This document shows, one piece after another, positions 1-58,058 of a DNA stretch of 58,058 nt. Under the pieces are notes generated by a model. The model did no database searches. It had not been told where the DNA came from and saw only the letters and a list, made by a program, of their open reading frames with translations. The first letter of the stretch is position 1, and each line of letters begins with the position of its first letter. A program made the position numbers and the translations under genes. This stretch comes from a virus (lineage: Duplodnaviria > Caudoviricetes). The stretch spans positions 1 through 58,058 of IMG/VR virus record IMGVR_UViG_3300009169_000026; one strand, 5' to 3'.

Positions 1-52
1 CCATTCATTGAAACTCATGTGCCTGCTTCTTTCTGGTGAGCAAGTGGAGAAA

Positions 53-529
53 TCAGCGTGCGGGCCAGACCAGGAGCGGCTGGTCATTTGCGCTCCAAGT
101 CGAGGGAACGCAAGGAAACTGTCGGGACACTGGCAGAAACTCATACATCCAGGCCGTGACATGATCCACCAGACCATCCTCGGGGTGAGGATCGAACGGC
201 TCCACAAGAACCTCGCTACGCTTGTAAAGCGTTCCATTGCTCTCAAGACGGTCAAGAGCCTTGAGGGTTGCTGGCGTGACCTCATAAAGCTCGCCACCGA
301 TGGGGCCGAAGACATTGTCCGCACCGGTCTCAGTGAGCGGAGAGGAGCCACGACGAAGGTTGGTTCGATGTACAACACCCGGAAAAGCACGAAGGTCGAA
401 CATGCAGTAATTCTGATCCACTGTCTGTGCCCTGCCGAGAAACTCGGATGCCGTCAGGAGGTGGTGATTGGACCGGCCGATCATCAGGGTGCCGTAGACG
501 AAAACAAGCGTATTTCCATGCGCTGACAT
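53..529 (-). CDS. gamma-glutamylcyclotransferase (AIG2/GGCT-like)
   Basis: LVFVYGTL motif, GELYEV..L..LDRLE; start trimmed to MSAHG (ATG 529). Confidence 0.85.
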   Translation of the reverse strand: MSAHGNTLVFVYGTLMIGRSNHHLLTASEFLGRAQTVDQNYCMFDLRAFPGVVHRTNLRRGSSPLTETGADNVFGPIGGELYEVTPATLKALDRLESNGTLYKRSEVLVEPFDPHPEDGLVDHVTAWMYEFLPVSRQFPCVPSTWSANDQPLLVWPAR

Positions 530-557
530 TGTGGACCTTGTTCGTGAGGTGTCGAAA

Positions 558-797
558 TCAGTTGAGGGTATCGAAAACTGTGACGTAACCATTTCTGATT
601 AGACTGTCGGTGAAGTCAGTTCCGGTACGGGTTGAAACAAAGTCACCCATGGCTCGATAGGCTCGGTCTGCAAACTCTTCCATGTAGTCATCGAGAGACT
701 TGGCGGGAGAGAAGCTGCCAAGCCAGAGACGACTGGCAAATTCCTCGTGAGAGGAAGCTGCGATCGTCACCGTATCAAAGAATCGGTAGAGCTTCAT
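558..797 (-). CDS. hypothetical protein
   Basis: 79-aa ORF between amidoligase and GGCT, AAGGA SD-like upstream. Confidence 0.7.
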   Translation of the reverse strand: MKLYRFFDTVTIAASSHEEFASRLWLGSFSPAKSLDDYMEEFADRAYRAMGDFVSTRTGTDFTDSLIRNGYVTVFDTLN

Positions 798-829
798 TTC
801 TCTGTCCTTTTACTTCTTTCTGCCGTCAA

Positions 830-1942
830 TCAGACGGCAAGGTCAGAGGTACGCTCGGCGAAGTAGCTAACCAGCTTGGTGGAAAGGCCGGAGAAGGGAC
901 CGTCGCCGGGGCTCACCTGGAAAGCCGCACGGGGGCCGTACTGACGAACCGGCGGGGCCGCAGGGGTGGGCGTGGTAGAAAACTGACGCTCAAGCTCCAC
1001 GAAGCGGGTATCCGACATGGTCAGCACATAGACGCCATTAAGGCGGCTCTTCTTAATCCGCAGGAACCAACGATTGCGGATCTCGGTCATACAGGCCGGG
1101 ATGGAGGTGGCGGAGTATCCAGAGACGGCGGCGAGGGTGCGAGTCGAGCAGGGGCCCTGGCGCATGGCGGCAACGAGCTTGAAGAGACCACGAGCACGGT
1201 CGTTCACACGACCGACCGGAGAGCGGCCCGCCAGCGTGGCATTGGAGAGGCGCACCCGACGAGGGGCCCTGGCCGTTGCAGCCACGGACACCTCGACAAA
1301 GTTAAGAACGAACAGAACCCAGTTCTCGATCTTCTCAGCATTCACCGTACCGGAGTGCTGGCGAAACTCGATCGTGCCGTGGCGAAGGTAGGCGGCTACG
1401 TTGATCTTGTGATAGCGGGTCGAGATCCGGTTAGCCAGATCGGTCACGCTCTGGGCGGTCGTAAGGTAGTGGCCGAAAGAAGTCTTCCAGTTCGTCATGC
1501 TGTGGCAGAAAATGTTATTATTACCACGGCGAGAGAGAGGCATGAAGGCGTCGATCATGTGCTCGAAAGCCTCATAGCGAGCAACGACAGCCTCGACGTT
1601 TGCGAGGGTGAGATCACGAGCGCCGACGTGGACGTGGAGCCCGCAGGAACGATTGATCGTCGCACCGGCCGCTTCAAGGGCCGTAGCAGCGGCACGGAGA
1701 GCCTTGAGACCACTCTTGCCCTTAAGAATGGGCGAGATCACCTCGACGCCGGGAGAGCCATCGGGACCGGTCACAGACGCATCGCCCGTGATCTTCCAGG
1801 AAGAACGCACTTCATGGTTGTAATATTCCACGTTAGCAACCAGTCCAGCCTCAACAAGGGCCGCTCTGGCTGCATCCTGCGTGATACCGACGCACTCGAT
1901 CTCCACACCGAAGGTCCGCTGGCTCATCTGCTTCGTCCTCAT
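830..1942 (-). CDS. amidoligase (COOH-NH2 ligase, Amidoligase_2 family)
   Basis: TFGVEIE, EVISPIL, SCGLHVH, RYHKIN, TIEFRQHSGT motifs; close to GGCT gene. Confidence 0.88.
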   Translation of the reverse strand: MRTKQMSQRTFGVEIECVGITQDAARAALVEAGLVANVEYYNHEVRSSWKITGDASVTGPDGSPGVEVISPILKGKSGLKALRAAATALEAAGATINRSCGLHVHVGARDLTLANVEAVVARYEAFEHMIDAFMPLSRRGNNNIFCHSMTNWKTSFGHYLTTAQSVTDLANRISTRYHKINVAAYLRHGTIEFRQHSGTVNAEKIENWVLFVLNFVEVSVAATARAPRRVRLSNATLAGRSPVGRVNDRARGLFKLVAAMRQGPCSTRTLAAVSGYSATSIPACMTEIRNRWFLRIKKSRLNGVYVLTMSDTRFVELERQFSTTPTPAAPPVRQYGPRAAFQVSPGDGPFSGLSTKLVSYFAERTSDLAV

Positions 1943-1948
1943 GTATTA

Positions 1949-1977
1949 ACAATACCATGAAGGGAGGCGAATATAAA
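1949..1977 (-). promoter_or_regulatory. sigma70-like promoter, probably leaderless
   Basis: TTTATA-17-TATTGT with TGn extension, 6 nt before ATG 1942. Confidence 0.65.
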
Positions 1978-2030
1978 CCTATTTAATCCCCTTACAAAAT
2001 AAGGGTTTTAAGAGGCGACTTCTAAGGAAA

Positions 2031-2104
2031 CAGGCACACCAAGGACTTGAACCTAGATCAAACCGTTTTGGAGGCGGTTGCTTTGCCAATTAAGCTAGTG
2101 GCCT
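2031..2104 (-). tRNA. tRNA-Trp(CCA)
   Basis: anticodon arm ACCGC-CTCCAAA-ACGGT, T loop TTCAAGT; acceptor stem needs a 1-nt bulge. Confidence 0.75.
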
Positions 2105-2138
2105 TCATGTATGCTCAACAGAAGGGAGACGAAAAAAG

Positions 2139-2210
2139 AAGCGGGTACAGGAGTTGCACCTGTGATCTCTTGGTTATGAGCCAAGCGGGATACTGCTTCC
2201 CCAACCCGCA
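2139..2210 (-). tRNA. tRNA-Met(CAT), initiator-like 1:72 mismatch
   Basis: CTTGG-CTCATAA-CCAAG; T loop TGCAACT. Confidence 0.8.
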
Positions 2211-2334
2211 ACATTGTTTGCCTGGCGTCGCAAAAAAGCGCCAGGGCGACGTGTCCTGTGTAAGAGTCCCTACACGAGGAGATCCGCCAGCTTCAAGCGT
2301 CCTTAAAGCCTATTGTGTCAAACGCAAACAGAAA

Positions 2335-2409
2335 TGGTTTCCATGGCAGGCCTTTCACCTGCACCCTCCACCTTCTACGGTGGCGCTCTTGTATTTAAGC
2401 TACACGGAA
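2335..2409 (-). tRNA. non-canonical tRNA-like RNA with 6-nt anticodon loop and encoded CCA
   Basis: TTCCGTG/CATGGAA-A-CCA acceptor, CCACC-GTAGAA-GGTGG, GCAGG-TGAAAGG-CCTGC. Confidence 0.65.
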
Positions 2410-2484
2410 TCAGAGTGGCAGGATTTGAACCTGCGTTGGCTCCGCTCCAAACGGAGTGACCTAACCAGACTGGCCCACACTCTG
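2410..2484 (-). tRNA. tRNA-Pro(TGG)
   Basis: CTCCG-TTTGGAG-CGGAG, full cloverleaf. Confidence 0.9.
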
Positions 2485-2510
2485 TAGTATCTGACTAACA
2501 GAAAAGAAAC

Positions 2511-2582
2511 TAGGCTCGATGGGACTTGAACCCACACTTCATCGCTTAAGAGGCGAGGGTGCTACACTGACACTACGAGCCT
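2511..2582 (-). tRNA. tRNA-Lys(CTT)
   Basis: CTCGC-CTCTTAA-GCGAT, AGGCTCG/CGAGCCT acceptor. Confidence 0.85.
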
Positions 2583-2594
2583 AAATCGGAAAGC

Positions 2595-3104
2595 TTACAG
2601 CTTTCGGTAGATAAAAACATTCCTGGTTCCGGTTAGAGGCCATCTCTCTTCGGTAAACCCTTCGGAAAGACCATGGCGTCTCTCATCAAATTTGAATTCA
2701 CGCTTCTCCAGGAGAAGACCTTGCGTACCAAGGTAGGCAAGTTGCTTTTCTGTTGGAGCACTTGTTATGTCCACGAACACAGAGCCAGACGGCAGGTCAG
2801 CTACCAGACTGTACAGGTCATCATTGACCCATAGCAGGTATACATCGCAAACGGGCAGTTCCATGCCCCTAAGATCGCCACAGATTATGTGTGATCGCCT
2901 GCTGGCGGGTACCTTGCTTGACATTAGCTCAATGCCAACAACCTTGTCAGAAATCCCTAGACACCGAATCTCTTCTAGAAGGTCTCCTGCTCCGCACCCA
3001 ATATCGCAGACTGACTTACCAGTCAGGATATCAGAAAGCGCAGGAACAAGATCCAACGGCGAACGCTCAGGCCACTTCTGTGCAGGATTTTGTTGTGTAG
3101 GCAT
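2595..3104 (-). CDS. class I SAM-dependent methyltransferase
   Basis: VCDIGCGAGDLL motif I, VVGIE motif II, ICGDL. Confidence 0.8.
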   Translation of the reverse strand: MPTQQNPAQKWPERSPLDLVPALSDILTGKSVCDIGCGAGDLLEEIRCLGISDKVVGIELMSSKVPASRRSHIICGDLRGMELPVCDVYLLWVNDDLYSLVADLPSGSVFVDITSAPTEKQLAYLGTQGLLLEKREFKFDERRHGLSEGFTEERWPLTGTRNVFIYRKL

Positions 3105-3123
3105 TTATCATCCAAAAGGAAAA

Positions 3124-3197
3124 TCGGAGCAGCGGGATTTGAACTCGCAACATCTTGTACCCAAAACAAGTGGTCTACCAGATTGACCTATGCTCCG
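3124..3197 (-). tRNA. tRNA-Pro(TGG)
   Basis: CTTGT-TTTGGGT-ACAAG, CGGAGCA/TGCTCCG acceptor. Confidence 0.9.
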
Positions 3198-3212
3198 ATA
3201 AGTAGCAAATAT

Positions 3213-3776
3213 TCAGCGGATTCTCTTGCAGATTAGCTCTACCTGCTCGGCAACCGCAGGAACCAAGTTAGCACTCTTCAAAAAAGAAGTTAAACCCATT
3301 CCGTTGTCATATGTGTGAAGGTGCTGTAGGAAGGTTCCTGTAATTTCCGAGGAAAAGTGCTCGGCCAGACACGCATCTCGTACAATACGCTTCATGTCTT
3401 GAAAGTCAAGGATTTCACACGCATAGAAATGCAAGTTTGTGGTTGGACCCTCCCAGGATGCGACATAGTGAATCTTGCGTTCATCACCGTCAGGCCTAAG
3501 AGGCGAGAAGTTAATCTCCTCTTTTAGTTCTCGGAGAAGAGCTTCTTCGGGCGTCTCGCCCTGGTCGATGTGTCCACCCGGAAATCCAATTCTACCATCC
3601 CACCGATTGATCATTAGAACCGTGGGAATGACCGTATTGCATACGATTTTCGGGGTTTCCTTGTAGTGCTCGTACAGCTTGTGTCCACGATGGTAAATTG
3701 CAACGTGGACCGCAGAACGTTTGTTCGGGTTTGCCGAGAATTCTGATGGCAGTTGCTTGAGGTTGACAGTGGACAT
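3213..3776 (-). CDS. Nudix hydrolase, NUDT16/X29-like
   Basis: RWDGRIGFPGGHID..E.....LLRELKEE Nudix box; HFYA and C-terminal motifs resemble NUDT16. Confidence 0.85.
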   Translation of the reverse strand: MSTVNLKQLPSEFSANPNKRSAVHVAIYHRGHKLYEHYKETPKIVCNTVIPTVLMINRWDGRIGFPGGHIDQGETPEEALLRELKEEINFSPLRPDGDERKIHYVASWEGPTTNLHFYACEILDFQDMKRIVRDACLAEHFSSEITGTFLQHLHTYDNGMGLTSFLKSANLVPAVAEQVELICKRIR

Positions 3777-3833
3777 TGTCTTACTTGCTTTGAGAGAGAG
3801 TGAGTGAGAAGGAAATGAGGCGAATAATAACTA

Positions 3834-3916
3834 TGCCTAGGGTGGGAGTCGAACCCACACGCCCTTGCGGGCACCAGCTTCTGAGGCTGGAGTGTCTGCC
3901 ATTCCACCACCCAGGC
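3834..3916 (-). tRNA. tRNA-Leu(CAG)
   Basis: CCAGC-CTCAGAA-GCTGG, long variable arm. Confidence 0.92.
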
Positions 3917-3937
3917 AATTGGGAAGAGATAAGAAAA

Positions 3938-4010
3938 CTCCAGAGGTAGGCATCGAACCTACTCGCTCCTGATTAACAGTCAGGCGTCCCTCCAAAGGAA
4001 CCTCTCTGGA
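3938..4010 (-). tRNA. tRNA-Asn(GTT)
   Basis: CCTGA-CTGTTAA-TCAGG; A at position 8. Confidence 0.85.
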
Positions 4011-4021
4011 ACGAGAGAAAT

Positions 4022-4124
4022 CAACATCGGTGGGACTTAAACCCACAAAATCTCCCGTTCAGCCCTGGTTTGATAGTCCATAAGGCCTACAAGGGAGCAT
4101 GTCTGCCATTTCATCACAAACATC
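4022..4124 (-). tRNA. tRNA-like element with 36-nt anticodon loop (possible intron-bearing or pseudo tRNA, GTA)
   Basis: D arm ATGAAATGGCAGACAT, CTCCC/GGGAG stem enclosing 36 nt, T arm GTGGG-TTTAAGT-CCCAC; weak acceptor stem. Confidence 0.55.
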
Positions 4125-4133
4125 AAAAGAAAG

Positions 4134-4221
4134 TGCCGTGGGGGGAGAGTCGAACTCCCACGGGATTTTACTCCCGCTGGGTTCTTAGCCCAGTGCGTGC
4201 TACCAGTTTCGCCACCTCGGC
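4134..4221 (-). tRNA. tRNA-Leu(AAG)
   Basis: CTGGG-CTAAGAA-CCCAG, long variable arm, A73. Confidence 0.85.
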
Positions 4222-4232
4222 ATAAAGAGAAA

Positions 4233-4318
4233 TGGGGCTGGATGGACTTGAACCACCGACCGTCCCTGGGTAACTCGAGTCCCCAAGGATGCTCTGCAAA
4301 CAACTGAGCTACAGCCCT
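4233..4318 (-). tRNA. tRNA-like element with extended anticodon arm
   Basis: near-canonical D and T arms; 8-bp stem TCCTTGGG/CCCAGGGA with 11-nt loop GACTCGAGTTA. Confidence 0.65.
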
Positions 4319-4345
4319 TCAAAAGGGAAAGAAAAGAAGAAGAAA

Positions 4346-4417
4346 CTCCTGGGGCTGGGATCGAACCAGCGACCATCCGGTTAACAGCCGGACGCTCTTC
4401 CACTGAGCTACCCAGGA
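4346..4417 (-). tRNA. tRNA-Asn(GTT)
   Basis: TCCGG-CTGTTAA-CCGGA, canonical cloverleaf. Confidence 0.93.
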
Positions 4418-4422
4418 ACAAA

Positions 4423-4494
4423 GAAGCACTCCCTCGCCTCTCAGTAACCCTTTTTTGAGAAGCGTTGCTGAGAGAGACAGGAGGGAAACACTTC
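4423..4494 (-). ncRNA. putative long irregular hairpin RNA
   Basis: end-to-end imperfect inverted repeat within tRNA array. Confidence 0.4.
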
Positions 4495-4501
4495 CAAGGA
4501 T

Positions 4502-4687
4502 TTCATGTGCTATAGGATTCTACCTGAGCTGCGCCTCGTCCCATCCCCACATTACGCAGGGACAGGCCACTCAGGAAAAACAAGCTCTTCTAAGGAGCCC
4601 TGCCGTTTTTTTGTTCTGTTCTTAGGGAACCCTTCCAGGACCCAGCGAGACACGATTAGGCTATAGCCTCCTATAGATACACATGAA
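4502..4687 (-). ncRNA. putative multibranch ncRNA (~185 nt)
   Basis: closing helix TTCATGTG..CTATAGGA / TCCTATAG-CACATGAA with internal hairpins. Confidence 0.5.
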
Positions 4688-4692
4688 GTTTT

Positions 4693-4784
4693 TTGTGACT
4701 GCCCTGGGGCCCCCGCCCTTGGGGCGGCTGAGACCGGTCTCAAGTCCACTCCACCGTTTACGTCGGCGTAAGGTTCAATCACAA
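4693..4784 (-). ncRNA. putative multi-junction ncRNA (~92 nt)
   Basis: 9-bp closing stem TTGTGATTG/CAGTCACAA and three internal hairpins. Confidence 0.45.
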
Positions 4785-4858
4785 TGCTGCTGCCAGGAGT
4801 CGAACCTGGGCCATTTAGCTTATCAGGCCAAATAGGTAATACCGTACCGTCCAGCAGC
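4785..4858 (-). tRNA. tRNA-Ile(GAT), atypical D arm
   Basis: TTGGC-CTGATAA-GCTAA, GCTGCTG/CAGCAGC acceptor, CCAGG-TTCGACT-CCTGG. Confidence 0.8.
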
Positions 4859-4874
4859 GTAACACAGAAAATTC

Positions 4875-4946
4875 ACGTTGAAGGGGGATTTGAACCCGCC
4901 ACCTCCATCGCTCCAGGATGGCTCTGCTACTTTACACAATCCAACA
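4875..4946 (-). tRNA. degenerate tRNA, GGA anticodon, no long variable arm
   Basis: CCATC-CTGGAGC-GATGG, TTCAAAT T loop; poor D arm. Confidence 0.5.
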
Positions 4947-4960
4947 GAACAATTCTGCTA

Positions 4961-5031
4961 CGGACCCAAGGGGGAACGAACCCCCACCTTCTCCCGTGAC
5001 AGGGGAGTGCTCTACATTAAGCTACGGGTCC
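4961..5031 (-). tRNA. tRNA-Asp(GTC)
   Basis: CTCCC-CTGTCAC-GGGAG, G73. Confidence 0.88.
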
Positions 5032-5183
5032 AAGAAATGGACTTGGAAGGAATTTCTAAGCCAAAGAATCGGCCTAGAGAACACCACCAAATCCATAGTT
5101 TGGTTTATTCTATTCTGTTTTCAGAGTGAATGATAGAGAACTGTCCCCTCCCACTTGGGGGCAGGGTATGCAGTTCCTATCAA

Positions 5184-5257
5184 CATTCTCGTTGGGAGTC
5201 GAACCCAAAATATCAGCTTCGTAGGCTGATGTGATAATCCAGTTTCACCACGAGAAC
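5184..5257 (-). tRNA. tRNA-Arg(ACG)
   Basis: TCAGC-CTACGAA-GCTGA. Confidence 0.9.
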
Positions 5258-5338
5258 AAAGTTAGACGAAGAAAAAGATGAGGAAGTGAAAATTTCGGGT
5301 CAGAGCGACTCTTCCTGCAATCCCTAAAGGCTACAACC

Positions 5339-5367
5339 ATAGTAGCGTATTGGATAAGTAGTGTTAA
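5339..5367 (-). promoter_or_regulatory. sigma70-like promoter for tRNA array
   Basis: TTAACA-17-TACTAT. Confidence 0.55.
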
Positions 5368-5395
5368 CCTATTTATTTTCCCGACTGGCTTCTCT

Positions 5396-5421
5396 CTCTC
5401 TCTAATTGGTAATGTTCCACT
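5396..5421 (+). repeat. 26-bp dispersed repeat, copy 1
   Basis: CTCTCTCTAATTGGTAATGTTCCACT; exact reverse complement at 27766-27791. Confidence 0.85.
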
Positions 5422-5448
5422 AGAATAACAGAGAACTCCTAGAGAGCA

Positions 5449-6369
5449 TCAAAGCCCACTAAGACCAAGCTTTCGGAGGTCAGCCTTACCCATCTGCTTC
5501 AATTCGTAGCAATACACATCTGCTCCGTAATACCTAGTCAGTTCTCTCACGTAGGGATCCTTCACACCCGGATAGGCGTAAAGATTCTGGCTGGTCAAAG
5601 CCTTTCTCTCATTGGAGAGAGCCCACTGGTACACGTCACTGATGCTTGGCCCCTGCCACACCAGAGCCTTCTTCACCGACTCGGGCCGGGTGTCATAGGG
5701 GTTGTCAATCTGAGGAGGTGCAACGTACTTCCCTTCCGGGATCTTCCTGAGCAGGGCCCAGAACCACGGACCCTCGGGATCCGGCCTGACAGCCCACTTC
5801 ATGGTCTCAACACGAACTTCATAGCTCTTTCGCAGTTCCCTTGCAGCCTTGGCGGGATTGACCCTGACTCGCTGCGGGGCAACACACAGAATTCCGGTGC
5901 GAGGATCGACGTAGAACTTGCGCCACCCACGCTCGCTGAGAATCTTTCGATTCTCATGACTTCGTCCCCTTCCATGAAGGTGGTGAGGGTAGCACATCGA
6001 ACCATCCTCCTCGGAAATGGTAGGATTCACGATGACGTACTGAAACAAGTGCTGATAGACGTGTGCCCCGATAACGGAGGTCTTGGGGCAGGTCCTGACA
6101 ATCTCCGAGTAAACGTCATTCCACTTACGTCCACGAGCGGAGAAGAGAAAGTTCGTGAGAACGGAAAGGTTCTCAGAAAACACCTTGGTCTTTCGAGACA
6201 TTCCGAAAGGGCTGCGCTTGATTCCACGCTTGGCTCCCGGAGCCCAATCCTCATAGTCAGACTGACGTTCATCACGCTGACGAGCCTTTACCAGGCCCTT
6301 GTTTTTCTTGCCGTATCCGTAATCGGATCGCTCGTGCTCACACAGGAGCTTTTTGAAATCGGGTCGCAT
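5449..6369 (-). CDS. hypothetical protein (basic, 306 aa)
   Basis: long ORF with own promoter; ENLSVL..FL....GR.W..VYSEI pattern recalls a conserved uncharacterised family. Confidence 0.8.
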   Translation of the reverse strand: MRPDFKKLLCEHERSDYGYGKKNKGLVKARQRDERQSDYEDWAPGAKRGIKRSPFGMSRKTKVFSENLSVLTNFLFSARGRKWNDVYSEIVRTCPKTSVIGAHVYQHLFQYVIVNPTISEEDGSMCYPHHLHGRGRSHENRKILSERGWRKFYVDPRTGILCVAPQRVRVNPAKAARELRKSYEVRVETMKWAVRPDPEGPWFWALLRKIPEGKYVAPPQIDNPYDTRPESVKKALVWQGPSISDVYQWALSNERKALTSQNLYAYPGVKDPYVRELTRYYGADVYCYELKQMGKADLRKLGLSGL

Positions 6370-6378
6370 GATAGTCTC

Positions 6379-6407
6379 ATTATAGCAGAACTGCCGAGAT
6401 GTTTAAA
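6379..6407 (-). promoter_or_regulatory. sigma70-like promoter
   Basis: TTTAAA-17-TATAAT with TGn extension, 9 nt before ATG. Confidence 0.75.
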
Positions 6408-6420
6408 CCAATATTTCTTC

Positions 6421-6538
6421 GAGCACACTCTGCATTCCGTAAAAGCCCCTGGAAGCGCTTTGAGCCCCAAGGGCTACCCTGGTAGCTACCAACCCCGAAA
6501 CTGGTCAGGTAGGGCTTTTACGGAATCAGGAGAGGCGC
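6421..6538 (-). ncRNA. putative structured RNA downstream of release factor
   Basis: perfect 15-bp inverted repeat 6434-6448/6512-6526 enclosing two small hairpins. Confidence 0.5.
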
Positions 6539-7223
6539 TTACCAGAGGAGGGAGACCTTGCCCTTGGAGTATTCCTTGAAGGAGCATTCCTTGCCGGTTG
6601 AGTGATGCACGACCTTGCCGTGCTGAACCATGATGGTTCGCACCTTATCGCCTCTCATACCAGACCCGGCCTGTTCCTTACGGACCTTTGACAGGGCAAC
6701 CTGTTTCTTGTCTTTCTCAATTTGCAGAATTCGAGCACGAAGAAGAGACAGGGCGCTTTCCCTGTTCTGCTTCTGGCTTTTGTTGTCTTCTGCCCTTACG
6801 GAGATTCCTGTGGGAATGTGCTTGAGAATGACAGCGGTTTCGGTCTTGTTGCGGTGCTGCCCTCCAGGGCCTGAGCCTCTGGTGAACTGTTCTTCCAAGT
6901 CGGAAGGGTTGATTTTCACCTGGGCTTCGGTTGGCTCTGGAAAGCAGACAACCGTAACCGTAGACGTGTGTACCCTGCCACGCTTCTCGGTAGGGGGAAC
7001 TCTCTGCCAGCGATGACCACCAGCCTCGGAAGCAAACTTCTCTGCTCCCTTACCGGAGATTCTCAGAATGGCAAGACCGGGTGTTTTGTAGATAAGAGCT
7101 AGGTCAAAGACAATCTAGAATGCAGGCCTTTGCATAGATCCCGACCATGTCGTCAAGGATTAGCTTGGCATCGTCTCCGCCCTCGGCGGCTCGAATCTCT
7201 AGAATCATGGCTGTCTGTGACAT
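6539..7223 (-). CDS. class I peptide chain release factor homolog (RF1-type PxT, GGQ), +1 frameshift at CTT-TGA-C (7109-7103)
   Basis: frame 0 MSQTAMILEIRAAEGGDDA..CL*; +1 frame ..EAGGHRWQRVPPTEKRGRVHTSTVTV..GSGPGGQHRNKTETAV; GAAGGGG SD before ATG 7223. Confidence 0.9.
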
Positions 7224-7254
7224 AACGATTACCCCTTCAAATAGAAAGTAGGAG

Positions 7255-7346
7255 CGGAAGGCAGAGGACTCGAACCCCAGTCCCGATAAAGGGGCCCATC
7301 TATTTAGCAAACAGAGCCGCCGTCCGATTACGACGATTTACCTTCC
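7255..7346 (-). tRNA. tRNA-Ser(GCT), extended D stem
   Basis: TCTGT-TTGCTAA-ATAGA, long variable arm, G73. Confidence 0.82.
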
Positions 7347-7365
7347 AAACAGAAACAAAGAAACA

Positions 7366-7452
7366 CGGAGAGCACTGCACTCGAAACAGACCCCCTTGCG
7401 AGGGCGCACAACTTTCCAGGTTGGCCCGGCACGCCTGTCCGGTTTACTCTCC
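7366..7452 (-). tRNA. tRNA-Ser(GGA), extended D stem
   Basis: CCAAC-CTGGAAA-GTTGT, long variable arm, G73. Confidence 0.8.
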
Positions 7453-7457
7453 AAAAC

Positions 7458-7886
7458 CTAATACTTCAAAGTCATCTTACGAAAGGATAGGTTCATGTGT
7501 ATAAGACTTGGTTTCTGCTCACTGTAGTCCAGATCGTCAAATCTCACAAGTTCTGGGCTTACACCCACAAACTCCCACAGGCTTATAACGGTGCCACTCC
7601 TATCAAGTTGCTTGACCCTTGCTTTTAGGTTCTTTCTTTTCATAGCCTTCTTGCAGAAGGTCATGACTCCCTGACTTCCTGACGGAGCAAGGGGATTGTA
7701 CAGCACCACCTCTAGGTTTGTCTTGTAGGTTAGATTTCCTTCTGTACTGACAGATATCTGAGGTAGTCTAACGGCCTTAACGAGAAAGGGCTCTATGTCA
7801 TCCAATTCCAAAATGAAGCGAGAATTAAACTTTGGCTCAAACTTGGTTGGAAGCAACTCAACTGGCTGAAGGGTTTCTGTGATCAT
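7458..7886 (-). CDS. tail tube protein paralog (T4 gp19-like)
   Basis: FEPK..RFIL, LYNPLAPSG, LDRSG.VI..W...G..P..V.FDDLDYS pattern. Confidence 0.7.
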   Translation of the reverse strand: MITETLQPVELLPTKFEPKFNSRFILELDDIEPFLVKAVRLPQISVSTEGNLTYKTNLEVVLYNPLAPSGSQGVMTFCKKAMKRKNLKARVKQLDRSGTVISLWEFVGVSPELVRFDDLDYSEQKPSLIHMNLSFRKMTLKY

Positions 7887-7917
7887 CGACCATAACTAGG
7901 CCGCAGACTTATTTTTG

Positions 7918-8088
7918 CTACCGCTTTTCCTTGGAAGGTTTTTTCTGCCAGTCCTTGGGTATGATCTGTTCTCCGACCGTCCCGATAACGTCAAGAAGAA
8001 AGTAGAGGAAGAACGCCATGGTAATGCTGACTCCCAGGAGAACAGCGATCACGACGAAGAGCACTCCGAACCCGATGTAGTAGAACAT
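7918..8088 (-). CDS. small membrane protein (56 aa, not in ORF track)
   Basis: MFYYIGFGVLFVVIAVLLGVSITMAFFLYFLLD..KEKR*, one hydrophobic helix. Confidence 0.6.
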   Translation of the reverse strand: MFYYIGFGVLFVVIAVLLGVSITMAFFLYFLLDVIGTVGEQIIPKDWQKKPSKEKR

Positions 8089-8125
8089 AACTCGTTACTC
8101 ATTCACGCTGAGAAGAAAAGAGAAA

Positions 8126-8214
8126 CGGAAGATAGAGGTCTCGATCCCCATACCATCTAAATGGCACAATCCGCTTTCGAGGCGGTTCCGGCATACCCAT
8201 CCGGTTTATCTTCC
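8126..8214 (-). tRNA. tRNA-Ser(CGA), extended D stem
   Basis: ACCGC-CTCGAAA-GCGGA, long variable arm, T loop ATCGAGA. Confidence 0.82.
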
Positions 8215-8277
8215 ACTGTAACGGAAGTTCACTACAAGGATAAATAGTCCCTCAGTCCTTGTCTCTTACAAAGTAAG

Positions 8278-8562
8278 TCAGTCTCCAAAGTCGTGATGAT
8301 ACATAGACCACAGATAGGTTGGGTGCTCATCGCCAGCATCTTCCGCACCAGACGACGAAGAAGCACTGGAACAGGAACACCCCTCGCAGGAGCCGCAATC
8401 CTCGGGGGTAGAGTCCTCTGTCGTCGGCGCAGCGGCAGGCGGGTAGAGTGCCGAGCTATAGGCAGAACAGTGAAAGTTGGAGCATTCCACGTTACCCAAA
8501 AACGAAACATAGCACGGACGTGTTCCGCACCTTGGACAAGCCTCACCTTGAATTTGTTGCAT
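8278..8562 (-). CDS. small Cys-rich (zinc-ribbon-like) protein
   Basis: CPRCG..C..ECSNFHC and CGSCEGCSC. Confidence 0.6.
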   Translation of the reverse strand: MQQIQGEACPRCGTRPCYVSFLGNVECSNFHCSAYSSALYPPAAAPTTEDSTPEDCGSCEGCSCSSASSSSGAEDAGDEHPTYLWSMYHHDFGD

Positions 8563-8594
8563 TTCTACACTTTCTTTCGTGTCTGTAAATTGAA

Positions 8595-8657
8595 GAAGCC
8601 AGGAAGAAAACCACTGTTCCCGGAGATTAGAGGGGAGAGGTCTACCTTCCTGGCTTC
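8595..8657 (-). other. hairpin with perfect 12-bp closing stem
   Basis: GAAGCCAGGAAG/CTTCCTGGCTTC. Confidence 0.5.
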
Positions 8658-8659
8658 AT

Positions 8660-9105
8660 ACCCTTGCGGGATTTAGGAACTTGAACAACCATACGGCAAG
8701 ACGAAAAAGATTCTTACAGTACAGGAGCTCAAAACCCAGGGTTCCTAATGGGCCTGGTACCGATTACCCTGGCGGGGGATTATTGACAACCGTTGATATC
8801 GGGGCGAGACCGGATCGGTTGACTGACCTTGGTAGTTTTCATCTACCCATTACTTTTAGTCGTGAAACCAAAAGAGTTGTAAAATAACTCGGCTCATACA
8901 GATTGCTCTGTCCTGACGAGAACGCCACCCTGCCCCCACTATTACTTTTCGGCCTCTGTTTCTTCGTGATGTGAGAGACTACCTCACGCACGAAGCCACT
9001 TCACGACTGGACCATTAGGGGACAGACTCACGCTTCTGCTCTCAGTGGTTAAACCTCGAGTTTTTCTTCATTCCCCACCAATATAAGGGGCAGGGAGCAA
9101 GTAGG
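8660..9105 (-). ncRNA. candidate large pseudoknotted ncRNA
   Basis: no credible ORF; three long-range 8-9 bp helices, GNRA-capped hairpins, directly downstream of tRNA-Ala. Confidence 0.6.
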
Positions 9106-9111
9106 AAGCTC

Positions 9112-9183
9112 TGGACCGACAGGGGATCGAACCCTGAATTCCTGCGTGCAAGGCAGGTGTGTTCCCATTAGCACTATCGGCCC
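9112..9183 (-). tRNA. tRNA-Ala(TGC)
   Basis: CCTGC-CTTGCAC-GCAGG, G3:U70. Confidence 0.92.
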
Positions 9184-9223
9184 GTGTATGCGATATCTCG
9201 TTTGAGGAGATAGCACATTTCTA

Positions 9224-9252
9224 ACTATAGCTGACCGTACAAACTTTGTTAA
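9224..9252 (-). promoter_or_regulatory. sigma70-like promoter
   Basis: TTAACA-17-TATAGT upstream of tRNA-Ala. Confidence 0.6.
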
Positions 9253-9277
9253 TCTATTTTGGTGCTAGCCGCCCGGA

Positions 9278-9691
9278 TTAAACCCAATAGGAAGCCAATG
9301 CAAATCCATGCTTTGCATAAAGCGCCTGACCAGCCCTGTTCCAGGGAGCAGCTACCACCTTCGGAATTTCGTTCCGAGCCGCAGAAGACTTCACCCGCTT
9401 CATAAGCTTACTTGCAATGCCACGGCCACGGTGAGGCCTTGCCACATAGCACCCGACCTGCCACGGAGAGGCACCAATCGGAAAACGCTTGCAAATCATG
9501 GCCCATCCAACGATCTGCCCCAGATGCCAAGCCAGAATGTAGATTCCGTCTCGCTTGCAAGAAAGATCATGCAGAAGGGCCGAGCCAATTCCATGGCGTC
9601 CCCAGCCGCCATTAGTTAGAAACCGGAGTCGCTTGACCACGTCAGGCCGAGAAAAAATCTCGTATGCCTCATACTCTCGAATCTGAACCAT
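9278..9691 (-). CDS. GNAT family acetyltransferase
   Basis: YVARPHRGRGIASKLM, N.AGQALYAKHGF. Confidence 0.85.
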   Translation of the reverse strand: MVQIREYEAYEIFSRPDVVKRLRFLTNGGWGRHGIGSALLHDLSCKRDGIYILAWHLGQIVGWAMICKRFPIGASPWQVGCYVARPHRGRGIASKLMKRVKSSAARNEIPKVVAAPWNRAGQALYAKHGFALASYWV

Positions 9692-9721
9692 TTGCGTATA
9701 CCCCTTTGACTATCTCTGAAA

Positions 9722-10042
9722 TTAGCCAATTGCAAAATTGACGGTGCGGACAAAAGCCTTGGGCGGCTTTACCATTTTCAGCCAGCGGCCCTGAGGCTCA
9801 GACCAGCGAAACCAAGTCTGATTTGCTGGAGAGCAAGTCGAAATGCAGTACATATCGTCAAGCTTTATCTTTTCGATTACTGCATGTGAGTAAAGTCGTT
9901 CCTCGAGACCACCAGCATTTGTCAGAATGATGTGCTCAGCCTTTTCATGGGTGGAGCACAGGACCGGGGTGCGAGTGGCAGTGTTACCGGCCAGGCTCAT
10001 GTAGAGCGTGGTTACTGTGTAGACAAAGTCGGAGTGGCTCAT
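9722..10042 (-). CDS. hypothetical protein
   Basis: start MSHSDF with ATGA overlap. Confidence 0.65.
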   Translation of the reverse strand: MSHSDFVYTVTTLYMSLAGNTATRTPVLCSTHEKAEHIILTNAGGLEERLYSHAVIEKIKLDDMYCISTCSPANQTWFRWSEPQGRWLKMVKPPKAFVRTVNFAIG

Positions 10043-10260
10043 ATTAAGCCTTTCTCGGCATTTTTTGCCATAGCCATGGCGTATCCACGAGCCTCGTAGT
10101 ACAAGCAAACGAGGTCGTGCAGGTCCCCAACGCTCGTCGGAGAGCCCCAGTGGTGACGGGTCTTGACGTTCAAGAGAAAGACTTTCTGCTCGTCATCAAG
10201 ACCACCGTGCTCCTTGAGCACGAAGTGCGCCATGTCATACGGTGACGTATTCGGAGGCAT
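10039..10260 (-). CDS. hypothetical protein
   Basis: start MPPNT just after upstream stop. Confidence 0.55.
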   Translation of the reverse strand: MPPNTSPYDMAHFVLKEHGGLDDEQKVFLLNVKTRHHWGSPTSVGDLHDLVCLYYEARGYAMAMAKNAEKGLI

Positions 10261-10268
10261 TGTATTTA

Positions 10269-10580
10269 TCAGGTTGCGGGCTTGCTGACTGCCCAGTGAG
10301 TAAAGCACACGGTGCTGGGTAGCTGGTACTCTCGAATTAGAGCCTTGGTATCTTCCGGGAAGGCAAGATTCACCATTTCACGAACCTTGTTGCTGAGATC
10401 GGCCATGGCTCGCTGATAGGCCTCAAACCTCTCAATTACCTTTGAGAGCCGGTTAATCTCATCCTGGAGGATAGCCTGTGCTTCAAGGTTGCCCTTAAGG
10501 CTGAAAACCGCAATTTCCAGGGTCATCACCTGGAGCCGGTAATCTGCAAGGAAATCCTGGGCCGTCTGCTCCTTGATCAC
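10269..10580 (-). CDS. hypothetical protein (coiled-coil)
   Basis: GTGA overlap coupling. Confidence 0.6.
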   Translation of the reverse strand: MIKEQTAQDFLADYRLQVMTLEIAVFSLKGNLEAQAILQDEINRLSKVIERFEAYQRAMADLSNKVREMVNLAFPEDTKALIREYQLPSTVCFTHWAVSKPAT

Positions 10581-10816
10581 GGTAGACCTGCTCTCTTTGC
10601 TAGATAGAGTTTACGCCAAACTGTAAGCACCACTCTGTGGCCGAGTCCTAGTCGTGGTTCCGGTCGGCGAGGCCGAGAAATCAGGTTGGTAAATGCGGCT
10701 TTGTTGTGCCAGGGATACGCAGGCGTGCCCTTGTTATAGAACCCAGGCTTGAGCACAAAGCGGAAATACTTCACCTCATTCCGCAAGGTGCTACACAGCT
10801 TGTTCTCACCAGCCAT
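10577..10816 (-). CDS. hypothetical protein
   Basis: operon packing. Confidence 0.5.
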   Translation of the reverse strand: MAGENKLCSTLRNEVKYFRFVLKPGFYNKGTPAYPWHNKAAFTNLISRPRRPEPRLGLGHRVVLTVWRKLYLAKRAGLP

Positions 10817-11063
10817 TGAAGTCTGCCTCGTTCTGAACGAACTGTCGAGTTGAGTAGTGGCCGAGGCTATCCCAGTTTGGGGCCGAACGAAGCCACCGTT
10901 TGCGATCCTCTTCCTGGGCTAGCTCTGCTCTGGCCTTGGAAGTGAAGACACCAATGAATCGGCGCTCACGGTCCCGGTGATTCTCAGTCCAGTAAAGAAC
11001 GAAAAGCTCAGGCTTGGCAACCTCGGGAATGCTTTCGTCGGGAGCATGAATTCCATTTTCCAT
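10806..11063 (-). CDS. hypothetical protein
   Basis: FIGVFTSKARAE motif common in small phage proteins; AAGGAG SD. Confidence 0.65.
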   Translation of the reverse strand: MENGIHAPDESIPEVAKPELFVLYWTENHRDRERRFIGVFTSKARAELAQEEDRKRWLRSAPNWDSLGHYSTRQFVQNEADFNGW

Positions 11064-11069
11064 CTGCCA

Positions 11070-11393
11070 TCACTCCTTATCGGCCGATCGGCGAGCGTTC
11101 TCGGCATTCATTACTCGAAACACGAACCGGTCGAGCACAGGTCCGAGATCGCTCAGCAGCAGGCTGATGATCTTTGCGAAAGCAGCGAACAGGAAGAGCG
11201 GCCACAGGATTGAGTTGACAACCACTCTCAGGGCGAGGTGGTGCGCTTCAATCTTGGTAATCGGTGGCATCTCCGTGCCGTGGTCCTTGCGGTACTGCCA
11301 GCGGAACAGAAATCGAGTTAGGACCACGGCGATCGGAGGAAAACAGAGGCCGACACCCGCATAGACACCAATCGCTAGCAAAACCGTACTCAT
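11070..11393 (-). CDS. small membrane protein
   Basis: two hydrophobic segments, ILWPL motif. Confidence 0.65.
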   Translation of the reverse strand: MSTVLLAIGVYAGVGLCFPPIAVVLTRFLFRWQYRKDHGTEMPPITKIEAHHLALRVVVNSILWPLFLFAAFAKIISLLLSDLGPVLDRFVFRVMNAENARRSADKE

Positions 11394-11438
11394 CTTTTTA
11401 CCTGCCGAAAAAGGAGGAAGGGATGGATGTACAGAAAA

Positions 11439-11511
11439 TGGGACGTGTGGGGAACGATCCCACGACCGACGGGTTAAAAGCCCGCTGCTCTGCCGACTGA
11501 GCTAACGTCCC
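11439..11511 (-). tRNA. tRNA-Lys(TTT)
   Basis: GCGGG-CTTTTAA-CCCGT. Confidence 0.9.
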
Positions 11512-11573
11512 AATATTTGTCAGGTAGGGACCAACCACCCTGACAAATACCGGAGAAAGTCAAAGAAAAGGAT

Positions 11574-11647
11574 TGTGAACGCAGAGGATTGAACTCTGAC
11601 TTGCTGGGTCACGACCAGCCGTGCGGGACCTTTACACCACGCTCACC
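11574..11647 (-). tRNA. tRNA-His(GTG), atypical C33 and A73
   Basis: GCTGG-TCGTGAC-CCAGC, G-1 present. Confidence 0.8.
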
Positions 11648-11704
11648 ACGAGGTAAATAGAGTGTGAAAAACTCTATTTTCTCAGACCTGGGCACCGTTC
11701 TCTA

Positions 11705-11944
11705 TCAGCGAGAGAAGATGACACGTCGGGTCAGGTGGTCATGGCGACGAACACGGCCGAGATCGTCGATCGACTCGACGGTGGTGCGCTTCTGTCGATC
11801 GAGCACCACGTCACCGAACCGACTCGGGCCGATGTTCACAAGCTCGATGGTCGAACTTGCCTCCACGACGAGGAAATAGTCCTCACGACCGAGGGCCGAA
11901 GCAGTGATCACGTCGCCAGTACGAAGGGTCTTGATAGTACGCAT
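11705..11944 (-). CDS. hypothetical protein
   Basis: GC-rich codon usage, downstream of promoter. Confidence 0.65.
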   Translation of the reverse strand: MRTIKTLRTGDVITASALGREDYFLVVEASSTIELVNIGPSRFGDVVLDRQKRTTVESIDDLGRVRRHDHLTRRVIFSR

Positions 11945-12048
11945 TGTCTTTTCTACCTTTGGGAACTTTAGAGAGAGGGTTGTTTGTTTATCGGGCCGGG
12001 TCGGAGAACCTCACCGGCTCTGTCTGTCTAGCTCTTGGCTACTTATCT

Positions 12049-12077
12049 AATATAGCATGGTCACGAACCAAAGTAAA
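12049..12077 (-). promoter_or_regulatory. sigma70-like promoter
   Basis: TTTACT-17-TATATT with TGn extension. Confidence 0.65.
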
Positions 12078-12100
12078 CCATTATTTTCTAAGGGTTTTTG

Positions 12101-12475
12101 CTATGTTTTATCCGTAAATGGTATCACGTTCAACCAAACGTCGATTGGGGCATACAGAACCACGTTATCTACAACGATTTTCAGGTAATAAATCTCACCT
12201 ACCTTTTCCCCTTCATCAACAAGGAGAAACATTGTGTTGGGGGCCAGGATCTTGACCACGGATGGTGTAGAGGGTGCCCCATCAAACACCGCACTTCCAT
12301 ATCTGAGTGCTAGTGACAACTGGCCGCTGTCATATATCTCAATGACCGCTTTACAGGCGTGACTAACGTAGTTCCTGGGAAGCGGTGACACGGGCGGAGA
12401 AAGGAAGCATAGAGCGGCATTGGGACCAAAGCTGTACAGACTTCCAACCTTTATGGGAGGATAGTCCATGGTCAC
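12101..12475 (-). CDS. hypothetical protein
   Basis: GTGA overlap with RNA ligase. Confidence 0.65.
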   Translation of the reverse strand: MTMDYPPIKVGSLYSFGPNAALCFLSPPVSPLPRNYVSHACKAVIEIYDSGQLSLALRYGSAVFDGAPSTPSVVKILAPNTMFLLVDEGEKVGEIYYLKIVVDNVVLYAPIDVWLNVIPFTDKT

Positions 12476-13500
12476 TTCTCAAGGTAACGATTAGAGACGT
12501 ACTTCAAAGCAACACGCCCAATGTCATAGTTGCGTCGCTCGTTTACAACCTTTACCACGACGCCCTCTCGGACGTGGCCCGCACTATTGAAGGTCTCATT
12601 CTGCTCAGCAAGCTCAGCAATAACCTTGGGGTCATTGGGACCAGCATACAGAACGGGAAGGAAGTTCAATCCAGCATAGTCGGGGTGCGAAAACTCCGAA
12701 TTAACGACCCAACGATTATCTCGCAGAATGTCGAAGATTACCACGCCAAACTGGTTGTTGGCCAGACCGTAGTGAAATCCCCGCTGAATCTGGGGTCCGA
12801 ATACCTCGGCATAGAGGACGACACCGGGATGATCCTTGCACCAAGCCTCAAGCCATGGATTCTGCTCATTGGCAGCCCACCACGCATTCTGTTTTACCTC
12901 AATAGGCTCTGCATCCCCAGCAGGAAAAATCATGGAACCAGGACGCATCTTCCACTGCGTCCGGCTGCCGCACCACATTCGATCACCGTGCCAAACGAAG
13001 CGTGCATTGCAACCATGGATCTTAGGAGTAAGGATAATATCCTCGCCATCCTCTAGGATGGAGCGGTACTTCTTCCAATTCTCGAGATCGTACTTTGGGG
13101 CAAGGATCTCAGGACCCTTCTCCGCAAAGGCTCCCTTAACCATTAGCTCCTCTGGAGGCTCGTACCGTGTAACCCCAAGACCCTCAATGACATTGTCTCC
13201 CTCGACAGAGCCGGGGGGAGCGGCAATCAAAAGACCCTGAGAGTAAACTCCACGCAGGCGACGAACGGCAATACGGTGGCGTGGTCGATCCTTTCCTGGC
13301 TTAGCCAGGAAGGAAAACTCCGGTCGGTCTAGAGGGACCTCGTAGTCAGGCTCAATGTAGGCCGCAAGATCACCGACCTTGAAAGAATCCTTTCGGATTG
13401 CACAAATGTATCCCCAAACCGGGATCAACTCAAGGGAGTCGGCATCGGGGTGCGGAGTGATCTCGGTGATCTTAATCACATTAACTGCGTGTGTACTCAT
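12472..13500 (-). CDS. ATP-dependent RNA ligase (Rnl2/DRB0094-type)
   Basis: N-terminal HPDADSLE OB-like domain, LRGVYSQGL, KIHGCN motif I, EVFG, FDI, REGVV, ALK. Confidence 0.9.
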   Translation of the reverse strand: MSTHAVNVIKITEITPHPDADSLELIPVWGYICAIRKDSFKVGDLAAYIEPDYEVPLDRPEFSFLAKPGKDRPRHRIAVRRLRGVYSQGLLIAAPPGSVEGDNVIEGLGVTRYEPPEELMVKGAFAEKGPEILAPKYDLENWKKYRSILEDGEDIILTPKIHGCNARFVWHGDRMWCGSRTQWKMRPGSMIFPAGDAEPIEVKQNAWWAANEQNPWLEAWCKDHPGVVLYAEVFGPQIQRGFHYGLANNQFGVVIFDILRDNRWVVNSEFSHPDYAGLNFLPVLYAGPNDPKVIAELAEQNETFNSAGHVREGVVVKVVNERRNYDIGRVALKYVSNRYLEK

Positions 13501-13795
13501 TGGCTTTACTTTCTGCTGGTTTTTCCAGAGTTTCAATCACTCTTACAATGGTGTCGAGGTACCAGACGGGTACCATCCAGACATGGTCTTGAATCAAGAA
13601 CCGGGCTACTGAACAATCAAGAGAGGTGCTGACCACCGTATCAAGATACACGAGAATGGTGCCAGGCTCTAGGACCTTGGGAAGGACACTTCTGTTTCTC
13701 CATTTAGTGCTGTTCAGTGAATCCGGTGACATAGTCACCATCACGGTGCGAGTGACAATATAGGTATCGCCCGGCCTTTTGAAATACGTGTACAT
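13481..13795 (-). CDS. hypothetical protein
   Basis: ATG at 13795 (MYTYFK). Confidence 0.6.
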   Translation of the reverse strand: MYTYFKRPGDTYIVTRTVMVTMSPDSLNSTKWRNRSVLPKVLEPGTILVYLDTVVSTSLDCSVARFLIQDHVWMVPVWYLDTIVRVIETLEKPAESKANEYTRS

Positions 13796-13796
13796 T

Positions 13797-14134
13797 TTAC
13801 TCAAGTCGTTCAACCGAAATCTTCTTGAGCTCTAACCAGCTTGGACAAAGAATCCACCAAACCTTGTCCCCATAAATCACCGAAGCATGAGTGTCTTTTA
13901 CTGCGGCAACCATAAACGGAACGTTGGGGAGGTGTGGCCTATCTTACTGCCCAGATATTCGCTAATCCTAATGACGGCATTGTTGGTAGCGGACGTAGCG
14001 GCGCATACAGCCGGATAAACTCCAGAAGAACCGCTACCCGCCTTAAGGGCGTCGTCATGGCTCTGATACAGAAATATGCAGAAACCGCTGGAGTAAACGC
14101 TCCCAGCCTTTAACTCAAGAGGTTCCTGTTCCAT
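13797..14134 (-). pseudogene. frameshifted hypothetical gene
   Basis: frame 0 stops at 13898; -1 frame from the TCCCCAAC run gives PNVPFMV..VIYGDKVWWI..* ending 1 nt before next ATG. Confidence 0.55.
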
Positions 14135-14228
14135 GTTTACCTTCTGACAAAGACACCGATAGGATTCGCACCTACATTTTGTGAGGTTGCAGCTCACACC
14201 CTAACTTTTCGAGGCACAGCGTCTAATT

Positions 14229-14585
14229 TTACCACGTCGTCGTGCGTCGCCTAAACCTGCGACGCTCATCAGCTTGTTTTGATAGGCTAATTGAAGCACG
14301 CAGCCGAGCGAGGACCCGAGGATCCCTGAGAAAGTGCATTAGGCTGCAATTCCCACGATCTCTGTTGCACTCGAAACAGACAACCAACAGGTTTTCGTTG
14401 CAAGCAGGCCCGCCATAGGACTTTGGAATGATGTGATCGAGCGTGGCTACATTTCCTTCCACCTTCGTCTTGCCATGAACGTGAAGTGTCATGGGGATTC
14501 GGCAATACGCACAGCGCCCGCCAAACTCTTCAAAGGTGCGATGCTTGAAGGGCTGCTTCCTCTGACTATGGTTCTTTGTCCACAT
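14229..14585 (-). CDS. HNH endonuclease
   Basis: CAYC, TLDHIIPKSYGG, NLLVVCFECN. Confidence 0.9.
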   Translation of the reverse strand: MWTKNHSQRKQPFKHRTFEEFGGRCAYCRIPMTLHVHGKTKVEGNVATLDHIIPKSYGGPACNENLLVVCFECNRDRGNCSLMHFLRDPRVLARLRASISLSKQADERRRFRRRTTTW

Positions 14586-14593
14586 ATATCCCT

Positions 14594-14622
14594 AGGATAG
14601 CATGGAACCTGACCGATTTTAA
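14594..14622 (-). promoter_or_regulatory. sigma70-like promoter
   Basis: TTAAAA-17-TATCCT with TGn extension, 8 nt before ATG. Confidence 0.55.
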
Positions 14623-14629
14623 CCAATAA

Positions 14630-14700
14630 AGCGAATAGGGAGAGTCGAACTCCCGCCTTCTGAATGGCAATCAGAAATGCCTCCGTAACACCTTATTCGC
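14630..14700 (-). tRNA. tRNA-Gly(GCC)
   Basis: TCTGA-TTGCCAT-TCAGA, U73, A8. Confidence 0.85.
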
Positions 14701-14706
14701 ACTAGA

Positions 14707-15060
14707 CTAGACTTCCATATGGCATCTTGCTGGCCATGATGGCTGACAAACTCCCCACCGACAATCAATCTTCCTTGACTCCATCTCCCTCTTTAGGAGC
14801 CTCATATCCCTTTCGTCCAAAAATCCTGTAGAGTACAGAACCTCTCCGGGGATACGGACCTCGATCCTCTCTTCCATAACGCCCATGGCTTCCCTCCTAT
14901 CAAGAAGGAGAAAGGCGCTCTTTACGGAATTGGCTCTATCAATACGTAGGGCATGAAGCTGAATATCTTTCCTGTGTTCTTCATTAAGATAGTCAACAGG
15001 ATAGAGCTCGTCACGCTCAATGTCACTCTTTGTTCTAATGTTCATGGGATTCTCTACCAA
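14707..15060 (-). CDS. hypothetical protein
   Basis: operon packing; start uncertain. Confidence 0.55.
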   Translation of the reverse strand: MVENPMNIRTKSDIERDELYPVDYLNEEHRKDIQLHALRIDRANSVKSAFLLLDRREAMGVMEERIEVRIPGEVLYSTGFLDERDMRLLKREMESRKIDCRWGVCQPSWPARCHMEV

Positions 15061-15375
15061 TCAGGTCCAGGTATATTTCCACACAGGACAGCCGAAGTTG
15101 TTATGGGTTCTGACCGACTCCTGCTTCATTCGCCTTACCGAGTCATACATGACCCACACCGAGGCACCATCCTCGGTATCAACAGGAATCCACCAGTTAT
15201 AGTTATCCGACACAGGCCGCCCTGTGAGGGTTAGTTTACCGGCCACATATCGACCGATACTTTTTCTTTCCTGAACGATGCTACCAGGACTAGCCTCATC
15301 ACTGGCAAAACAGGTTTCCAGACGGGGAGTAAACAATTCCCCGTAGACAACTCGAGGCGGCGACGCTTTATTCAT
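15061..15375 (-). CDS. hypothetical protein
   Basis: operon packing. Confidence 0.6.
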   Translation of the reverse strand: MNKASPPRVVYGELFTPRLETCFASDEASPGSIVQERKSIGRYVAGKLTLTGRPVSDNYNWWIPVDTEDGASVWVMYDSVRRMKQESVRTHNNFGCPVWKYTWT

Positions 15376-15381
15376 AAGTTC

Positions 15382-15543
15382 CTACAGTCTTCCTTGTTCG
15401 ATGCAGTAGTCATAGACTTCCGTTGTGACGTGCGTTCCACTTTGCGGCTTTACGCCATAGACTCTTTCTTTGTGGGTGGACTGCCTTCCACAGGCAGGGC
15501 AAATGCAGAAGAATGTTATGTACCAGTGTTCTTTGTGTTTCAT
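15382..15543 (-). CDS. small zinc-ribbon-like protein (53 aa, not in ORF track)
   Basis: MKHKEHWYITFFCICPACGRQ..YDYCIEQGRL*; GAAGGA SD. Confidence 0.6.
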   Translation of the reverse strand: MKHKEHWYITFFCICPACGRQSTHKERVYGVKPQSGTHVTTEVYDYCIEQGRL

Positions 15544-15557
15544 GATATCCTTCCAAT

Positions 15558-15860
15558 TCAACCATTCACTTCACTGGTAACCGCAGTCATGATATTCACA
15601 ACGGGTGTCGTGTCATATCGAATGTTTTCGTAAAACACAACGTAAGGCGTCTTGTTCAGACCTACCTCAACGAAATTGATGCCCTGGACTTTTTTCGGCT
15701 TGGAAAGAATAGTGAGAACCGTTCCATCGGGCGGAATGATGTAGCCATCAAGATGACTTCCGGCTGGGGATGCCAGGACGAGTGCATTGCGGACTTTGTT
15801 TTTCCTGTTTGTTACCTCAACCTTAGTGCCAGCAACAATCAGTGCCTTGGGTGTCGTCAT
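15558..15860 (-). CDS. hypothetical protein
   Basis: GGGAG SD. Confidence 0.65.
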   Translation of the reverse strand: MTTPKALIVAGTKVEVTNRKNKVRNALVLASPAGSHLDGYIIPPDGTVLTILSKPKKVQGINFVEVGLNKTPYVVFYENIRYDTTPVVNIMTAVTSEVNG

Positions 15861-15867
15861 ACTCCCT

Positions 15868-16080
15868 TCATTTCCTTTGACTATCAGGTGGCTCAGTTGA
15901 CACAGTAATATAGAGACGCTTACCTTGAAAAGGGATAGAGTGCAGGCTGTGATTGTGCGACGTGATTTTCACATCAGGCGAACCAACCTCAGATGAGCGG
16001 CTGTTAACGGCCAACTGCAACCACCGCACAAACTCTGTGAACAGTAGCCTGCTGCTCTGTGCCTCTTTTTCTTTAGACAT
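15868..16080 (-). CDS. hypothetical protein
   Basis: GAGGTG SD before MSKEKE. Confidence 0.55.
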   Translation of the reverse strand: MSKEKEAQSSRLLFTEFVRWLQLAVNSRSSEVGSPDVKITSHNHSLHSIPFQGKRLYITVSTEPPDSQRK

Positions 16081-16143
16081 GAAAGACACCTCTTCTACCG
16101 GAGATGGTAGGCTATGGTTGATTATGCCATAATGGCAAAAACA

Positions 16144-16172
16144 GATAAAGCCCATTGTTCGTGGGCTTTATC
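16144..16172 (-). terminator. hairpin downstream of tmRNA
   Basis: GATAAAGCCCA/TGGGCTTTATC 11-bp stem followed by TGTTTT. Confidence 0.6.
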
Positions 16173-16180
16173 AACAAACT

Positions 16181-16535
16181 TGGACCAGGGGAGAATCGAA
16201 CTCCCGTCCGCAAAAATTAGCTACAGGCGTCTACACATCATAGTCTCTCTTTTGTTTATTCAGCCCGCCTGCTCCGGGAGACAGGATATCGGCAGACCTA
16301 GCTCATTTATCTCGATCTTGGTGCAAGAACCGTGCATTTGCAAGACCCAGCCTGATTTATTACAGTCTTCAAGCCCATTCAGACGGGATTGACTTGGGAC
16401 TGCCTGCTATTCACGCAGCAAGGGCGTAAGTGCTATCGTTTGCGCTTAAAGTTGTCTACTGGCTTTGAGGTGGTTGTAAACTCCCACCGATGTGCAACCC
16501 GTCATTCCTTTCCACGTCGAAACCATGTCTGGCCC
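16181..16535 (-). ncRNA. ssrA: tmRNA
   Basis: 5' GGGCCAGACATGGTTTCGAC, 3' GGGAGTTCGATTCTCCCCTGGTCCA, G3:U70; tag ANDSTYALAA-TGA at 16443-16411. Confidence 0.95.
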
Positions 16536-16548
16536 ATGACCTGTGTTA

Positions 16549-16953
16549 TCAGGAAAACACAGGAAAAATTGCATATGAGTTACCATGCTTCTTGAACTTC
16601 CAGTGTCCAAGAACGGTACCGCACACTATTGTCCCCTTTTGCAGAAGCTCGTCCAGGCCAGTCTTGCCCATGTAGTAACGTGCCTCGTTGTCGGTATTCT
16701 CAAGGATGGCCTTGCCGTCCCATGATAGCTTCAAGAACTTTAGGTTCGCCTCAAAGACATCATTCTCTCGCCACTCATACTTGTCGGCCCAGTTTTTGTT
16801 GCCCCTCATCTCCCATGGAGAGATTTGATTTGGCACGCTTTCTGGTGTCAGAGCCCAAGTTGTAAACGGTCCTTGCGTGTTCGACGCCGGGTCTCTTTTG
16901 ACGTATGGGATCTTATAGGCAATCCCTTTTTTGCTTGGGCGAGACTTTCTCAT
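16549..16953 (-). CDS. hypothetical protein
   Basis: 134-aa ORF, W.F.K.GNSY C-terminus. Confidence 0.7.
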   Translation of the reverse strand: MRKSRPSKKGIAYKIPYVKRDPASNTQGPFTTWALTPESVPNQISPWEMRGNKNWADKYEWRENDVFEANLKFLKLSWDGKAILENTDNEARYYMGKTGLDELLQKGTIVCGTVLGHWKFKKHGNSYAIFPVFS

Positions 16954-16998
16954 GTAAGAGGTACTTCTTCCTAAGACTATCTTAGGATAAATACGTCC

Positions 16999-17451
16999 TT
17001 AAAGCGTTTTACCGAAGAAATTCGGAAGATGCACCCCAAACCGCAGGCGCATCCACCTACGGAAGCGACGGTAGGGACGCTTGATAAACCAGAAAAAGTG
17101 GCGCTGGTGGCCGTCCTTCACTACATGACAGCCAGCGCAGAGAGGCTGTATGTTCTCAACGAGATTGGTTCCGCCAGACCCCAGGCTTACCTTATGATCC
17201 ATGGTCAGCTTCTTACGACCAGAGCAGCCGCAGGCGGCGCAGGAATAGTCGTGTCTCTCAAGGCAGGCCAGCCACTCATTCACATAAATTCGTCCAGCAC
17301 CGGGATTCTTCTTCCGAAGCCGACGGTGTCGGTTGTTTGAGCGGACACGCTGACGCTCAGCGTGATAACACGCATGACATATCGTCTCTGGAAAGTTCCC
17401 TGACCGTTTGACGTTTGAAAGCGACAGCAGGCAGAGTCTACACTGACCCAT
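16999..17451 (-). CDS. HNH endonuclease
   Basis: CAACG, LTMDHKVSLGSGG, NIQPLCAGCH. Confidence 0.85.
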   Translation of the reverse strand: MGQCRLCLLSLSNVKRSGNFPETICHACYHAERQRVRSNNRHRRLRKKNPGAGRIYVNEWLACLERHDYSCAACGCSGRKKLTMDHKVSLGSGGTNLVENIQPLCAGCHVVKDGHQRHFFWFIKRPYRRFRRWMRLRFGVHLPNFFGKTL

Positions 17452-17911
17452 TGCTCTCCTCGCCATTGGAGGACCGGCGCATCTTATCAAAGACCTTGGC
17501 GGGGTTATGAATCTTCATCTGCCCAAACTCGTCATCCGAGATAGTGTAGATGACATTTCGGATGCCATAGTTGAATAGAACGTGCCTACAGATTTCGCAC
17601 GGGCGAGCCATAGCATAGGACTCGTTAATCTTGCGCTTTCGGGCAACGTACATTTTGCATCCACGCAGGTCAATCTTTCCACGAACCTTGAGGATGGCAT
17701 CCATCTCAGCGTGGGTAGAGAGACACCAGTCCCTCTCACCCCTTGCCATGTCGCCGTAGTGTTCAACAAAAGCATTCGTAGAACGCTTGTTGTATCCCAC
17801 CGAAACAACAGAGCCCCCACGGACAATCAAAGCGCAGAGGTGATACTCAAGCGGATTGTCATAGGTATACTCCTGCGAGTAGTGAAGGGCCATGCGGAGA
17901 AACTTGTGCAT
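17438..17911 (-). CDS. zinc-dependent nucleotide deaminase (CMP/dCMP deaminase fold)
   Basis: GYN, HAEMDAI, ARPCEIC. Confidence 0.88.
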   Translation of the reverse strand: MHKFLRMALHYSQEYTYDNPLEYHLCALIVRGGSVVSVGYNKRSTNAFVEHYGDMARGERDWCLSTHAEMDAILKVRGKIDLRGCKMYVARKRKINESYAMARPCEICRHVLFNYGIRNVIYTISDDEFGQMKIHNPAKVFDKMRRSSNGEESNGSV

Positions 17912-17917
17912 ACTGCC

Positions 17918-17946
17918 ATTATATCATATTAACCACCAACACTAAA
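17918..17946 (-). promoter_or_regulatory. sigma70-like promoter, probably leaderless
   Basis: TTTAGT-17-TATAAT with TGn extension, 6 nt before ATG. Confidence 0.7.
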
Positions 17947-17980
17947 CACTTTGTTTCAAAGGCAAAACAACTGTTCTTGC

Positions 17981-19723
17981 TCAGTCATCCCCAACCCAGG
18001 AGAACTGTTTCCACCAGTTGGAACGAAAATCCTGACCCACACCACCATGTTTACGCTGCTCTTCTTTCAGAGCATGACTTTGCTGGGTAGCGTATTGCTT
18101 TATGCCGGAAGAGGTCATGATGGGAGGTACAAACTTGGACTCGACGCCAAAGGACGTACCCATCGAGTTCATTTTCTTCTGGCCCATAGAGATGCCCGCA
18201 AGCATCGCAGACGCAACCTCAACACTGTCCCAAGCATTAACTCCCGCTGCTTCATATAGATAGTTGCCAATAGCAAGAGCCATAACCAAGTCATCGTTGT
18301 ACCCTTTCATTGCTTGAGCTCGATTGTTTTTCCAGACGAAAGTCTTGAGTTCGTTAACCAGTCTCATCGAGTAGATTTTGAGTCTCTTGTTGCGGAAAAC
18401 GTTCTCTAGCTTCGCCAACATCTCATCTCGATTTTTTGGGCCGGTCGTAAAACCAGGGATGTCATCCTGAATATCGCTGGTGGTATAGGAGGTATGCATA
18501 CTATTTCTGCCTATACGTTCATAGAACAGATTAGGGTATCCAGATTTCTTGAGGGCGCTCGACGTTAAGAGTCCAAAGGAGTTGAGCTCTGGGCAGAGTA
18601 GGGCCTTGTTGTATCTAAACCCAACGTCAATCATCAGGTTGGCCAGTTCTTCTGGAGGGACCTTGCCCTGGAATTCACAAACTACCTCATCGGCGGTGGT
18701 ATCAACAACGTGAAAGGAAGAGAAGTCTTCAGCGTCGCCTCTGGACACGTCACCAGAAACTAGGTATCGGTGCTCTGACACAACATCCTTCCAAACCCAC
18801 ACCTCTCCTCTAGGCCCATAGGTCATTATCGGGGCCTTGCAGCCCTTCTCTAGCTCTTCCATGGTATCTGCCGAGACGAAGTTGTCGCCAGATGCAGCGA
18901 ACGAGCACAGAAGCTCCTGGGCCACACCTCTTTCGCCTTTGGCTGGAAGGATTTCGGCTCTTTGTGCCTTAAACCACTCCTCGTCCCTTTCGGGGTGTAC
19001 CTGCCATGGCAGTTCAATCCTGTAGAAATTGTTGGTCCCGGTTCCAGGATTTGGATTTCCGATACCGTCTTCCCCTTCCTTGGCTCCAACCCATAGTTTG
19101 TGAAACAGCGTTCCTACACCGGATGGAGAGGAAATTAGGATGGCCGACCCACCCGTTGAAAGTGTTGGCCAGAGGCCAAGCCAAAGGTCGTCTACTCCGT
19201 CAACGTGAGCCGCCTCGTCAATAATCAAAAGAGAAAGAGCTTCTGAACGGCCTGCGTCTGTACCCGTTGGTACGGCCTGCACCTTGGAACCGTTGGAGAA
19301 CTCCAGATATCTTACGGAGCGAGCCTTGATCTGAGGCATGACCAGCCAACGTGGTAGAGAGTCATACATGCCATTGACCTTCTTAATGAAGTTCTTGGCA
19401 ACCTCGAGTCTGGTTGCGATAACCAAAATGTTCTTATCCCGCTGAAAGACGGCCATCCACAGGGAGTAGGCTGCCGACAGAGTGGACAGACCTAACTGCC
19501 TGCTCTTGTTTGTTATAACGAACCTGTGGCCCTGGAAGGCATGAAGGCACCTATCCTGGTATGGGAAGGTTCGGAAGGGTAGAGGGCCTTTTACGGGATG
19601 GGAAATCTTAACGTACTTGGAGATGAAGTAGGCCGCATCCGTGCCGCAGCGCATTATCTCTTTTACCTGGTCTGCCCTACTTGGCACGACGCCTGTAGTC
19701 GTCGGGCGTTTAATCTTAGCCAT
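17981..19723 (-). CDS. terL: terminase large subunit (T4 gp17-like)
   Basis: KSRQLGLST Walker A, LIIDEAAH Walker B, DVSRG and DDLVMALAI nuclease motifs. Confidence 0.95.
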   Translation of the reverse strand: MAKIKRPTTTGVVPSRADQVKEIMRCGTDAAYFISKYVKISHPVKGPLPFRTFPYQDRCLHAFQGHRFVITNKSRQLGLSTLSAAYSLWMAVFQRDKNILVIATRLEVAKNFIKKVNGMYDSLPRWLVMPQIKARSVRYLEFSNGSKVQAVPTGTDAGRSEALSLLIIDEAAHVDGVDDLWLGLWPTLSTGGSAILISSPSGVGTLFHKLWVGAKEGEDGIGNPNPGTGTNNFYRIELPWQVHPERDEEWFKAQRAEILPAKGERGVAQELLCSFAASGDNFVSADTMEELEKGCKAPIMTYGPRGEVWVWKDVVSEHRYLVSGDVSRGDAEDFSSFHVVDTTADEVVCEFQGKVPPEELANLMIDVGFRYNKALLCPELNSFGLLTSSALKKSGYPNLFYERIGRNSMHTSYTTSDIQDDIPGFTTGPKNRDEMLAKLENVFRNKRLKIYSMRLVNELKTFVWKNNRAQAMKGYNDDLVMALAIGNYLYEAAGVNAWDSVEVASAMLAGISMGQKKMNSMGTSFGVESKFVPPIMTSSGIKQYATQQSHALKEEQRKHGGVGQDFRSNWWKQFSWVGDD

Positions 19724-19730
19724 TTGTCGT

Positions 19731-20138
19731 TCACTTAATTTCTATTAGGCACCCAAAGCGGTAATAGGCCTTGCGAGTTCCCTTATATTGCGTGAAAGTA
19801 AGGAATTCAACATCCTCTCCGATGCTCGAATCAACAATCTCAAAGGAGGGAACGTCCTGACCCTTGAAATCGGTCTTGTACTGCTCCTTGATCTTGTCAA
19901 GGGCGGCCTCCAACATGCCAATGGCCTCTTCCTTGTATCGTCTCATCATTTCACGCATCATGGTATCTGAACCAAAGTTCACAATCATCATGTATCGGCA
20001 CTTCAACATCCCGTCATCCAGGATGTCAAACTTAACAGACTGCGTGTTGAATCCTTTGTTCATCGAACCTTCGGAGCCAAAGGTTGTGTTAAGAATTCGA
20101 GAAAGATTCAAGTATCTCTGGTAGTCATTGACAAGCAT
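19731..20138 (-). CDS. hypothetical protein
   Basis: GAGG SD, adjacent to terL. Confidence 0.75.
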   Translation of the reverse strand: MLVNDYQRYLNLSRILNTTFGSEGSMNKGFNTQSVKFDILDDGMLKCRYMMIVNFGSDTMMREMMRRYKEEAIGMLEAALDKIKEQYKTDFKGQDVPSFEIVDSSIGEDVEFLTFTQYKGTRKAYYRFGCLIEIK

Positions 20139-20151
20139 TTACGGCCTCTTC

Positions 20152-20457
20152 TTACTTGAGTTTAAGTATAGGCTTGGCGTACAAAGCTCGTGTTTCAATG
20201 AACTCTTGCCAGAATTCGGTTGTTTTGTCAGGCATTACACCATCAGGCCAGGATACTGACTTGTTGTTTGTCCACCGGTTATCGCAGTGAGCACAAACTC
20301 CATGTTTTCTGTGGGCCAGGGAGTCTTCCAGAGTCTTCATTGGAAACTCACAGCAGCGACAGAATAGTGGAACAATGGAGGAGTGGTCCTTGGGCCTAAT
20401 CAGAAGTATAGCCCCACCAGCAACCAACACAACTTCCTTGCTAAAATAATCTTGCAT
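20152..20457 (-). CDS. hypothetical Zn-binding protein
   Basis: PLFCRCC..GVCAHC. Confidence 0.7.
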   Translation of the reverse strand: MQDYFSKEVVLVAGGAILLIRPKDHSSIVPLFCRCCEFPMKTLEDSLAHRKHGVCAHCDNRWTNNKSVSWPDGVMPDKTTEFWQEFIETRALYAKPILKLK

Positions 20458-20492
20458 ACAGCAGGTATTCTACTTAAGAAGCCGTAAAACGC

Positions 20493-20540
20493 CAAAAGAA
20501 AACGGCGGGCTCGGCTTTGATTTCGCCGGGACACCGCCGC
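20493..20540 (-). terminator. intrinsic terminator
   Basis: GC-rich interrupted stem GCGGCGG..CCGCCGT followed by TTTCTTTT. Confidence 0.55.
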
Positions 20541-20566
20541 AGGGGGAGCGTTATTGTCGCTGATTA

Positions 20567-20935
20567 TCAGCGAGCGTTCAAGGTTCGTCCTCGGCGGAGC
20601 GGGGCAGCGGGAGGAGGAGAGTGCTGAATGTCGAGCATAACCTGTCCACACACCTCCTGGACCCTCTGGAAGGAAGGATGGGTGTAGGACTCTGCCATCA
20701 GAGCACCGAGAGTATCGACGTGCCTCTTCTCGGTTACATGACTAAGCTCGGTCAGCACATAGGCAGCATATGCCCAATTTTCATCCGAAAACCCAAGAGA
20801 GACAAGCTCCTGGTAACGATTGATCATTCTCACAACCTGTGAGGCCCGAGCATCAGCGTGCTGCTTCTTTTGCTGTTGAAGCTCTTGGGCGGTCATTGTC
20901 CTGCTGCTGTTGTTGTTGTTTGCACTTGTCTTCAT
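20567..20935 (-). CDS. hypothetical protein
   Basis: 122-aa ORF. Confidence 0.6.
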   Translation of the reverse strand: MKTSANNNNSSRTMTAQELQQQKKQHADARASQVVRMINRYQELVSLGFSDENWAYAAYVLTELSHVTEKRHVDTLGALMAESYTHPSFQRVQEVCGQVMLDIQHSPPPAAPLRRGRTLNAR

Positions 20936-20970
20936 TGTCGTTCTCGTCTATCTTTATGAAAGGTGGGTGT

Positions 20971-21696
20971 TCAGAGAGAAATTCCATCTATTTCGACATT
21001 CTCAAATGTCACTTCAATTCCAAGCATGTTGATGTCTGGACGCTTGCAAACGGCAGTGCCAAAGTCTAGTGCCTGAATCCTGGCACCCTCAAACTTCCAA
21101 ACACTGAGCGGCTCCTTGTCTTCCATGGCCGTAGCATGAGCCTTGGCTGCGGATTTCGTTTGTTTCTTTTTGGCAGGGCCCGCCTCTTCTGCATCTTCTT
21201 CCTCAGAAGAGGGCTCGTCTGTCCAGTGCAGTTCCAGTTTGATTGGGCCTTTCTTGGAAGCCTTGTATAGTTGCTTGAAGCAGCCATTGCGGATATTTTC
21301 CGCAGTAACGTTGAGATAAATCATGATGGAGCTTTTCTCGTGAATGGCCTGCTGGTCGTCACGAACCTTCTTCATGATAATCTTCGGAAGCTCCATGCCC
21401 TTGACGGACTCAGCACGAAAGGCATCCGAAAAAAGGGTAAACTTGTCGCTATAGATAAGCGGAGCGGGCGGAGCCTCTGCTCCTGCGGCTGCGCCAAGCT
21501 CGCCCATCATTACCGAGTGCAGTGCTGCCGTTGCAGCCTCCAGGCCAGCCGTGGCATCCTCCGTAACAAGCTCAGCACCGGTTTTTTCGGTCTGGCCGCT
21601 CCTAGCCATTGTCTTGGCTATGGGTGGCTGCTTCTTACGCTCAGGCTTTGCCGTCGTTGTAGTTGTCATGGTAATACGTTCGCCTTTTGTTTGCAT
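20971..21696 (-). CDS. hypothetical protein with divergent tail-tube-like C-terminus
   Basis: WKFEGARIQALDFG..IEVTFE pattern. Confidence 0.6.
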   Translation of the reverse strand: MQTKGERITMTTTTTAKPERKKQPPIAKTMARSGQTEKTGAELVTEDATAGLEAATAALHSVMMGELGAAAGAEAPPAPLIYSDKFTLFSDAFRAESVKGMELPKIIMKKVRDDQQAIHEKSSIMIYLNVTAENIRNGCFKQLYKASKKGPIKLELHWTDEPSSEEEDAEEAGPAKKKQTKSAAKAHATAMEDKEPLSVWKFEGARIQALDFGTAVCKRPDINMLGIEVTFENVEIDGISL

Positions 21697-24600
21697 TATG
21701 CTACTTCAACCTTTGATTCCAGCCCATCGTTTTGAATCTCAATGAGTCGGTCAGCTACTTCTTTGATTTGATTGATGTGTGTGATGACCAGTATGGTTTT
21801 GAAATACGACTTGAGAACAGAAAGAAGCTCCATGCACTTGATCGTTGACTCTTCGTCTAGAGCGCCAAACCCTTCGTCAATGATTAGCAGGTCCGACCGA
21901 GCAAGGTTTGAAACGTTTATCAGAGCAACCCTAAGTGCTATTGAGCACATCATCTTTTCCATGCCCGAAGCAAGCTCAATAATGCGTCGGGAGTGCTGAT
22001 CCTCGATATAGACATCCATTACGTTGGATGTTGTATCCGTTTCTAGGGTTACCTTAAAGTCAACAATGGTATCGAGGATTTTAGCCAACTCAAAGTTGAT
22101 AGCAGGCAGTTGGGACTTCAAAATCATAGCAGGTATGCCATTCTTTGAAAATGCCATTTGTATACTCTCAAAAACCTTTAGCTTCTCAAGGTCAGCCCTA
22201 CACTCAGAGCGTTCTTTTGAGAGAAGTTTTAGCTGTTCCGTCTTACCACCGAGCTTCACAAGAAAATCCCTATGCTGCCGCTCCAAGGTCTCAGTGTCAG
22301 AGACAAGCACGTCAAGAAGAAGCTTGTTCTTCTCAACCTCACGACGCTCCTGGGTTGCCAGCTTCTTTGTAATGTCAGCCTGACTTGCCTCCTTTTCGGC
22401 AATTTCACGACGGGCGTCTACAATATCACGTCTAAGGATCTCTATCGTGTTTTTACAGGAAGAGATTGCGGAAGTGTTCTGCGTAGAAGCCCTCTCAAGG
22501 CTCTGGAAGGCCTCCAGGCGCTCGGCTATGCGGTCGTTCAGGTAAGATGAAAGCGTGCCATCCAGAGCCTCCATGGAGGAGGAAAGCTGCTCCACGGTCT
22601 GCTGCTGCTGAGCGATGCGCCTTTTGTCTTCGTGTGAGTCCTTAATGAACTTGCAGGTCGGGAACATATCTCCGCACGGAACCGTCTCTAGCTTTTTAAC
22701 GGACTTCTTCTGGTGCTCGAATAGTGCATTTTCCCTTGCAAAACTCTCTCTCAGAGTTGAGAGGCTTGCCCTTGCCTCTTCCATCTTCGCAAGCTTACCC
22801 TTGAGTTCATCAACGTTAACCTCTCTCTTCTGAGAGAAGAGCTTCTCCTGCTTTGCAAGATTCACCTGGAGCCTGTCCTTCGCCGCCTCCTCATCTAGGA
22901 GGAGTTTGGCTAGCTTCTTCTCCAGTCCCTCCAGAGCCCTTCTCACGGCCAAGAGGTTCTTCGTGGTTACGTCGTCGGACTCTTTATCGTGCTGCATTAT
23001 CCAGAGCTTGAGCTCATCTCGCCTCGTGACATTCTCCACGATTTTCTTATGAAGCTCTTCTGCCTTGGCCTCGATATCGGCTGCCTCGGTAGCGCCCCGA
23101 CGAAGGGCTGCTGTCCAGTCAAAGTTGCTGTACTTCTTTGTCTTGTCATTTAGAAGAGCGAAATCCTCCTTGGCATAGGAGTGAAGCTTTTCAAAAATAT
23201 CCAAGTCAAGGAACCTTGACAGAATTGCCTTTCTCTGACTTGCACCTTCCTCAATGAAACGAGAGATGCCTCCCTGGTTTGAAAGGGCGGTAAGGAGAAA
23301 GTCCTGTGGGGAGCCGATTAGCTTTCGTATTTCCTTGTCCGTGTCATCCCTGCTGATGGCATTCATTTCGTTCAGAACGCCATCTGCCCCAATACGATAC
23401 AGGTTGAGTGCGGTAATCGTCTTGTCCGCATCTTCCTTCTTTGGATTCTTCTTTGGGGTGTTACGAACAGTTTCACGAACAACCAAGTAGTCGTTCCCAC
23501 CAATTGAGAGAGAAACTTTGGCGTTACAGTGGTTCTTGTTTTTGTTAATGATGTGGGCAGCCTTCATTGTCCCACGGTCGGTGGTATTGAACAAGCCGTA
23601 CATCATCGCCCCTACGATGGAGCTCTTACCGGTCTTATTTGGACCGAAAACACCAACGATACCATCCAGGTTTTCAAAGTTGATTGAATTGCCCTCGCCG
23701 TAGCGAAAGACGTTGTCAAACTTCATTCCCCTTAGGGACCAAGTGATATTTCTTGCTACCTGATCTGACTCGTCGCTGTTTAGCTGATCAAGATACCTTT
23801 GTATTGTTGCCTCAGACTGAGCCAGTTGGTTATCAACCAGACTGTAGGTCTCCTTGTTCGAGCGCACATATTCCCTATACAGGGCTGTTAGAGCGGAGGG
23901 ATCGGTACGAAGATTAGTCTTGAGAACCTTCTTACCGTCAGACTCTATGGTTTCCATCTTAGAAACCAAGTCATACTTGAAAAGTACCTCCGACGCCTTG
24001 CGATGCTCTTTTAGCTCGTGAAAAAGCTGCCTTGACTCCACCTGCTGGATGGGGTTGGCCGAGGTGATGCGAAATCTAGCACCTGGGTGTACGAGGCCTC
24101 TTTCCTTGGAAAGGGTTTTGAGTGTGGACGCAACAGAGCCAGCCCAGGGAACGGTAATGAATGGAGCCCGATTCTCAAGCTCCACAAAGGAAACATCCCA
24201 GTCCTTCTGGCTGCGAATGTCCCAAACCAGAAACCCCTTTGTTTCCTGCTCACCAAAGTTCTGCTGTATCAGAGAACCCGGATAACCAATCCAGGGCTTC
24301 TCTTTCCCAAACTTGTCCATCTTGTAAGCTAGGAATTGGTTACGGTGGATATCCCCGAGCAGGGCGAAGTCCATTCCACGGAAGAATGTAACGTCCCTCT
24401 GTGTCTCAGGCAACTTGAAGTTTGCGTCGGTCGAGCACCCCTGAATAGAACCATGAAACAGTGCAATGTTTATTTTGCCCTTGACTGGGGAAATGGTCTT
24501 CCACCCCTCCAAGTCAAAAGGAGAGTAAACGTGCAACATTACATCATCGCCACCGAAAACTCCACCCGCCAACTTAATGTCACCAAGAGGCAGAGTGCCT

Positions 24601-24938
24601 GACTTCTTTAGCAGGTATGAGTTTCTGTGATTGATGGCTTCATGAATTGGAGAAATGATGTCTTGACGGCCTGAGTTCGTCAGGTTTCCATCGTGATTTC
24701 CAAGAATAGAAATTGTCGGAGCAATGTCCGCCAACTCACGAAACATCCAGGAAAGCTTGTCGATAATCTCAGGCGTGATTCCCTGAGTTTTGGTGTGGAA
24801 AGTGTCGCCCGTGTTTATGATCAGGTCTGGCTGGATGCGCCGCTTAAGCATGTCGAATAGACGCTCGAAACTATCCGTGTACTCTTCGTGACGTGCAATA
24901 CCTCGCCAGTGGATATCAGACAGGTGGCAAATCTTCAT
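21696..24938 (-). CDS. fused SbcD(Mre11)-SbcC(Rad50) recombination nuclease/ATPase
   Basis: HLSDIH, TGDTFH, GNHD, LGDIH; GPNKTGKSS, coiled coil, ASGME, IIDEGFGALD, ITH. Confidence 0.93.
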   Translation of the reverse strand: MKICHLSDIHWRGIARHEEYTDSFERLFDMLKRRIQPDLIINTGDTFHTKTQGITPEIIDKLSWMFRELADIAPTISILGNHDGNLTNSGRQDIISPIHEAINHRNSYLLKKSGTLPLGDIKLAGGVFGGDDVMLHVYSPFDLEGWKTISPVKGKINIALFHGSIQGCSTDANFKLPETQRDVTFFRGMDFALLGDIHRNQFLAYKMDKFGKEKPWIGYPGSLIQQNFGEQETKGFLVWDIRSQKDWDVSFVELENRAPFITVPWAGSVASTLKTLSKERGLVHPGARFRITSANPIQQVESRQLFHELKEHRKASEVLFKYDLVSKMETIESDGKKVLKTNLRTDPSALTALYREYVRSNKETYSLVDNQLAQSEATIQRYLDQLNSDESDQVARNITWSLRGMKFDNVFRYGEGNSINFENLDGIVGVFGPNKTGKSSIVGAMMYGLFNTTDRGTMKAAHIINKNKNHCNAKVSLSIGGNDYLVVRETVRNTPKKNPKKEDADKTITALNLYRIGADGVLNEMNAISRDDTDKEIRKLIGSPQDFLLTALSNQGGISRFIEEGASQRKAILSRFLDLDIFEKLHSYAKEDFALLNDKTKKYSNFDWTAALRRGATEAADIEAKAEELHKKIVENVTRRDELKLWIMQHDKESDDVTTKNLLAVRRALEGLEKKLAKLLLDEEAAKDRLQVNLAKQEKLFSQKREVNVDELKGKLAKMEEARASLSTLRESFARENALFEHQKKSVKKLETVPCGDMFPTCKFIKDSHEDKRRIAQQQQTVEQLSSSMEALDGTLSSYLNDRIAERLEAFQSLERASTQNTSAISSCKNTIEILRRDIVDARREIAEKEASQADITKKLATQERREVEKNKLLLDVLVSDTETLERQHRDFLVKLGGKTEQLKLLSKERSECRADLEKLKVFESIQMAFSKNGIPAMILKSQLPAINFELAKILDTIVDFKVTLETDTTSNVMDVYIEDQHSRRIIELASGMEKMMCSIALRVALINVSNLARSDLLIIDEGFGALDEESTIKCMELLSVLKSYFKTILVITHINQIKEVADRLIEIQNDGLESKVEVA

Positions 24939-25999
24939 TTCTTCCTACTAAACATTCCGGCTACTTTAGCCTTCAAGAGAAAGTTCTTACTATAAGGTAT
25001 AGCATGGTCAAGTATACCGATAAACTCACTTCTCGGCATCTCACCAACGTCCTTATATCCAGTAGGTAATGTAACAATGTTAACCGGAATATCATACTGG
25101 TGCAGTAACTCAGCGATTTTAAGGGTCTTTGTTTGAAACGCATCAGGATCAAGGGCGAGATTTACCTCTGTCCGGTTTTGCAATATCTTTAGAAACAGGC
25201 GGTAGTCCGTTGTCAGGTCAGAGCCAAGCAGACAAGTAGCGTTGGTGTTACACCTAACCAGATCAAATGGCCCTTCAACAATTGTTAGCGGTAGAGACCA
25301 GTCCAACATCAACTCGTTAAAGACAATGTCTTCCCTAGGGACGCTGGCGTTCACATACTTCGGAAACATACCATCTCGAACAGCTCTAGCCACGTAGTAG
25401 TTTAAGTCGCCATTCTCGTCATAGGACGGCATGATGACTCGATGTACTAGGCCAGGGTCTTCTACCGTTAACCCAAACTTCCAGTACGGCGTCCAAACCC
25501 TCCTTCTAAGCAAGGTGGGATGGGAAGCCATTTTTACTGGCGGGTCTCGAGGAATCCTCTTTCTGACGTACCTTATGCACTCGGTTCTGGCCTTAATCTC
25601 GTCTTCAGAGTAAAGGCTTTGGTCATCAACCACGAATAAAGGCCTAAACCCTGTTGGCAGCTTCAGCTTTGTATCAACTGGCGGCTTGCTTTCTTCGTCA
25701 TCTATGTCGTCATAGAGGTAGCCAGCCCCAACGAACGTTCCGAGATATTCAACGAGACGCTCTGTGTGGTTTCTCTTGAGAAGGTCAACTAAGTTCCTAG
25801 ACTTATACCCGCACACCCAGCAGTGGCACATGAAATTGTCAGTGCGAATTACCAGCTTCTTTTTAGAGTAGGTACCAGAATGGCCATCTCTGCAAGCAGG
25901 ACAAACGACGGAAATGTTTAGGCCTTGGTTGGATAGGGTGCCTGTTCCAAACACTGCCTCAATAAAGTCAACTGCTTGACCTTTGGTGTAAATCGGCAT
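24935..25999 (-). CDS. DNA primase-like protein
   Basis: CPAC..CHCWVC zinc finger, IVEGPFD and LALDPDA TOPRIM motifs, KDVGE. Confidence 0.88.
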   Translation of the reverse strand: MPIYTKGQAVDFIEAVFGTGTLSNQGLNISVVCPACRDGHSGTYSKKKLVIRTDNFMCHCWVCGYKSRNLVDLLKRNHTERLVEYLGTFVGAGYLYDDIDDEESKPPVDTKLKLPTGFRPLFVVDDQSLYSEDEIKARTECIRYVRKRIPRDPPVKMASHPTLLRRRVWTPYWKFGLTVEDPGLVHRVIMPSYDENGDLNYYVARAVRDGMFPKYVNASVPREDIVFNELMLDWSLPLTIVEGPFDLVRCNTNATCLLGSDLTTDYRLFLKILQNRTEVNLALDPDAFQTKTLKIAELLHQYDIPVNIVTLPTGYKDVGEMPRSEFIGILDHAIPYSKNFLLKAKVAGMFSRKK

Positions 26000-26022
26000 G
26001 AAGGCCCGTCTTTCTCTCTCTC

Positions 26023-26697
26023 TCAGCTCTTTTTGGTGGAACGGACCGTGCGGCCCTTGTTGCGTTCGCTAGACGGTGTATCCTTTAGAATTTCTATGAA
26101 GCCCGGACCATGCGAACCATAGGCAGTTGACTTAGACCAGACAAACCAAGCATATTCAATGCTATCAGTACCCTTGCCCGTAAAGGATGGTCGGTTTGGA
26201 AGAACTAGAATCTCTGGGGTATGAGACCGTAGCCAGGAGGAACGCTCCTGTGAGCCAAGAAAGTTAAGGCGAAGTAACATGCAGACGTGCTCCGGCGAGT
26301 ATTCAATGGCCCTCTTCGCAAACTCTAGTGCCTTGTTGAATGGCGGATTTGTAATGATGACATCAGGATCCTTATGCCCAAGGGCTGACGGCAGCATCGG
26401 AAGCGTGCTTGTAAAGTCGCAAGTCACTACTTTCTCTACGTTTGGTATTGCCAGAAGTTCTGGCTCAAACTTTGCCTGTATCTCGGTTGCGATAAACTTG
26501 GGCAAATCATTTACCTTCCAAGAGTTAACTGCCTTAATGATTGCCCCTGAACCGGCTGCTGGCTCAAACCAGAGATGTTCGGGCTCCACATAAACAAGAT
26601 TGGCATCAAGAAAACGATGTACACACCATTCCGGCGTGGGATAGAAGTCGAAGGGGTCTCTAGTTGCAGAATTTTTCTTTGTTTTCGACACGTTCAC
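26023..26697 (-). CDS. DNA amino-methyltransferase (N6-A/N4-C)
   Basis: DFYPTP, EPAAGSGAI, IITNPPF, YAWFVW; start uncertain. Confidence 0.88.
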   Translation of the reverse strand: MNVSKTKKNSATRDPFDFYPTPEWCVHRFLDANLVYVEPEHLWFEPAAGSGAIIKAVNSWKVNDLPKFIATEIQAKFEPELLAIPNVEKVVTCDFTSTLPMLPSALGHKDPDVIITNPPFNKALEFAKRAIEYSPEHVCMLLRLNFLGSQERSSWLRSHTPEILVLPNRPSFTGKGTDSIEYAWFVWSKSTAYGSHGPGFIEILKDTPSSERNKGRTVRSTKKS

Positions 26698-26702
26698 TAA
26701 CC

Positions 26703-27395
26703 TTAGACGCCCATCAACTGGCCGCCACGACAAATAACCCAAGAATCAGCCCGGTCCTCATTCACCTTATCATACACGACTTCACCTTTAAATTTGCCCG
26801 ACTTAGCCGTGTGTGTTATCCATGAAAAAGAAGGATTCCGATCCTTTACCGCCTCAAACACCTTGGTCTTGGTGTTTTTTGTCTTGTCCTTGTAATCAAT
26901 CTTGATTGAGAGCTTGGAACGTGCGGAACGGACATTGACCATCTTTGGAACTAGGCCCGTTAGTTGGTAAATCTTGTAGGATAGGATTCCATTGAATCTT
27001 CCAAGGGTCATGATGGTATCCGCAGATGAGAAGCCGGGAGAGAACTTCTTGGCTGCCTCCTCAATGAAGACCTTTCGTACCTTCCAGGTCTTGTCAAACC
27101 ACAGTACACGAAAGTTGTCTGCCTTGCTATACTCATTCTCAAAGTCTGATAGCTTCTGGTGATCGAGCAGAACCAGCTTGCCTGTCTTGACTTCAAGGAC
27201 GCAGATACCAACCACGGCAGTGGAAATGTCAAGACCTATATCAACCTCTAGCCCCGGAGCGGTGACCTCTTTTTGGCCGTCACCTTCTTCTTCTTCTTTT
27301 TTACTGGCAAGAGCCCGTGAACCTTCATCAGTGGAAAGATCATCTTCTCCGTCCAAAACTCGTAGCTTGTTTGTTGTTTTTGTACGCCGCACCAT
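26703..27395 (-). CDS. RuvC-like Holliday junction resolvase
   Basis: IGLDIST, VFIEE, DRADS. Confidence 0.8.
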   Translation of the reverse strand: MVRRTKTTNKLRVLDGEDDLSTDEGSRALASKKEEEEGDGQKEVTAPGLEVDIGLDISTAVVGICVLEVKTGKLVLLDHQKLSDFENEYSKADNFRVLWFDKTWKVRKVFIEEAAKKFSPGFSSADTIMTLGRFNGILSYKIYQLTGLVPKMVNVRSARSKLSIKIDYKDKTKNTKTKVFEAVKDRNPSFSWITHTAKSGKFKGEVVYDKVNEDRADSWVICRGGQLMGV

Positions 27396-27739
27396 TGTCT
27401 TGCTGCCTCTGCCTTTTTCTTGACAATCAGGTTATTCATCTGATTTTCACGTTTTACCTCGACCAACTTATGCTGACCATCTGCGTATGCGACCAGGAAG
27501 TCGGGGAAGTAGTTTCTTACCTTGCCAGATTTTGTATTTGACGTATACGGGATTCCGAAGGGCTCATAGGCATACTGCACCACCCGAGGGTCTGCGTCGA
27601 GCTGAAGGCAAATAACAAACTCCCAGCCAGACCTGTACTTTATGGGACTCTTACATTTTAAGGAAATGTGAATTCCTGTCTTGTATCTCGACCGACGGCG
27701 TCTCTTCCGTGGAGGTTTGCTTGTTTTTGTTGTGGTCAT
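27248..27739 (-). CDS. head completion nuclease (T4 gp4 / TnsA-N-like PD-(D/E)XK)
   Basis: YRSGWE, YEPFGIPY, YFPDFLV, VEVK. Confidence 0.85.
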   Translation of the reverse strand: MTTTKTSKPPRKRRRRSRYKTGIHISLKCKSPIKYRSGWEFVICLQLDADPRVVQYAYEPFGIPYTSNTKSGKVRNYFPDFLVAYADGQHKLVEVKRENQMNNLIVKKKAEAARQWCGVQKQQTSYEFWTEKMIFPLMKVHGLLPVKKKKKKVTAKKRSPLRG

Positions 27740-27765
27740 TCTGTAGAGTGCCTTATGAGATATTC

Positions 27766-27791
27766 AGTGGAACATTACCAATTAGAGAGAG
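27766..27791 (-). repeat. 26-bp dispersed repeat, copy 2
   Basis: reverse complement of 5396-5421. Confidence 0.85.
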
Positions 27792-27810
27792 GTAGGAGAT
27801 ATAGTTGAAA

Positions 27811-27816
27811 TACTTA
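27811..27816 (+). promoter_or_regulatory. putative late promoter TANTTA
   Basis: TACTTA 8 nt before ATG; similar hexamers before other late genes. Confidence 0.4.
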
Positions 27817-27824
27817 ACAGGAGT

Positions 27825-28547
27825 ATGAAGCTTTCAAGCCTAATGGTATATCTTTTTGAGGAATGTACTCCACCTACCCCTACAAAGGAACCTGCTCTTG
27901 AAGAGGGCCTTGAAGAGGTTGCTGCCTATCCTGAAGGATTTGACATAAAGACACTGAAGTCCCTTCCTAGCTTTGCTCAAAAGAAGAAGTATGTCATGAA
28001 GTACCTGCCCAAGCTTGGTGCTGGGTCAGCAAGAGTGGTCTTTGCAGCAGATCCCGGAATTGTTCTAAAGGTTGCCAAGAATGCCAAGGGTATTGCTCAG
28101 AACGAAGTCGAGTTTGACGTTTCGCAATATGCAGAGGAATATGGATTTGAGAATTTGATAGCCAGGGTCGTTGACTCCGACCCCGATAACATCTGGCTTG
28201 AATCTGAACGAGCCAGAAAGAGTACGGCTGAGGATTGGAGAAGAATATATGGTGTTCCGAAGAGAGACGCCATGATGCTCATCTACAAGACCACCTGGAC
28301 TCATGATCCGGCACGCCGAGAAGCGGAACTTGCCGATAAGTCTCCTGAGTTCAAAGAGATGATACAGGACATCAAAAACTTCGTAAGCGTGAACCGTATG
28401 GAAATTGGAGACCTGTCACGAACATCCTCCTGGGGTGTCGTCACTCGTGGTGGCAAGGATCACTTGGTGCTAGTAGACTACGGATACAGTACCGAAGTAC
28501 GCAACAAACACTACACCCCAAAGAATCTACCTCGCCAGTGGGGATGA
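27825..28547 (+). CDS. protein-kinase-like fold protein
   Basis: LGAGSARVV, VLKVA, QNEVE, GDLSRTSSWG, VLVDYG. Confidence 0.7.
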   Translation: MKLSSLMVYLFEECTPPTPTKEPALEEGLEEVAAYPEGFDIKTLKSLPSFAQKKKYVMKYLPKLGAGSARVVFAADPGIVLKVAKNAKGIAQNEVEFDVSQYAEEYGFENLIARVVDSDPDNIWLESERARKSTAEDWRRIYGVPKRDAMMLIYKTTWTHDPARREAELADKSPEFKEMIQDIKNFVSVNRMEIGDLSRTSSWGVVTRGGKDHLVLVDYGYSTEVRNKHYTPKNLPRQWG

Positions 28548-28552
28548 CCCGC

Positions 28553-30895
28553 TCAGAAGTCCATCTTGATTTTGAAGAGCAGCTTATCGCCGGATCTCTT
28601 TAGGATTGGCTGAGCAACTGCCGTTCTTGCGATAACGTTTAGGTTGTCGTCATGCAGGTTTACATGCGTGATGTAAACATACTTGCTGGTATCTGTGTTG
28701 TTTGCTAGGTCGGCATCAACCGCTCCAGACATGTAGGATGGATTGGACGAGGAGATGAGTTGCATTGGCCGAGCATAGGCATTTACGGTTAGCACATGAA
28801 TGTTCTGCATTCCCTTGAACGTTGCTGTGAAGGATGTCTCCCCGAAGAAATATAGCTGTGGAGATTTGATTAGAACAATCCCCTCGCTATAGAAAATGTT
28901 CCCAACGGAACTCCAGGTTGCGTGCGAGCCGTCTGCGTCTGCCCTGTAAAGATTCCCAAGCCCATCATCCTTTAGCTTGAACCCAAACTTTTCATCAGAG
29001 CCAGAGATGACAGCTTCCTCAAGTTCAAAGGTGCCTGGTTTAATTTGGTTACCATAGAAGAGGTTGGAGATATCGAACAGTACAACCTGGTTGGATGAAC
29101 CGTCCCGTGTTCGGTGATAGATAGCCAGAGAATCTCCAGGGATATCACCAACGCTCCCAGGGGCACTTCCACCGACAAGAGCACTTACAATTGAACCGGT
29201 CTCCTGGATAAGTGTATCGCTGGGGAAGGACTCGGTTATCATGTTTCTAAGGGAAATAACGCCCGGCTCATAGTTCCCAAGGTCATTTGTGAACGATGAC
29301 GTATTCAGGGTTGTCAGCAGGCCGAAGTTCGGAACAAACCTTCCGTTATCACATGGCAAAATGCTGTACAGTCTCTTTAGGTTTGAGCCGGTGTTGTACA
29401 GAATTGTGTTTGCACTAAGTGCTGTTGGGAATGTCGTATCTATTGTTGAGCCGGTTAGATTCCAAAGGCGAGCATATCTTCCTGTTGCAAAATCTCGCAC
29501 ATAGTTTTCGAGGTTGATATAGTGACCACCACACCCAAAGGCCATCTCCTTTGCAAATGGAGTATGTGTCGCCCCGTCCTTTCCGAAAAACGGTGTTACA
29601 GGAATTCCACCTGATGAGCCATAAAACTTCCTCTCAGGGGATTCGTGTGTAAAGAATGGAGGTAGGTAAAACAAAAGCCCGTTACCGGATGCGTTTGCCG
29701 GTCCAGTCTCCTCAAGCCTTGAAATGTCTGAGGTTGTCAGGTACTTTTCGTATAGCTTAAGCTCATGTATTTCGGCATTTAGTGGATGAGAAAAGTCAAA
29801 GGCGCTCGGAGCAAATCCGGTACCTCCATCCATTTCATATAACCCTTCACGCTCCGTAGTGTCGTTGGTGAAAAACTGCGTCAGGGCTGTAGCAATAGAG
29901 TTTTGACCCTCGTAGTAGTTGCCTACACACAGTACGGATGGATCTCCGAAACTCTGATCGCCAACATTCAGACTTGCACTGATGACGAACGTACCCCTCG
30001 GCACGCCATTAACAAGGAATGACCCAGACCCAAAGTTGTAGTTTGTCCCGCCCCACCTGATGGTAACGTGACTCCAGGCATTTATTGGAAGAGCATTGTC
30101 GTCCGAAAAGAACGTCAAATAATTGGTCTGGGTGACAATACTTGGTCGAATGTTTGCAGATGCGGAAAGCTGTAACCCGAGCCGAAACGCATCCGTCTTA
30201 CCCGTCATATCCTTAGAGGAGCCCGAGTGTAGAGTAAGCGCATACGCCCCTGTGAGGTGCAGAATGGTGCCAGCGTTGTACTCTGCGTCTATGGAGTCAA
30301 CGGTGTACTTAGGCTTCACCCAGAAGTCAAACGAGAAGGAGCCGGTAAACCCGTACTGCGTCAAGGAACTTACTGCGCTATTTCTGATGGGGTTTGGGTA
30401 CAACAACACACTTGCTGTGGAGACGTTGCTCGCAGTATAGAAGTTTAGGCAGTTGTAGTTGGTTACGTTAAAGTTTGCCCTTGGGTATATCGTTCTATAG
30501 AACGGCATCAAGGTATCTACAACGGCCGTCTTTCTCAGGCTGTTGGAGTTTAGGCTAAACGGTGGTGTGAAGCGAACAACCTGCTGCTGCTGCTGTTTGC
30601 GAACGCTCGCCTGTTGAGCTGTTACTGCGTCGAGGTAGGCAGACACAACATCGGTCGTGTTGGTGCTCCCTGTAGCTCGCAGAATGTCTCGTCGTAGCTC
30701 ATCCAGGTTTTGGTCAAGATAAAAGCTCGATGAGAAGGAGGATAGGGGGAATATCTCCTTCTCAATACTCGAGCGTCTAGCAAATACATTTACCGAGCCG
30801 GTAACGCCAGAAGAAGAACTTGAAAACGTCCTTGCAGGACTGGTCTCAAGTGTAAAGGTCTCCTGGTCCTCTGCTGTGATTTTCTGAATTGCCAT
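28553..30895 (-). CDS. virion structural protein with LamG-like domain
   Basis: FSFDFWVKP, WSHVTIRW, IHELKLY; C-terminal LHDDNLNVIA..QPILK..KIKMDF. Confidence 0.75.
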   Translation of the reverse strand: MAIQKITAEDQETFTLETSPARTFSSSSSGVTGSVNVFARRSSIEKEIFPLSSFSSSFYLDQNLDELRRDILRATGSTNTTDVVSAYLDAVTAQQASVRKQQQQQVVRFTPPFSLNSNSLRKTAVVDTLMPFYRTIYPRANFNVTNYNCLNFYTASNVSTASVLLYPNPIRNSAVSSLTQYGFTGSFSFDFWVKPKYTVDSIDAEYNAGTILHLTGAYALTLHSGSSKDMTGKTDAFRLGLQLSASANIRPSIVTQTNYLTFFSDDNALPINAWSHVTIRWGGTNYNFGSGSFLVNGVPRGTFVISASLNVGDQSFGDPSVLCVGNYYEGQNSIATALTQFFTNDTTEREGLYEMDGGTGFAPSAFDFSHPLNAEIHELKLYEKYLTTSDISRLEETGPANASGNGLLFYLPPFFTHESPERKFYGSSGGIPVTPFFGKDGATHTPFAKEMAFGCGGHYINLENYVRDFATGRYARLWNLTGSTIDTTFPTALSANTILYNTGSNLKRLYSILPCDNGRFVPNFGLLTTLNTSSFTNDLGNYEPGVISLRNMITESFPSDTLIQETGSIVSALVGGSAPGSVGDIPGDSLAIYHRTRDGSSNQVVLFDISNLFYGNQIKPGTFELEEAVISGSDEKFGFKLKDDGLGNLYRADADGSHATWSSVGNIFYSEGIVLIKSPQLYFFGETSFTATFKGMQNIHVLTVNAYARPMQLISSSNPSYMSGAVDADLANNTDTSKYVYITHVNLHDDNLNVIARTAVAQPILKRSGDKLLFKIKMDF

Positions 30896-30934
30896 TGTTG
30901 CATAGTCTAGTGACCGAAAAGGTAGAAACGTGAA

Positions 30935-32110
30935 TCAGTAGTCGAGTCTGATCTTTAGAGTCAAATCTCTTTCGTCATCCTTCAGGACAGGTCGTGATAG
31001 CTTGGCTACCCCGAGAAGGTTGTCGTATGCGTCATACAGGCCCACGCTCGTTACGAACGTAAACGTCCTTTGGGTTTCTTCCTGGCCCTCGTCGATGACG
31101 ACTATTCGGTTATTCCCGTCGATAAACGTTGGGTTTGATGAGTAGTTCGCCTCATCTGCCGCAATACGGCAGAAGTATAGGGTTGAGTTGATGTTCGTAA
31201 CGTTCTGGAAGGTGATAGAGGTCTGGGCCGATGCTGTAAATCTTGTTGAGCAAACGTGGTCCAGGAAGTCGTCTATGGATGCGCTAGTTGCCAAAGCCAT
31301 TATGGAGCCCGAGAAGTTTGGAGCAGTACCAGTAGCCGTGGCAGCACTCTCAATCGAGCCGGTAAGCTTTCTAGCTTGGTCAAGCGACCGTGACATGTCA
31401 AGTACCAATACTCCTCTGTCCAGGAACAGCAGGCCAAGAGGATTTCCAACGTCAGCCGAGTCTACGATGGTGGATACCTGTCCACCGAAAGTGAAGAACT
31501 TGTTTGTACTAGAGTTGATGTCCGTAAGGATAAGCGAGCCAGAGCCGTTCACCGACAAATTCTGGACTTTGTGAGTCGGCGTGGTTATCGCCTGTGCTCC
31601 AGTTGGTATGAGGCGAAGTGCAAACGTTTCTCTCTTTACCTGGTCCCTGGCGAACAGTCTCTTGAAGGAAATGAAGATGGCCTCACGAATCTCGTTCGAT
31701 GTAGAGCCAGACTGTGCTGTGAAGATTTCGTCCTGAGAACCCAGGAGCTGTTGGGCAAATAGTCTGTACACATCCATCTTCTCACGCATCATGAGAGAGG
31801 TGTTCGGGAAGATGTACTTTCCATTGGCATCAATGGTTGGTCCAATGTTCGTAACCGCCGACGAGCCAGTGTGAAAGCCAAACGTGATATCAAACACGGA
31901 GTTGGCAGTCTGAAGAGTGAAGTCCTGGTCAAAGACTGTCTGGAATAGGGATGAAGTTACCCCCGGCCCTACGCCACCAGTTACGAAAACTTGATACTGC
32001 TTCCTGGTAGCAGAGCTGGAAATGTCTGTACCCAGAACGTCAACTAACTGGTTGAGAAACGATTTGGAGGTCTTGATGTCCTCTCCTGAGAATTCCTTAA
32101 AAACTGCCAT
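30935..32110 (-). CDS. virion structural protein (baseplate/tail)
   Basis: NYSSNPTF, VGLYD..LLGVAKLSRPVLK..LKIRLDY. Confidence 0.75.
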   Translation of the reverse strand: MAVFKEFSGEDIKTSKSFLNQLVDVLGTDISSSATRKQYQVFVTGGVGPGVTSSLFQTVFDQDFTLQTANSVFDITFGFHTGSSAVTNIGPTIDANGKYIFPNTSLMMREKMDVYRLFAQQLLGSQDEIFTAQSGSTSNEIREAIFISFKRLFARDQVKRETFALRLIPTGAQAITTPTHKVQNLSVNGSGSLILTDINSSTNKFFTFGGQVSTIVDSADVGNPLGLLFLDRGVLVLDMSRSLDQARKLTGSIESAATATGTAPNFSGSIMALATSASIDDFLDHVCSTRFTASAQTSITFQNVTNINSTLYFCRIAADEANYSSNPTFIDGNNRIVVIDEGQEETQRTFTFVTSVGLYDAYDNLLGVAKLSRPVLKDDERDLTLKIRLDY

Positions 32111-32162
32111 GTTACATTATTCCTTGCTTTTGGGCTTCAATATCCAGACAGACTTATCTCAA

Positions 32163-32876
32163 TCACAGGGTAGAGGAAATTTGAACCTGGAATTCAAGCA
32201 CCGCACCAGACTGAACGCCTGAAATTCTCACGTATGTATTGATCTGACTCTTGTTGTAGGTCGCACCGTAAATCTGAAACTGACTGTCAGAGATTGCCTT
32301 GGTTGCGATTGTGAATGTGATTCTCGAGCCACCCAGGGAAGTCTCACCAGCATCTCTTGTGAGGATGTAGGTGGCCCTCTGCTGTCCATCTATGTTGTCA
32401 GCGGCACTTCCAATAACCTGTAGGAACTGGTTTGATAGCTCAACCACAAATGCCTGATCACGAAGCTCAACATCTATGCTTGCCTCGTTATCAATGCTTT
32501 GAAGCACGGTGATTGTGCGTCTCTTGGTTGTCGTATTGCCAATCGTGAGGATGTTCGTTGTCGAGTCCACGCCCTCACCGGTAAACGTGATATTTGGAAG
32601 ACGGATTAGGTTGGGATTTGAGATGGACACGCAGCGATATTTCTGCGCCAGAGCACCATTGGTAAGTGCCTCAAAGATCGGAGTATTCTTCTCGATCTTT
32701 TCCTTCCCAACGGTTCTACCAAACTTCTTAATGAGCGTGTAGTCAATCTCATCATCAGCTACGGCAAACTTCACCACCGAAAATGACCCATCATTTCTGG
32801 CAATGAACTGTCTACCGGTGTCGGTCAGAACAGCGTCCAGAATGATGTTATTCGTATCTCCTTGAAGGAATCCCAC
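32163..32876 (-). CDS. virion structural protein
   Basis: MGFL..ILDAVLTDTGR..KFAVADDEIDY. Confidence 0.75.
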   Translation of the reverse strand: MGFLQGDTNNIILDAVLTDTGRQFIARNDGSFSVVKFAVADDEIDYTLIKKFGRTVGKEKIEKNTPIFEALTNGALAQKYRCVSISNPNLIRLPNITFTGEGVDSTTNILTIGNTTTKRRTITVLQSIDNEASIDVELRDQAFVVELSNQFLQVIGSAADNIDGQQRATYILTRDAGETSLGGSRITFTIATKAISDSQFQIYGATYNKSQINTYVRISGVQSGAVLEFQVQISSTL

Positions 32877-32958
32877 TATGCACTCTCCTGTAGTAAACCC
32901 ATGTCGAAATATAAGTAGGCGTTACTGTAAAAAACAAAAACCAAGTGACCTGATGCCG

Positions 32959-34749
32959 CTAGGACTTTTTCATGCCGCTCCTGCGGTCAGATAGATGAAT
33001 AGCAACCGAGGACTGCTGCTGTAGATCAACGTTGAGGAGCTGCAAGGTGTACTTTGAACTCTCATCACTTCTGAGCAGGCGTAGGTCATTCTTGTCCCTG
33101 TCAACGATCTTTAGATACTCTGGGTTAAAGACCACTCGCAGCAGTTTAGAGCCTGAAGTGCGAATCGTATCAACAAATGCATCTCTTTGCAGATAGAAAT
33201 TTGGATATGGCTTTGGAGCACCGGCCAAGGATATCAGCGTCTTGTTCAGCTTGTTCTTGTACTTGTCAAAAGATATCTCAAACTGGATGGAGTAGTTGCT
33301 GGTAAACCCATGAGCGTCAACCGAGCAGACTGCATAGATCGCCTTCTCTTCTCTGTTGGTGTCATAGTCTATGTAGTAGTTTTTTGGGGAAGTCATCTTT
33401 TCAATAAGAACCGAATCGACATCCTCATTTGAGTGATTGGGCGTTAGGCTATCATTGAAGTCGAACATTCGGAGCAGGGTAAATGGCTCATCAATGGTCC
33501 TGCGCCGGAAAACCTGAAAGTATTTGATGTCCCTTTGAGGGTTTGGCGGGAACGCCCACAGCAGTCTAGGACGGTCCTTGTCAAAGTCCCAGTCTATTGC
33601 AAGGTCAGCAACCGATGGAGGAGGAATAGACTCGGTGCAGTCAATGATGACTTCCGGGCTGTTTTTGGATGCAACAAGAAACGTTATGGCAATAACGTTG
33701 TTTGTATCCTCATCCTCAGCAGACACCTCTACCAGAACGACGCTTCGTATTGAGTAACCATATCGTCCGCCGTATTTCACCTTAAGGTCGGCAGTGGACG
33801 ATGCCTGCGGTGATTCAACAACTATTGGTTCCCTGGTAATGGGTCCATTATCCGTATACTCTGTCTTGTCGATTATGTAACCCACCACCTGGACAGTTGA
33901 GTCGAACGCACTTGGATCAATGACACGATAGTCAACAATATCCATGATCTCAAAGCTGTACTCGTCTGCGGTGAGAGTTGAAGCCGTTTCCTGCGCTATT
34001 GCTCTCTGCTGGATGACCTCGGCCTGTGGCAGAATGGCCGCAGTCTCGGTATCGAAAATGTTAACCACATTTTCTTTTGTGGTCTTGAGCATTGTTGCCA
34101 AGAGCTTGTTATTTAGCTGCGTACGAGTTCTGATATTCTTGACTCTGCTCAGTACGGTCTGAGTTATCTGATCCTGAGACTGTTCATCAAGAAATTGTAC
34201 GCCATTCCTGTTTAGCCTTGTGAAGTTCTTTGCAAGGAAATCACCAGAGATGTTTTCCGTGGTGTTTCTGTGCAGGTATTTTGAAAGGTCAAGCGGAGAG
34301 CCCGTATACTCTTCCGAGTTGCCATCAAGATCGTCCTTTGCCTCCTCAATGGCCCGCCTTATGAAGTAGGAGATTCTATCGTCTTGTCCCTGATCCTGAA
34401 AAAACACGTTGGTGTAGTTGTCTGTGATGAAGGTCTCTTCGTTGTGGACTTTGGAGATATTAGACGCAATTGAAACACGCCTTGCCATGTCTGGTCGATT
34501 ACCGGCTGGGTTTGGACGCCACTCGAATCTAACGTATCTTGGCGTGAATCGGTTAAAGTTTCGAGAATCAAGGAACCCTGTGTCAAATCTCTCCGCCGCT
34601 CTTTTTTCAATGAAATCTGGCGGTGTGGTACCGGAGTCATTGAGTTCCTCGTCTACGGTAAAAAACTTGTACACGAACTTTGCCGAGAAGTTCTCGACCT
34701 CTGGTGCGTCAACAACCGCAACTCTTTTGGATGGAAGGCTTATTGTCAT
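32959..34749 (-). CDS. putative virion protein (Ig/FN3-like segments)
   Basis: YGYSIRSV, PPPSVADL, W.FP, YAVCSVDAHG. Confidence 0.7.
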   Translation of the reverse strand: MTISLPSKRVAVVDAPEVENFSAKFVYKFFTVDEELNDSGTTPPDFIEKRAAERFDTGFLDSRNFNRFTPRYVRFEWRPNPAGNRPDMARRVSIASNISKVHNEETFITDNYTNVFFQDQGQDDRISYFIRRAIEEAKDDLDGNSEEYTGSPLDLSKYLHRNTTENISGDFLAKNFTRLNRNGVQFLDEQSQDQITQTVLSRVKNIRTRTQLNNKLLATMLKTTKENVVNIFDTETAAILPQAEVIQQRAIAQETASTLTADEYSFEIMDIVDYRVIDPSAFDSTVQVVGYIIDKTEYTDNGPITREPIVVESPQASSTADLKVKYGGRYGYSIRSVVLVEVSAEDEDTNNVIAITFLVASKNSPEVIIDCTESIPPPSVADLAIDWDFDKDRPRLLWAFPPNPQRDIKYFQVFRRRTIDEPFTLLRMFDFNDSLTPNHSNEDVDSVLIEKMTSPKNYYIDYDTNREEKAIYAVCSVDAHGFTSNYSIQFEISFDKYKNKLNKTLISLAGAPKPYPNFYLQRDAFVDTIRTSGSKLLRVVFNPEYLKIVDRDKNDLRLLRSDESSKYTLQLLNVDLQQQSSVAIHLSDRRSGMKKS

Positions 34750-34769
34750 ATGGTTTTCTTCCTACGAGA

Positions 34770-37700
34770 TCACTCTTTGTCATTTGCGGTTTCGATAGCC
34801 ACGAAGAAGTCATCAAACATCAGATCATTTCTGCCTCTGGCTGTGAGGAAATACCTGTCACCACGACGTGTCACTGCATTCTGAACATAGGACTGATTCC
34901 AGGTATTTCTTCCTGATTCGGTTGACAGGGTCTTGGGAAGGTCAATCTCAAAGTTTTCGACGTTTAAGGGTAGATAGAAGATCCTATCAAACATCTTCGG
35001 TGCCAGCACCCTACTAGTTACTTCTCCTGCGTTAAATGCCATGCTGCCATAGTCAAAAAGCCTAAGGACATCCTTAACGTCTTCAGCTATGCTTTCATTC
35101 GCAAGGAGCTGTTCAATATTTTGATCGGCTGGCAGGTTCGCTCTCCTCACATCACGCAGATATGAGTAAACGATCTGCTGAATCTCAGGAGTTAGACTGC
35201 GGGTTGGAGCTGCCGGTGAACGAAAAACATCCTCAGAAATACGGATACCGGTCATGAAGTTGGTGTATAGGCCAAGCAGATAGCTTCCAATGTGGCTTCT
35301 TATGAGGTTGCTCTTCTCCTCATTCTGTAGGAAGTCATATTTTGGATTTTGATTGATCGAGGCCAGGCCAACTTTCTTTCTGCTTGAAAGCGTCTCCATG
35401 TCGGTGAGTTCTGCTCTGAGCATCATTCTAGAGAAGCTCTCATTTGGCGTTGGGTTGATGCGGTTAATGTCAACCTCCAAAGCAAACAGAGACAGGTCGA
35501 ATAGAAATTTCTGTGGCTTAAAGACTAGATCATCAAATCGAGCATCTCTCTTGTAGACGTTTATGTTGATGACATCAAACTCCTTGTCCTTGAAGGAGTT
35601 TGGGCTTATCTGACCGAGATTAACACGATCTGCTAGCTCCTTAGAGAATCCTGCCGGAACACCAACGCTAAGAATTTTGATTCGGTTGTTGGAGGCGGGC
35701 GAGGCTGTGGTAGTATTCATGTATGGAGCCTCCGCTAGAAAAGAGCGGAGGCAGCGGTACTCCATTGAAGTAACAACGTTGGACACGACTAGGTTGTTGT
35801 AGACGTAGCCCGCAGTCTCTGTGTAGTTCTGGGCACTTGTCTTGCCCTTAATGTCTTCTAGGATATAGGCCGCAGTTCTAACCTGAGATGGGTTCCGTAG
35901 AAGGTTGAGGTTTGAAATGCCACTAGTCCTCAGGAAAGCCTGAAGAGTTGTTTGGTTAAAGACGGTCTGTACTTTTGTGGAACCGTTCTGCATGTAGGTC
36001 CCAATAATCGAAAGAATGTGCAGGAAGTTTGTAATCGCCAGCATCTCACCAGCAATCTTTTTCTTGTTGTCTGCAAGAGAGGCTCTGTGTGGAGCGTACT
36101 TGTCTGTGCTCTTTATGATTTCCTGTAGAAGATCGGTGTTTGTGATCGTCTTCATGATATTCTTCAGGGAGGTGGCCTCGGAAGGGTTTGTGCTGAGGAG
36201 CTCGTTGAAGGACGTGCTATTTTGTAGGAGACTTGCCAGCTCTTTTGTTACCTGGGTAAATGCGGAATTAGAAAATCCAGTTCTGCCTGATGTCGTCGAA
36301 CCTCCAGAAGACACCACTCTACCACCAGCCCCGCCAGATGTTCGTATAATGCCCAGAGCGTCCCTAATGGAGTCGGCGCTTGGCTTTATTGGGTTGGTTA
36401 TGCTTGGTGTTAGCGCCCCAAAGTTGATGGAAGTTCCAACGAGCTGATCAATGGTGGATGAGATAATCTTGTTGCCGCCAGTGTATATGGAGACTAGCGT
36501 CGCAGTCAAGCTGTTTGAACGCTCAAAGTTGGCAAAGGAGTATTTACCAGCATGTGAGGCCACAATCTCGAAAAGCATTAGTAGCTGAGTCGAGGTGCTG
36601 AGGAAGTTGTATCTTGTTCTGTTTGTCCCATCCTGTAGAAGGTGAGCATTAACGCCCTGGAGCTGTGAGGCCTTGTAGAGCTTTGTTGCCAGATCCGCAA
36701 ATTCCTTGATGAAGTTTGGAGAATTCTGCGTGCTAGAGACGACAAGCCTGGATAGCATACTAGCGATGTTTCCACGCTGAATCTGCATGGTCGTTGAGTC
36801 TGTTCTTTTTTCGCCCCCGGTTATACCAACCGCTCCAACCAGCCTTGGGTTGTAACCGGAACCTACAGGCGGCCCGAGCATGGTTGAGCTAGGTATTGGC
36901 CGAACTCTCTGTATTAGGTCGATAGCCCCCAGGATTCTGGAGTAGTCAATGCTTGCCTTCGTTGTTAATGCCGTAATACGCTTCTCTATTGTCTCAGCCA
37001 GTTGATCCAGATATGGGCGAATAACAGCCAGTCCTCTCTTGGGGTCTGGTGCCTGACCAGACGGTACCGAAAGGTGTGATAGTTTGGTTAGGTCCGAAAT
37101 CTCTGTCCTAGCAAGAACATCGAAAATTTCCTTCTGCTCTGTTGTGCTGTTTACAGCCATGCCGTACAGGATGCAGAACTGGAAGAGCATACTCTTCAGT
37201 TGGTTGTCGGTACTAGCTAGCTTGAAGATCGCCGCAATAAGAGCCTGGGAGGCGTTAATGTTAGCCGGGTCCGTGAGTGTGCTGATAGAGTTCTTTGTCG
37301 ATCTCAGTACTGCCTCATTTAGAAGACTTGGCGTAGTAATAGTTGGAAGATTTTTTAGCGAGAGAAGGTTTTCGATTACAGTCCTCGAGTCTTTCACTCG
37401 TGTATTCCAAAGGTTCACGAAACTAACAAAGGGCTCGGTATTCCAGTTGTTACCATTGGTAGACAGAACCGAGTCAACGAAATATGCCGACCCAGGAACG
37501 TAGACGAATTTTTGGTCATCTGAGTCAACGTACTTGCTTTCAAATGGAAGGACACTGGCATTCGGGAGTCCAGGGTCAACAAAGAGTGCTGAGGCCAGAG
37601 ATTCGGCTCCCTTTGGTTTTTCAAAAATGGTGTTCCCAACTTCCCCAATGATGTTGTCGAATGGATTGCCGTTCTCAGCGATACCAAACCCTTGAAGAAG

Positions 37701-38915
37701 CCTCTTGTTTGTCTGGTCGCCAAGACCCCTAGATACCAGGTATTCCTTGCCAAGTAGAGCCGTTAGGATTTTGATCCTTTCGTCTGGATTTGTAGGCAGG
37801 GAGCTGTTGAACTGGTTGAAGAAGTTTAGTTCTGTGGCGTTTACTGGGGAGGTAACAGAGCGCATGTTCGATAGGTCAAAAGTAAACCCATTCGTCAATG
37901 AGTAGGTCTTGTCTATCTTCACGGGACTGTAATCGTTTTCTCTGTCAGGATCCTTTAGGTCTAGAAGGGAGATACTGTAACCCTCAAGCACAGCCCTAAA
38001 ATCAAACAGAAGCTGTAGCAGTATCTTGGTATCAGAAAATGACTCAAACTGCTCCCTTCCATACTGCATCCTCTTTTCAAAGAATTGCTGTAGCGGAAGG
38101 AAGGTTGTGGTGTTATAGAAACTAGCTGGAATCTTCTTGATTTCTAGAGCCTGCTTGATGTTGTCGATGTTCGTAAGGATGTCCTTGAAGTACGACATCT
38201 GATCTTCGATAGCACGAACCTCTTGGGTGTAAAGGTTTCGCACTTCCCTGAATCTGTCTCCTCCAACTGGTGTGGCTGGTATGGAGCGTCCACGAATGGG
38301 CAGCAGAGTAATCTCTGGCGGGCTCGTTCTTCTGACGTTGTCGATTAGCTTGAGAAGAGTTTCCTGGCGCAGATGGCTGGCCTGGTACTGAATGTCAACG
38401 AAGTCTCCTACGTCGTTGTTCTCCCTGTTTCGTGTGCCAACCCTATAGATTGGAGCAAAATCAATGATCGACAGAATCTCTGGGCGGAATACGCTTATAC
38501 CACCGTCCATAATGGGCACAAACTGTCCGTTTGCGATTCGAGTCTGGGCAACTGATAGCATGTCAATGGGATACGTGTCCTTTATCGACAAAACGGCTGG
38601 CTTTAGAAACTTGAGGGCCGGGACGTTCTTCATTGCCTTTGCGTTGTACTTGTTGGCAGCCATAGTCCCAACGCCACCACCTACGGCCAAGCTTCTCAGG
38701 GCATTGTCACCAAGCCGTGGAAGCCCCATGTCAATCGTAGTAGAACCCCCAGTTGAAGTTGATGAGCCAAGAGTAGCAGCTCCTGGGACCGGCGTTGGTG
38801 CACTGGTAGCAGTAGAGCTATCTCTTGATGTGGGAGAGATGGGCTGTATGCTCATGCCACCATTTGCTACGGTGCTCTTACGAACCCCAACTCCAAATAT
38901 ACCGATTCTTGCCAT
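34770..38915 (-). CDS. large hypothetical virion protein (1381 aa)
   Basis: long ORF in structural block. Confidence 0.75.
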   Translation of the reverse strand: MARIGIFGVGVRKSTVANGGMSIQPISPTSRDSSTATSAPTPVPGAATLGSSTSTGGSTTIDMGLPRLGDNALRSLAVGGGVGTMAANKYNAKAMKNVPALKFLKPAVLSIKDTYPIDMLSVAQTRIANGQFVPIMDGGISVFRPEILSIIDFAPIYRVGTRNRENNDVGDFVDIQYQASHLRQETLLKLIDNVRRTSPPEITLLPIRGRSIPATPVGGDRFREVRNLYTQEVRAIEDQMSYFKDILTNIDNIKQALEIKKIPASFYNTTTFLPLQQFFEKRMQYGREQFESFSDTKILLQLLFDFRAVLEGYSISLLDLKDPDRENDYSPVKIDKTYSLTNGFTFDLSNMRSVTSPVNATELNFFNQFNSSLPTNPDERIKILTALLGKEYLVSRGLGDQTNKRLLQGFGIAENGNPFDNIIGEVGNTIFEKPKGAESLASALFVDPGLPNASVLPFESKYVDSDDQKFVYVPGSAYFVDSVLSTNGNNWNTEPFVSFVNLWNTRVKDSRTVIENLLSLKNLPTITTPSLLNEAVLRSTKNSISTLTDPANINASQALIAAIFKLASTDNQLKSMLFQFCILYGMAVNSTTEQKEIFDVLARTEISDLTKLSHLSVPSGQAPDPKRGLAVIRPYLDQLAETIEKRITALTTKASIDYSRILGAIDLIQRVRPIPSSTMLGPPVGSGYNPRLVGAVGITGGEKRTDSTTMQIQRGNIASMLSRLVVSSTQNSPNFIKEFADLATKLYKASQLQGVNAHLLQDGTNRTRYNFLSTSTQLLMLFEIVASHAGKYSFANFERSNSLTATLVSIYTGGNKIISSTIDQLVGTSINFGALTPSITNPIKPSADSIRDALGIIRTSGGAGGRVVSSGGSTTSGRTGFSNSAFTQVTKELASLLQNSTSFNELLSTNPSEATSLKNIMKTITNTDLLQEIIKSTDKYAPHRASLADNKKKIAGEMLAITNFLHILSIIGTYMQNGSTKVQTVFNQTTLQAFLRTSGISNLNLLRNPSQVRTAAYILEDIKGKTSAQNYTETAGYVYNNLVVSNVVTSMEYRCLRSFLAEAPYMNTTTASPASNNRIKILSVGVPAGFSKELADRVNLGQISPNSFKDKEFDVININVYKRDARFDDLVFKPQKFLFDLSLFALEVDINRINPTPNESFSRMMLRAELTDMETLSSRKKVGLASINQNPKYDFLQNEEKSNLIRSHIGSYLLGLYTNFMTGIRISEDVFRSPAAPTRSLTPEIQQIVYSYLRDVRRANLPADQNIEQLLANESIAEDVKDVLRLFDYGSMAFNAGEVTSRVLAPKMFDRIFYLPLNVENFEIDLPKTLSTESGRNTWNQSYVQNAVTRRGDRYFLTARGRNDLMFDDFFVAIETANDKE

Positions 38916-38927
38916 ATAGTGCTACCC

Positions 38928-41375
38928 TTAAATAACTACCGTGTTTGTTTTCAACTCTGTTCCCCTGCTGTAGTCATAATAGATAGGAACTATGCTGTAA
39001 GTTAGAGCGCCTTTTTCCCCAGCATCTAAATTGTCAAGAAATTCAAAGTAGTTGGAGTTGCTTATGTTGTGAGCGCATCCAACGATCGTCTTCATTCCGA
39101 GTGTCTCGAGCATGATCACAAAATGGTCTACCTTGGCTACGTTGCCAGTGACTTTCCACTGTATCAGGTTAGACTTTTCACGCACCTGAGTTGCTTGCGC
39201 CTCAGAAAGATTTGGCAAAAGACTAGCTAGAGAAACTGTAACGTGCTGAATGTCCGCTACATCACCTAGGGCAAATTGACCGTAGGCATGATTCGCCTTT
39301 AGAGAGGCTTCTGAAACTATCGTCCCCTCTCGGAGAGTAATCGGCTGCCTCCACTTGTAAGGCCTGAGAACGTAGGACTGATTCGAGTTTATGGAAGAGC
39401 TGACAACTCTTTCGAGTTTCGGAAATAGCGTTTCTGGATTGCGGAAGTAGACCTTTACAGTATAACGATACTCGGCCCCTGGATCAAGAGGCTTGATGTT
39501 CTTTGAAATTCCGAAGCCTCGGTCGGAGAACTCCTTGGAGTCTACGATCCCAAAACTTTCAACATCTCCAGATGTAAGGTTGGTTCGAGTAACGCCATAT
39601 GCAAAGAGCCTATTCAACTTCTCCTTGTCGTTGGTTATGTCGGATTGGAACTCTGACAGCAGACCCTGTTCGGAAATGAACTTTCTCACCTGTTCCGATC
39701 CTTGGTTCAAGACATTGAACGTCACCGAAAAAGTAACATCGAGACCCGACGCCTGCTGTATGATCTGCGGCTCTGAAATAACGGCTGTTGCCACATTGCT
39801 CATCGCTGGGCTGAACTCGACAGTTATCTGATTGCTGCCTATGTTAACGTCGCCATCCTTGTAAATCAGCGCAACTCTATAGCTGTAGATATTTCCATGC
39901 TTGACGGAGGTATCGTCCACAATTACGGGAGCCCCGGATCGACCATCCATCAACATCACATCGTTGCCAATGATGCCATATCGTTTCTCGAAGATAGAGA
40001 GGTTCTTTCTTTCCAGTCGGATGGCCGTAACGTTGTTCGGCACATCCTTGATTTCTACAGAGATGCCTGCACTGGTAATTGTGCTTGCCAATGAGACAAA
40101 GTTCTGGCGCATCAACAGCTTGTTGCCTTTCAGCATATTAGTCCTGTTGAAGCTAACAACGGCGCTTGTGAAGATGCTGCTCTGTACGCTTTCATCGGAG
40201 TAGGGTACAAAGCGATAGAGTATTGAATTTATGCTGGCGGCCATGTCCTCAACTCTTTGCGTTGGAGTGTCAGCCGACATTTCGACCTTTCCTACATAAG
40301 AGTAGGCTGCGTCTGTATCGTTACGCCCTGGATTAACGTCCTTTCGGTATATGTTTATCCCGGTTGCGTTCTTGTCCATCTGCTTTACTTCAAAAGCAAC
40401 TCGCCCTGGGCGATTGACAGGCATCGGCTGTACGGATGGTGCTAGAATTGGCATCTTGAGAAGCTGGAAGTTTCGATTGTGATTTACCAGGTTGGAAGAA
40501 ATCTGAATTGGAAATCCCTTGGAGTTTACCAGTTCGTAGGTGACGTAAAATTCGCCATCCGGGAGCGAACCCATTGGTATGTCTACCACCTCTCTTACCT
40601 CAATGAACCCGTCCTCTCGTTCTTCAAAGACGGTCATGAAGTCAGACTTCTTTAGTTCGGCCTGTGAGGTGCTCGTGCTTGTGTTCAGCAGAGATGAAAC
40701 TATCTTACCGTCCGAGCTGGCTCTGTCGCTTTTCTGCGACCGACTGTTTTTTGAGGAGGTGCCATCGTAAGCCTGCCTTGCTGTCCGTATTGTGTTTGTT
40801 TTCTCATTGACGGCACTGGCAGGATCTCTTCTATCAATATAGAGCATGTTTAGTGAGGTAGACTTAGAAGTTTGTTCCGTTCCAGCCTGTTCATCACCAA
40901 CACGATTAAGGTTCGCCTCCAGAATGGGCATGTTGACGTTCTTGTCATCTAGCTCACTAACCGGTTTTGAAACCAAGGTCTTGGTGGTTCTTACCCTAAC
41001 CGTGTCTGCATACTTTGCTCTGCTGAGTTCCCCCGTCATTCCATTGGAAATCCTGGCGCTCATATCTGAAACGTACGTCAGAAGGATATCGGCAGTGGAG
41101 GAGCGGACAATGTCCTTTTGCATCGGTCTTTGACGAAGAATGCCGTCAATAATATCAAAGCCGCCTGCGTTTCCAAAAATCGGCTGAACCTTCTTGATGT
41201 ATGGGCCTTTGGAGATATGCAGCTTCACAAGAAAGGCATTCTCTGCGACAGCCTTGGTTGGATTTGCAAGATATCTGATGTAGTACCGAAACTTACTGTC
41301 GGCCACGGCCTCAAGGGTAGCGAAGTTCTTCGGAATGCTGATAATGTCAGTCTGCTTCTTGATGAATGTCTTCAT
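38928..41375 (-). CDS. putative virion protein (FN3-like repeats)
   Basis: repeated D..V..G..Y.Y.V patterns. Confidence 0.72.
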   Translation of the reverse strand: MKTFIKKQTDIISIPKNFATLEAVADSKFRYYIRYLANPTKAVAENAFLVKLHISKGPYIKKVQPIFGNAGGFDIIDGILRQRPMQKDIVRSSTADILLTYVSDMSARISNGMTGELSRAKYADTVRVRTTKTLVSKPVSELDDKNVNMPILEANLNRVGDEQAGTEQTSKSTSLNMLYIDRRDPASAVNEKTNTIRTARQAYDGTSSKNSRSQKSDRASSDGKIVSSLLNTSTSTSQAELKKSDFMTVFEEREDGFIEVREVVDIPMGSLPDGEFYVTYELVNSKGFPIQISSNLVNHNRNFQLLKMPILAPSVQPMPVNRPGRVAFEVKQMDKNATGINIYRKDVNPGRNDTDAAYSYVGKVEMSADTPTQRVEDMAASINSILYRFVPYSDESVQSSIFTSAVVSFNRTNMLKGNKLLMRQNFVSLASTITSAGISVEIKDVPNNVTAIRLERKNLSIFEKRYGIIGNDVMLMDGRSGAPVIVDDTSVKHGNIYSYRVALIYKDGDVNIGSNQITVEFSPAMSNVATAVISEPQIIQQASGLDVTFSVTFNVLNQGSEQVRKFISEQGLLSEFQSDITNDKEKLNRLFAYGVTRTNLTSGDVESFGIVDSKEFSDRGFGISKNIKPLDPGAEYRYTVKVYFRNPETLFPKLERVVSSSINSNQSYVLRPYKWRQPITLREGTIVSEASLKANHAYGQFALGDVADIQHVTVSLASLLPNLSEAQATQVREKSNLIQWKVTGNVAKVDHFVIMLETLGMKTIVGCAHNISNSNYFEFLDNLDAGEKGALTYSIVPIYYDYSRGTELKTNTVVI

Positions 41376-41378
41376 TTG

Positions 41379-42335
41379 TTAACTCTCAAATATCAGCGTA
41401 AACATGTTGACGTAGGTCGTGCTGCCCATACCATCAAGAAACACTTTCCCAACGTAGAAAACATGACGAATGATCCCGTCTGCGTCTGGTGGAAACTTAC
41501 CAAAGTCGATAACATCAAGCTTTGTCATCTCATTGCCAGAGGACTCAAAGAACTGACCGAGCAAGTTATTGGCCTTGGAGGTTTCCGTAAAACGAACCTT
41601 CTCCTCAAAACCACCAAGCGCACTAGCTGCCAATTCTTGCTGAATGTCAGCATATGAAAGAATCTGCTTCTGGTTTAGGTTCACATAAAGTCCGAGCGGA
41701 GCGCCTCCGGTCTCACCCGTTCTGGGTTTGTTGACAGGCGGCAAGAACTTGAAGTTCGGAATGTGAGAAAGACGCTTATCATAGAATACGCTCTCAACGT
41801 GGTCGATGCTGATTTCTTTGATGTCGTCTGGCCCAATTGGCTTTTCATCGGTTATTGCAAAGGTTGTGTCTGTTGGGCCTATAATGAACTGATCGTATCT
41901 TTCGTCGATTGGGTCGGGACTTGAGAGAATGTACAGCTTCTTGAAGTTATCGACGGTGGTGCTAAGGAGCTTGTCGGAAAGAGATGCAAATTGTGAGCCC
42001 GTCACCGATACACGCTCATCTCTATTTGAGCCAGAAAAAATTTGACCAGCAGCTACCTGCATAACCGTAGAGCCGCTAACAAAATTGCCAAGAAGCCTGC
42101 CGCCATCATCTGCCTCAAAAACAACCATATCCTGAGGAAGGTTGCCTGCTTCAAAGCATAGGCGAGAAGTTGTATCCAGCCCACCAGATACAATGGTATC
42201 AAGCAGGTAAATTGCCCCCATGTCACTGAAAGAGACGTACTCGGCCCTCAGCTTACCTGTGGAGATTTGTGCTCGACCTTGTTGTGTAATGATTGTGTCA
42301 AGTACACGATCCTTACCAGATATGATGCCTGCCAT
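41379..42335 (-). CDS. virion structural protein
   Basis: MAGI..RVLDTIITQQGR N-terminus, similar to 32163-32876. Confidence 0.72.
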   Translation of the reverse strand: MAGIISGKDRVLDTIITQQGRAQISTGKLRAEYVSFSDMGAIYLLDTIVSGGLDTTSRLCFEAGNLPQDMVVFEADDGGRLLGNFVSGSTVMQVAAGQIFSGSNRDERVSVTGSQFASLSDKLLSTTVDNFKKLYILSSPDPIDERYDQFIIGPTDTTFAITDEKPIGPDDIKEISIDHVESVFYDKRLSHIPNFKFLPPVNKPRTGETGGAPLGLYVNLNQKQILSYADIQQELAASALGGFEEKVRFTETSKANNLLGQFFESSGNEMTKLDVIDFGKFPPDADGIIRHVFYVGKVFLDGMGSTTYVNMFTLIFES

Positions 42336-42390
42336 GCGTTACCTTCTGCGAATATGCGTGTATGTCTAAATAGACAGAAGCAGAAATGTA

Positions 42391-43629
42391 CTATTCTGGC
42401 AAAAATTCCGAAGCCGCCCCCGCCCCTCCATCATCAGAGAATGGTTGGCCAGACCTATACTCATAGTCCCAAGCACCGCTATCTCTTGGGTTGTAGCTTG
42501 GATTGGTTGCCGTTAGGTAGTCGATTGTCTGGGCGTGGAAGGCACTTCCGGACACGGCCCTAACCTCAACCGGGGAAGTAACTGTCTTGCCCGTGGTCTG
42601 GTCGAAGAACTTGGTAAACGGCCGCTGTTCCAACATATCACGCATGTGCCCAAAACGATTTAGCCTAAAAACAGCCTTAGAGGTTACTGGGCTGCCGTTG
42701 TAAACACCATATTTCCACCCTTTAAGAATTGGTGCAATTAGAAACCCATAGCTAGAGGCAAGTATGTGAAAATGTCCAGTTGTAACAAGGCCATGATGAC
42801 CATGGCCAATTCCAAAATAACACCTGTTGAGTTGAGCAATACTAGGCCGCCAGCATTCGTCCCTCACCATTATTCCTTGTCCATTCTGTGGGAAGGAATC
42901 CTCGTTCCAGGTGGCAGTTCCAGAAACAAAAGCACCGTCAAACAGTTCTGTAGCTATTGCACCGTTAAGCCCAGGCCACATCTGAATGTTTGATATTTGG
43001 CTTACATTCCTGAATGTGTATTTGGCATCCCCTGTATAAGTGATGAATGGACCATAAATAGAAGTTGAAACTGTCGTTGTTATCGGCGAAAGCGTATTGT
43101 AGGACTGCTGTAGGGATCTAGGAAGATTCCTATAACTACTCTCAAATGGAAATGCGTAGAGCCAGCGGCCATCTGTAAAAATTGTGCCATCAGCAGTTGT
43201 CGCCTGCGTTCCGCTTGCAGCAATATGAATAACCGCAGCACCAGAGGCAGGGACATCCGGGATGTTGAAGTTTGTGCTACCAGAAATAGCTGGCGAAACT
43301 CCAACAGGACTAGCTCCGTTGACAATCGTATACAGAAGTGGGTTAATCATCAAGCTGTCATAGAACAGCTCCCCATCAGATTGCATAGAGAGGATGTTTG
43401 GGTTTCGCCCAAGATAGGAGCCGCTCTTCAAATATAGGGCGGTAGATTGCTGATATATGATTTCCTGTGCATAAAAGGAGCTTGAAACAAGCCCCGTTAT
43501 TTCATCAGCAATTACAGTTCTGTTATAGGCAGATGCAGACGAAAAATAACTTCCGTACATCACCCTGGAATTGTATGATCCAGAGTATGTGGAAAGGTGT
43601 TCTGTCTCAAAAATGTCATACGTTGGCAT
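42391..43629 (-). CDS. putative virion protein
   Basis: G.KYG.YNG, FGHMRDMLEQRPFTK. Confidence 0.7.
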   Translation of the reverse strand: MPTYDIFETEHLSTYSGSYNSRVMYGSYFSSASAYNRTVIADEITGLVSSSFYAQEIIYQQSTALYLKSGSYLGRNPNILSMQSDGELFYDSLMINPLLYTIVNGASPVGVSPAISGSTNFNIPDVPASGAAVIHIAASGTQATTADGTIFTDGRWLYAFPFESSYRNLPRSLQQSYNTLSPITTTVSTSIYGPFITYTGDAKYTFRNVSQISNIQMWPGLNGAIATELFDGAFVSGTATWNEDSFPQNGQGIMVRDECWRPSIAQLNRCYFGIGHGHHGLVTTGHFHILASSYGFLIAPILKGWKYGVYNGSPVTSKAVFRLNRFGHMRDMLEQRPFTKFFDQTTGKTVTSPVEVRAVSGSAFHAQTIDYLTATNPSYNPRDSGAWDYEYRSGQPFSDDGGAGAASEFLPE

Positions 43630-43631
43630 GG

Positions 43632-45500
43632 TTATTCCCCGATCACTTCATGAACCGAATTGGAGGAAAGAAGCTGGTTGGTTGTCTCGTTGACTTCATG
43701 ACCTTCGCTGACATAGCAGCCGTACAGTGTCAGTTTGCACGGCCCCTGCCAGAACGCCATAACGGTTTCAAACTCATTTGCAGCTATGCCCTGTACTGGA
43801 TTTGTAGAAATCGGTAGTTGCCAACCAAGAACCAACTTGTCTGTAGGCAAAAGAATATACGGGTTGACCTTGTACTTTCCTCTGGCGTGAAACATGGAAA
43901 ATTGTAGAGGAGGGGATTGGCTGCCAACCACTGCCTGCTGACCCAGATTTTTACCTCTGGTATAATCACTTAGGAGTCCCCTGGTTGAGGGGCGAAGAAG
44001 GCCCAACCCTGTTCTGTATCCATCGTTTCCAAGAAGCACCTCATCGAAATCGCCCGGTCCATCATAGCGAATTAAGGTCTTGGAAAAGGCCCCTGATACA
44101 GACGCCTCGTACCTGTTTCTCTCGGAAATGTATCCGGCCAGCGGCGAGCACATACTCATAGAAAGGGTTACTCTACCCGTCCAGTTTATTCCAGCATCCC
44201 CTGCCACCGAGCTCGTTATTACAATGTCATTTTCCATTATTGGAAGCTCTAGTCGTGCAGAAGATGATGTTGTGCTCTTGGTATCATAGACAAGCTGGTC
44301 AAAGGCTCCACTGGCAAAAGAGTATATCTGCGAAAAGCCAAGTATGTCCCTGGTGGTCGTGACAAGGGTTGCCTCTGTACTGTTGGCGTTAAGTCTCCGC
44401 CAGCTTGGAACGGATGCTGTTAGAAAGGCAAAATTCCACGCCCCTATGTTTCCTATGTATTTTATCAAATTTAGACTGGCATTACTGCGCTGATTCAGAA
44501 GAAAGCATGTATTGATGGAAGCCGAAATAGTGTTCTTGTACATGCCATCATACAGGGACAAGGTCAGAACTCCAACCTCTGATGAGCCAGTTATCTCAAT
44601 GGTGGCCTTTTCCAAAAGGAAGGGCTGTGTTATGTATCTATCCATCGAGAGCGTCTGCGAACTGGTTGCGTGAAACTTTGGATGATATGGGAAACCAAAG
44701 TCACTGGTCATAAAGCCAGCAGATCTGATATCGACGAAACTTGTGCCTTTTGGAAAGAAGGTGTTTATGAAGCCAATCTGCATGTGCTCAATAGTGTCAG
44801 CCTGATCGGACAGCGAGTTGTACTCATAGCCTAGACCTATGCCCTCCCAGGTTCCCGACTCGAAATTGTAATACAGCATTGGAAAAGAGGTCCCAAAGGC
44901 CTCATTTCCTGCTGTGTTGGCATTGTACGTATAGACACCGGTATCGTTAATGACTCCAATGTCTACCTCTATCTTCTGCTTGCTCCACAGAGGAGTCGAG
45001 AAGCCTTCACCAACCTGAAGTACGGCACTGCCTGTCGTGTAGAATGTGTTGTTGGAGAGGGATGTGGCATCTGCGGCATCCTGCTCACTATCCCTAAATG
45101 GCTTGAGGGCAACGCCCGACAGGAACTGAACATACTGTAGGCCATCCACAATTCCAGAGTTGGTACGCCCCGGAACAATAATGGCCGATGCGGCAGTGGA
45201 GTTGGTGTCTGAGGCTTCTGTGGTGGAAAGCCATGCACTTCCTGATGGAAGGCCTAGGGATGGATGAAAATTATCAACCTCGGAGAAGACGATGACATTC
45301 TGGTCGTCAAACTTAATTGGTTGATTCCCTTGACGCTCATCAGTTGAGAATCGGACAGTCGTTGGGTAGGAGTTTGCTTGAGCATCCTTGTCTCTAAGCT
45401 GAACTCTTCCCGGTAGCGTCCTGACTCTCGTACCCTTTTCTTGTCTTGCCATCTCTGTGTGTCGCCTATTCTTGTTGTCTTTTAGGAACCACGAACCCAA
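43632..45500 (-). CDS. putative virion protein
   Basis: PYILLPTDKLVLG; start may be MARQEK. Confidence 0.7.
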   Translation of the reverse strand: MGSWFLKDNKNRRHTEMARQEKGTRVRTLPGRVQLRDKDAQANSYPTTVRFSTDERQGNQPIKFDDQNVIVFSEVDNFHPSLGLPSGSAWLSTTEASDTNSTAASAIIVPGRTNSGIVDGLQYVQFLSGVALKPFRDSEQDAADATSLSNNTFYTTGSAVLQVGEGFSTPLWSKQKIEVDIGVINDTGVYTYNANTAGNEAFGTSFPMLYYNFESGTWEGIGLGYEYNSLSDQADTIEHMQIGFINTFFPKGTSFVDIRSAGFMTSDFGFPYHPKFHATSSQTLSMDRYITQPFLLEKATIEITGSSEVGVLTLSLYDGMYKNTISASINTCFLLNQRSNASLNLIKYIGNIGAWNFAFLTASVPSWRRLNANSTEATLVTTTRDILGFSQIYSFASGAFDQLVYDTKSTTSSSARLELPIMENDIVITSSVAGDAGINWTGRVTLSMSMCSPLAGYISERNRYEASVSGAFSKTLIRYDGPGDFDEVLLGNDGYRTGLGLLRPSTRGLLSDYTRGKNLGQQAVVGSQSPPLQFSMFHARGKYKVNPYILLPTDKLVLGWQLPISTNPVQGIAANEFETVMAFWQGPCKLTLYGCYVSEGHEVNETTNQLLSSNSVHEVIGE

Positions 45501-46366
45501 CCACCAAAGGCTATTGAGTCTGTTCCATACCTTCCCATGTCTGGGCCATATAGTGTAGAACCCGCTGCGGCAGATTTCTGAGAATAGGTTCCTCTGATGT
45601 CTTCATCAAGTTCTATACGCAAAGCTTTCAGGGCCGCCGTAAAGGTTGCATCCGGTGATTCGACCTGCGTCACTATTTGTTCGTCGCAGGTATCGTTGAA
45701 AGGCTCACCAAGCCTGTCCACGTAGGATACAAATCCTTCCAGGATAATCTGGTCATCCAAGCTACCATTTCCGTGATATTCCTGGCCCTCGTCGAGGAAA
45801 ACTCGAGGTGTCAGGGGAGGGGAGTAGTCGATGAACTGTAGAACCCTGTTTGTAGCTCCTACGGGGCTGTCAAAGGCGTTTCCATCCTCTAGGGCACCCT
45901 TGGGTGCTCTGGCAGGTCTAGCGCCCTCCTGAGGGCTTTTACGGAATGGGATCGTGAATGGTTCAACGATGGCCTCTTCCTCGCTTTGAGGCCCGTCATT
46001 GAGATATATCGGCATTGGATATGTCTCTGGACTGGTGACGTAGGCTAGATTATCAAACTTAATCACCTGATCGTCAAATATCTTGGTATTCTCGTACTCC
46101 GTCCAGGAGCGTGCCTGCCCATAGGTTCCAATCTTGGCATTGTGCTTTAGGTTGCCGGACCAAAGCTTTGGCTGCATTCCAAGGTATAGCTGGTGAGAGG
46201 TATTGATTTCAACACCCTGCCTGTAGGGATCAATGAGCGTTGTAGCATATCCAGAACCAGATTGCTGAGAAACTGCAACGGTAATAGAAAGCTTGTCTTC
46301 GCCACCATCATCAAATGGAGCGTAGTCAAACCCCGACAATCCTTCGTATTCGTTATAGCTTGCCAT
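45482..46366 (-). CDS. putative virion protein
   Basis: C-terminal GTDSIAFGG. Confidence 0.7.
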   Translation of the reverse strand: MASYNEYEGLSGFDYAPFDDGGEDKLSITVAVSQQSGSGYATTLIDPYRQGVEINTSHQLYLGMQPKLWSGNLKHNAKIGTYGQARSWTEYENTKIFDDQVIKFDNLAYVTSPETYPMPIYLNDGPQSEEEAIVEPFTIPFRKSPQEGARPARAPKGALEDGNAFDSPVGATNRVLQFIDYSPPLTPRVFLDEGQEYHGNGSLDDQIILEGFVSYVDRLGEPFNDTCDEQIVTQVESPDATFTAALKALRIELDEDIRGTYSQKSAAAGSTLYGPDMGRYGTDSIAFGGWVRGS

Positions 46367-46372
46367 GTTGTT

Positions 46373-49300
46373 TTAGTACCTGGAGAACTCACCAACAAAC
46401 AACTGAAGCAGAATGGTATCTCTCAAGCCGCTTCTGTTGCTGTCTCCAAGATAGATATCGCTGAAGAGATATTCCATCTTTGGACGTTCGAGCATGTGAC
46501 TTTCGATGACATAGTTTGTGCCTATGAACTTCGTCTTGCGAGGGATGAGCTGCGCTATGAAGGTCCCGATGTTCGTATCAAACCACTTGTAGAACTCAAA
46601 GAAATTCTTAAGATTGATTTTGTCAGTCAGCCTGTTGAAATAGACGTTTCGCAGATTTTCAAGGTCAGGGTAGTCGCTAGAAAAGACAAGTTCGGGGTTA
46701 CCGATTGCATTGTCCAGGGCATCAAGAGTTGAGAAGATGTTAACCATATCCTGGTTAAGGGCATCGACGATCGAATAGTCGATCGTAAATCTGGCATTGT
46801 CCGTAGGGGACTCGGACTTGCGAAGCTCATGAACCGGTGCAGTCTCTGCCCAGGGAGAGTTGACTACGTTGTCATATTCCTGGAAGGAGCGAATGCGAAC
46901 CTTCTCCGTGGTGCTAGCTTCATCAAACTTTGGAGATATGTAGGTGTAGAAGAATCTCTCGGGCTGAATCACACTGCTTGTTAGTGGGAATCCAGAGCCA
47001 GACATATGCAAGCTGTTTTGAGAGTAGTCAAATAGGAATATACCGCCAGAGGCGTTAGAGGAGGTTGTTTCCTGGTCGGTGGTTACATCCATCCTGAGAC
47101 GCTCCCAAGAGCCTGACTTGTTTGTTACGAAGGAGAAGTTTGTCAAAGGATCCTGAACGCCCTTGGAGCGGAAGTCCCTGACGTGTTCTGGCCACTCTTT
47201 CTCGGTAAGGTCCTTTGACCAAAACCTAAGCTGTGTCACCCTTCCCTCAAAGGCTGTTGTTCTCGCCTCTAGTGATGAGGAAGCGGCTGCGTTTAGCAGA
47301 AAATCCGTTGACACGTTAAGGCTTTGAGAGCCAATGACCAAAAACGCCCCGCTGGAATTTACAGTGCTTTCAACTATGCCCCAAACAGGCTGGCCAGACC
47401 CAGAAAATTCATTGAAGTAGGATGATGTGGAGTGCGACTCAAGAATATCTCCATAGCTAGCCTTGGCTGCTCTCAAGAAGTAGGAAGCCGAAATTCCATT
47501 GCTTGCAGTTAGGGTTGGACTGTCGCTTCGTATGCGTCCTGCCGAAACATACCACTTGTCTCCGTCGAAAAGATCCACGCCCGTAAGAGCCAGGGCGAGG
47601 CTTGGGGAGCTTGCGGAGTTCGCAGGTCTAGTATGTAGTGTAAGGGTTTTTGCACCAGAAACTGCAACCACGTTAAGGGCCAGACCGTTGATGGCCGAGC
47701 TTCCGGTCGTGTGCAGTCGAAACAGGCTCTGTGATGCCCAAACAACGGTCGCTGGAGGAAACCTGTAGGTTCCTTCAATGGTGAAAGAGCCAGAGGTCAA
47801 GTAGTGGTCTGAAGCCGGGCCGCCGCCCCCAGCCAATGGATATCCAGGCTCAACCTTACTTGCCGATAGGAAAGAACCGGTCAGGAGCCCTCCACTGACA
47901 AAGTTCAGCATGGTGGAGATTTCACTTCTGCTATCCCTGGAGAAGTTCAGGGCGTGCTGGGTTGGGCCTCCGTATTCTCGGATTCGGAAGTTGTTGTCGG
48001 GGTCAATGCCGACGGCCCTTATGAAGGTCTTGATGCCGTGCATTGTTCCCTTGGAGCTGACGATATCTCGCAGGTTAACGAGAATCCTTCTCCAAATCTG
48101 GTTCTGTATGTACTGAAGGGTTTGTTGGTTCTTTCCGATACCGTCTTGAATGTTATCGGCATTTAGAAACTGTCCAATGCTGGACCCTACAAAGAGCGGT
48201 GGAAGCTCGATTCCCTGTGACCTGGCAAGCTGCTGAAGGAACTGGTCTGGGATGGTGTCTTCAATGTCATAGTCCACGAAGTTAATGTCTGCAAATGCCT
48301 GAGTGAACAGCTTCATCTCATCAAAGAATTTGGCCCAGGTATAGAGGAGCAGAAGAAGAACCTGTGTCGCTCCTAGCTTTGTTGAACGTGGGTCTGTTCC
48401 GGTAGAAAGCGCAGAAACAATTTCTCCCTCTTCTGTATCAAGAGCGTCTTCTTCCTGGCCTTCAATCAGATAGTGCTTCGGTATCAGTCTGGTAATGATG
48501 TTTGGGTTGGAGGCATCGTAGGAACTTGCCGACACCATTAACTGAGTCCTATATGCCGATACATCAGCATGAGAAGGAAACATGACCGGAGCCATGGCCA
48601 GTGTCTCATATGTCATGGGCGTCTCGCCAGACGCACTCAAAACCTGTCTCACTCCAAGAGTCATGGCAGAAGAAGCAAGTTTGCCGTGTAGCGAATTAGC
48701 AGACGCATCAATGACCAGATTGGAGGAGCTTCCAGAAATTTCATTGAATCTGTAGTACAGCTTGAGGTCGTCAGCAGCGTAGACTTCCTTACGCATACTT
48801 TCCCTAATTTCCTCTGGCTGCCGTATGGAGTGCCATATACGCAACTCATCCAAAGACCCCGACAGGGTATTGTCTGGTGCGAACGACCCAAGAGAACTTC
48901 CAGAGCCTATCAGAAGATCGCCCATTGCCGAAAACGTAGCAAATTCAACAGGCATTGAAGAGGAGGCGAAGTATCGCCCGTTAAGATAGGAGCTTACCTT
49001 GTAGTAGCCTGGGGTTCGATCCCAAATCCACGCAAAGTGGTTCCACTCTCCCTTGAGGAAGGTAGCTGTAAGGTCACTCGTGGAGCTACCAGAAACCAGC
49101 CTAAACGTTGTTGAGCCCGTCACTGCCGAGCCAGTAGATTCCAGCGTTACCATGAAACCCATTGAGCCGCTGTGCTTGTCGAGAATGATCTGGTTGTCGT
49201 TGGTTTGTGATGGTGCGAAGAACCAGTACTCAACCGTCATGGAGGAGTCTTCTGGATTGATTATGGTTGTGCCATCATGCCTTCTGGAAACAGATGGAAA

Positions 49301-49774
49301 AGCCGCACCGGCTATGTCCTTGGTGGTAACATAGGTTCCGCCAAAGGTCTCCCCGGCAGTCCCAGAAAAGAACAGGTACCCCTTATTTTTTGGATAGTTA
49401 TCGAAGACGTATTTCTCATACCCGGTAAGGGAGTCGATATAGGCCTCAACCTCCTTGTTCGTTCCGTCAAATGGAAAGGAGTTTTGAATCTTGTCAAAGG
49501 CTACGTTTACCTTCACCTGAGCAGAGTTAAAGAACGTATGGTTGGCAAACTGACTCCAATCAACATTCAACTGCTGTGTGCTCTTCAGGCCACTTCCGGG
49601 TAGATCATACTTGAAGGAGCCAGTCTCGCCGATGGTTGTATCCAAGTTCACCCCAGCCTGCACCAGGTTGAAAGTCACGGCACCCTGAGATTCGTTGCCA
49701 AGGGAACGAATTACGGATGGTTGAAAAAGTGATGGGACACTTTCCTTAAGGCTCTTTCTGCTATTGAATGTCAT
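46373..49774 (-). CDS. baseplate wedge-like protein with LamG-like domains
   Basis: IWRRILVNL..SKGT..I..IG wedge motif, LDELRIW, VIESHMLERPK. Confidence 0.78.
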   Translation of the reverse strand: MTFNSRKSLKESVPSLFQPSVIRSLGNESQGAVTFNLVQAGVNLDTTIGETGSFKYDLPGSGLKSTQQLNVDWSQFANHTFFNSAQVKVNVAFDKIQNSFPFDGTNKEVEAYIDSLTGYEKYVFDNYPKNKGYLFFSGTAGETFGGTYVTTKDIAGAAFPSVSRRHDGTTIINPEDSSMTVEYWFFAPSQTNDNQIILDKHSGSMGFMVTLESTGSAVTGSTTFRLVSGSSTSDLTATFLKGEWNHFAWIWDRTPGYYKVSSYLNGRYFASSSMPVEFATFSAMGDLLIGSGSSLGSFAPDNTLSGSLDELRIWHSIRQPEEIRESMRKEVYAADDLKLYYRFNEISGSSSNLVIDASANSLHGKLASSAMTLGVRQVLSASGETPMTYETLAMAPVMFPSHADVSAYRTQLMVSASSYDASNPNIITRLIPKHYLIEGQEEDALDTEEGEIVSALSTGTDPRSTKLGATQVLLLLLYTWAKFFDEMKLFTQAFADINFVDYDIEDTIPDQFLQQLARSQGIELPPLFVGSSIGQFLNADNIQDGIGKNQQTLQYIQNQIWRRILVNLRDIVSSKGTMHGIKTFIRAVGIDPDNNFRIREYGGPTQHALNFSRDSRSEISTMLNFVSGGLLTGSFLSASKVEPGYPLAGGGGPASDHYLTSGSFTIEGTYRFPPATVVWASQSLFRLHTTGSSAINGLALNVVAVSGAKTLTLHTRPANSASSPSLALALTGVDLFDGDKWYVSAGRIRSDSPTLTASNGISASYFLRAAKASYGDILESHSTSSYFNEFSGSGQPVWGIVESTVNSSGAFLVIGSQSLNVSTDFLLNAAASSSLEARTTAFEGRVTQLRFWSKDLTEKEWPEHVRDFRSKGVQDPLTNFSFVTNKSGSWERLRMDVTTDQETTSSNASGGIFLFDYSQNSLHMSGSGFPLTSSVIQPERFFYTYISPKFDEASTTEKVRIRSFQEYDNVVNSPWAETAPVHELRKSESPTDNARFTIDYSIVDALNQDMVNIFSTLDALDNAIGNPELVFSSDYPDLENLRNVYFNRLTDKINLKNFFEFYKWFDTNIGTFIAQLIPRKTKFIGTNYVIESHMLERPKMEYLFSDIYLGDSNRSGLRDTILLQLFVGEFSRY

Positions 49775-51360
49775 CAGGGCGTTACCTTGAATCTGAACCC
49801 GGCATTGCTAATGTGATAGTCCTGCTCGTTTTCAGTTATCATCAACTCAAATTCGTACACTTCGTTTGGATCTAGGTCAGACATGTAGAAGTCAAAGTAC
49901 ATTCCGTCTGCATCGGTAGAGCACAGGGTAGCCTCGGAGTCAAATGGAATAACCACATCCCTGGAAAAGGCCTTTAGAACTCGCCACTTTAGGTTTGTTA
50001 GAATCACCGACCTTGAAGCTGTCATTGTCCTGTACGGCTGCTGATCGGCGTCATAGTCCTGGACAAAGATTCTCAGTCTTGCGGTTTCCGAGTTCACATA
50101 CGTCTGCTTCAAGTTTGTTATGTTTGCCAACCAGTTTCTGTTGGCAACATTTGAAGAGATGGCTAGTGGCTTTCTAAACGTATACAGGCCACGAGCAAAC
50201 TGGTAGGAAAGGTCGGAGGAAAGAACTTCAAACCTAAACTGCTGAGAAAGAGCCCCGGTAAGGAAGTTGCTGACTGTGACGTTTGTAACAAGATTTATGT
50301 CTACGCTGGATGTGTAGATGCCAGTTTGACTGAGCCCATTCAGGACAAACTGAGACACATCAAAAGACTGTGTGATGACGTAGAGGCTTCTAGTCATGTG
50401 GTTGATGCTAGCGGAGTGAGATACGCTCCATGAGTTTGTCATGTGAGAAATACTCTTGGAGGCTATTAGGTGGAGGACGGCACAATTGGAACCCGTAACG
50501 GTTGAGGAACCGCTAACAAAGTTTGTCCGGGAGCCGTTCACTGTGTTGTAGAAGAAAAGCTGCTGTGCAGAGTTGAATTCCAGGTCACCAGAATCATCCT
50601 GAATGGAATCGTTGTACTTCACGATCAGCTTTGGGTGCAGTTCCTTGTTGGTGGTATGCCTTGACCCAAATCTTTTGACGAACCGAGTGGTGCTATCAAG
50701 CTCCTCGCCGTCTGAGAAGGAAAGTCTCCAGCCGTGGTTTGGTATCAGGCCAGCGAGGGTTGCGCTAGCAAGAGTCGTAACATCCACAAAAAGGTTTTCG
50801 TCGCCTCTCGTGAAAAACTGAGAGACGGTAAGATCCACAAGGCCAGACCCGAGATTTCCAGAGGTAATGATATCCAGGGTTGGATCACCGAGACTACCTG
50901 AGGTGCTAGCGCCCTGACTTGTCCATGTTTCCACAACGCCAGAAGAAATTGAGGAAGTGGAAAAGTTGCAAGCGTCTAGGTCCCTGAAGGATATAACATC
51001 ATAGCCTCGACCCTCACTCCACGATCTAGAGATGGGAGCGAGACGCAACGTAAAATTGGATGGCGTTGTCTGTCCACCATAGACATCCTTCAACTGAAGA
51101 TAGCACTTGAAAGACGGGTCTGACAGGTTTACCTTGCTGGCAGTTAGAGCAGCCAGAGGAGCCATGTCGAACTGTAGAAGGACTCTGGATTTCTCAAAAA
51201 CACCCGACAGGGAGGCTGTTGCGGAAATGAATGTTTCGTTGTACAGTTTGAACAGATCCAAGGTTCCAGCCTGCCCAACATTCGCATTAAGCGCCCGCTC
51301 TCCGGCAACAAATTTGTCGGTTATGTAAGTGTCCTTGCTGGCTGTCAGTAGTCTATACAT
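49774..51360 (-). CDS. virion structural protein
   Basis: ASKDTYI, SRVLLQFD, PKLIVKYNDS, DADGMYFD. Confidence 0.72.
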   Translation of the reverse strand: MYRLLTASKDTYITDKFVAGERALNANVGQAGTLDLFKLYNETFISATASLSGVFEKSRVLLQFDMAPLAALTASKVNLSDPSFKCYLQLKDVYGGQTTPSNFTLRLAPISRSWSEGRGYDVISFRDLDACNFSTSSISSGVVETWTSQGASTSGSLGDPTLDIITSGNLGSGLVDLTVSQFFTRGDENLFVDVTTLASATLAGLIPNHGWRLSFSDGEELDSTTRFVKRFGSRHTTNKELHPKLIVKYNDSIQDDSGDLEFNSAQQLFFYNTVNGSRTNFVSGSSTVTGSNCAVLHLIASKSISHMTNSWSVSHSASINHMTRSLYVITQSFDVSQFVLNGLSQTGIYTSSVDINLVTNVTVSNFLTGALSQQFRFEVLSSDLSYQFARGLYTFRKPLAISSNVANRNWLANITNLKQTYVNSETARLRIFVQDYDADQQPYRTMTASRSVILTNLKWRVLKAFSRDVVIPFDSEATLCSTDADGMYFDFYMSDLDPNEVYEFELMITENEQDYHISNAGFRFKVTP

Positions 51361-51391
51361 GTTGTCTTTGTTTCTTCAGAAGGTAGAGCAC

Positions 51392-53233
51392 TTAAACGGC
51401 AGTGCCAATGATGTCATTGTCCTTGAACTTGATCTCAAATACCGACCCTGGAGGTCCAAATAGAATTCCACGAAAGGTATTAGCAGGGATGTCATACTGC
51501 TCGGTACTGTAGCTTCTATTGCTGTTGTTTCCATACACGTTCTGTAGGCTTACGGAGACAACCGAAATAACACCCTGGGTGTTGTAGATTATGTTCTGTA
51601 TGTCTGCAAGTACGATCGGCTGGTCAATCTCGAAGTTCTTAACGTCAAAGTAGCTCTTGAGCTTCTGTAGTACGTTGCGTAGCACAAGCTGCCTATTCTG
51701 CATTGGATCTGTGACTATCTGAAACTGGACTTTAAGGTTGATTATTCTAGCGTCCAGAATGTCGATAGCGTCGGATATCATCCGGTATTGATTCAGATAG
51801 GAAGCAAGGTTCTTCTTGAGAGTGTCGGGCGCAATCACCAACTGGCTCTGTGCATTTCTACACACAACAAACAACTGTGAAGCCATTGGGTTGTTGGGGT
51901 TTGTCTGTAGGCTGGCCCTGTAAACACGTCCAAAGTTTGAAGGAAGGGTGTAAATGCGTGCCAGCAAATCCTCTTTTGAGGCAATGCGATTTTGAGCACC
52001 TGCAAATGCTGGTATCTTGGCCTTAAGCTGCTGAACCGTTGGAGCGTCCTCACCACCAGCAGCCCTTTTTTCGTTGACAACATCCAGCGAGTTGCGAACA
52101 AACTGCGCCACGGCTGAGGTTGGGTTATTTGGAAAGGATAGGTCTAGTACCGTTATGCTCCTAATGCTTCGTGGTTCAACGTTGTGCGACAACCCGCCAC
52201 CATAGCGGTACGTTACCGATACGCTGGTATTCGGGGCCAAGACGCCAAAGGTCGTGGTCTGTAGAAGGTTGCCAGGGTTTAAGGTAAACCTGGACAGCAC
52301 TTTCTTTCCGTACAGCGGCAGAGCAAACTCGCTGGGATCTGGAATGGCATCGTCGTTCAAGGTCTCTGCACTTCCACCGCCGAACGTCAGCGTTGTTAGC
52401 TTGGTATTTAGGCTTGTGTCTGTGATGAAACGATATGGAGCTGGTATTGGCACCAGATTCTCACTGACCATCTGATGGTCGGGAGCAATGTTTGTTACTG
52501 CCTTATAGACCGTATCTTGCGTGAGATAGTCAACCCGATGATATTCGTTTCCTACCGTATCCGTTACTCGTGTAACCTCTGTAACGTTCTCATTCGACAG
52601 GGTAAACTTCTTGAATGCCTTAAACGTTCCAACAGAAAATGATTCCGTAGCCCTAAAACCGGATATGCACACCCCGTTCAAAGACATAATGAAATTCGTT
52701 GGGTTGTTGTTCTGGTCACGGCTGCCAACGGTTATCGTGGCCTCCAGATCACCGTCACCATTTGTCCTTGTAAAGTCCAGGTTTTCGGTTAGCTGAAACT
52801 CTGTCCCGTTCTGGGCTTTCACAACCGTGCCCTCATAGATCATTGGCATTGCCGTTGGATCGGGTACTGGAGGGGAGGAGCCGGAAGCGGGAATCTTGAC
52901 GTAGAATGTGCAGTCAACAACTGCTGGTGCAGCTCCAACGATTGGAACACCAGCCTTCTTGAGATGCCTCTCGATGTTGTTGCTCTCGGTCGCCGTGTCA
53001 GGGAAGTTTTCGTGAAATTGATGGTCTAGGTAGAAAGACTGCACGTCGCCGACGTAGGCGGCCAAGTCCAAAAGCAACCCGCCAAGTCCAGCCTCCGAAA
53101 AGTCCTTTATCTGATCAGGGAAGTAAGTACGAGCATACTCTAGGAGGTCTGCCCTTAGCGCATTGAAATCCTTGTTAAGGTACTTGCGCTCCTTGATTGT
53201 TTTGAGGACCTGTTTTTTGCTATCTGTTGCCAT
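51392..53233 (-). CDS. baseplate wedge subunit (T4 gp6-like / baseplate J)
   Basis: YLNKDF..LR..L..YA..YFP..DFSE, AYVGD..SFYLD, AAGGED, QNRI. Confidence 0.9.
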   Translation of the reverse strand: MATDSKKQVLKTIKERKYLNKDFNALRADLLEYARTYFPDQIKDFSEAGLGGLLLDLAAYVGDVQSFYLDHQFHENFPDTATESNNIERHLKKAGVPIVGAAPAVVDCTFYVKIPASGSSPPVPDPTAMPMIYEGTVVKAQNGTEFQLTENLDFTRTNGDGDLEATITVGSRDQNNNPTNFIMSLNGVCISGFRATESFSVGTFKAFKKFTLSNENVTEVTRVTDTVGNEYHRVDYLTQDTVYKAVTNIAPDHQMVSENLVPIPAPYRFITDTSLNTKLTTLTFGGGSAETLNDDAIPDPSEFALPLYGKKVLSRFTLNPGNLLQTTTFGVLAPNTSVSVTYRYGGGLSHNVEPRSIRSITVLDLSFPNNPTSAVAQFVRNSLDVVNEKRAAGGEDAPTVQQLKAKIPAFAGAQNRIASKEDLLARIYTLPSNFGRVYRASLQTNPNNPMASQLFVVCRNAQSQLVIAPDTLKKNLASYLNQYRMISDAIDILDARIINLKVQFQIVTDPMQNRQLVLRNVLQKLKSYFDVKNFEIDQPIVLADIQNIIYNTQGVISVVSVSLQNVYGNNSNRSYSTEQYDIPANTFRGILFGPPGSVFEIKFKDNDIIGTAV

Positions 53234-53249
53234 GTTTAGTTGAATACCC

Positions 53250-53735
53250 TTAGATCACGAATAGTGTCATTTCCAAGATTTGTTCGGTTAGCTTTAGAGC
53301 CGGGACAGAGTAAAGCAGTGTAATTTTTATCCTACCAGTAAATACGTTCTCGTAATAGTTTGGGGAGGAGTCGTAGCCTATCATCGTAATGAAAGGCAAA
53401 TACTTGGATACTGCCGAGTTGATTCTTTGCATCACCTCTTGGTCAAAGTTGTCCTTGCTTGACCACTCCGTAAGCAAAGGACGTATGTTGGCCCCAAAGT
53501 CATATAGCCCCAGACGCTCGCCGTGATTTGTGAGAACTAGATTTCTCAGGTTGTCTGCCACCTGATCCTTCAGGGAAAAATGCATGGCAAAGACACTGTT
53601 CCCTGTTTCGTCGATTTCAAGCGGAGTCTTAATGCCTATTGGAACTGGAACAGCTCTTAGTTGACGAGCGGCCGTCCTGTCAACGTCCTTAACTCCCACA
53701 TCCTTAAAGCTAAGCATTGTATTCTTGGCTACCAT
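53250..53735 (-). CDS. baseplate gp25-like protein
   Basis: NLRNLVLTNHGERL..DFG. Confidence 0.88.
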   Translation of the reverse strand: MVAKNTMLSFKDVGVKDVDRTAARQLRAVPVPIGIKTPLEIDETGNSVFAMHFSLKDQVADNLRNLVLTNHGERLGLYDFGANIRPLLTEWSSKDNFDQEVMQRINSAVSKYLPFITMIGYDSSPNYYENVFTGRIKITLLYSVPALKLTEQILEMTLFVI

Positions 53736-53759
53736 CTACACCCTCGCCTGTTCTAAGTA

Positions 53760-54110
53760 TCAGCCTAAACGTGGTTTGAAATTTGCTAGAATACTTGGAT
53801 TTTGAACTGTCGCTGGCAAGGTCTCCGAATCAATGTGTGGACGGTACGTTAGAATTATGTTTGGATTGACAGTGATAGGTTTTCCATCCTCGTCCACGCC
53901 TGTATACGCCCCAGGAAATGTTAGCGATACCCATAACCTGGTCATCTCCTCCTCAACATGCCTGTCAATGGCCCTTGCAAGTCCATCGGCCATCCGATTT
54001 ATTTGCTCATTTGGGTCGGTGCTGCTGTCATTTCCAGCATTTGCTTCACCGTTCTTCTTTTCTTCAAGAAAAACCTGCCTAATTTCTTCTCTGAGATTCA
54101 TCCTCGACAT
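53760..54110 (-). CDS. hypothetical protein
   Basis: MSRMNL start after GGAG SD. Confidence 0.65.
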   Translation of the reverse strand: MSRMNLREEIRQVFLEEKKNGEANAGNDSSTDPNEQINRMADGLARAIDRHVEEEMTRLWVSLTFPGAYTGVDEDGKPITVNPNIILTYRPHIDSETLPATVQNPSILANFKPRLG

Positions 54111-54111
54111 A

Positions 54112-55812
54112 TTATTCTCCAAAAATCTTCTTTGAGGCAGCATCGTCAGGCTTGACGGTGTCTACCAAGTTCTTAACAGATTCTACCTTCAGAACTGTTT
54201 CAATGTTAGCCTGAATACCAGCCTGTATTAGAACGGGCATCGTGGACCACGGCACAGCCGTCGCAGATGAAAAGGCTGTTCTGTATGTCTCGGTGACGGA
54301 CTGAAGCTGGTCAGCCAGTTCCTTTATCTGCTTTTTCAACTCGTCAATGTGCGCCTTGTAGTAAGTGTATCTAATGTACGGCTCTTTCTCATCTTCTCCC
54401 CTACCGAGGATAATCCTCTTGGCCTCCTGCTGTAGGTCACCGTTTTCATCCATGTAAATGTAGGCAAGAGTCCCGTTGGACGTTTGTGCATCATTTGGAG
54501 ATGTTGCACTACTTGGCGTCCCGCCTCTTTCGGAAGTTGCCTTTGCTCCTTCACGGATTATCAGAACTGTTCCGTTTATCTGGGAGTCTTCGTCCATCCT
54601 TCCAATGAGACGAACATGATCAGCCTTTCCAACAACATAGGAACGGCCATAGGCACCATTCTCCGGTGGTTGTACCACCGGAATAGCCTCGGAAGGATAC
54701 TCAAGACCAACATCACCTACTCGTACCAGTCGATAGTTCTCGTCAACCCTACTCTGCTGTACCACATAGACTCGAGCAGCATCATATACCGGATCTGGAT
54801 CGCCCTCCCTAGGGTTGGCCAAGTTCTCACGGGCGCTCCTGTATGGATTCTTGTCGGTCTCCCTGCTATTTCTTGTATTCGTTGTAACGAGCGGAGAAGT
54901 GCTTGACTCCTGCGGTGGGTTGGCAGACGTAGAGCCCCCTCTAGGGCTCTCTCCGGGCTCTGGAAAGTACCTTCCACGACCGGCAACAATGTCGATGGCA
55001 CCAGCCTGCCTAGGAGCATTTCTCGCTCTGGCAATGTCAACTGGAGAATCCTGTAGGGCTCCCGAAATGGGTCCGTTCCTATCTTCTCCTATCATTATCA
55101 GGGCGTTGTTTGCGCCCTGCAAGACGAACTCCTGGGGCCTCTTTTTCCAGCGGGGCACAGGTTCGGGCGTTATGTATCTTCCAGCCTTTGAGGACTCAAA
55201 GATTGTCTGGTAGGGATTTTCTCCCATACTTCCAGATGGCTGTATCGTGAGGCTGTCTGCCGTGTTTCCACCATTCTGAAATCCAACGACAGGAGGTGAG
55301 GAGCTTCTCTTTGAGGTTTGTTCGGTAGAAAAGTTAGAAGGGTTTGATGTTGGGTCAAATCTTCTGTCATAGTGAGTGTAGTTTGGGTCTTCAACGGTCT
55401 GCTCACTATGAATTCGTGACAGCCAATAGCCTACCTTGGCCCCAGTGTTGGAGTAGTCCTCATAGAAAACGATAACCTGCTCTCCTGGCTGCACAGGTAA
55501 CATGATGTGAGACGACATCATTGGAAACAGTATTGTGTGAGCGGTGGGCCCTATTCCGCCCTGGTTGCTGACAATTCTGGCAATAACAGAACCAACTGGC
55601 ATCATGTCTACCAGCTCGGGATTGTCCACGAGACTGGCTACCTCATTCAGATATTCTTCACTCAGAAGAGAAGTGTCCATGATGACATCCACCACAACGG
55701 CCCTCTGAAAGGCCGGTCCCTCGCCCTGAGTAGCGAGCTGGCGAAACTGTCCTTCATTGGTTTGTCCAGCTTTGCCGAAGCGACGTGTAACTGTGGTTGT
55801 TATTCGGGCCAT
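54112..55812 (-). CDS. baseplate hub/spike (gp5/VgrG-like) protein
   Basis: PVQPGEQV..YW OB-fold motif, VLQGANNALI, position upstream of gp25/gp6. Confidence 0.65.
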   Translation of the reverse strand: MARITTTVTRRFGKAGQTNEGQFRQLATQGEGPAFQRAVVVDVIMDTSLLSEEYLNEVASLVDNPELVDMMPVGSVIARIVSNQGGIGPTAHTILFPMMSSHIMLPVQPGEQVIVFYEDYSNTGAKVGYWLSRIHSEQTVEDPNYTHYDRRFDPTSNPSNFSTEQTSKRSSSPPVVGFQNGGNTADSLTIQPSGSMGENPYQTIFESSKAGRYITPEPVPRWKKRPQEFVLQGANNALIMIGEDRNGPISGALQDSPVDIARARNAPRQAGAIDIVAGRGRYFPEPGESPRGGSTSANPPQESSTSPLVTTNTRNSRETDKNPYRSARENLANPREGDPDPVYDAARVYVVQQSRVDENYRLVRVGDVGLEYPSEAIPVVQPPENGAYGRSYVVGKADHVRLIGRMDEDSQINGTVLIIREGAKATSERGGTPSSATSPNDAQTSNGTLAYIYMDENGDLQQEAKRIILGRGEDEKEPYIRYTYYKAHIDELKKQIKELADQLQSVTETYRTAFSSATAVPWSTMPVLIQAGIQANIETVLKVESVKNLVDTVKPDDAASKKIFGE

Positions 55813-55888
55813 ATGAGATAGGTATATTCTATCTCACATTGTGAAACTTGGCTCTGTCAAACCTGGACCTCAGGCATGGGAGGCGTCT

Positions 55889-56704
55889 TTAGTTTGGTCT
55901 GCGTGCTCGTCGATATCTCTTGTTTGGGATGTGGTCTCGGTCTACATCCCAAAAAGAGTTGGCTGTGCCGCTACCTGAGTAAAACCGACCTACAGCTTGA
56001 TCATTATAGCCATAGTCCAGAATGACAATCCTTCCATCTGCTGTCTTACCAAAATGCTCTGCTCGATAAATGATGTCGGTAATGTCAAACCCGAAACTCA
56101 TTTGCATTTCTCGAATGCCGGTTATGAGCTTTTCACACAATGGCCTGTTGAAGCTTTCAAGCGCCTTCCTTGCCATTATACGCCAACTATTTCCGGTGTA
56201 GGCACCATAACTGTCTTGAAGATGCTCTACGGCCTCATCAAAACTTAAGCCACTATCTAGTGTGTACTTAAGAAGCTGTGCAAACGTAGCGTTTGGCAGT
56301 CCTGTTACTGAGTTCACATCAGACTTATCGCCGTCGAGTGGCTTGACAAGCTCTGAGATAATCCAACAATAACCCTCGTCGGCATCAAACACCTTGGCAA
56401 CAACGGGCTTGGTGTGTGGGTTGGTGGAAACGTCTACCTCGGTCTCATTCTGCACTATTCCAGCATCAATCATATCGTAGGCAATTTTCAGTACCTTGCC
56501 AGAAGATAGGGCATAGACAATTCTCGAGGACCCTTGACCCAACCTCTTGAGGTGTTCATGGGCATATTCCATCATCGTGTCTGGATGCGTTAGGGTTTTG
56601 AAGTAGTTCAGGTCAAACCCGCCACGCAGAGCTTCCGTCTGAAGCTCTTCCTCAACGAGACTCTCTATTAGAGAAAGCAAATGTCTATCTGCTGAAGACA
56701 CCAT
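55889..56704 (-). CDS. protein-kinase-like fold protein (paralog of 27825-28547)
   Basis: LGQGSSRIV, VLKIA, QNETE, VILDYG. Confidence 0.7.
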   Translation of the reverse strand: MVSSADRHLLSLIESLVEEELQTEALRGGFDLNYFKTLTHPDTMMEYAHEHLKRLGQGSSRIVYALSSGKVLKIAYDMIDAGIVQNETEVDVSTNPHTKPVVAKVFDADEGYCWIISELVKPLDGDKSDVNSVTGLPNATFAQLLKYTLDSGLSFDEAVEHLQDSYGAYTGNSWRIMARKALESFNRPLCEKLITGIREMQMSFGFDITDIIYRAEHFGKTADGRIVILDYGYNDQAVGRFYSGSGTANSFWDVDRDHIPNKRYRRARRPN

Positions 56705-56707
56705 GGC

Positions 56708-57193
56708 TCAATGTCCATTTCCGGTTGTCTTTTGGATGCGGTCATACATGTCTTCCTCCGTGAAGGTTTCTTCAACCTGGTCCTCGGTTGCATTAGACAC
56801 AAGCTCCGCAAGCTTAAGAATCTGGTCATTTGCCTTGGACATGCGCTCCATGTATCTTGAGAGATTTTGTCCATGAATAGCATGTTCGCTTGGATTGGAG
56901 TGCACGAAGGCATAGAGGTCTGACCACATGACATAGGCGTTCTTGCGGTCCTGAACGGCGTTCTCATAGATTTGCTTCCACAGCGCCTTCTGTTTATCCT
57001 CAATTGAGGAGATGCTCGCCAGGAGCCCGGAGAAGTCCTCTAGCTGTTGATTGATCTTGTCATCCAGGCCATCAATGTCAACAGGTTTGAAAGTAGCCCT
57101 GTCAGAAGATAGGGTTGGTTCGTCGTCTGGCAACTGCGGCGGAAAGGAAGGTAGCTGCTGTTGGTATGGTTTTGTTTTCTTTGTTGCCATCAC
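56708..57193 (-). CDS. hypothetical helical protein
   Basis: LWKQIYENA..DR, YMERMSKANDQILKLAEL. Confidence 0.75.
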   Translation of the reverse strand: MMATKKTKPYQQQLPSFPPQLPDDEPTLSSDRATFKPVDIDGLDDKINQQLEDFSGLLASISSIEDKQKALWKQIYENAVQDRKNAYVMWSDLYAFVHSNPSEHAIHGQNLSRYMERMSKANDQILKLAELVSNATEDQVEETFTEEDMYDRIQKTTGNGH

Positions 57194-57205
57194 ACTCTAA
57201 TTAGT

Positions 57206-58058
57206 ATGGATATGCCACAAGTCTACATCCACCTCACAGACAAAGAGGGAGCCCTGGGGATACAAAAATCAGGGAAACTCTGGGCGAGTTCATTCGTTGA
57301 AGGCGTGTATGCCATCCCTGTCGGCGGGCGCTTTGTTCCTGGCGTTCAAATGACAAAACTTGGTCGGGCAAAGTCAAGGCTGGTGGCGGTCTATTTTATC
57401 ACGCCAGAACTGCCAGACTATTGCGTCCCTGAGGAGTGCGTTTGGAAACAAGAGGAAATTCCTGTTGTCGTTACCAAAATCACAAATGCCGTCAGAGCCC
57501 GTGAAGACCTTGACGGCAGCATACCCACCCTAAACCCTGATCAGTGGAATGAGCGGCTTTTAATAAAGACCAAGGAGATACCTGACCCATCCAACCCACC
57601 TGACTTTCTCATTGACGAAATGAAGGCCTTGGTTGAGTCTCTTGTGGAAAATGCCCTTTTGGGATTGTCTTAGGAGCTTGAGGAGGCGGCACGGAGCCCC
57701 GAGCACGCTGCCCAAGCCAATTTAGCCCTATATGGCACCTTTTTGGGGGATCGAATTTCCCTTTATCTCTTTGACAAGAACAAGCTAACAACATTCGTTG
57801 AGCTGCGAGACCTTCTTCGAGAATCCAATGCAGAGTTCAGCAAGAGACTTCCCGAGGTCTTGCCTCCCGACATGGTAGGAAAAATAACAACCTCTGACCA
57901 AGTTAAAGCCTATGCTGAGCAGCTTTTGGGAGAGATTCTGATGGGTTCCATTGCGGCGTCAGAGGCCTTTGAAAAAACACCTGACGGTGACAGGGTTTGG
58001 AGGATAACACAGTCCTCTGCCGAAAAGGGCTTTGGACCCCTCATGTATGAAGCCGTTA
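57206..58058 (+). CDS. ART-like (+GNAT-like) multidomain protein, in-frame TAG at 57671-57673, runs off window
   Basis: YIHLT..I.KSGKL..GVY..EECVW; same frame stays open 128 codons after TAG (ELEEAA..SAEKGFGPLMYE). Confidence 0.6.

What the first reader, a model, noticed from the sequence alone, without database searches (positions are those of the whole stretch)
8660..9105. Candidate ~450-nt pseudoknotted ncRNA co-transcribed with tRNA-Ala
Seen: a region with no credible ORF and three long-range complementary pairs, 9087-9095/8928-8936, 9012-9019/8744-8751 and 9000-9008/8858-8866. The last two cross the first, and one partner lies in the loop of hairpin 8736-8742/8766-8772, implying pseudoknots. 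Also present are hairpin 8962-8995, two GCAA-tetraloop hairpins and a duplicated AAAAGUAAU (8941-8949, 8849-8857). Known: large ornate RNAs such as GOLLD and ROOL occur beside phage tRNAs. Inference: this is a relative of those classes or a new one.
Basis: partly seen in the sequence, partly recalled or inferred. Interest (0 to 1): 0.8.

Follow-up and report, generated by a model that had tools for sequence, protein, structure and literature searches.

The report
Orphan structured spacer after phage tRNA-Ala
A 549-base gene-free stretch behind a tRNA gene of a very large phage folds better than chance and may be a new non-coding RNA, but no relatives were found, so its structure cannot yet be tested.

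Summary
The sequence facts are real. Window 8563-9111 (- strand) is the longest stretch of the 58-kb contig without a tRNA or an ORF. Folding beats shuffles (z -3.5; both flanks z > 0) and ranks 4th of 158 GC-corrected windows. The evidence for an ornate pseudoknotted RNA is weak. Perfect inverted repeats are only modestly enriched (4 versus 1.1 expected; 24 of 1000 shuffles reach this). The three pairs have about zero probability in the nested ensemble. Most of the signal comes from a few strong hairpins. Rfam gives nothing: ROOL and GOLLD were tested by accession, RNase P and group I through the whole-library scan. No homologue was found in any searched collection, so covariation is untestable. 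Other runs hold only 100%-identical copies.

Context helps. Relatives carry a covariation-supported, Rfam-unmatched ~355-nt RNA ("family X"), in seven loci, including a GNAT-tRNA-Ala relative, in this same slot. Models of its conserved 3' core do not match the window.

Verdict: a plausible orphan ncRNA (about 0.4). The main rival is a tRNA trailer, terminator or leader spacer. It is not a GOLLD or ROOL relative.

The parts
9224..9252 (-). Sigma-70-like promoter site (TTAACA, 17 nt, TATAGT; 10 of 12) about 40 nt upstream of tRNA-Ala
   Evidence: The scan as a whole is not enriched (5 found versus 4.2 expected). All 5 sites lie on the gene strand, and 4 sit just upstream of a gene or tRNA: this one, two before the ORF that starts at 6369, and one before tRNA-Arg at 5258.
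9112..9183 (-). tRNA-Ala (anticodon UGC), the 5' neighbour of the candidate RNA
   Evidence: ARAGORN; Rfam tRNA at 54.6 bits.
8563..9111 (-).
   Evidence: It is the longest stretch of the window free of tRNA/tmRNA and of - strand ORFs of 60 aa or more. Codon-usage scores are negative in all six frames. MFE is -184.7 kcal/mol, z -3.53, with 0 of 100 shuffles as stable. It ranks 4 of 158 GC-corrected 549-nt windows. The flanks 8278-8562 and 7887-8277 have z +0.62 and +0.74.
8770..9080 (-). Predicted 5' multibranch domain closed by the 8-bp helix 9080-9073/8777-8770
   Evidence: All pairs of the closing helix have p>0.9. The domain has z -2.75. This is a prediction from one sequence only.
8962..8995 (-).
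   Evidence: p>0.9; z -3.69.
8898..8911 (-). GCAA-tetraloop hairpin (ACAGA GCAA UCUGU)
   Evidence: p>0.9.
8787..8874 (-). Three local hairpins: 8874-8853, 8847-8831 and 8821-8787
   Evidence: Each has all pairs at p>0.9.
8681..8732 (-). Long hairpin of three stacked helices (6+6+5 bp)
   Evidence: p>0.9; z -5.94 (the segment was picked after folding, so the z is inflated).
8661..8670 (-). Second GCAA-tetraloop hairpin (CCC GCAA GGG)
   Evidence: Sequence read; present in the MFE.
8595..8657 (-). Strongest element: a 12-bp perfect stem with an inner 4-bp helix, followed by UUCAAUUU. Candidate 3' end, terminator or protective hairpin
   Evidence: I2, 100% complementary; pair probability 0.998. 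Region 8590-8660 has z -5.51. Its loop is too long for the terminator scan. The only Rfam echoes are generic hairpin matches at E 1.3-1.5.
8278..8562 (-). 94-aa ORF bounding the stretch. It has an N-terminal CxxC...CxxxxC (zinc-ribbon-like) motif. Whether it is a gene is uncertain
   Evidence: Translation. A purine-rich stretch before the ATG resembles those of other genes here. The codon score is poor. No homologue in the 5.8-billion-protein search or in viral contigs. No Pfam or PHROG match.

Best explanation
Window 8563-9111 (- strand) most likely encodes an orphan, moderately structured non-coding RNA of roughly 460-520 nt. It belongs to the translation island of a very large phage, which also holds tRNAs, a tmRNA, an RF-1-domain protein and an RNA ligase.

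Proposed mechanism (inferred, not shown): the RNA is transcribed together with tRNA-Ala(UGC) from the sigma-70-like site at 9252-9224. Its 5' end is made when the tRNA 3' end is processed. Its 3' end is set or protected by the long hairpin 8657-8595 and its U-rich tail. The product then acts in trans, as GOLLD, ROOL and the unnamed family X of related phages are presumed to do.

It belongs to no described RNA family and it is not a detectable member of family X.
For: 1. It is the longest gene-free stretch in a tightly packed 58-kb contig (549 nt). No frame is credible under table 11, table 4 or TAG=Q.
2. The folding signal is confined to this stretch. z is -3.53 on the - strand, against +0.62 and +0.74 for the two downstream flanks. 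It ranks 4 of 158 windows, and the three windows above it are tRNA clusters. The - strand folds better than the + strand (-184.7 versus -170.0 kcal/mol; z -3.53 versus -2.30), which fits the direction of all genes.
3. Positional argument. Seven loci carry a ~355-nt structured RNA (family X) directly 3' of tRNA-Ala(UGC): six TerL relatives at 73-75% identity (L008, L009, L011, L012, L014, L020) and L049. L049 shares the order tRNA-His, tRNA-Lys, GNAT, tRNA-Ala with the window. Family X has strong covariation. In the 3' domain 94.6% of cells are paired, 20 of 37 pairs show compensatory change, and 0 of 500 shuffles reach this; slid controls give 29-41% paired. In the 5' domain 94.8% are paired and 9 of 24 pairs are compensatory. 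So this slot is used for large RNAs in the group.
4. L050 has the same GNAT-tRNA-Ala order. It has a 424-nt gene-poor gap there with z -3.08.
5. A promoter-like site lies upstream of the tRNA, and a very stable hairpin with a U-rich tail lies at the far end.
Against: No homologue was found, so no covariation can be counted. The searches were blastn against 50,697 phage records, the neighbour-gene loci, 3 whole records of GNAT relatives, 12 whole records of TerL relatives, and blastn against all fetched loci.

The pieces laid from four other sequencing runs on the 549-nt gap are 100% identical and carry no variants. The only unlike pieces lie on the tRNA-Ala gene.

There is no expression evidence.

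Much of the signal comes from three strong hairpins. That pattern fits terminators or processing sites as well as it fits a global fold.

The models of the conserved family X core score at most 6.4 bits (E>1) on the window with filters off. The first of them (R1) scored 48.5 bits on the distant member L049, which was then added to build R2. The positional analogy is therefore not homology.

In two other relatives the slot is nearly empty: 24 nt in L046 and 143 nt in L060.
Confidence: 0.4

Rival explanations
1. It is a cis-acting spacer and not an independent RNA. On this reading the stretch is the 3' trailer of tRNA-Ala plus the leader of the 94-aa ORF. A few strong hairpins (8962-8995, 8681-8732, 8595-8657) serve as terminator, attenuator, nuclease sites or 3'-end protection, and there is no global fold.
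For: The structural signal is concentrated in local hairpins: z -5.5, -5.9 and -3.7 for the three segments, against -2.1 for 8660-9105. The largest hairpin is followed by a U-rich tail about 30 nt before the ATG at 8562. The only Rfam echoes are generic long-hairpin families.
Against: At 549 nt it is far longer than any other spacer in the window. Most of the next-longest gene-free stretches are 147-199 nt; the few longer ones either hold + strand ORFs of 170 and 240 aa or, for 7887-8231, only a questionable 81-aa frame. A multibranch domain with an 8-bp closing helix at p>0.9 is predicted for 8770-9080. The same slot holds a true structured RNA in relatives. Whether the 94-aa ORF is a gene at all is uncertain.
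Confidence: 0.32
2. It is a decayed remnant. Candidates are a degenerate descendant of family X, of former tRNA genes, or of a small mobile insertion at the tRNA-Ala 3' end. It would have no present function.
For: A 16-nt near-copy (13 of 16) of the tRNA-Ala 3' end lies 104 nt downstream (9007-9022 versus 9111-9126, D1), as an integration scar would. The slot is variable among relatives: family X, an unrelated 424 nt, 24 nt or 143 nt. No homologue was found anywhere searched.
Against: Large phage genomes shed useless DNA. The stretch folds clearly better than shuffles while its flanks do not. No tRNA-like match was found at E<=10. Two-copy 16-nt repeats are often chance, as the tool notes.
Confidence: 0.13
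3. It is a member of family X that has diverged beyond recognition. Family X is the ~355-nt RNA found at the same slot in relatives.
For: The position is the same (3' of tRNA-Ala, after GNAT) as in L049. The family's 5' domain is so variable that its model misses even L049. There are short shared words, an AGAGCAAUCU hairpin and CAGAAGCG (read); my estimates of chance sharing are about 0.2 for the 10-mer and about 3 for the 8-mer.
Against: The 3' core is nearly invariant across nine AT-rich members and was recognised in the 52%-GC L049 at 48.5 bits by R1, which was built without L049. Yet R1 and R2 with filters off give at most 4.2-6.4 bits (E 1.2-4.6) on the window. An nhmmer profile finds nothing in the stretch.
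Confidence: 0.07
4. It is a missed protein-coding gene, either recoded or frameshifted.
For: Only short frames exist: 50-68 aa under table 11 and up to 83-89 aa under table 4 or TAG=Q.
Against: Codon-usage scores are negative in all six frames. No Pfam or PHROG match was found. The rest of the contig reads as long ORFs under table 11, so recoding is not indicated.
Confidence: 0.03

Closest known systems
ROOL RNA (Rfam RF03087) and GOLLD RNA (Rfam RF02032)
   Same: Both are large RNAs of phages and prophages, often near tRNA islands, with unknown function (passages read in bioRxiv 10.1101/2024.12.08.627333). The window stretch is about 0.5 kb and sits inside a phage tRNA island, directly after a tRNA.
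   Different: No sequence or structure match: 0 matches at E<=10 for either model on the whole window. The family X loci were scanned only with the whole Rfam library, which also gave nothing. ROOL and GOLLD structures rest on covariation over many members. Here there is one sequence and none.
Family X: an unnamed ~355-nt structured RNA found here in related phage contigs (L008, L009, L011, L012, L013, L014, L020, L040, L041; 3' domain also in L049)
   Same: It occupies the same genomic slot, directly 3' of tRNA-Ala(UGC) within the tRNA array downstream of TerL and tmRNA. In L049 it follows the order GNAT, tRNA-Ala, as in the window. It is of similar size, has no ORF and has no Rfam match.
   Different: The window does not match the family's conserved 3' core, an nhmmer profile or blastn. 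Family X has covariation support; the window stretch has none.
tRNA trailers and intrinsic terminator or 3'-protective hairpins of bacterial and phage tRNA operons (general knowledge)
   Same: A very stable hairpin with a U-rich tail lies at the distal end (8657-8587), and a promoter-like site lies before the tRNA.
   Different: About 450 nt of further structured sequence lies between the tRNA and that hairpin. The hairpin loop (39 nt) is not that of a canonical terminator.
RNase P RNA and group I introns
   Same: Size class, and an association with tRNA genes. A true group I intron sits in a tRNA gene next to family X in relative L014 (66.4 bits).
   Different: The window stretch gives no match at E<=10 to any Rfam model of these kinds. 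It interrupts no gene.

Membership tests
ROOL (RF03087) | Match to the family covariance model (574 positions, gathering score 99.1 bits) | tested here: not met
   0 matches at E<=10 in the whole window. The controls also gave nothing, so this search had no positive control. The whole-library scans were also negative.
GOLLD (RF02032) | Match to the family covariance model (416 positions, gathering score 150 bits), that is, its conserved 3' region | tested here: not met
   0 matches at E<=10. Searches were negative.
Bacterial or archaeal RNase P RNA (Rfam models; accessions recalled, not checked) | P4 helix and the conserved regions CR-I to CR-V, as scored by the Rfam models | tested here: not met
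   The whole-library cmscan at E<=10 on 5200-16200 and on 8540-9115 listed no RNase P model. That these models are in the library is assumed; it was not checked by accession.
Group I intron (RF00028) | The P3-P9 catalytic core as scored by the model, and insertion in a host gene | tested here: not met
   No match at E<=10. The same library found a group I intron in L014 at 66.4 bits, so the model works in this group. The stretch interrupts no gene.
tRNA, tmRNA or tRNA-like pseudogene | Cloverleaf scored by ARAGORN or Rfam RF00005/RF00023 | tested here: not met
   ARAGORN found nothing in 8563-9111. No tRNA-clan match at E<=10.
   With filters off, the best match in the stretch is 4.2 bits, E 4.6 (R1) and 5.1-6.4 bits, E 1.2-2.9 in L001 (R2). 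Positive control: L049 at 48.5 bits, E 3e-13.
   R3 found nothing in the window, but it also missed its positive control L049.
   ARAGORN shows the family directly after tRNA-Ala in 7 of 10 member loci; L013 and L041 are elsewhere. L040 runs out at its edge, where only the tRNA's 3' end is visible. The window stretch starts at the base after tRNA-Ala.
Structured ncRNA in general | Significant covariation in homologues | not testable with these tools
   No homologue was found. Pieces laid from four other runs are identical across the gap.
Structured ncRNA in general | Folding energy below that of shuffled sequence | tested here: met
   z -3.53, with 0 of 100 shuffles as stable. Rank 4 of 158 windows. 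Flanks z +0.62 and +0.74.

The most novel reading that the evidence does not exclude
The slot behind tRNA-Ala(UGC) in the translation island of this group of very large phages may be a cassette site for large structured RNAs. Most sampled relatives fill it with family X, a covariation-supported ~355-nt RNA absent from Rfam. The window phage, and perhaps L050, fill it with unrelated RNAs of similar size. The window's 549 nt would then be the single known member of a further new class of phage tRNA-island RNA that replaces family X functionally.
Probability: 0.22. Interest if true: 0.7.

Novelty: new variant of a known kind. Interest (0 to 1): 0.4.

Why it matters
Large structured RNAs in phage tRNA islands (GOLLD, ROOL) are among the most striking RNAs of unknown function, and few classes are known. 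If the window stretch is a true RNA, it adds an unrelated class at a defined slot of a translation island. Together with family X in relatives, it would point to interchangeable RNA cargo linked to tRNA processing or to takeover of translation. As it stands, the window feature is a single-sequence candidate that cannot be validated by comparison. Family X is the better-supported by-product of this work, and the better entry point for experiments.

Tried and rejected
Homologue searches that found nothing for 8563-9111:
- blastn (distant mode) against 50,697 phage records.
- Neighbour-protein scans of viral contigs: the 94-aa ORF had 69 pattern hits and 0 relatives; the 142-aa ORF had 13 hits and 0 relatives.
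- GNAT scans: 4 loci in viral contigs at 46% identity or less, and 14 loci in metagenome contigs at 46% or less.
- RNA ligase: 1 locus at 29%.
- blastn of the stretch against all fetched loci matched only the tRNA-Ala gene.
- Whole-record searches of 3 and of 12 relatives' records gave only 14-29-nt chance matches. L003, L018, L019, L020 and L025 were not held and so were not searched.
- A degenerate tRNA-Ala pattern in viral contigs gave 1 locus, L060, with no similarity downstream.
- Pairwise local alignments of the window, L050 and L049 gaps scored within their shuffles.

Other dead ends:
- Sequencing runs: no RNA holder was listed. Pieces laid from four DNA runs across the gap were 100% identical, so they give no variation.
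- Family X in the window: nhmmer and models R1 and R2 were negative. R3 failed its positive control.
- Family X elsewhere: the core pattern gave 8 stretches in viral contigs and 0 in genome contigs. A looser pattern gave 56 stretches. Of the 50 new loci examined, 1 matched R2, and it lies in a contig already known.
- Alternative genetic codes give no long frame.
- A resemblance of UAGAUGAAAACU and CACGAC to RNase P RNA was recalled from memory. I rejected it because no RNase P model matches and the order of the motifs is wrong.
- RF01998 was asked for by mistake; it is a group II intron domain, and it gave only a 10.6-bit chance match elsewhere.
- The full-length family X model could not be calibrated.
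- The supplement of PMC10690425 (8,495 candidate RNAs from IMG/VR) may list family X or this stretch. Supplements are closed, so I read only passages of the main text.

Full report
WHAT THE WINDOW IS. The window is a whole IMG/VR virus record of 58,058 bases, classed linear and estimated 15% complete. It is therefore a fragment of a very large phage. Nearly all genes lie on the - strand. Positions 1-17,000 form a translation island. It holds 16 tRNAs by ARAGORN and two more by Rfam, a tmRNA, a 126-aa RF-1-domain protein, a GNAT acetyltransferase and an RNA ligase. Terminase large subunit, an SbcC-like protein, primase and baseplate genes follow.

THE OBSERVATION.
- All three complementary pairs and the duplicated 9-mer are present (sequence).
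- Hairpin 8962-8995 and a GCAA hairpin at 8898-8911 are present.
- A second GCAA hairpin lies at 8661-8670.
- tRNA-Ala(UGC) lies at 9112-9183 on the - strand.

There is no credible ORF. Codon-usage scores trained on 15 long ORFs are negative in all six frames across 8563-9111. Short frames have no Pfam or PHROG match. Table 4 and TAG=Q give no long frame. It runs from 9111 to 8563 (549 nt), and it is the longest stretch of the window without a tRNA, tmRNA or - strand ORF of 60 aa or more.

IS IT MORE THAN CHANCE? Partly.
- In 8660-9105 there are 4 perfect inverted repeats of 8 nt or more, against 1.11 expected (24 of 1000 dinucleotide shuffles reach 4). There are 2 of 9 nt or more, against 0.26 expected (33 of 1000).
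- The 549-nt stretch folds to -184.7 kcal/mol on the - strand, z -3.53, and none of 100 shuffles is as stable. The + strand gives z -2.30.
- Against 158 windows of 549 nt along the contig, corrected for G+C, it ranks 4th. The three windows above it are tRNA clusters.
- The signal stops at the borders. The 94-aa ORF region 8278-8562 has z +0.62, and 7887-8277 has z +0.74.
The strongest contributions come from local hairpins: 8590-8660, 8681-8732 and 8962-8995.

THE PSEUDOKNOT MODEL. The three long-range pairs have a mean probability of about 0.000 in the nested ensemble. Forcing any one of them costs 7.0-9.8 kcal/mol. The G-rich arm 8928-8937 is predicted instead to pair with 9018-9026, and 9073-9080 to pair with 8770-8777, each at p>0.9. 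Parts of the arms of pairs 2 and 3 are single-stranded in the ensemble, so tertiary pairing is not excluded. Nothing supports it beyond the complementarity itself. Pair 1 also rests on G and C runs that have several possible partners.

KNOWN FAMILIES. Rfam 15 (4,227 models) gives no match in the stretch at gathering scores. It gives none at E<=10 on 11 kb. On the 576 bases alone it gives only two weak generic matches (E 1.3-1.5, on opposite strands) to the one long hairpin. ROOL (RF03087) and GOLLD (RF02032), asked for by accession, give no match at E<=10. The library is able to see such RNAs in this phage group: it found tmRNAs, tRNAs and a group I intron in relatives. The claim of kinship with GOLLD, ROOL, RNase P or group I is therefore not supported.

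HOMOLOGUES. None was found. The full list of searches is under Tried and rejected. In brief, it covered phage records, neighbour-gene loci in viral and metagenome contigs, whole records of relatives, and a tRNA-Ala pattern scan. Eight sequencing runs from five studies (soil, wetland, freshwater sediment) hold parts of the stretch. In the four runs laid, the pieces on the gap are 100% identical, so they carry no variation.

CONTEXT IN RELATIVES: FAMILY X. TerL relatives at 73-78% amino-acid identity keep the order TerL, tmRNA, tRNA-Glu, tRNA-Ala(UGC). I compared the sequence downstream of tRNA-Ala in nine loci.
- Six of them (L008, L009, L011, L012, L014, L020) share about 350-450 nt at 66-95% identity, with no long ORF.
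- L018 shares only its tRNAs. L019 ends 41 nt after the tRNA. L002 has an ORF there.

A profile and a pattern scan added L013, L040 and L041. This family X has no Rfam match, and its covariation is convincing.
- In the 3' domain, 37 pairs in 7 helices are 94.6% paired. Twenty pairs show compensatory change, 0 of 500 shuffles reach the observed values, and slid controls give 29-41% paired.
- In the 5' domain, 24 pairs are 94.8% paired and 9 are compensatory.

A covariance model of the 3' domain then found a distant member in L049 at 3759-3949 (48.5 bits, E about 3e-13). L049 is a metagenome contig of about 49% G+C that shares the order tRNA-His, tRNA-Lys, GNAT, tRNA-Ala with the window. The slot occupied by the window's 549 nt is thus an RNA-gene slot in this group.

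The window is not a detectable member. With filters off, R1 and R2 give at most 4.2-6.4 bits (E>1) there, and nhmmer finds nothing. The 5' domain model missed L049 too, so it says nothing either way. L050 has the same GNAT-tRNA-Ala order and a different 424-nt gap with z -3.08. L046 has only 24 nt in the slot and L060 has 143 nt. Family X is rare. It was found in 9 viral contigs and one metagenome contig, and in none of the 185,579 species genomes by its core pattern.

HOW IT MOST LIKELY WORKS. Shown:
- a gene-free stretch with above-chance folding confined to it;
- a sigma-70-like site (TTAACA, 17 nt, TATAGT) at 9252-9224, upstream of tRNA-Ala;
- a very stable hairpin at 8657-8595 with a U-rich tail.

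Inferred: co-transcription with tRNA-Ala, release of the 5' end by tRNA 3' processing, a 3' end at or protected by the long hairpin, and action in trans as for other tRNA-island RNAs. I put this at about 0.4. The main rival, at about 0.32, is a cis-acting trailer or leader whose hairpins are terminators or processing sites. A decayed remnant (0.13), an unrecognisable family X member (0.07) and a missed gene (0.03) follow.

COMPARISON WITH WHAT IS KNOWN, AND NOVELTY. GOLLD and ROOL are phage and prophage RNAs that often lie near tRNA islands and have unknown function (passages read in bioRxiv 10.1101/2024.12.08.627333). The window stretch resembles them in context and size only, and it fails their membership tests. 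If it is real, it is a further, unrelated form of that kind of RNA. A survey of IMG/VR reported 8,495 candidate structured RNAs (PMC10690425; abstract and passages read). Its lists are in supplements I could not open, so family X or this stretch may already be listed there. Three literature searches returned no paper that describes an RNA in this slot.

VERDICT. This is a real, unusually long and moderately structured non-coding stretch in a phage tRNA island. It is a reasonable but unproven ncRNA candidate. It is not a GOLLD or ROOL relative, and the proposed pseudoknots are unsupported. Interest is 0.4.

Noticed in passing
L008:10362-10711, L009:18633-18986, L020:19555-19901, L011:20472-20830, L012:10641-10969, L014:13083-13440, L040:11853-12199 (-), L041:9343-9672, L013:16794-17141; 3' domain also L049:3759-3949: A ~355-nt structured RNA (family X) with no Rfam match lies in tRNA arrays of related large phages. 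In 7 of 10 member loci ARAGORN shows it directly 3' of tRNA-Ala(UGC). Covariation is strong: 20 of 37 and 9 of 24 pairs show compensatory change. The 3' core is conserved and the 5' domain is variable. It was not found in 185,579 prokaryote species genomes by its core pattern.
   Followed up: yes
L014:13461-13659: A group I intron (Rfam RF00028, 66.4 bits; gathering score 50) lies just after family X. It appears to sit inside a tRNA gene that starts near 13436.
   Followed up: partly
L008:11190-11310 and L009:19036-19156: A tRNA gene carries a 51-nt insertion in the anticodon loop (Rfam tRNA, 51.4 bits, full model). It lies directly downstream of family X. It may hold a small intron.
   Followed up: no
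window 16181-16535 (-): A phage-encoded tmRNA (139.8 bits) has the unusual predicted tag GSPKSIPSEWA*. Relatives' tmRNAs carry ANDSSYALAA-type tags.
   Followed up: no
window 6539-6919 (-): A 126-aa protein consists of an RF-1 domain only (Pfam PF00472, E 1.6e-27). It looks like a small release-factor or ArfB-like peptidyl-tRNA hydrolase, and it sits in the same island as the tmRNA and an RNA ligase (12472-13536).
   Followed up: no
window 7256-7346 (-): A weak tRNA-Sec-like match (28 bits against a gathering score of 47; E 0.04) lies in a stretch with only a questionable short ORF (7104-7310). It may be a degenerate or unusual tRNA.
   Followed up: no
window 2032-2103 and 4233-4318 (-): Rfam finds two further tRNAs here (41.8 and 40.5 bits) that ARAGORN did not list.
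   Followed up: no
window 9007-9022 versus 9111-9126: A 16-nt near-copy (13 of 16) of the 3' end of tRNA-Ala lies 104 nt downstream of the gene. It could be an integration scar or chance.
   Followed up: partly
L050:1308-1731: In a contig with the same order (tRNA-His, tRNA-Lys, GNAT, tRNA-Ala), a 424-nt gene-poor gap before tRNA-Asn folds with z -3.08. It matches neither family X, nor Rfam, nor the window.
   Followed up: partly
window 7887-8562: Downstream of the stretch, the only frames are a 94-aa orphan with a zinc-ribbon-like motif (no homologue in 5.8 billion proteins) and short frames with poor codon scores. About 1.2 kb (7887-9111) therefore lacks any confirmed gene. This part shows no excess folding (z +0.6 to +0.7).
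   Followed up: partly
L018:1441-2301, L019:6494-7354, L025:1-621: In these relatives the TerL match covers only residues 1-296 or 81-296 of 580, at 83% identity. The terminase gene there may be split or interrupted.
   Followed up: no
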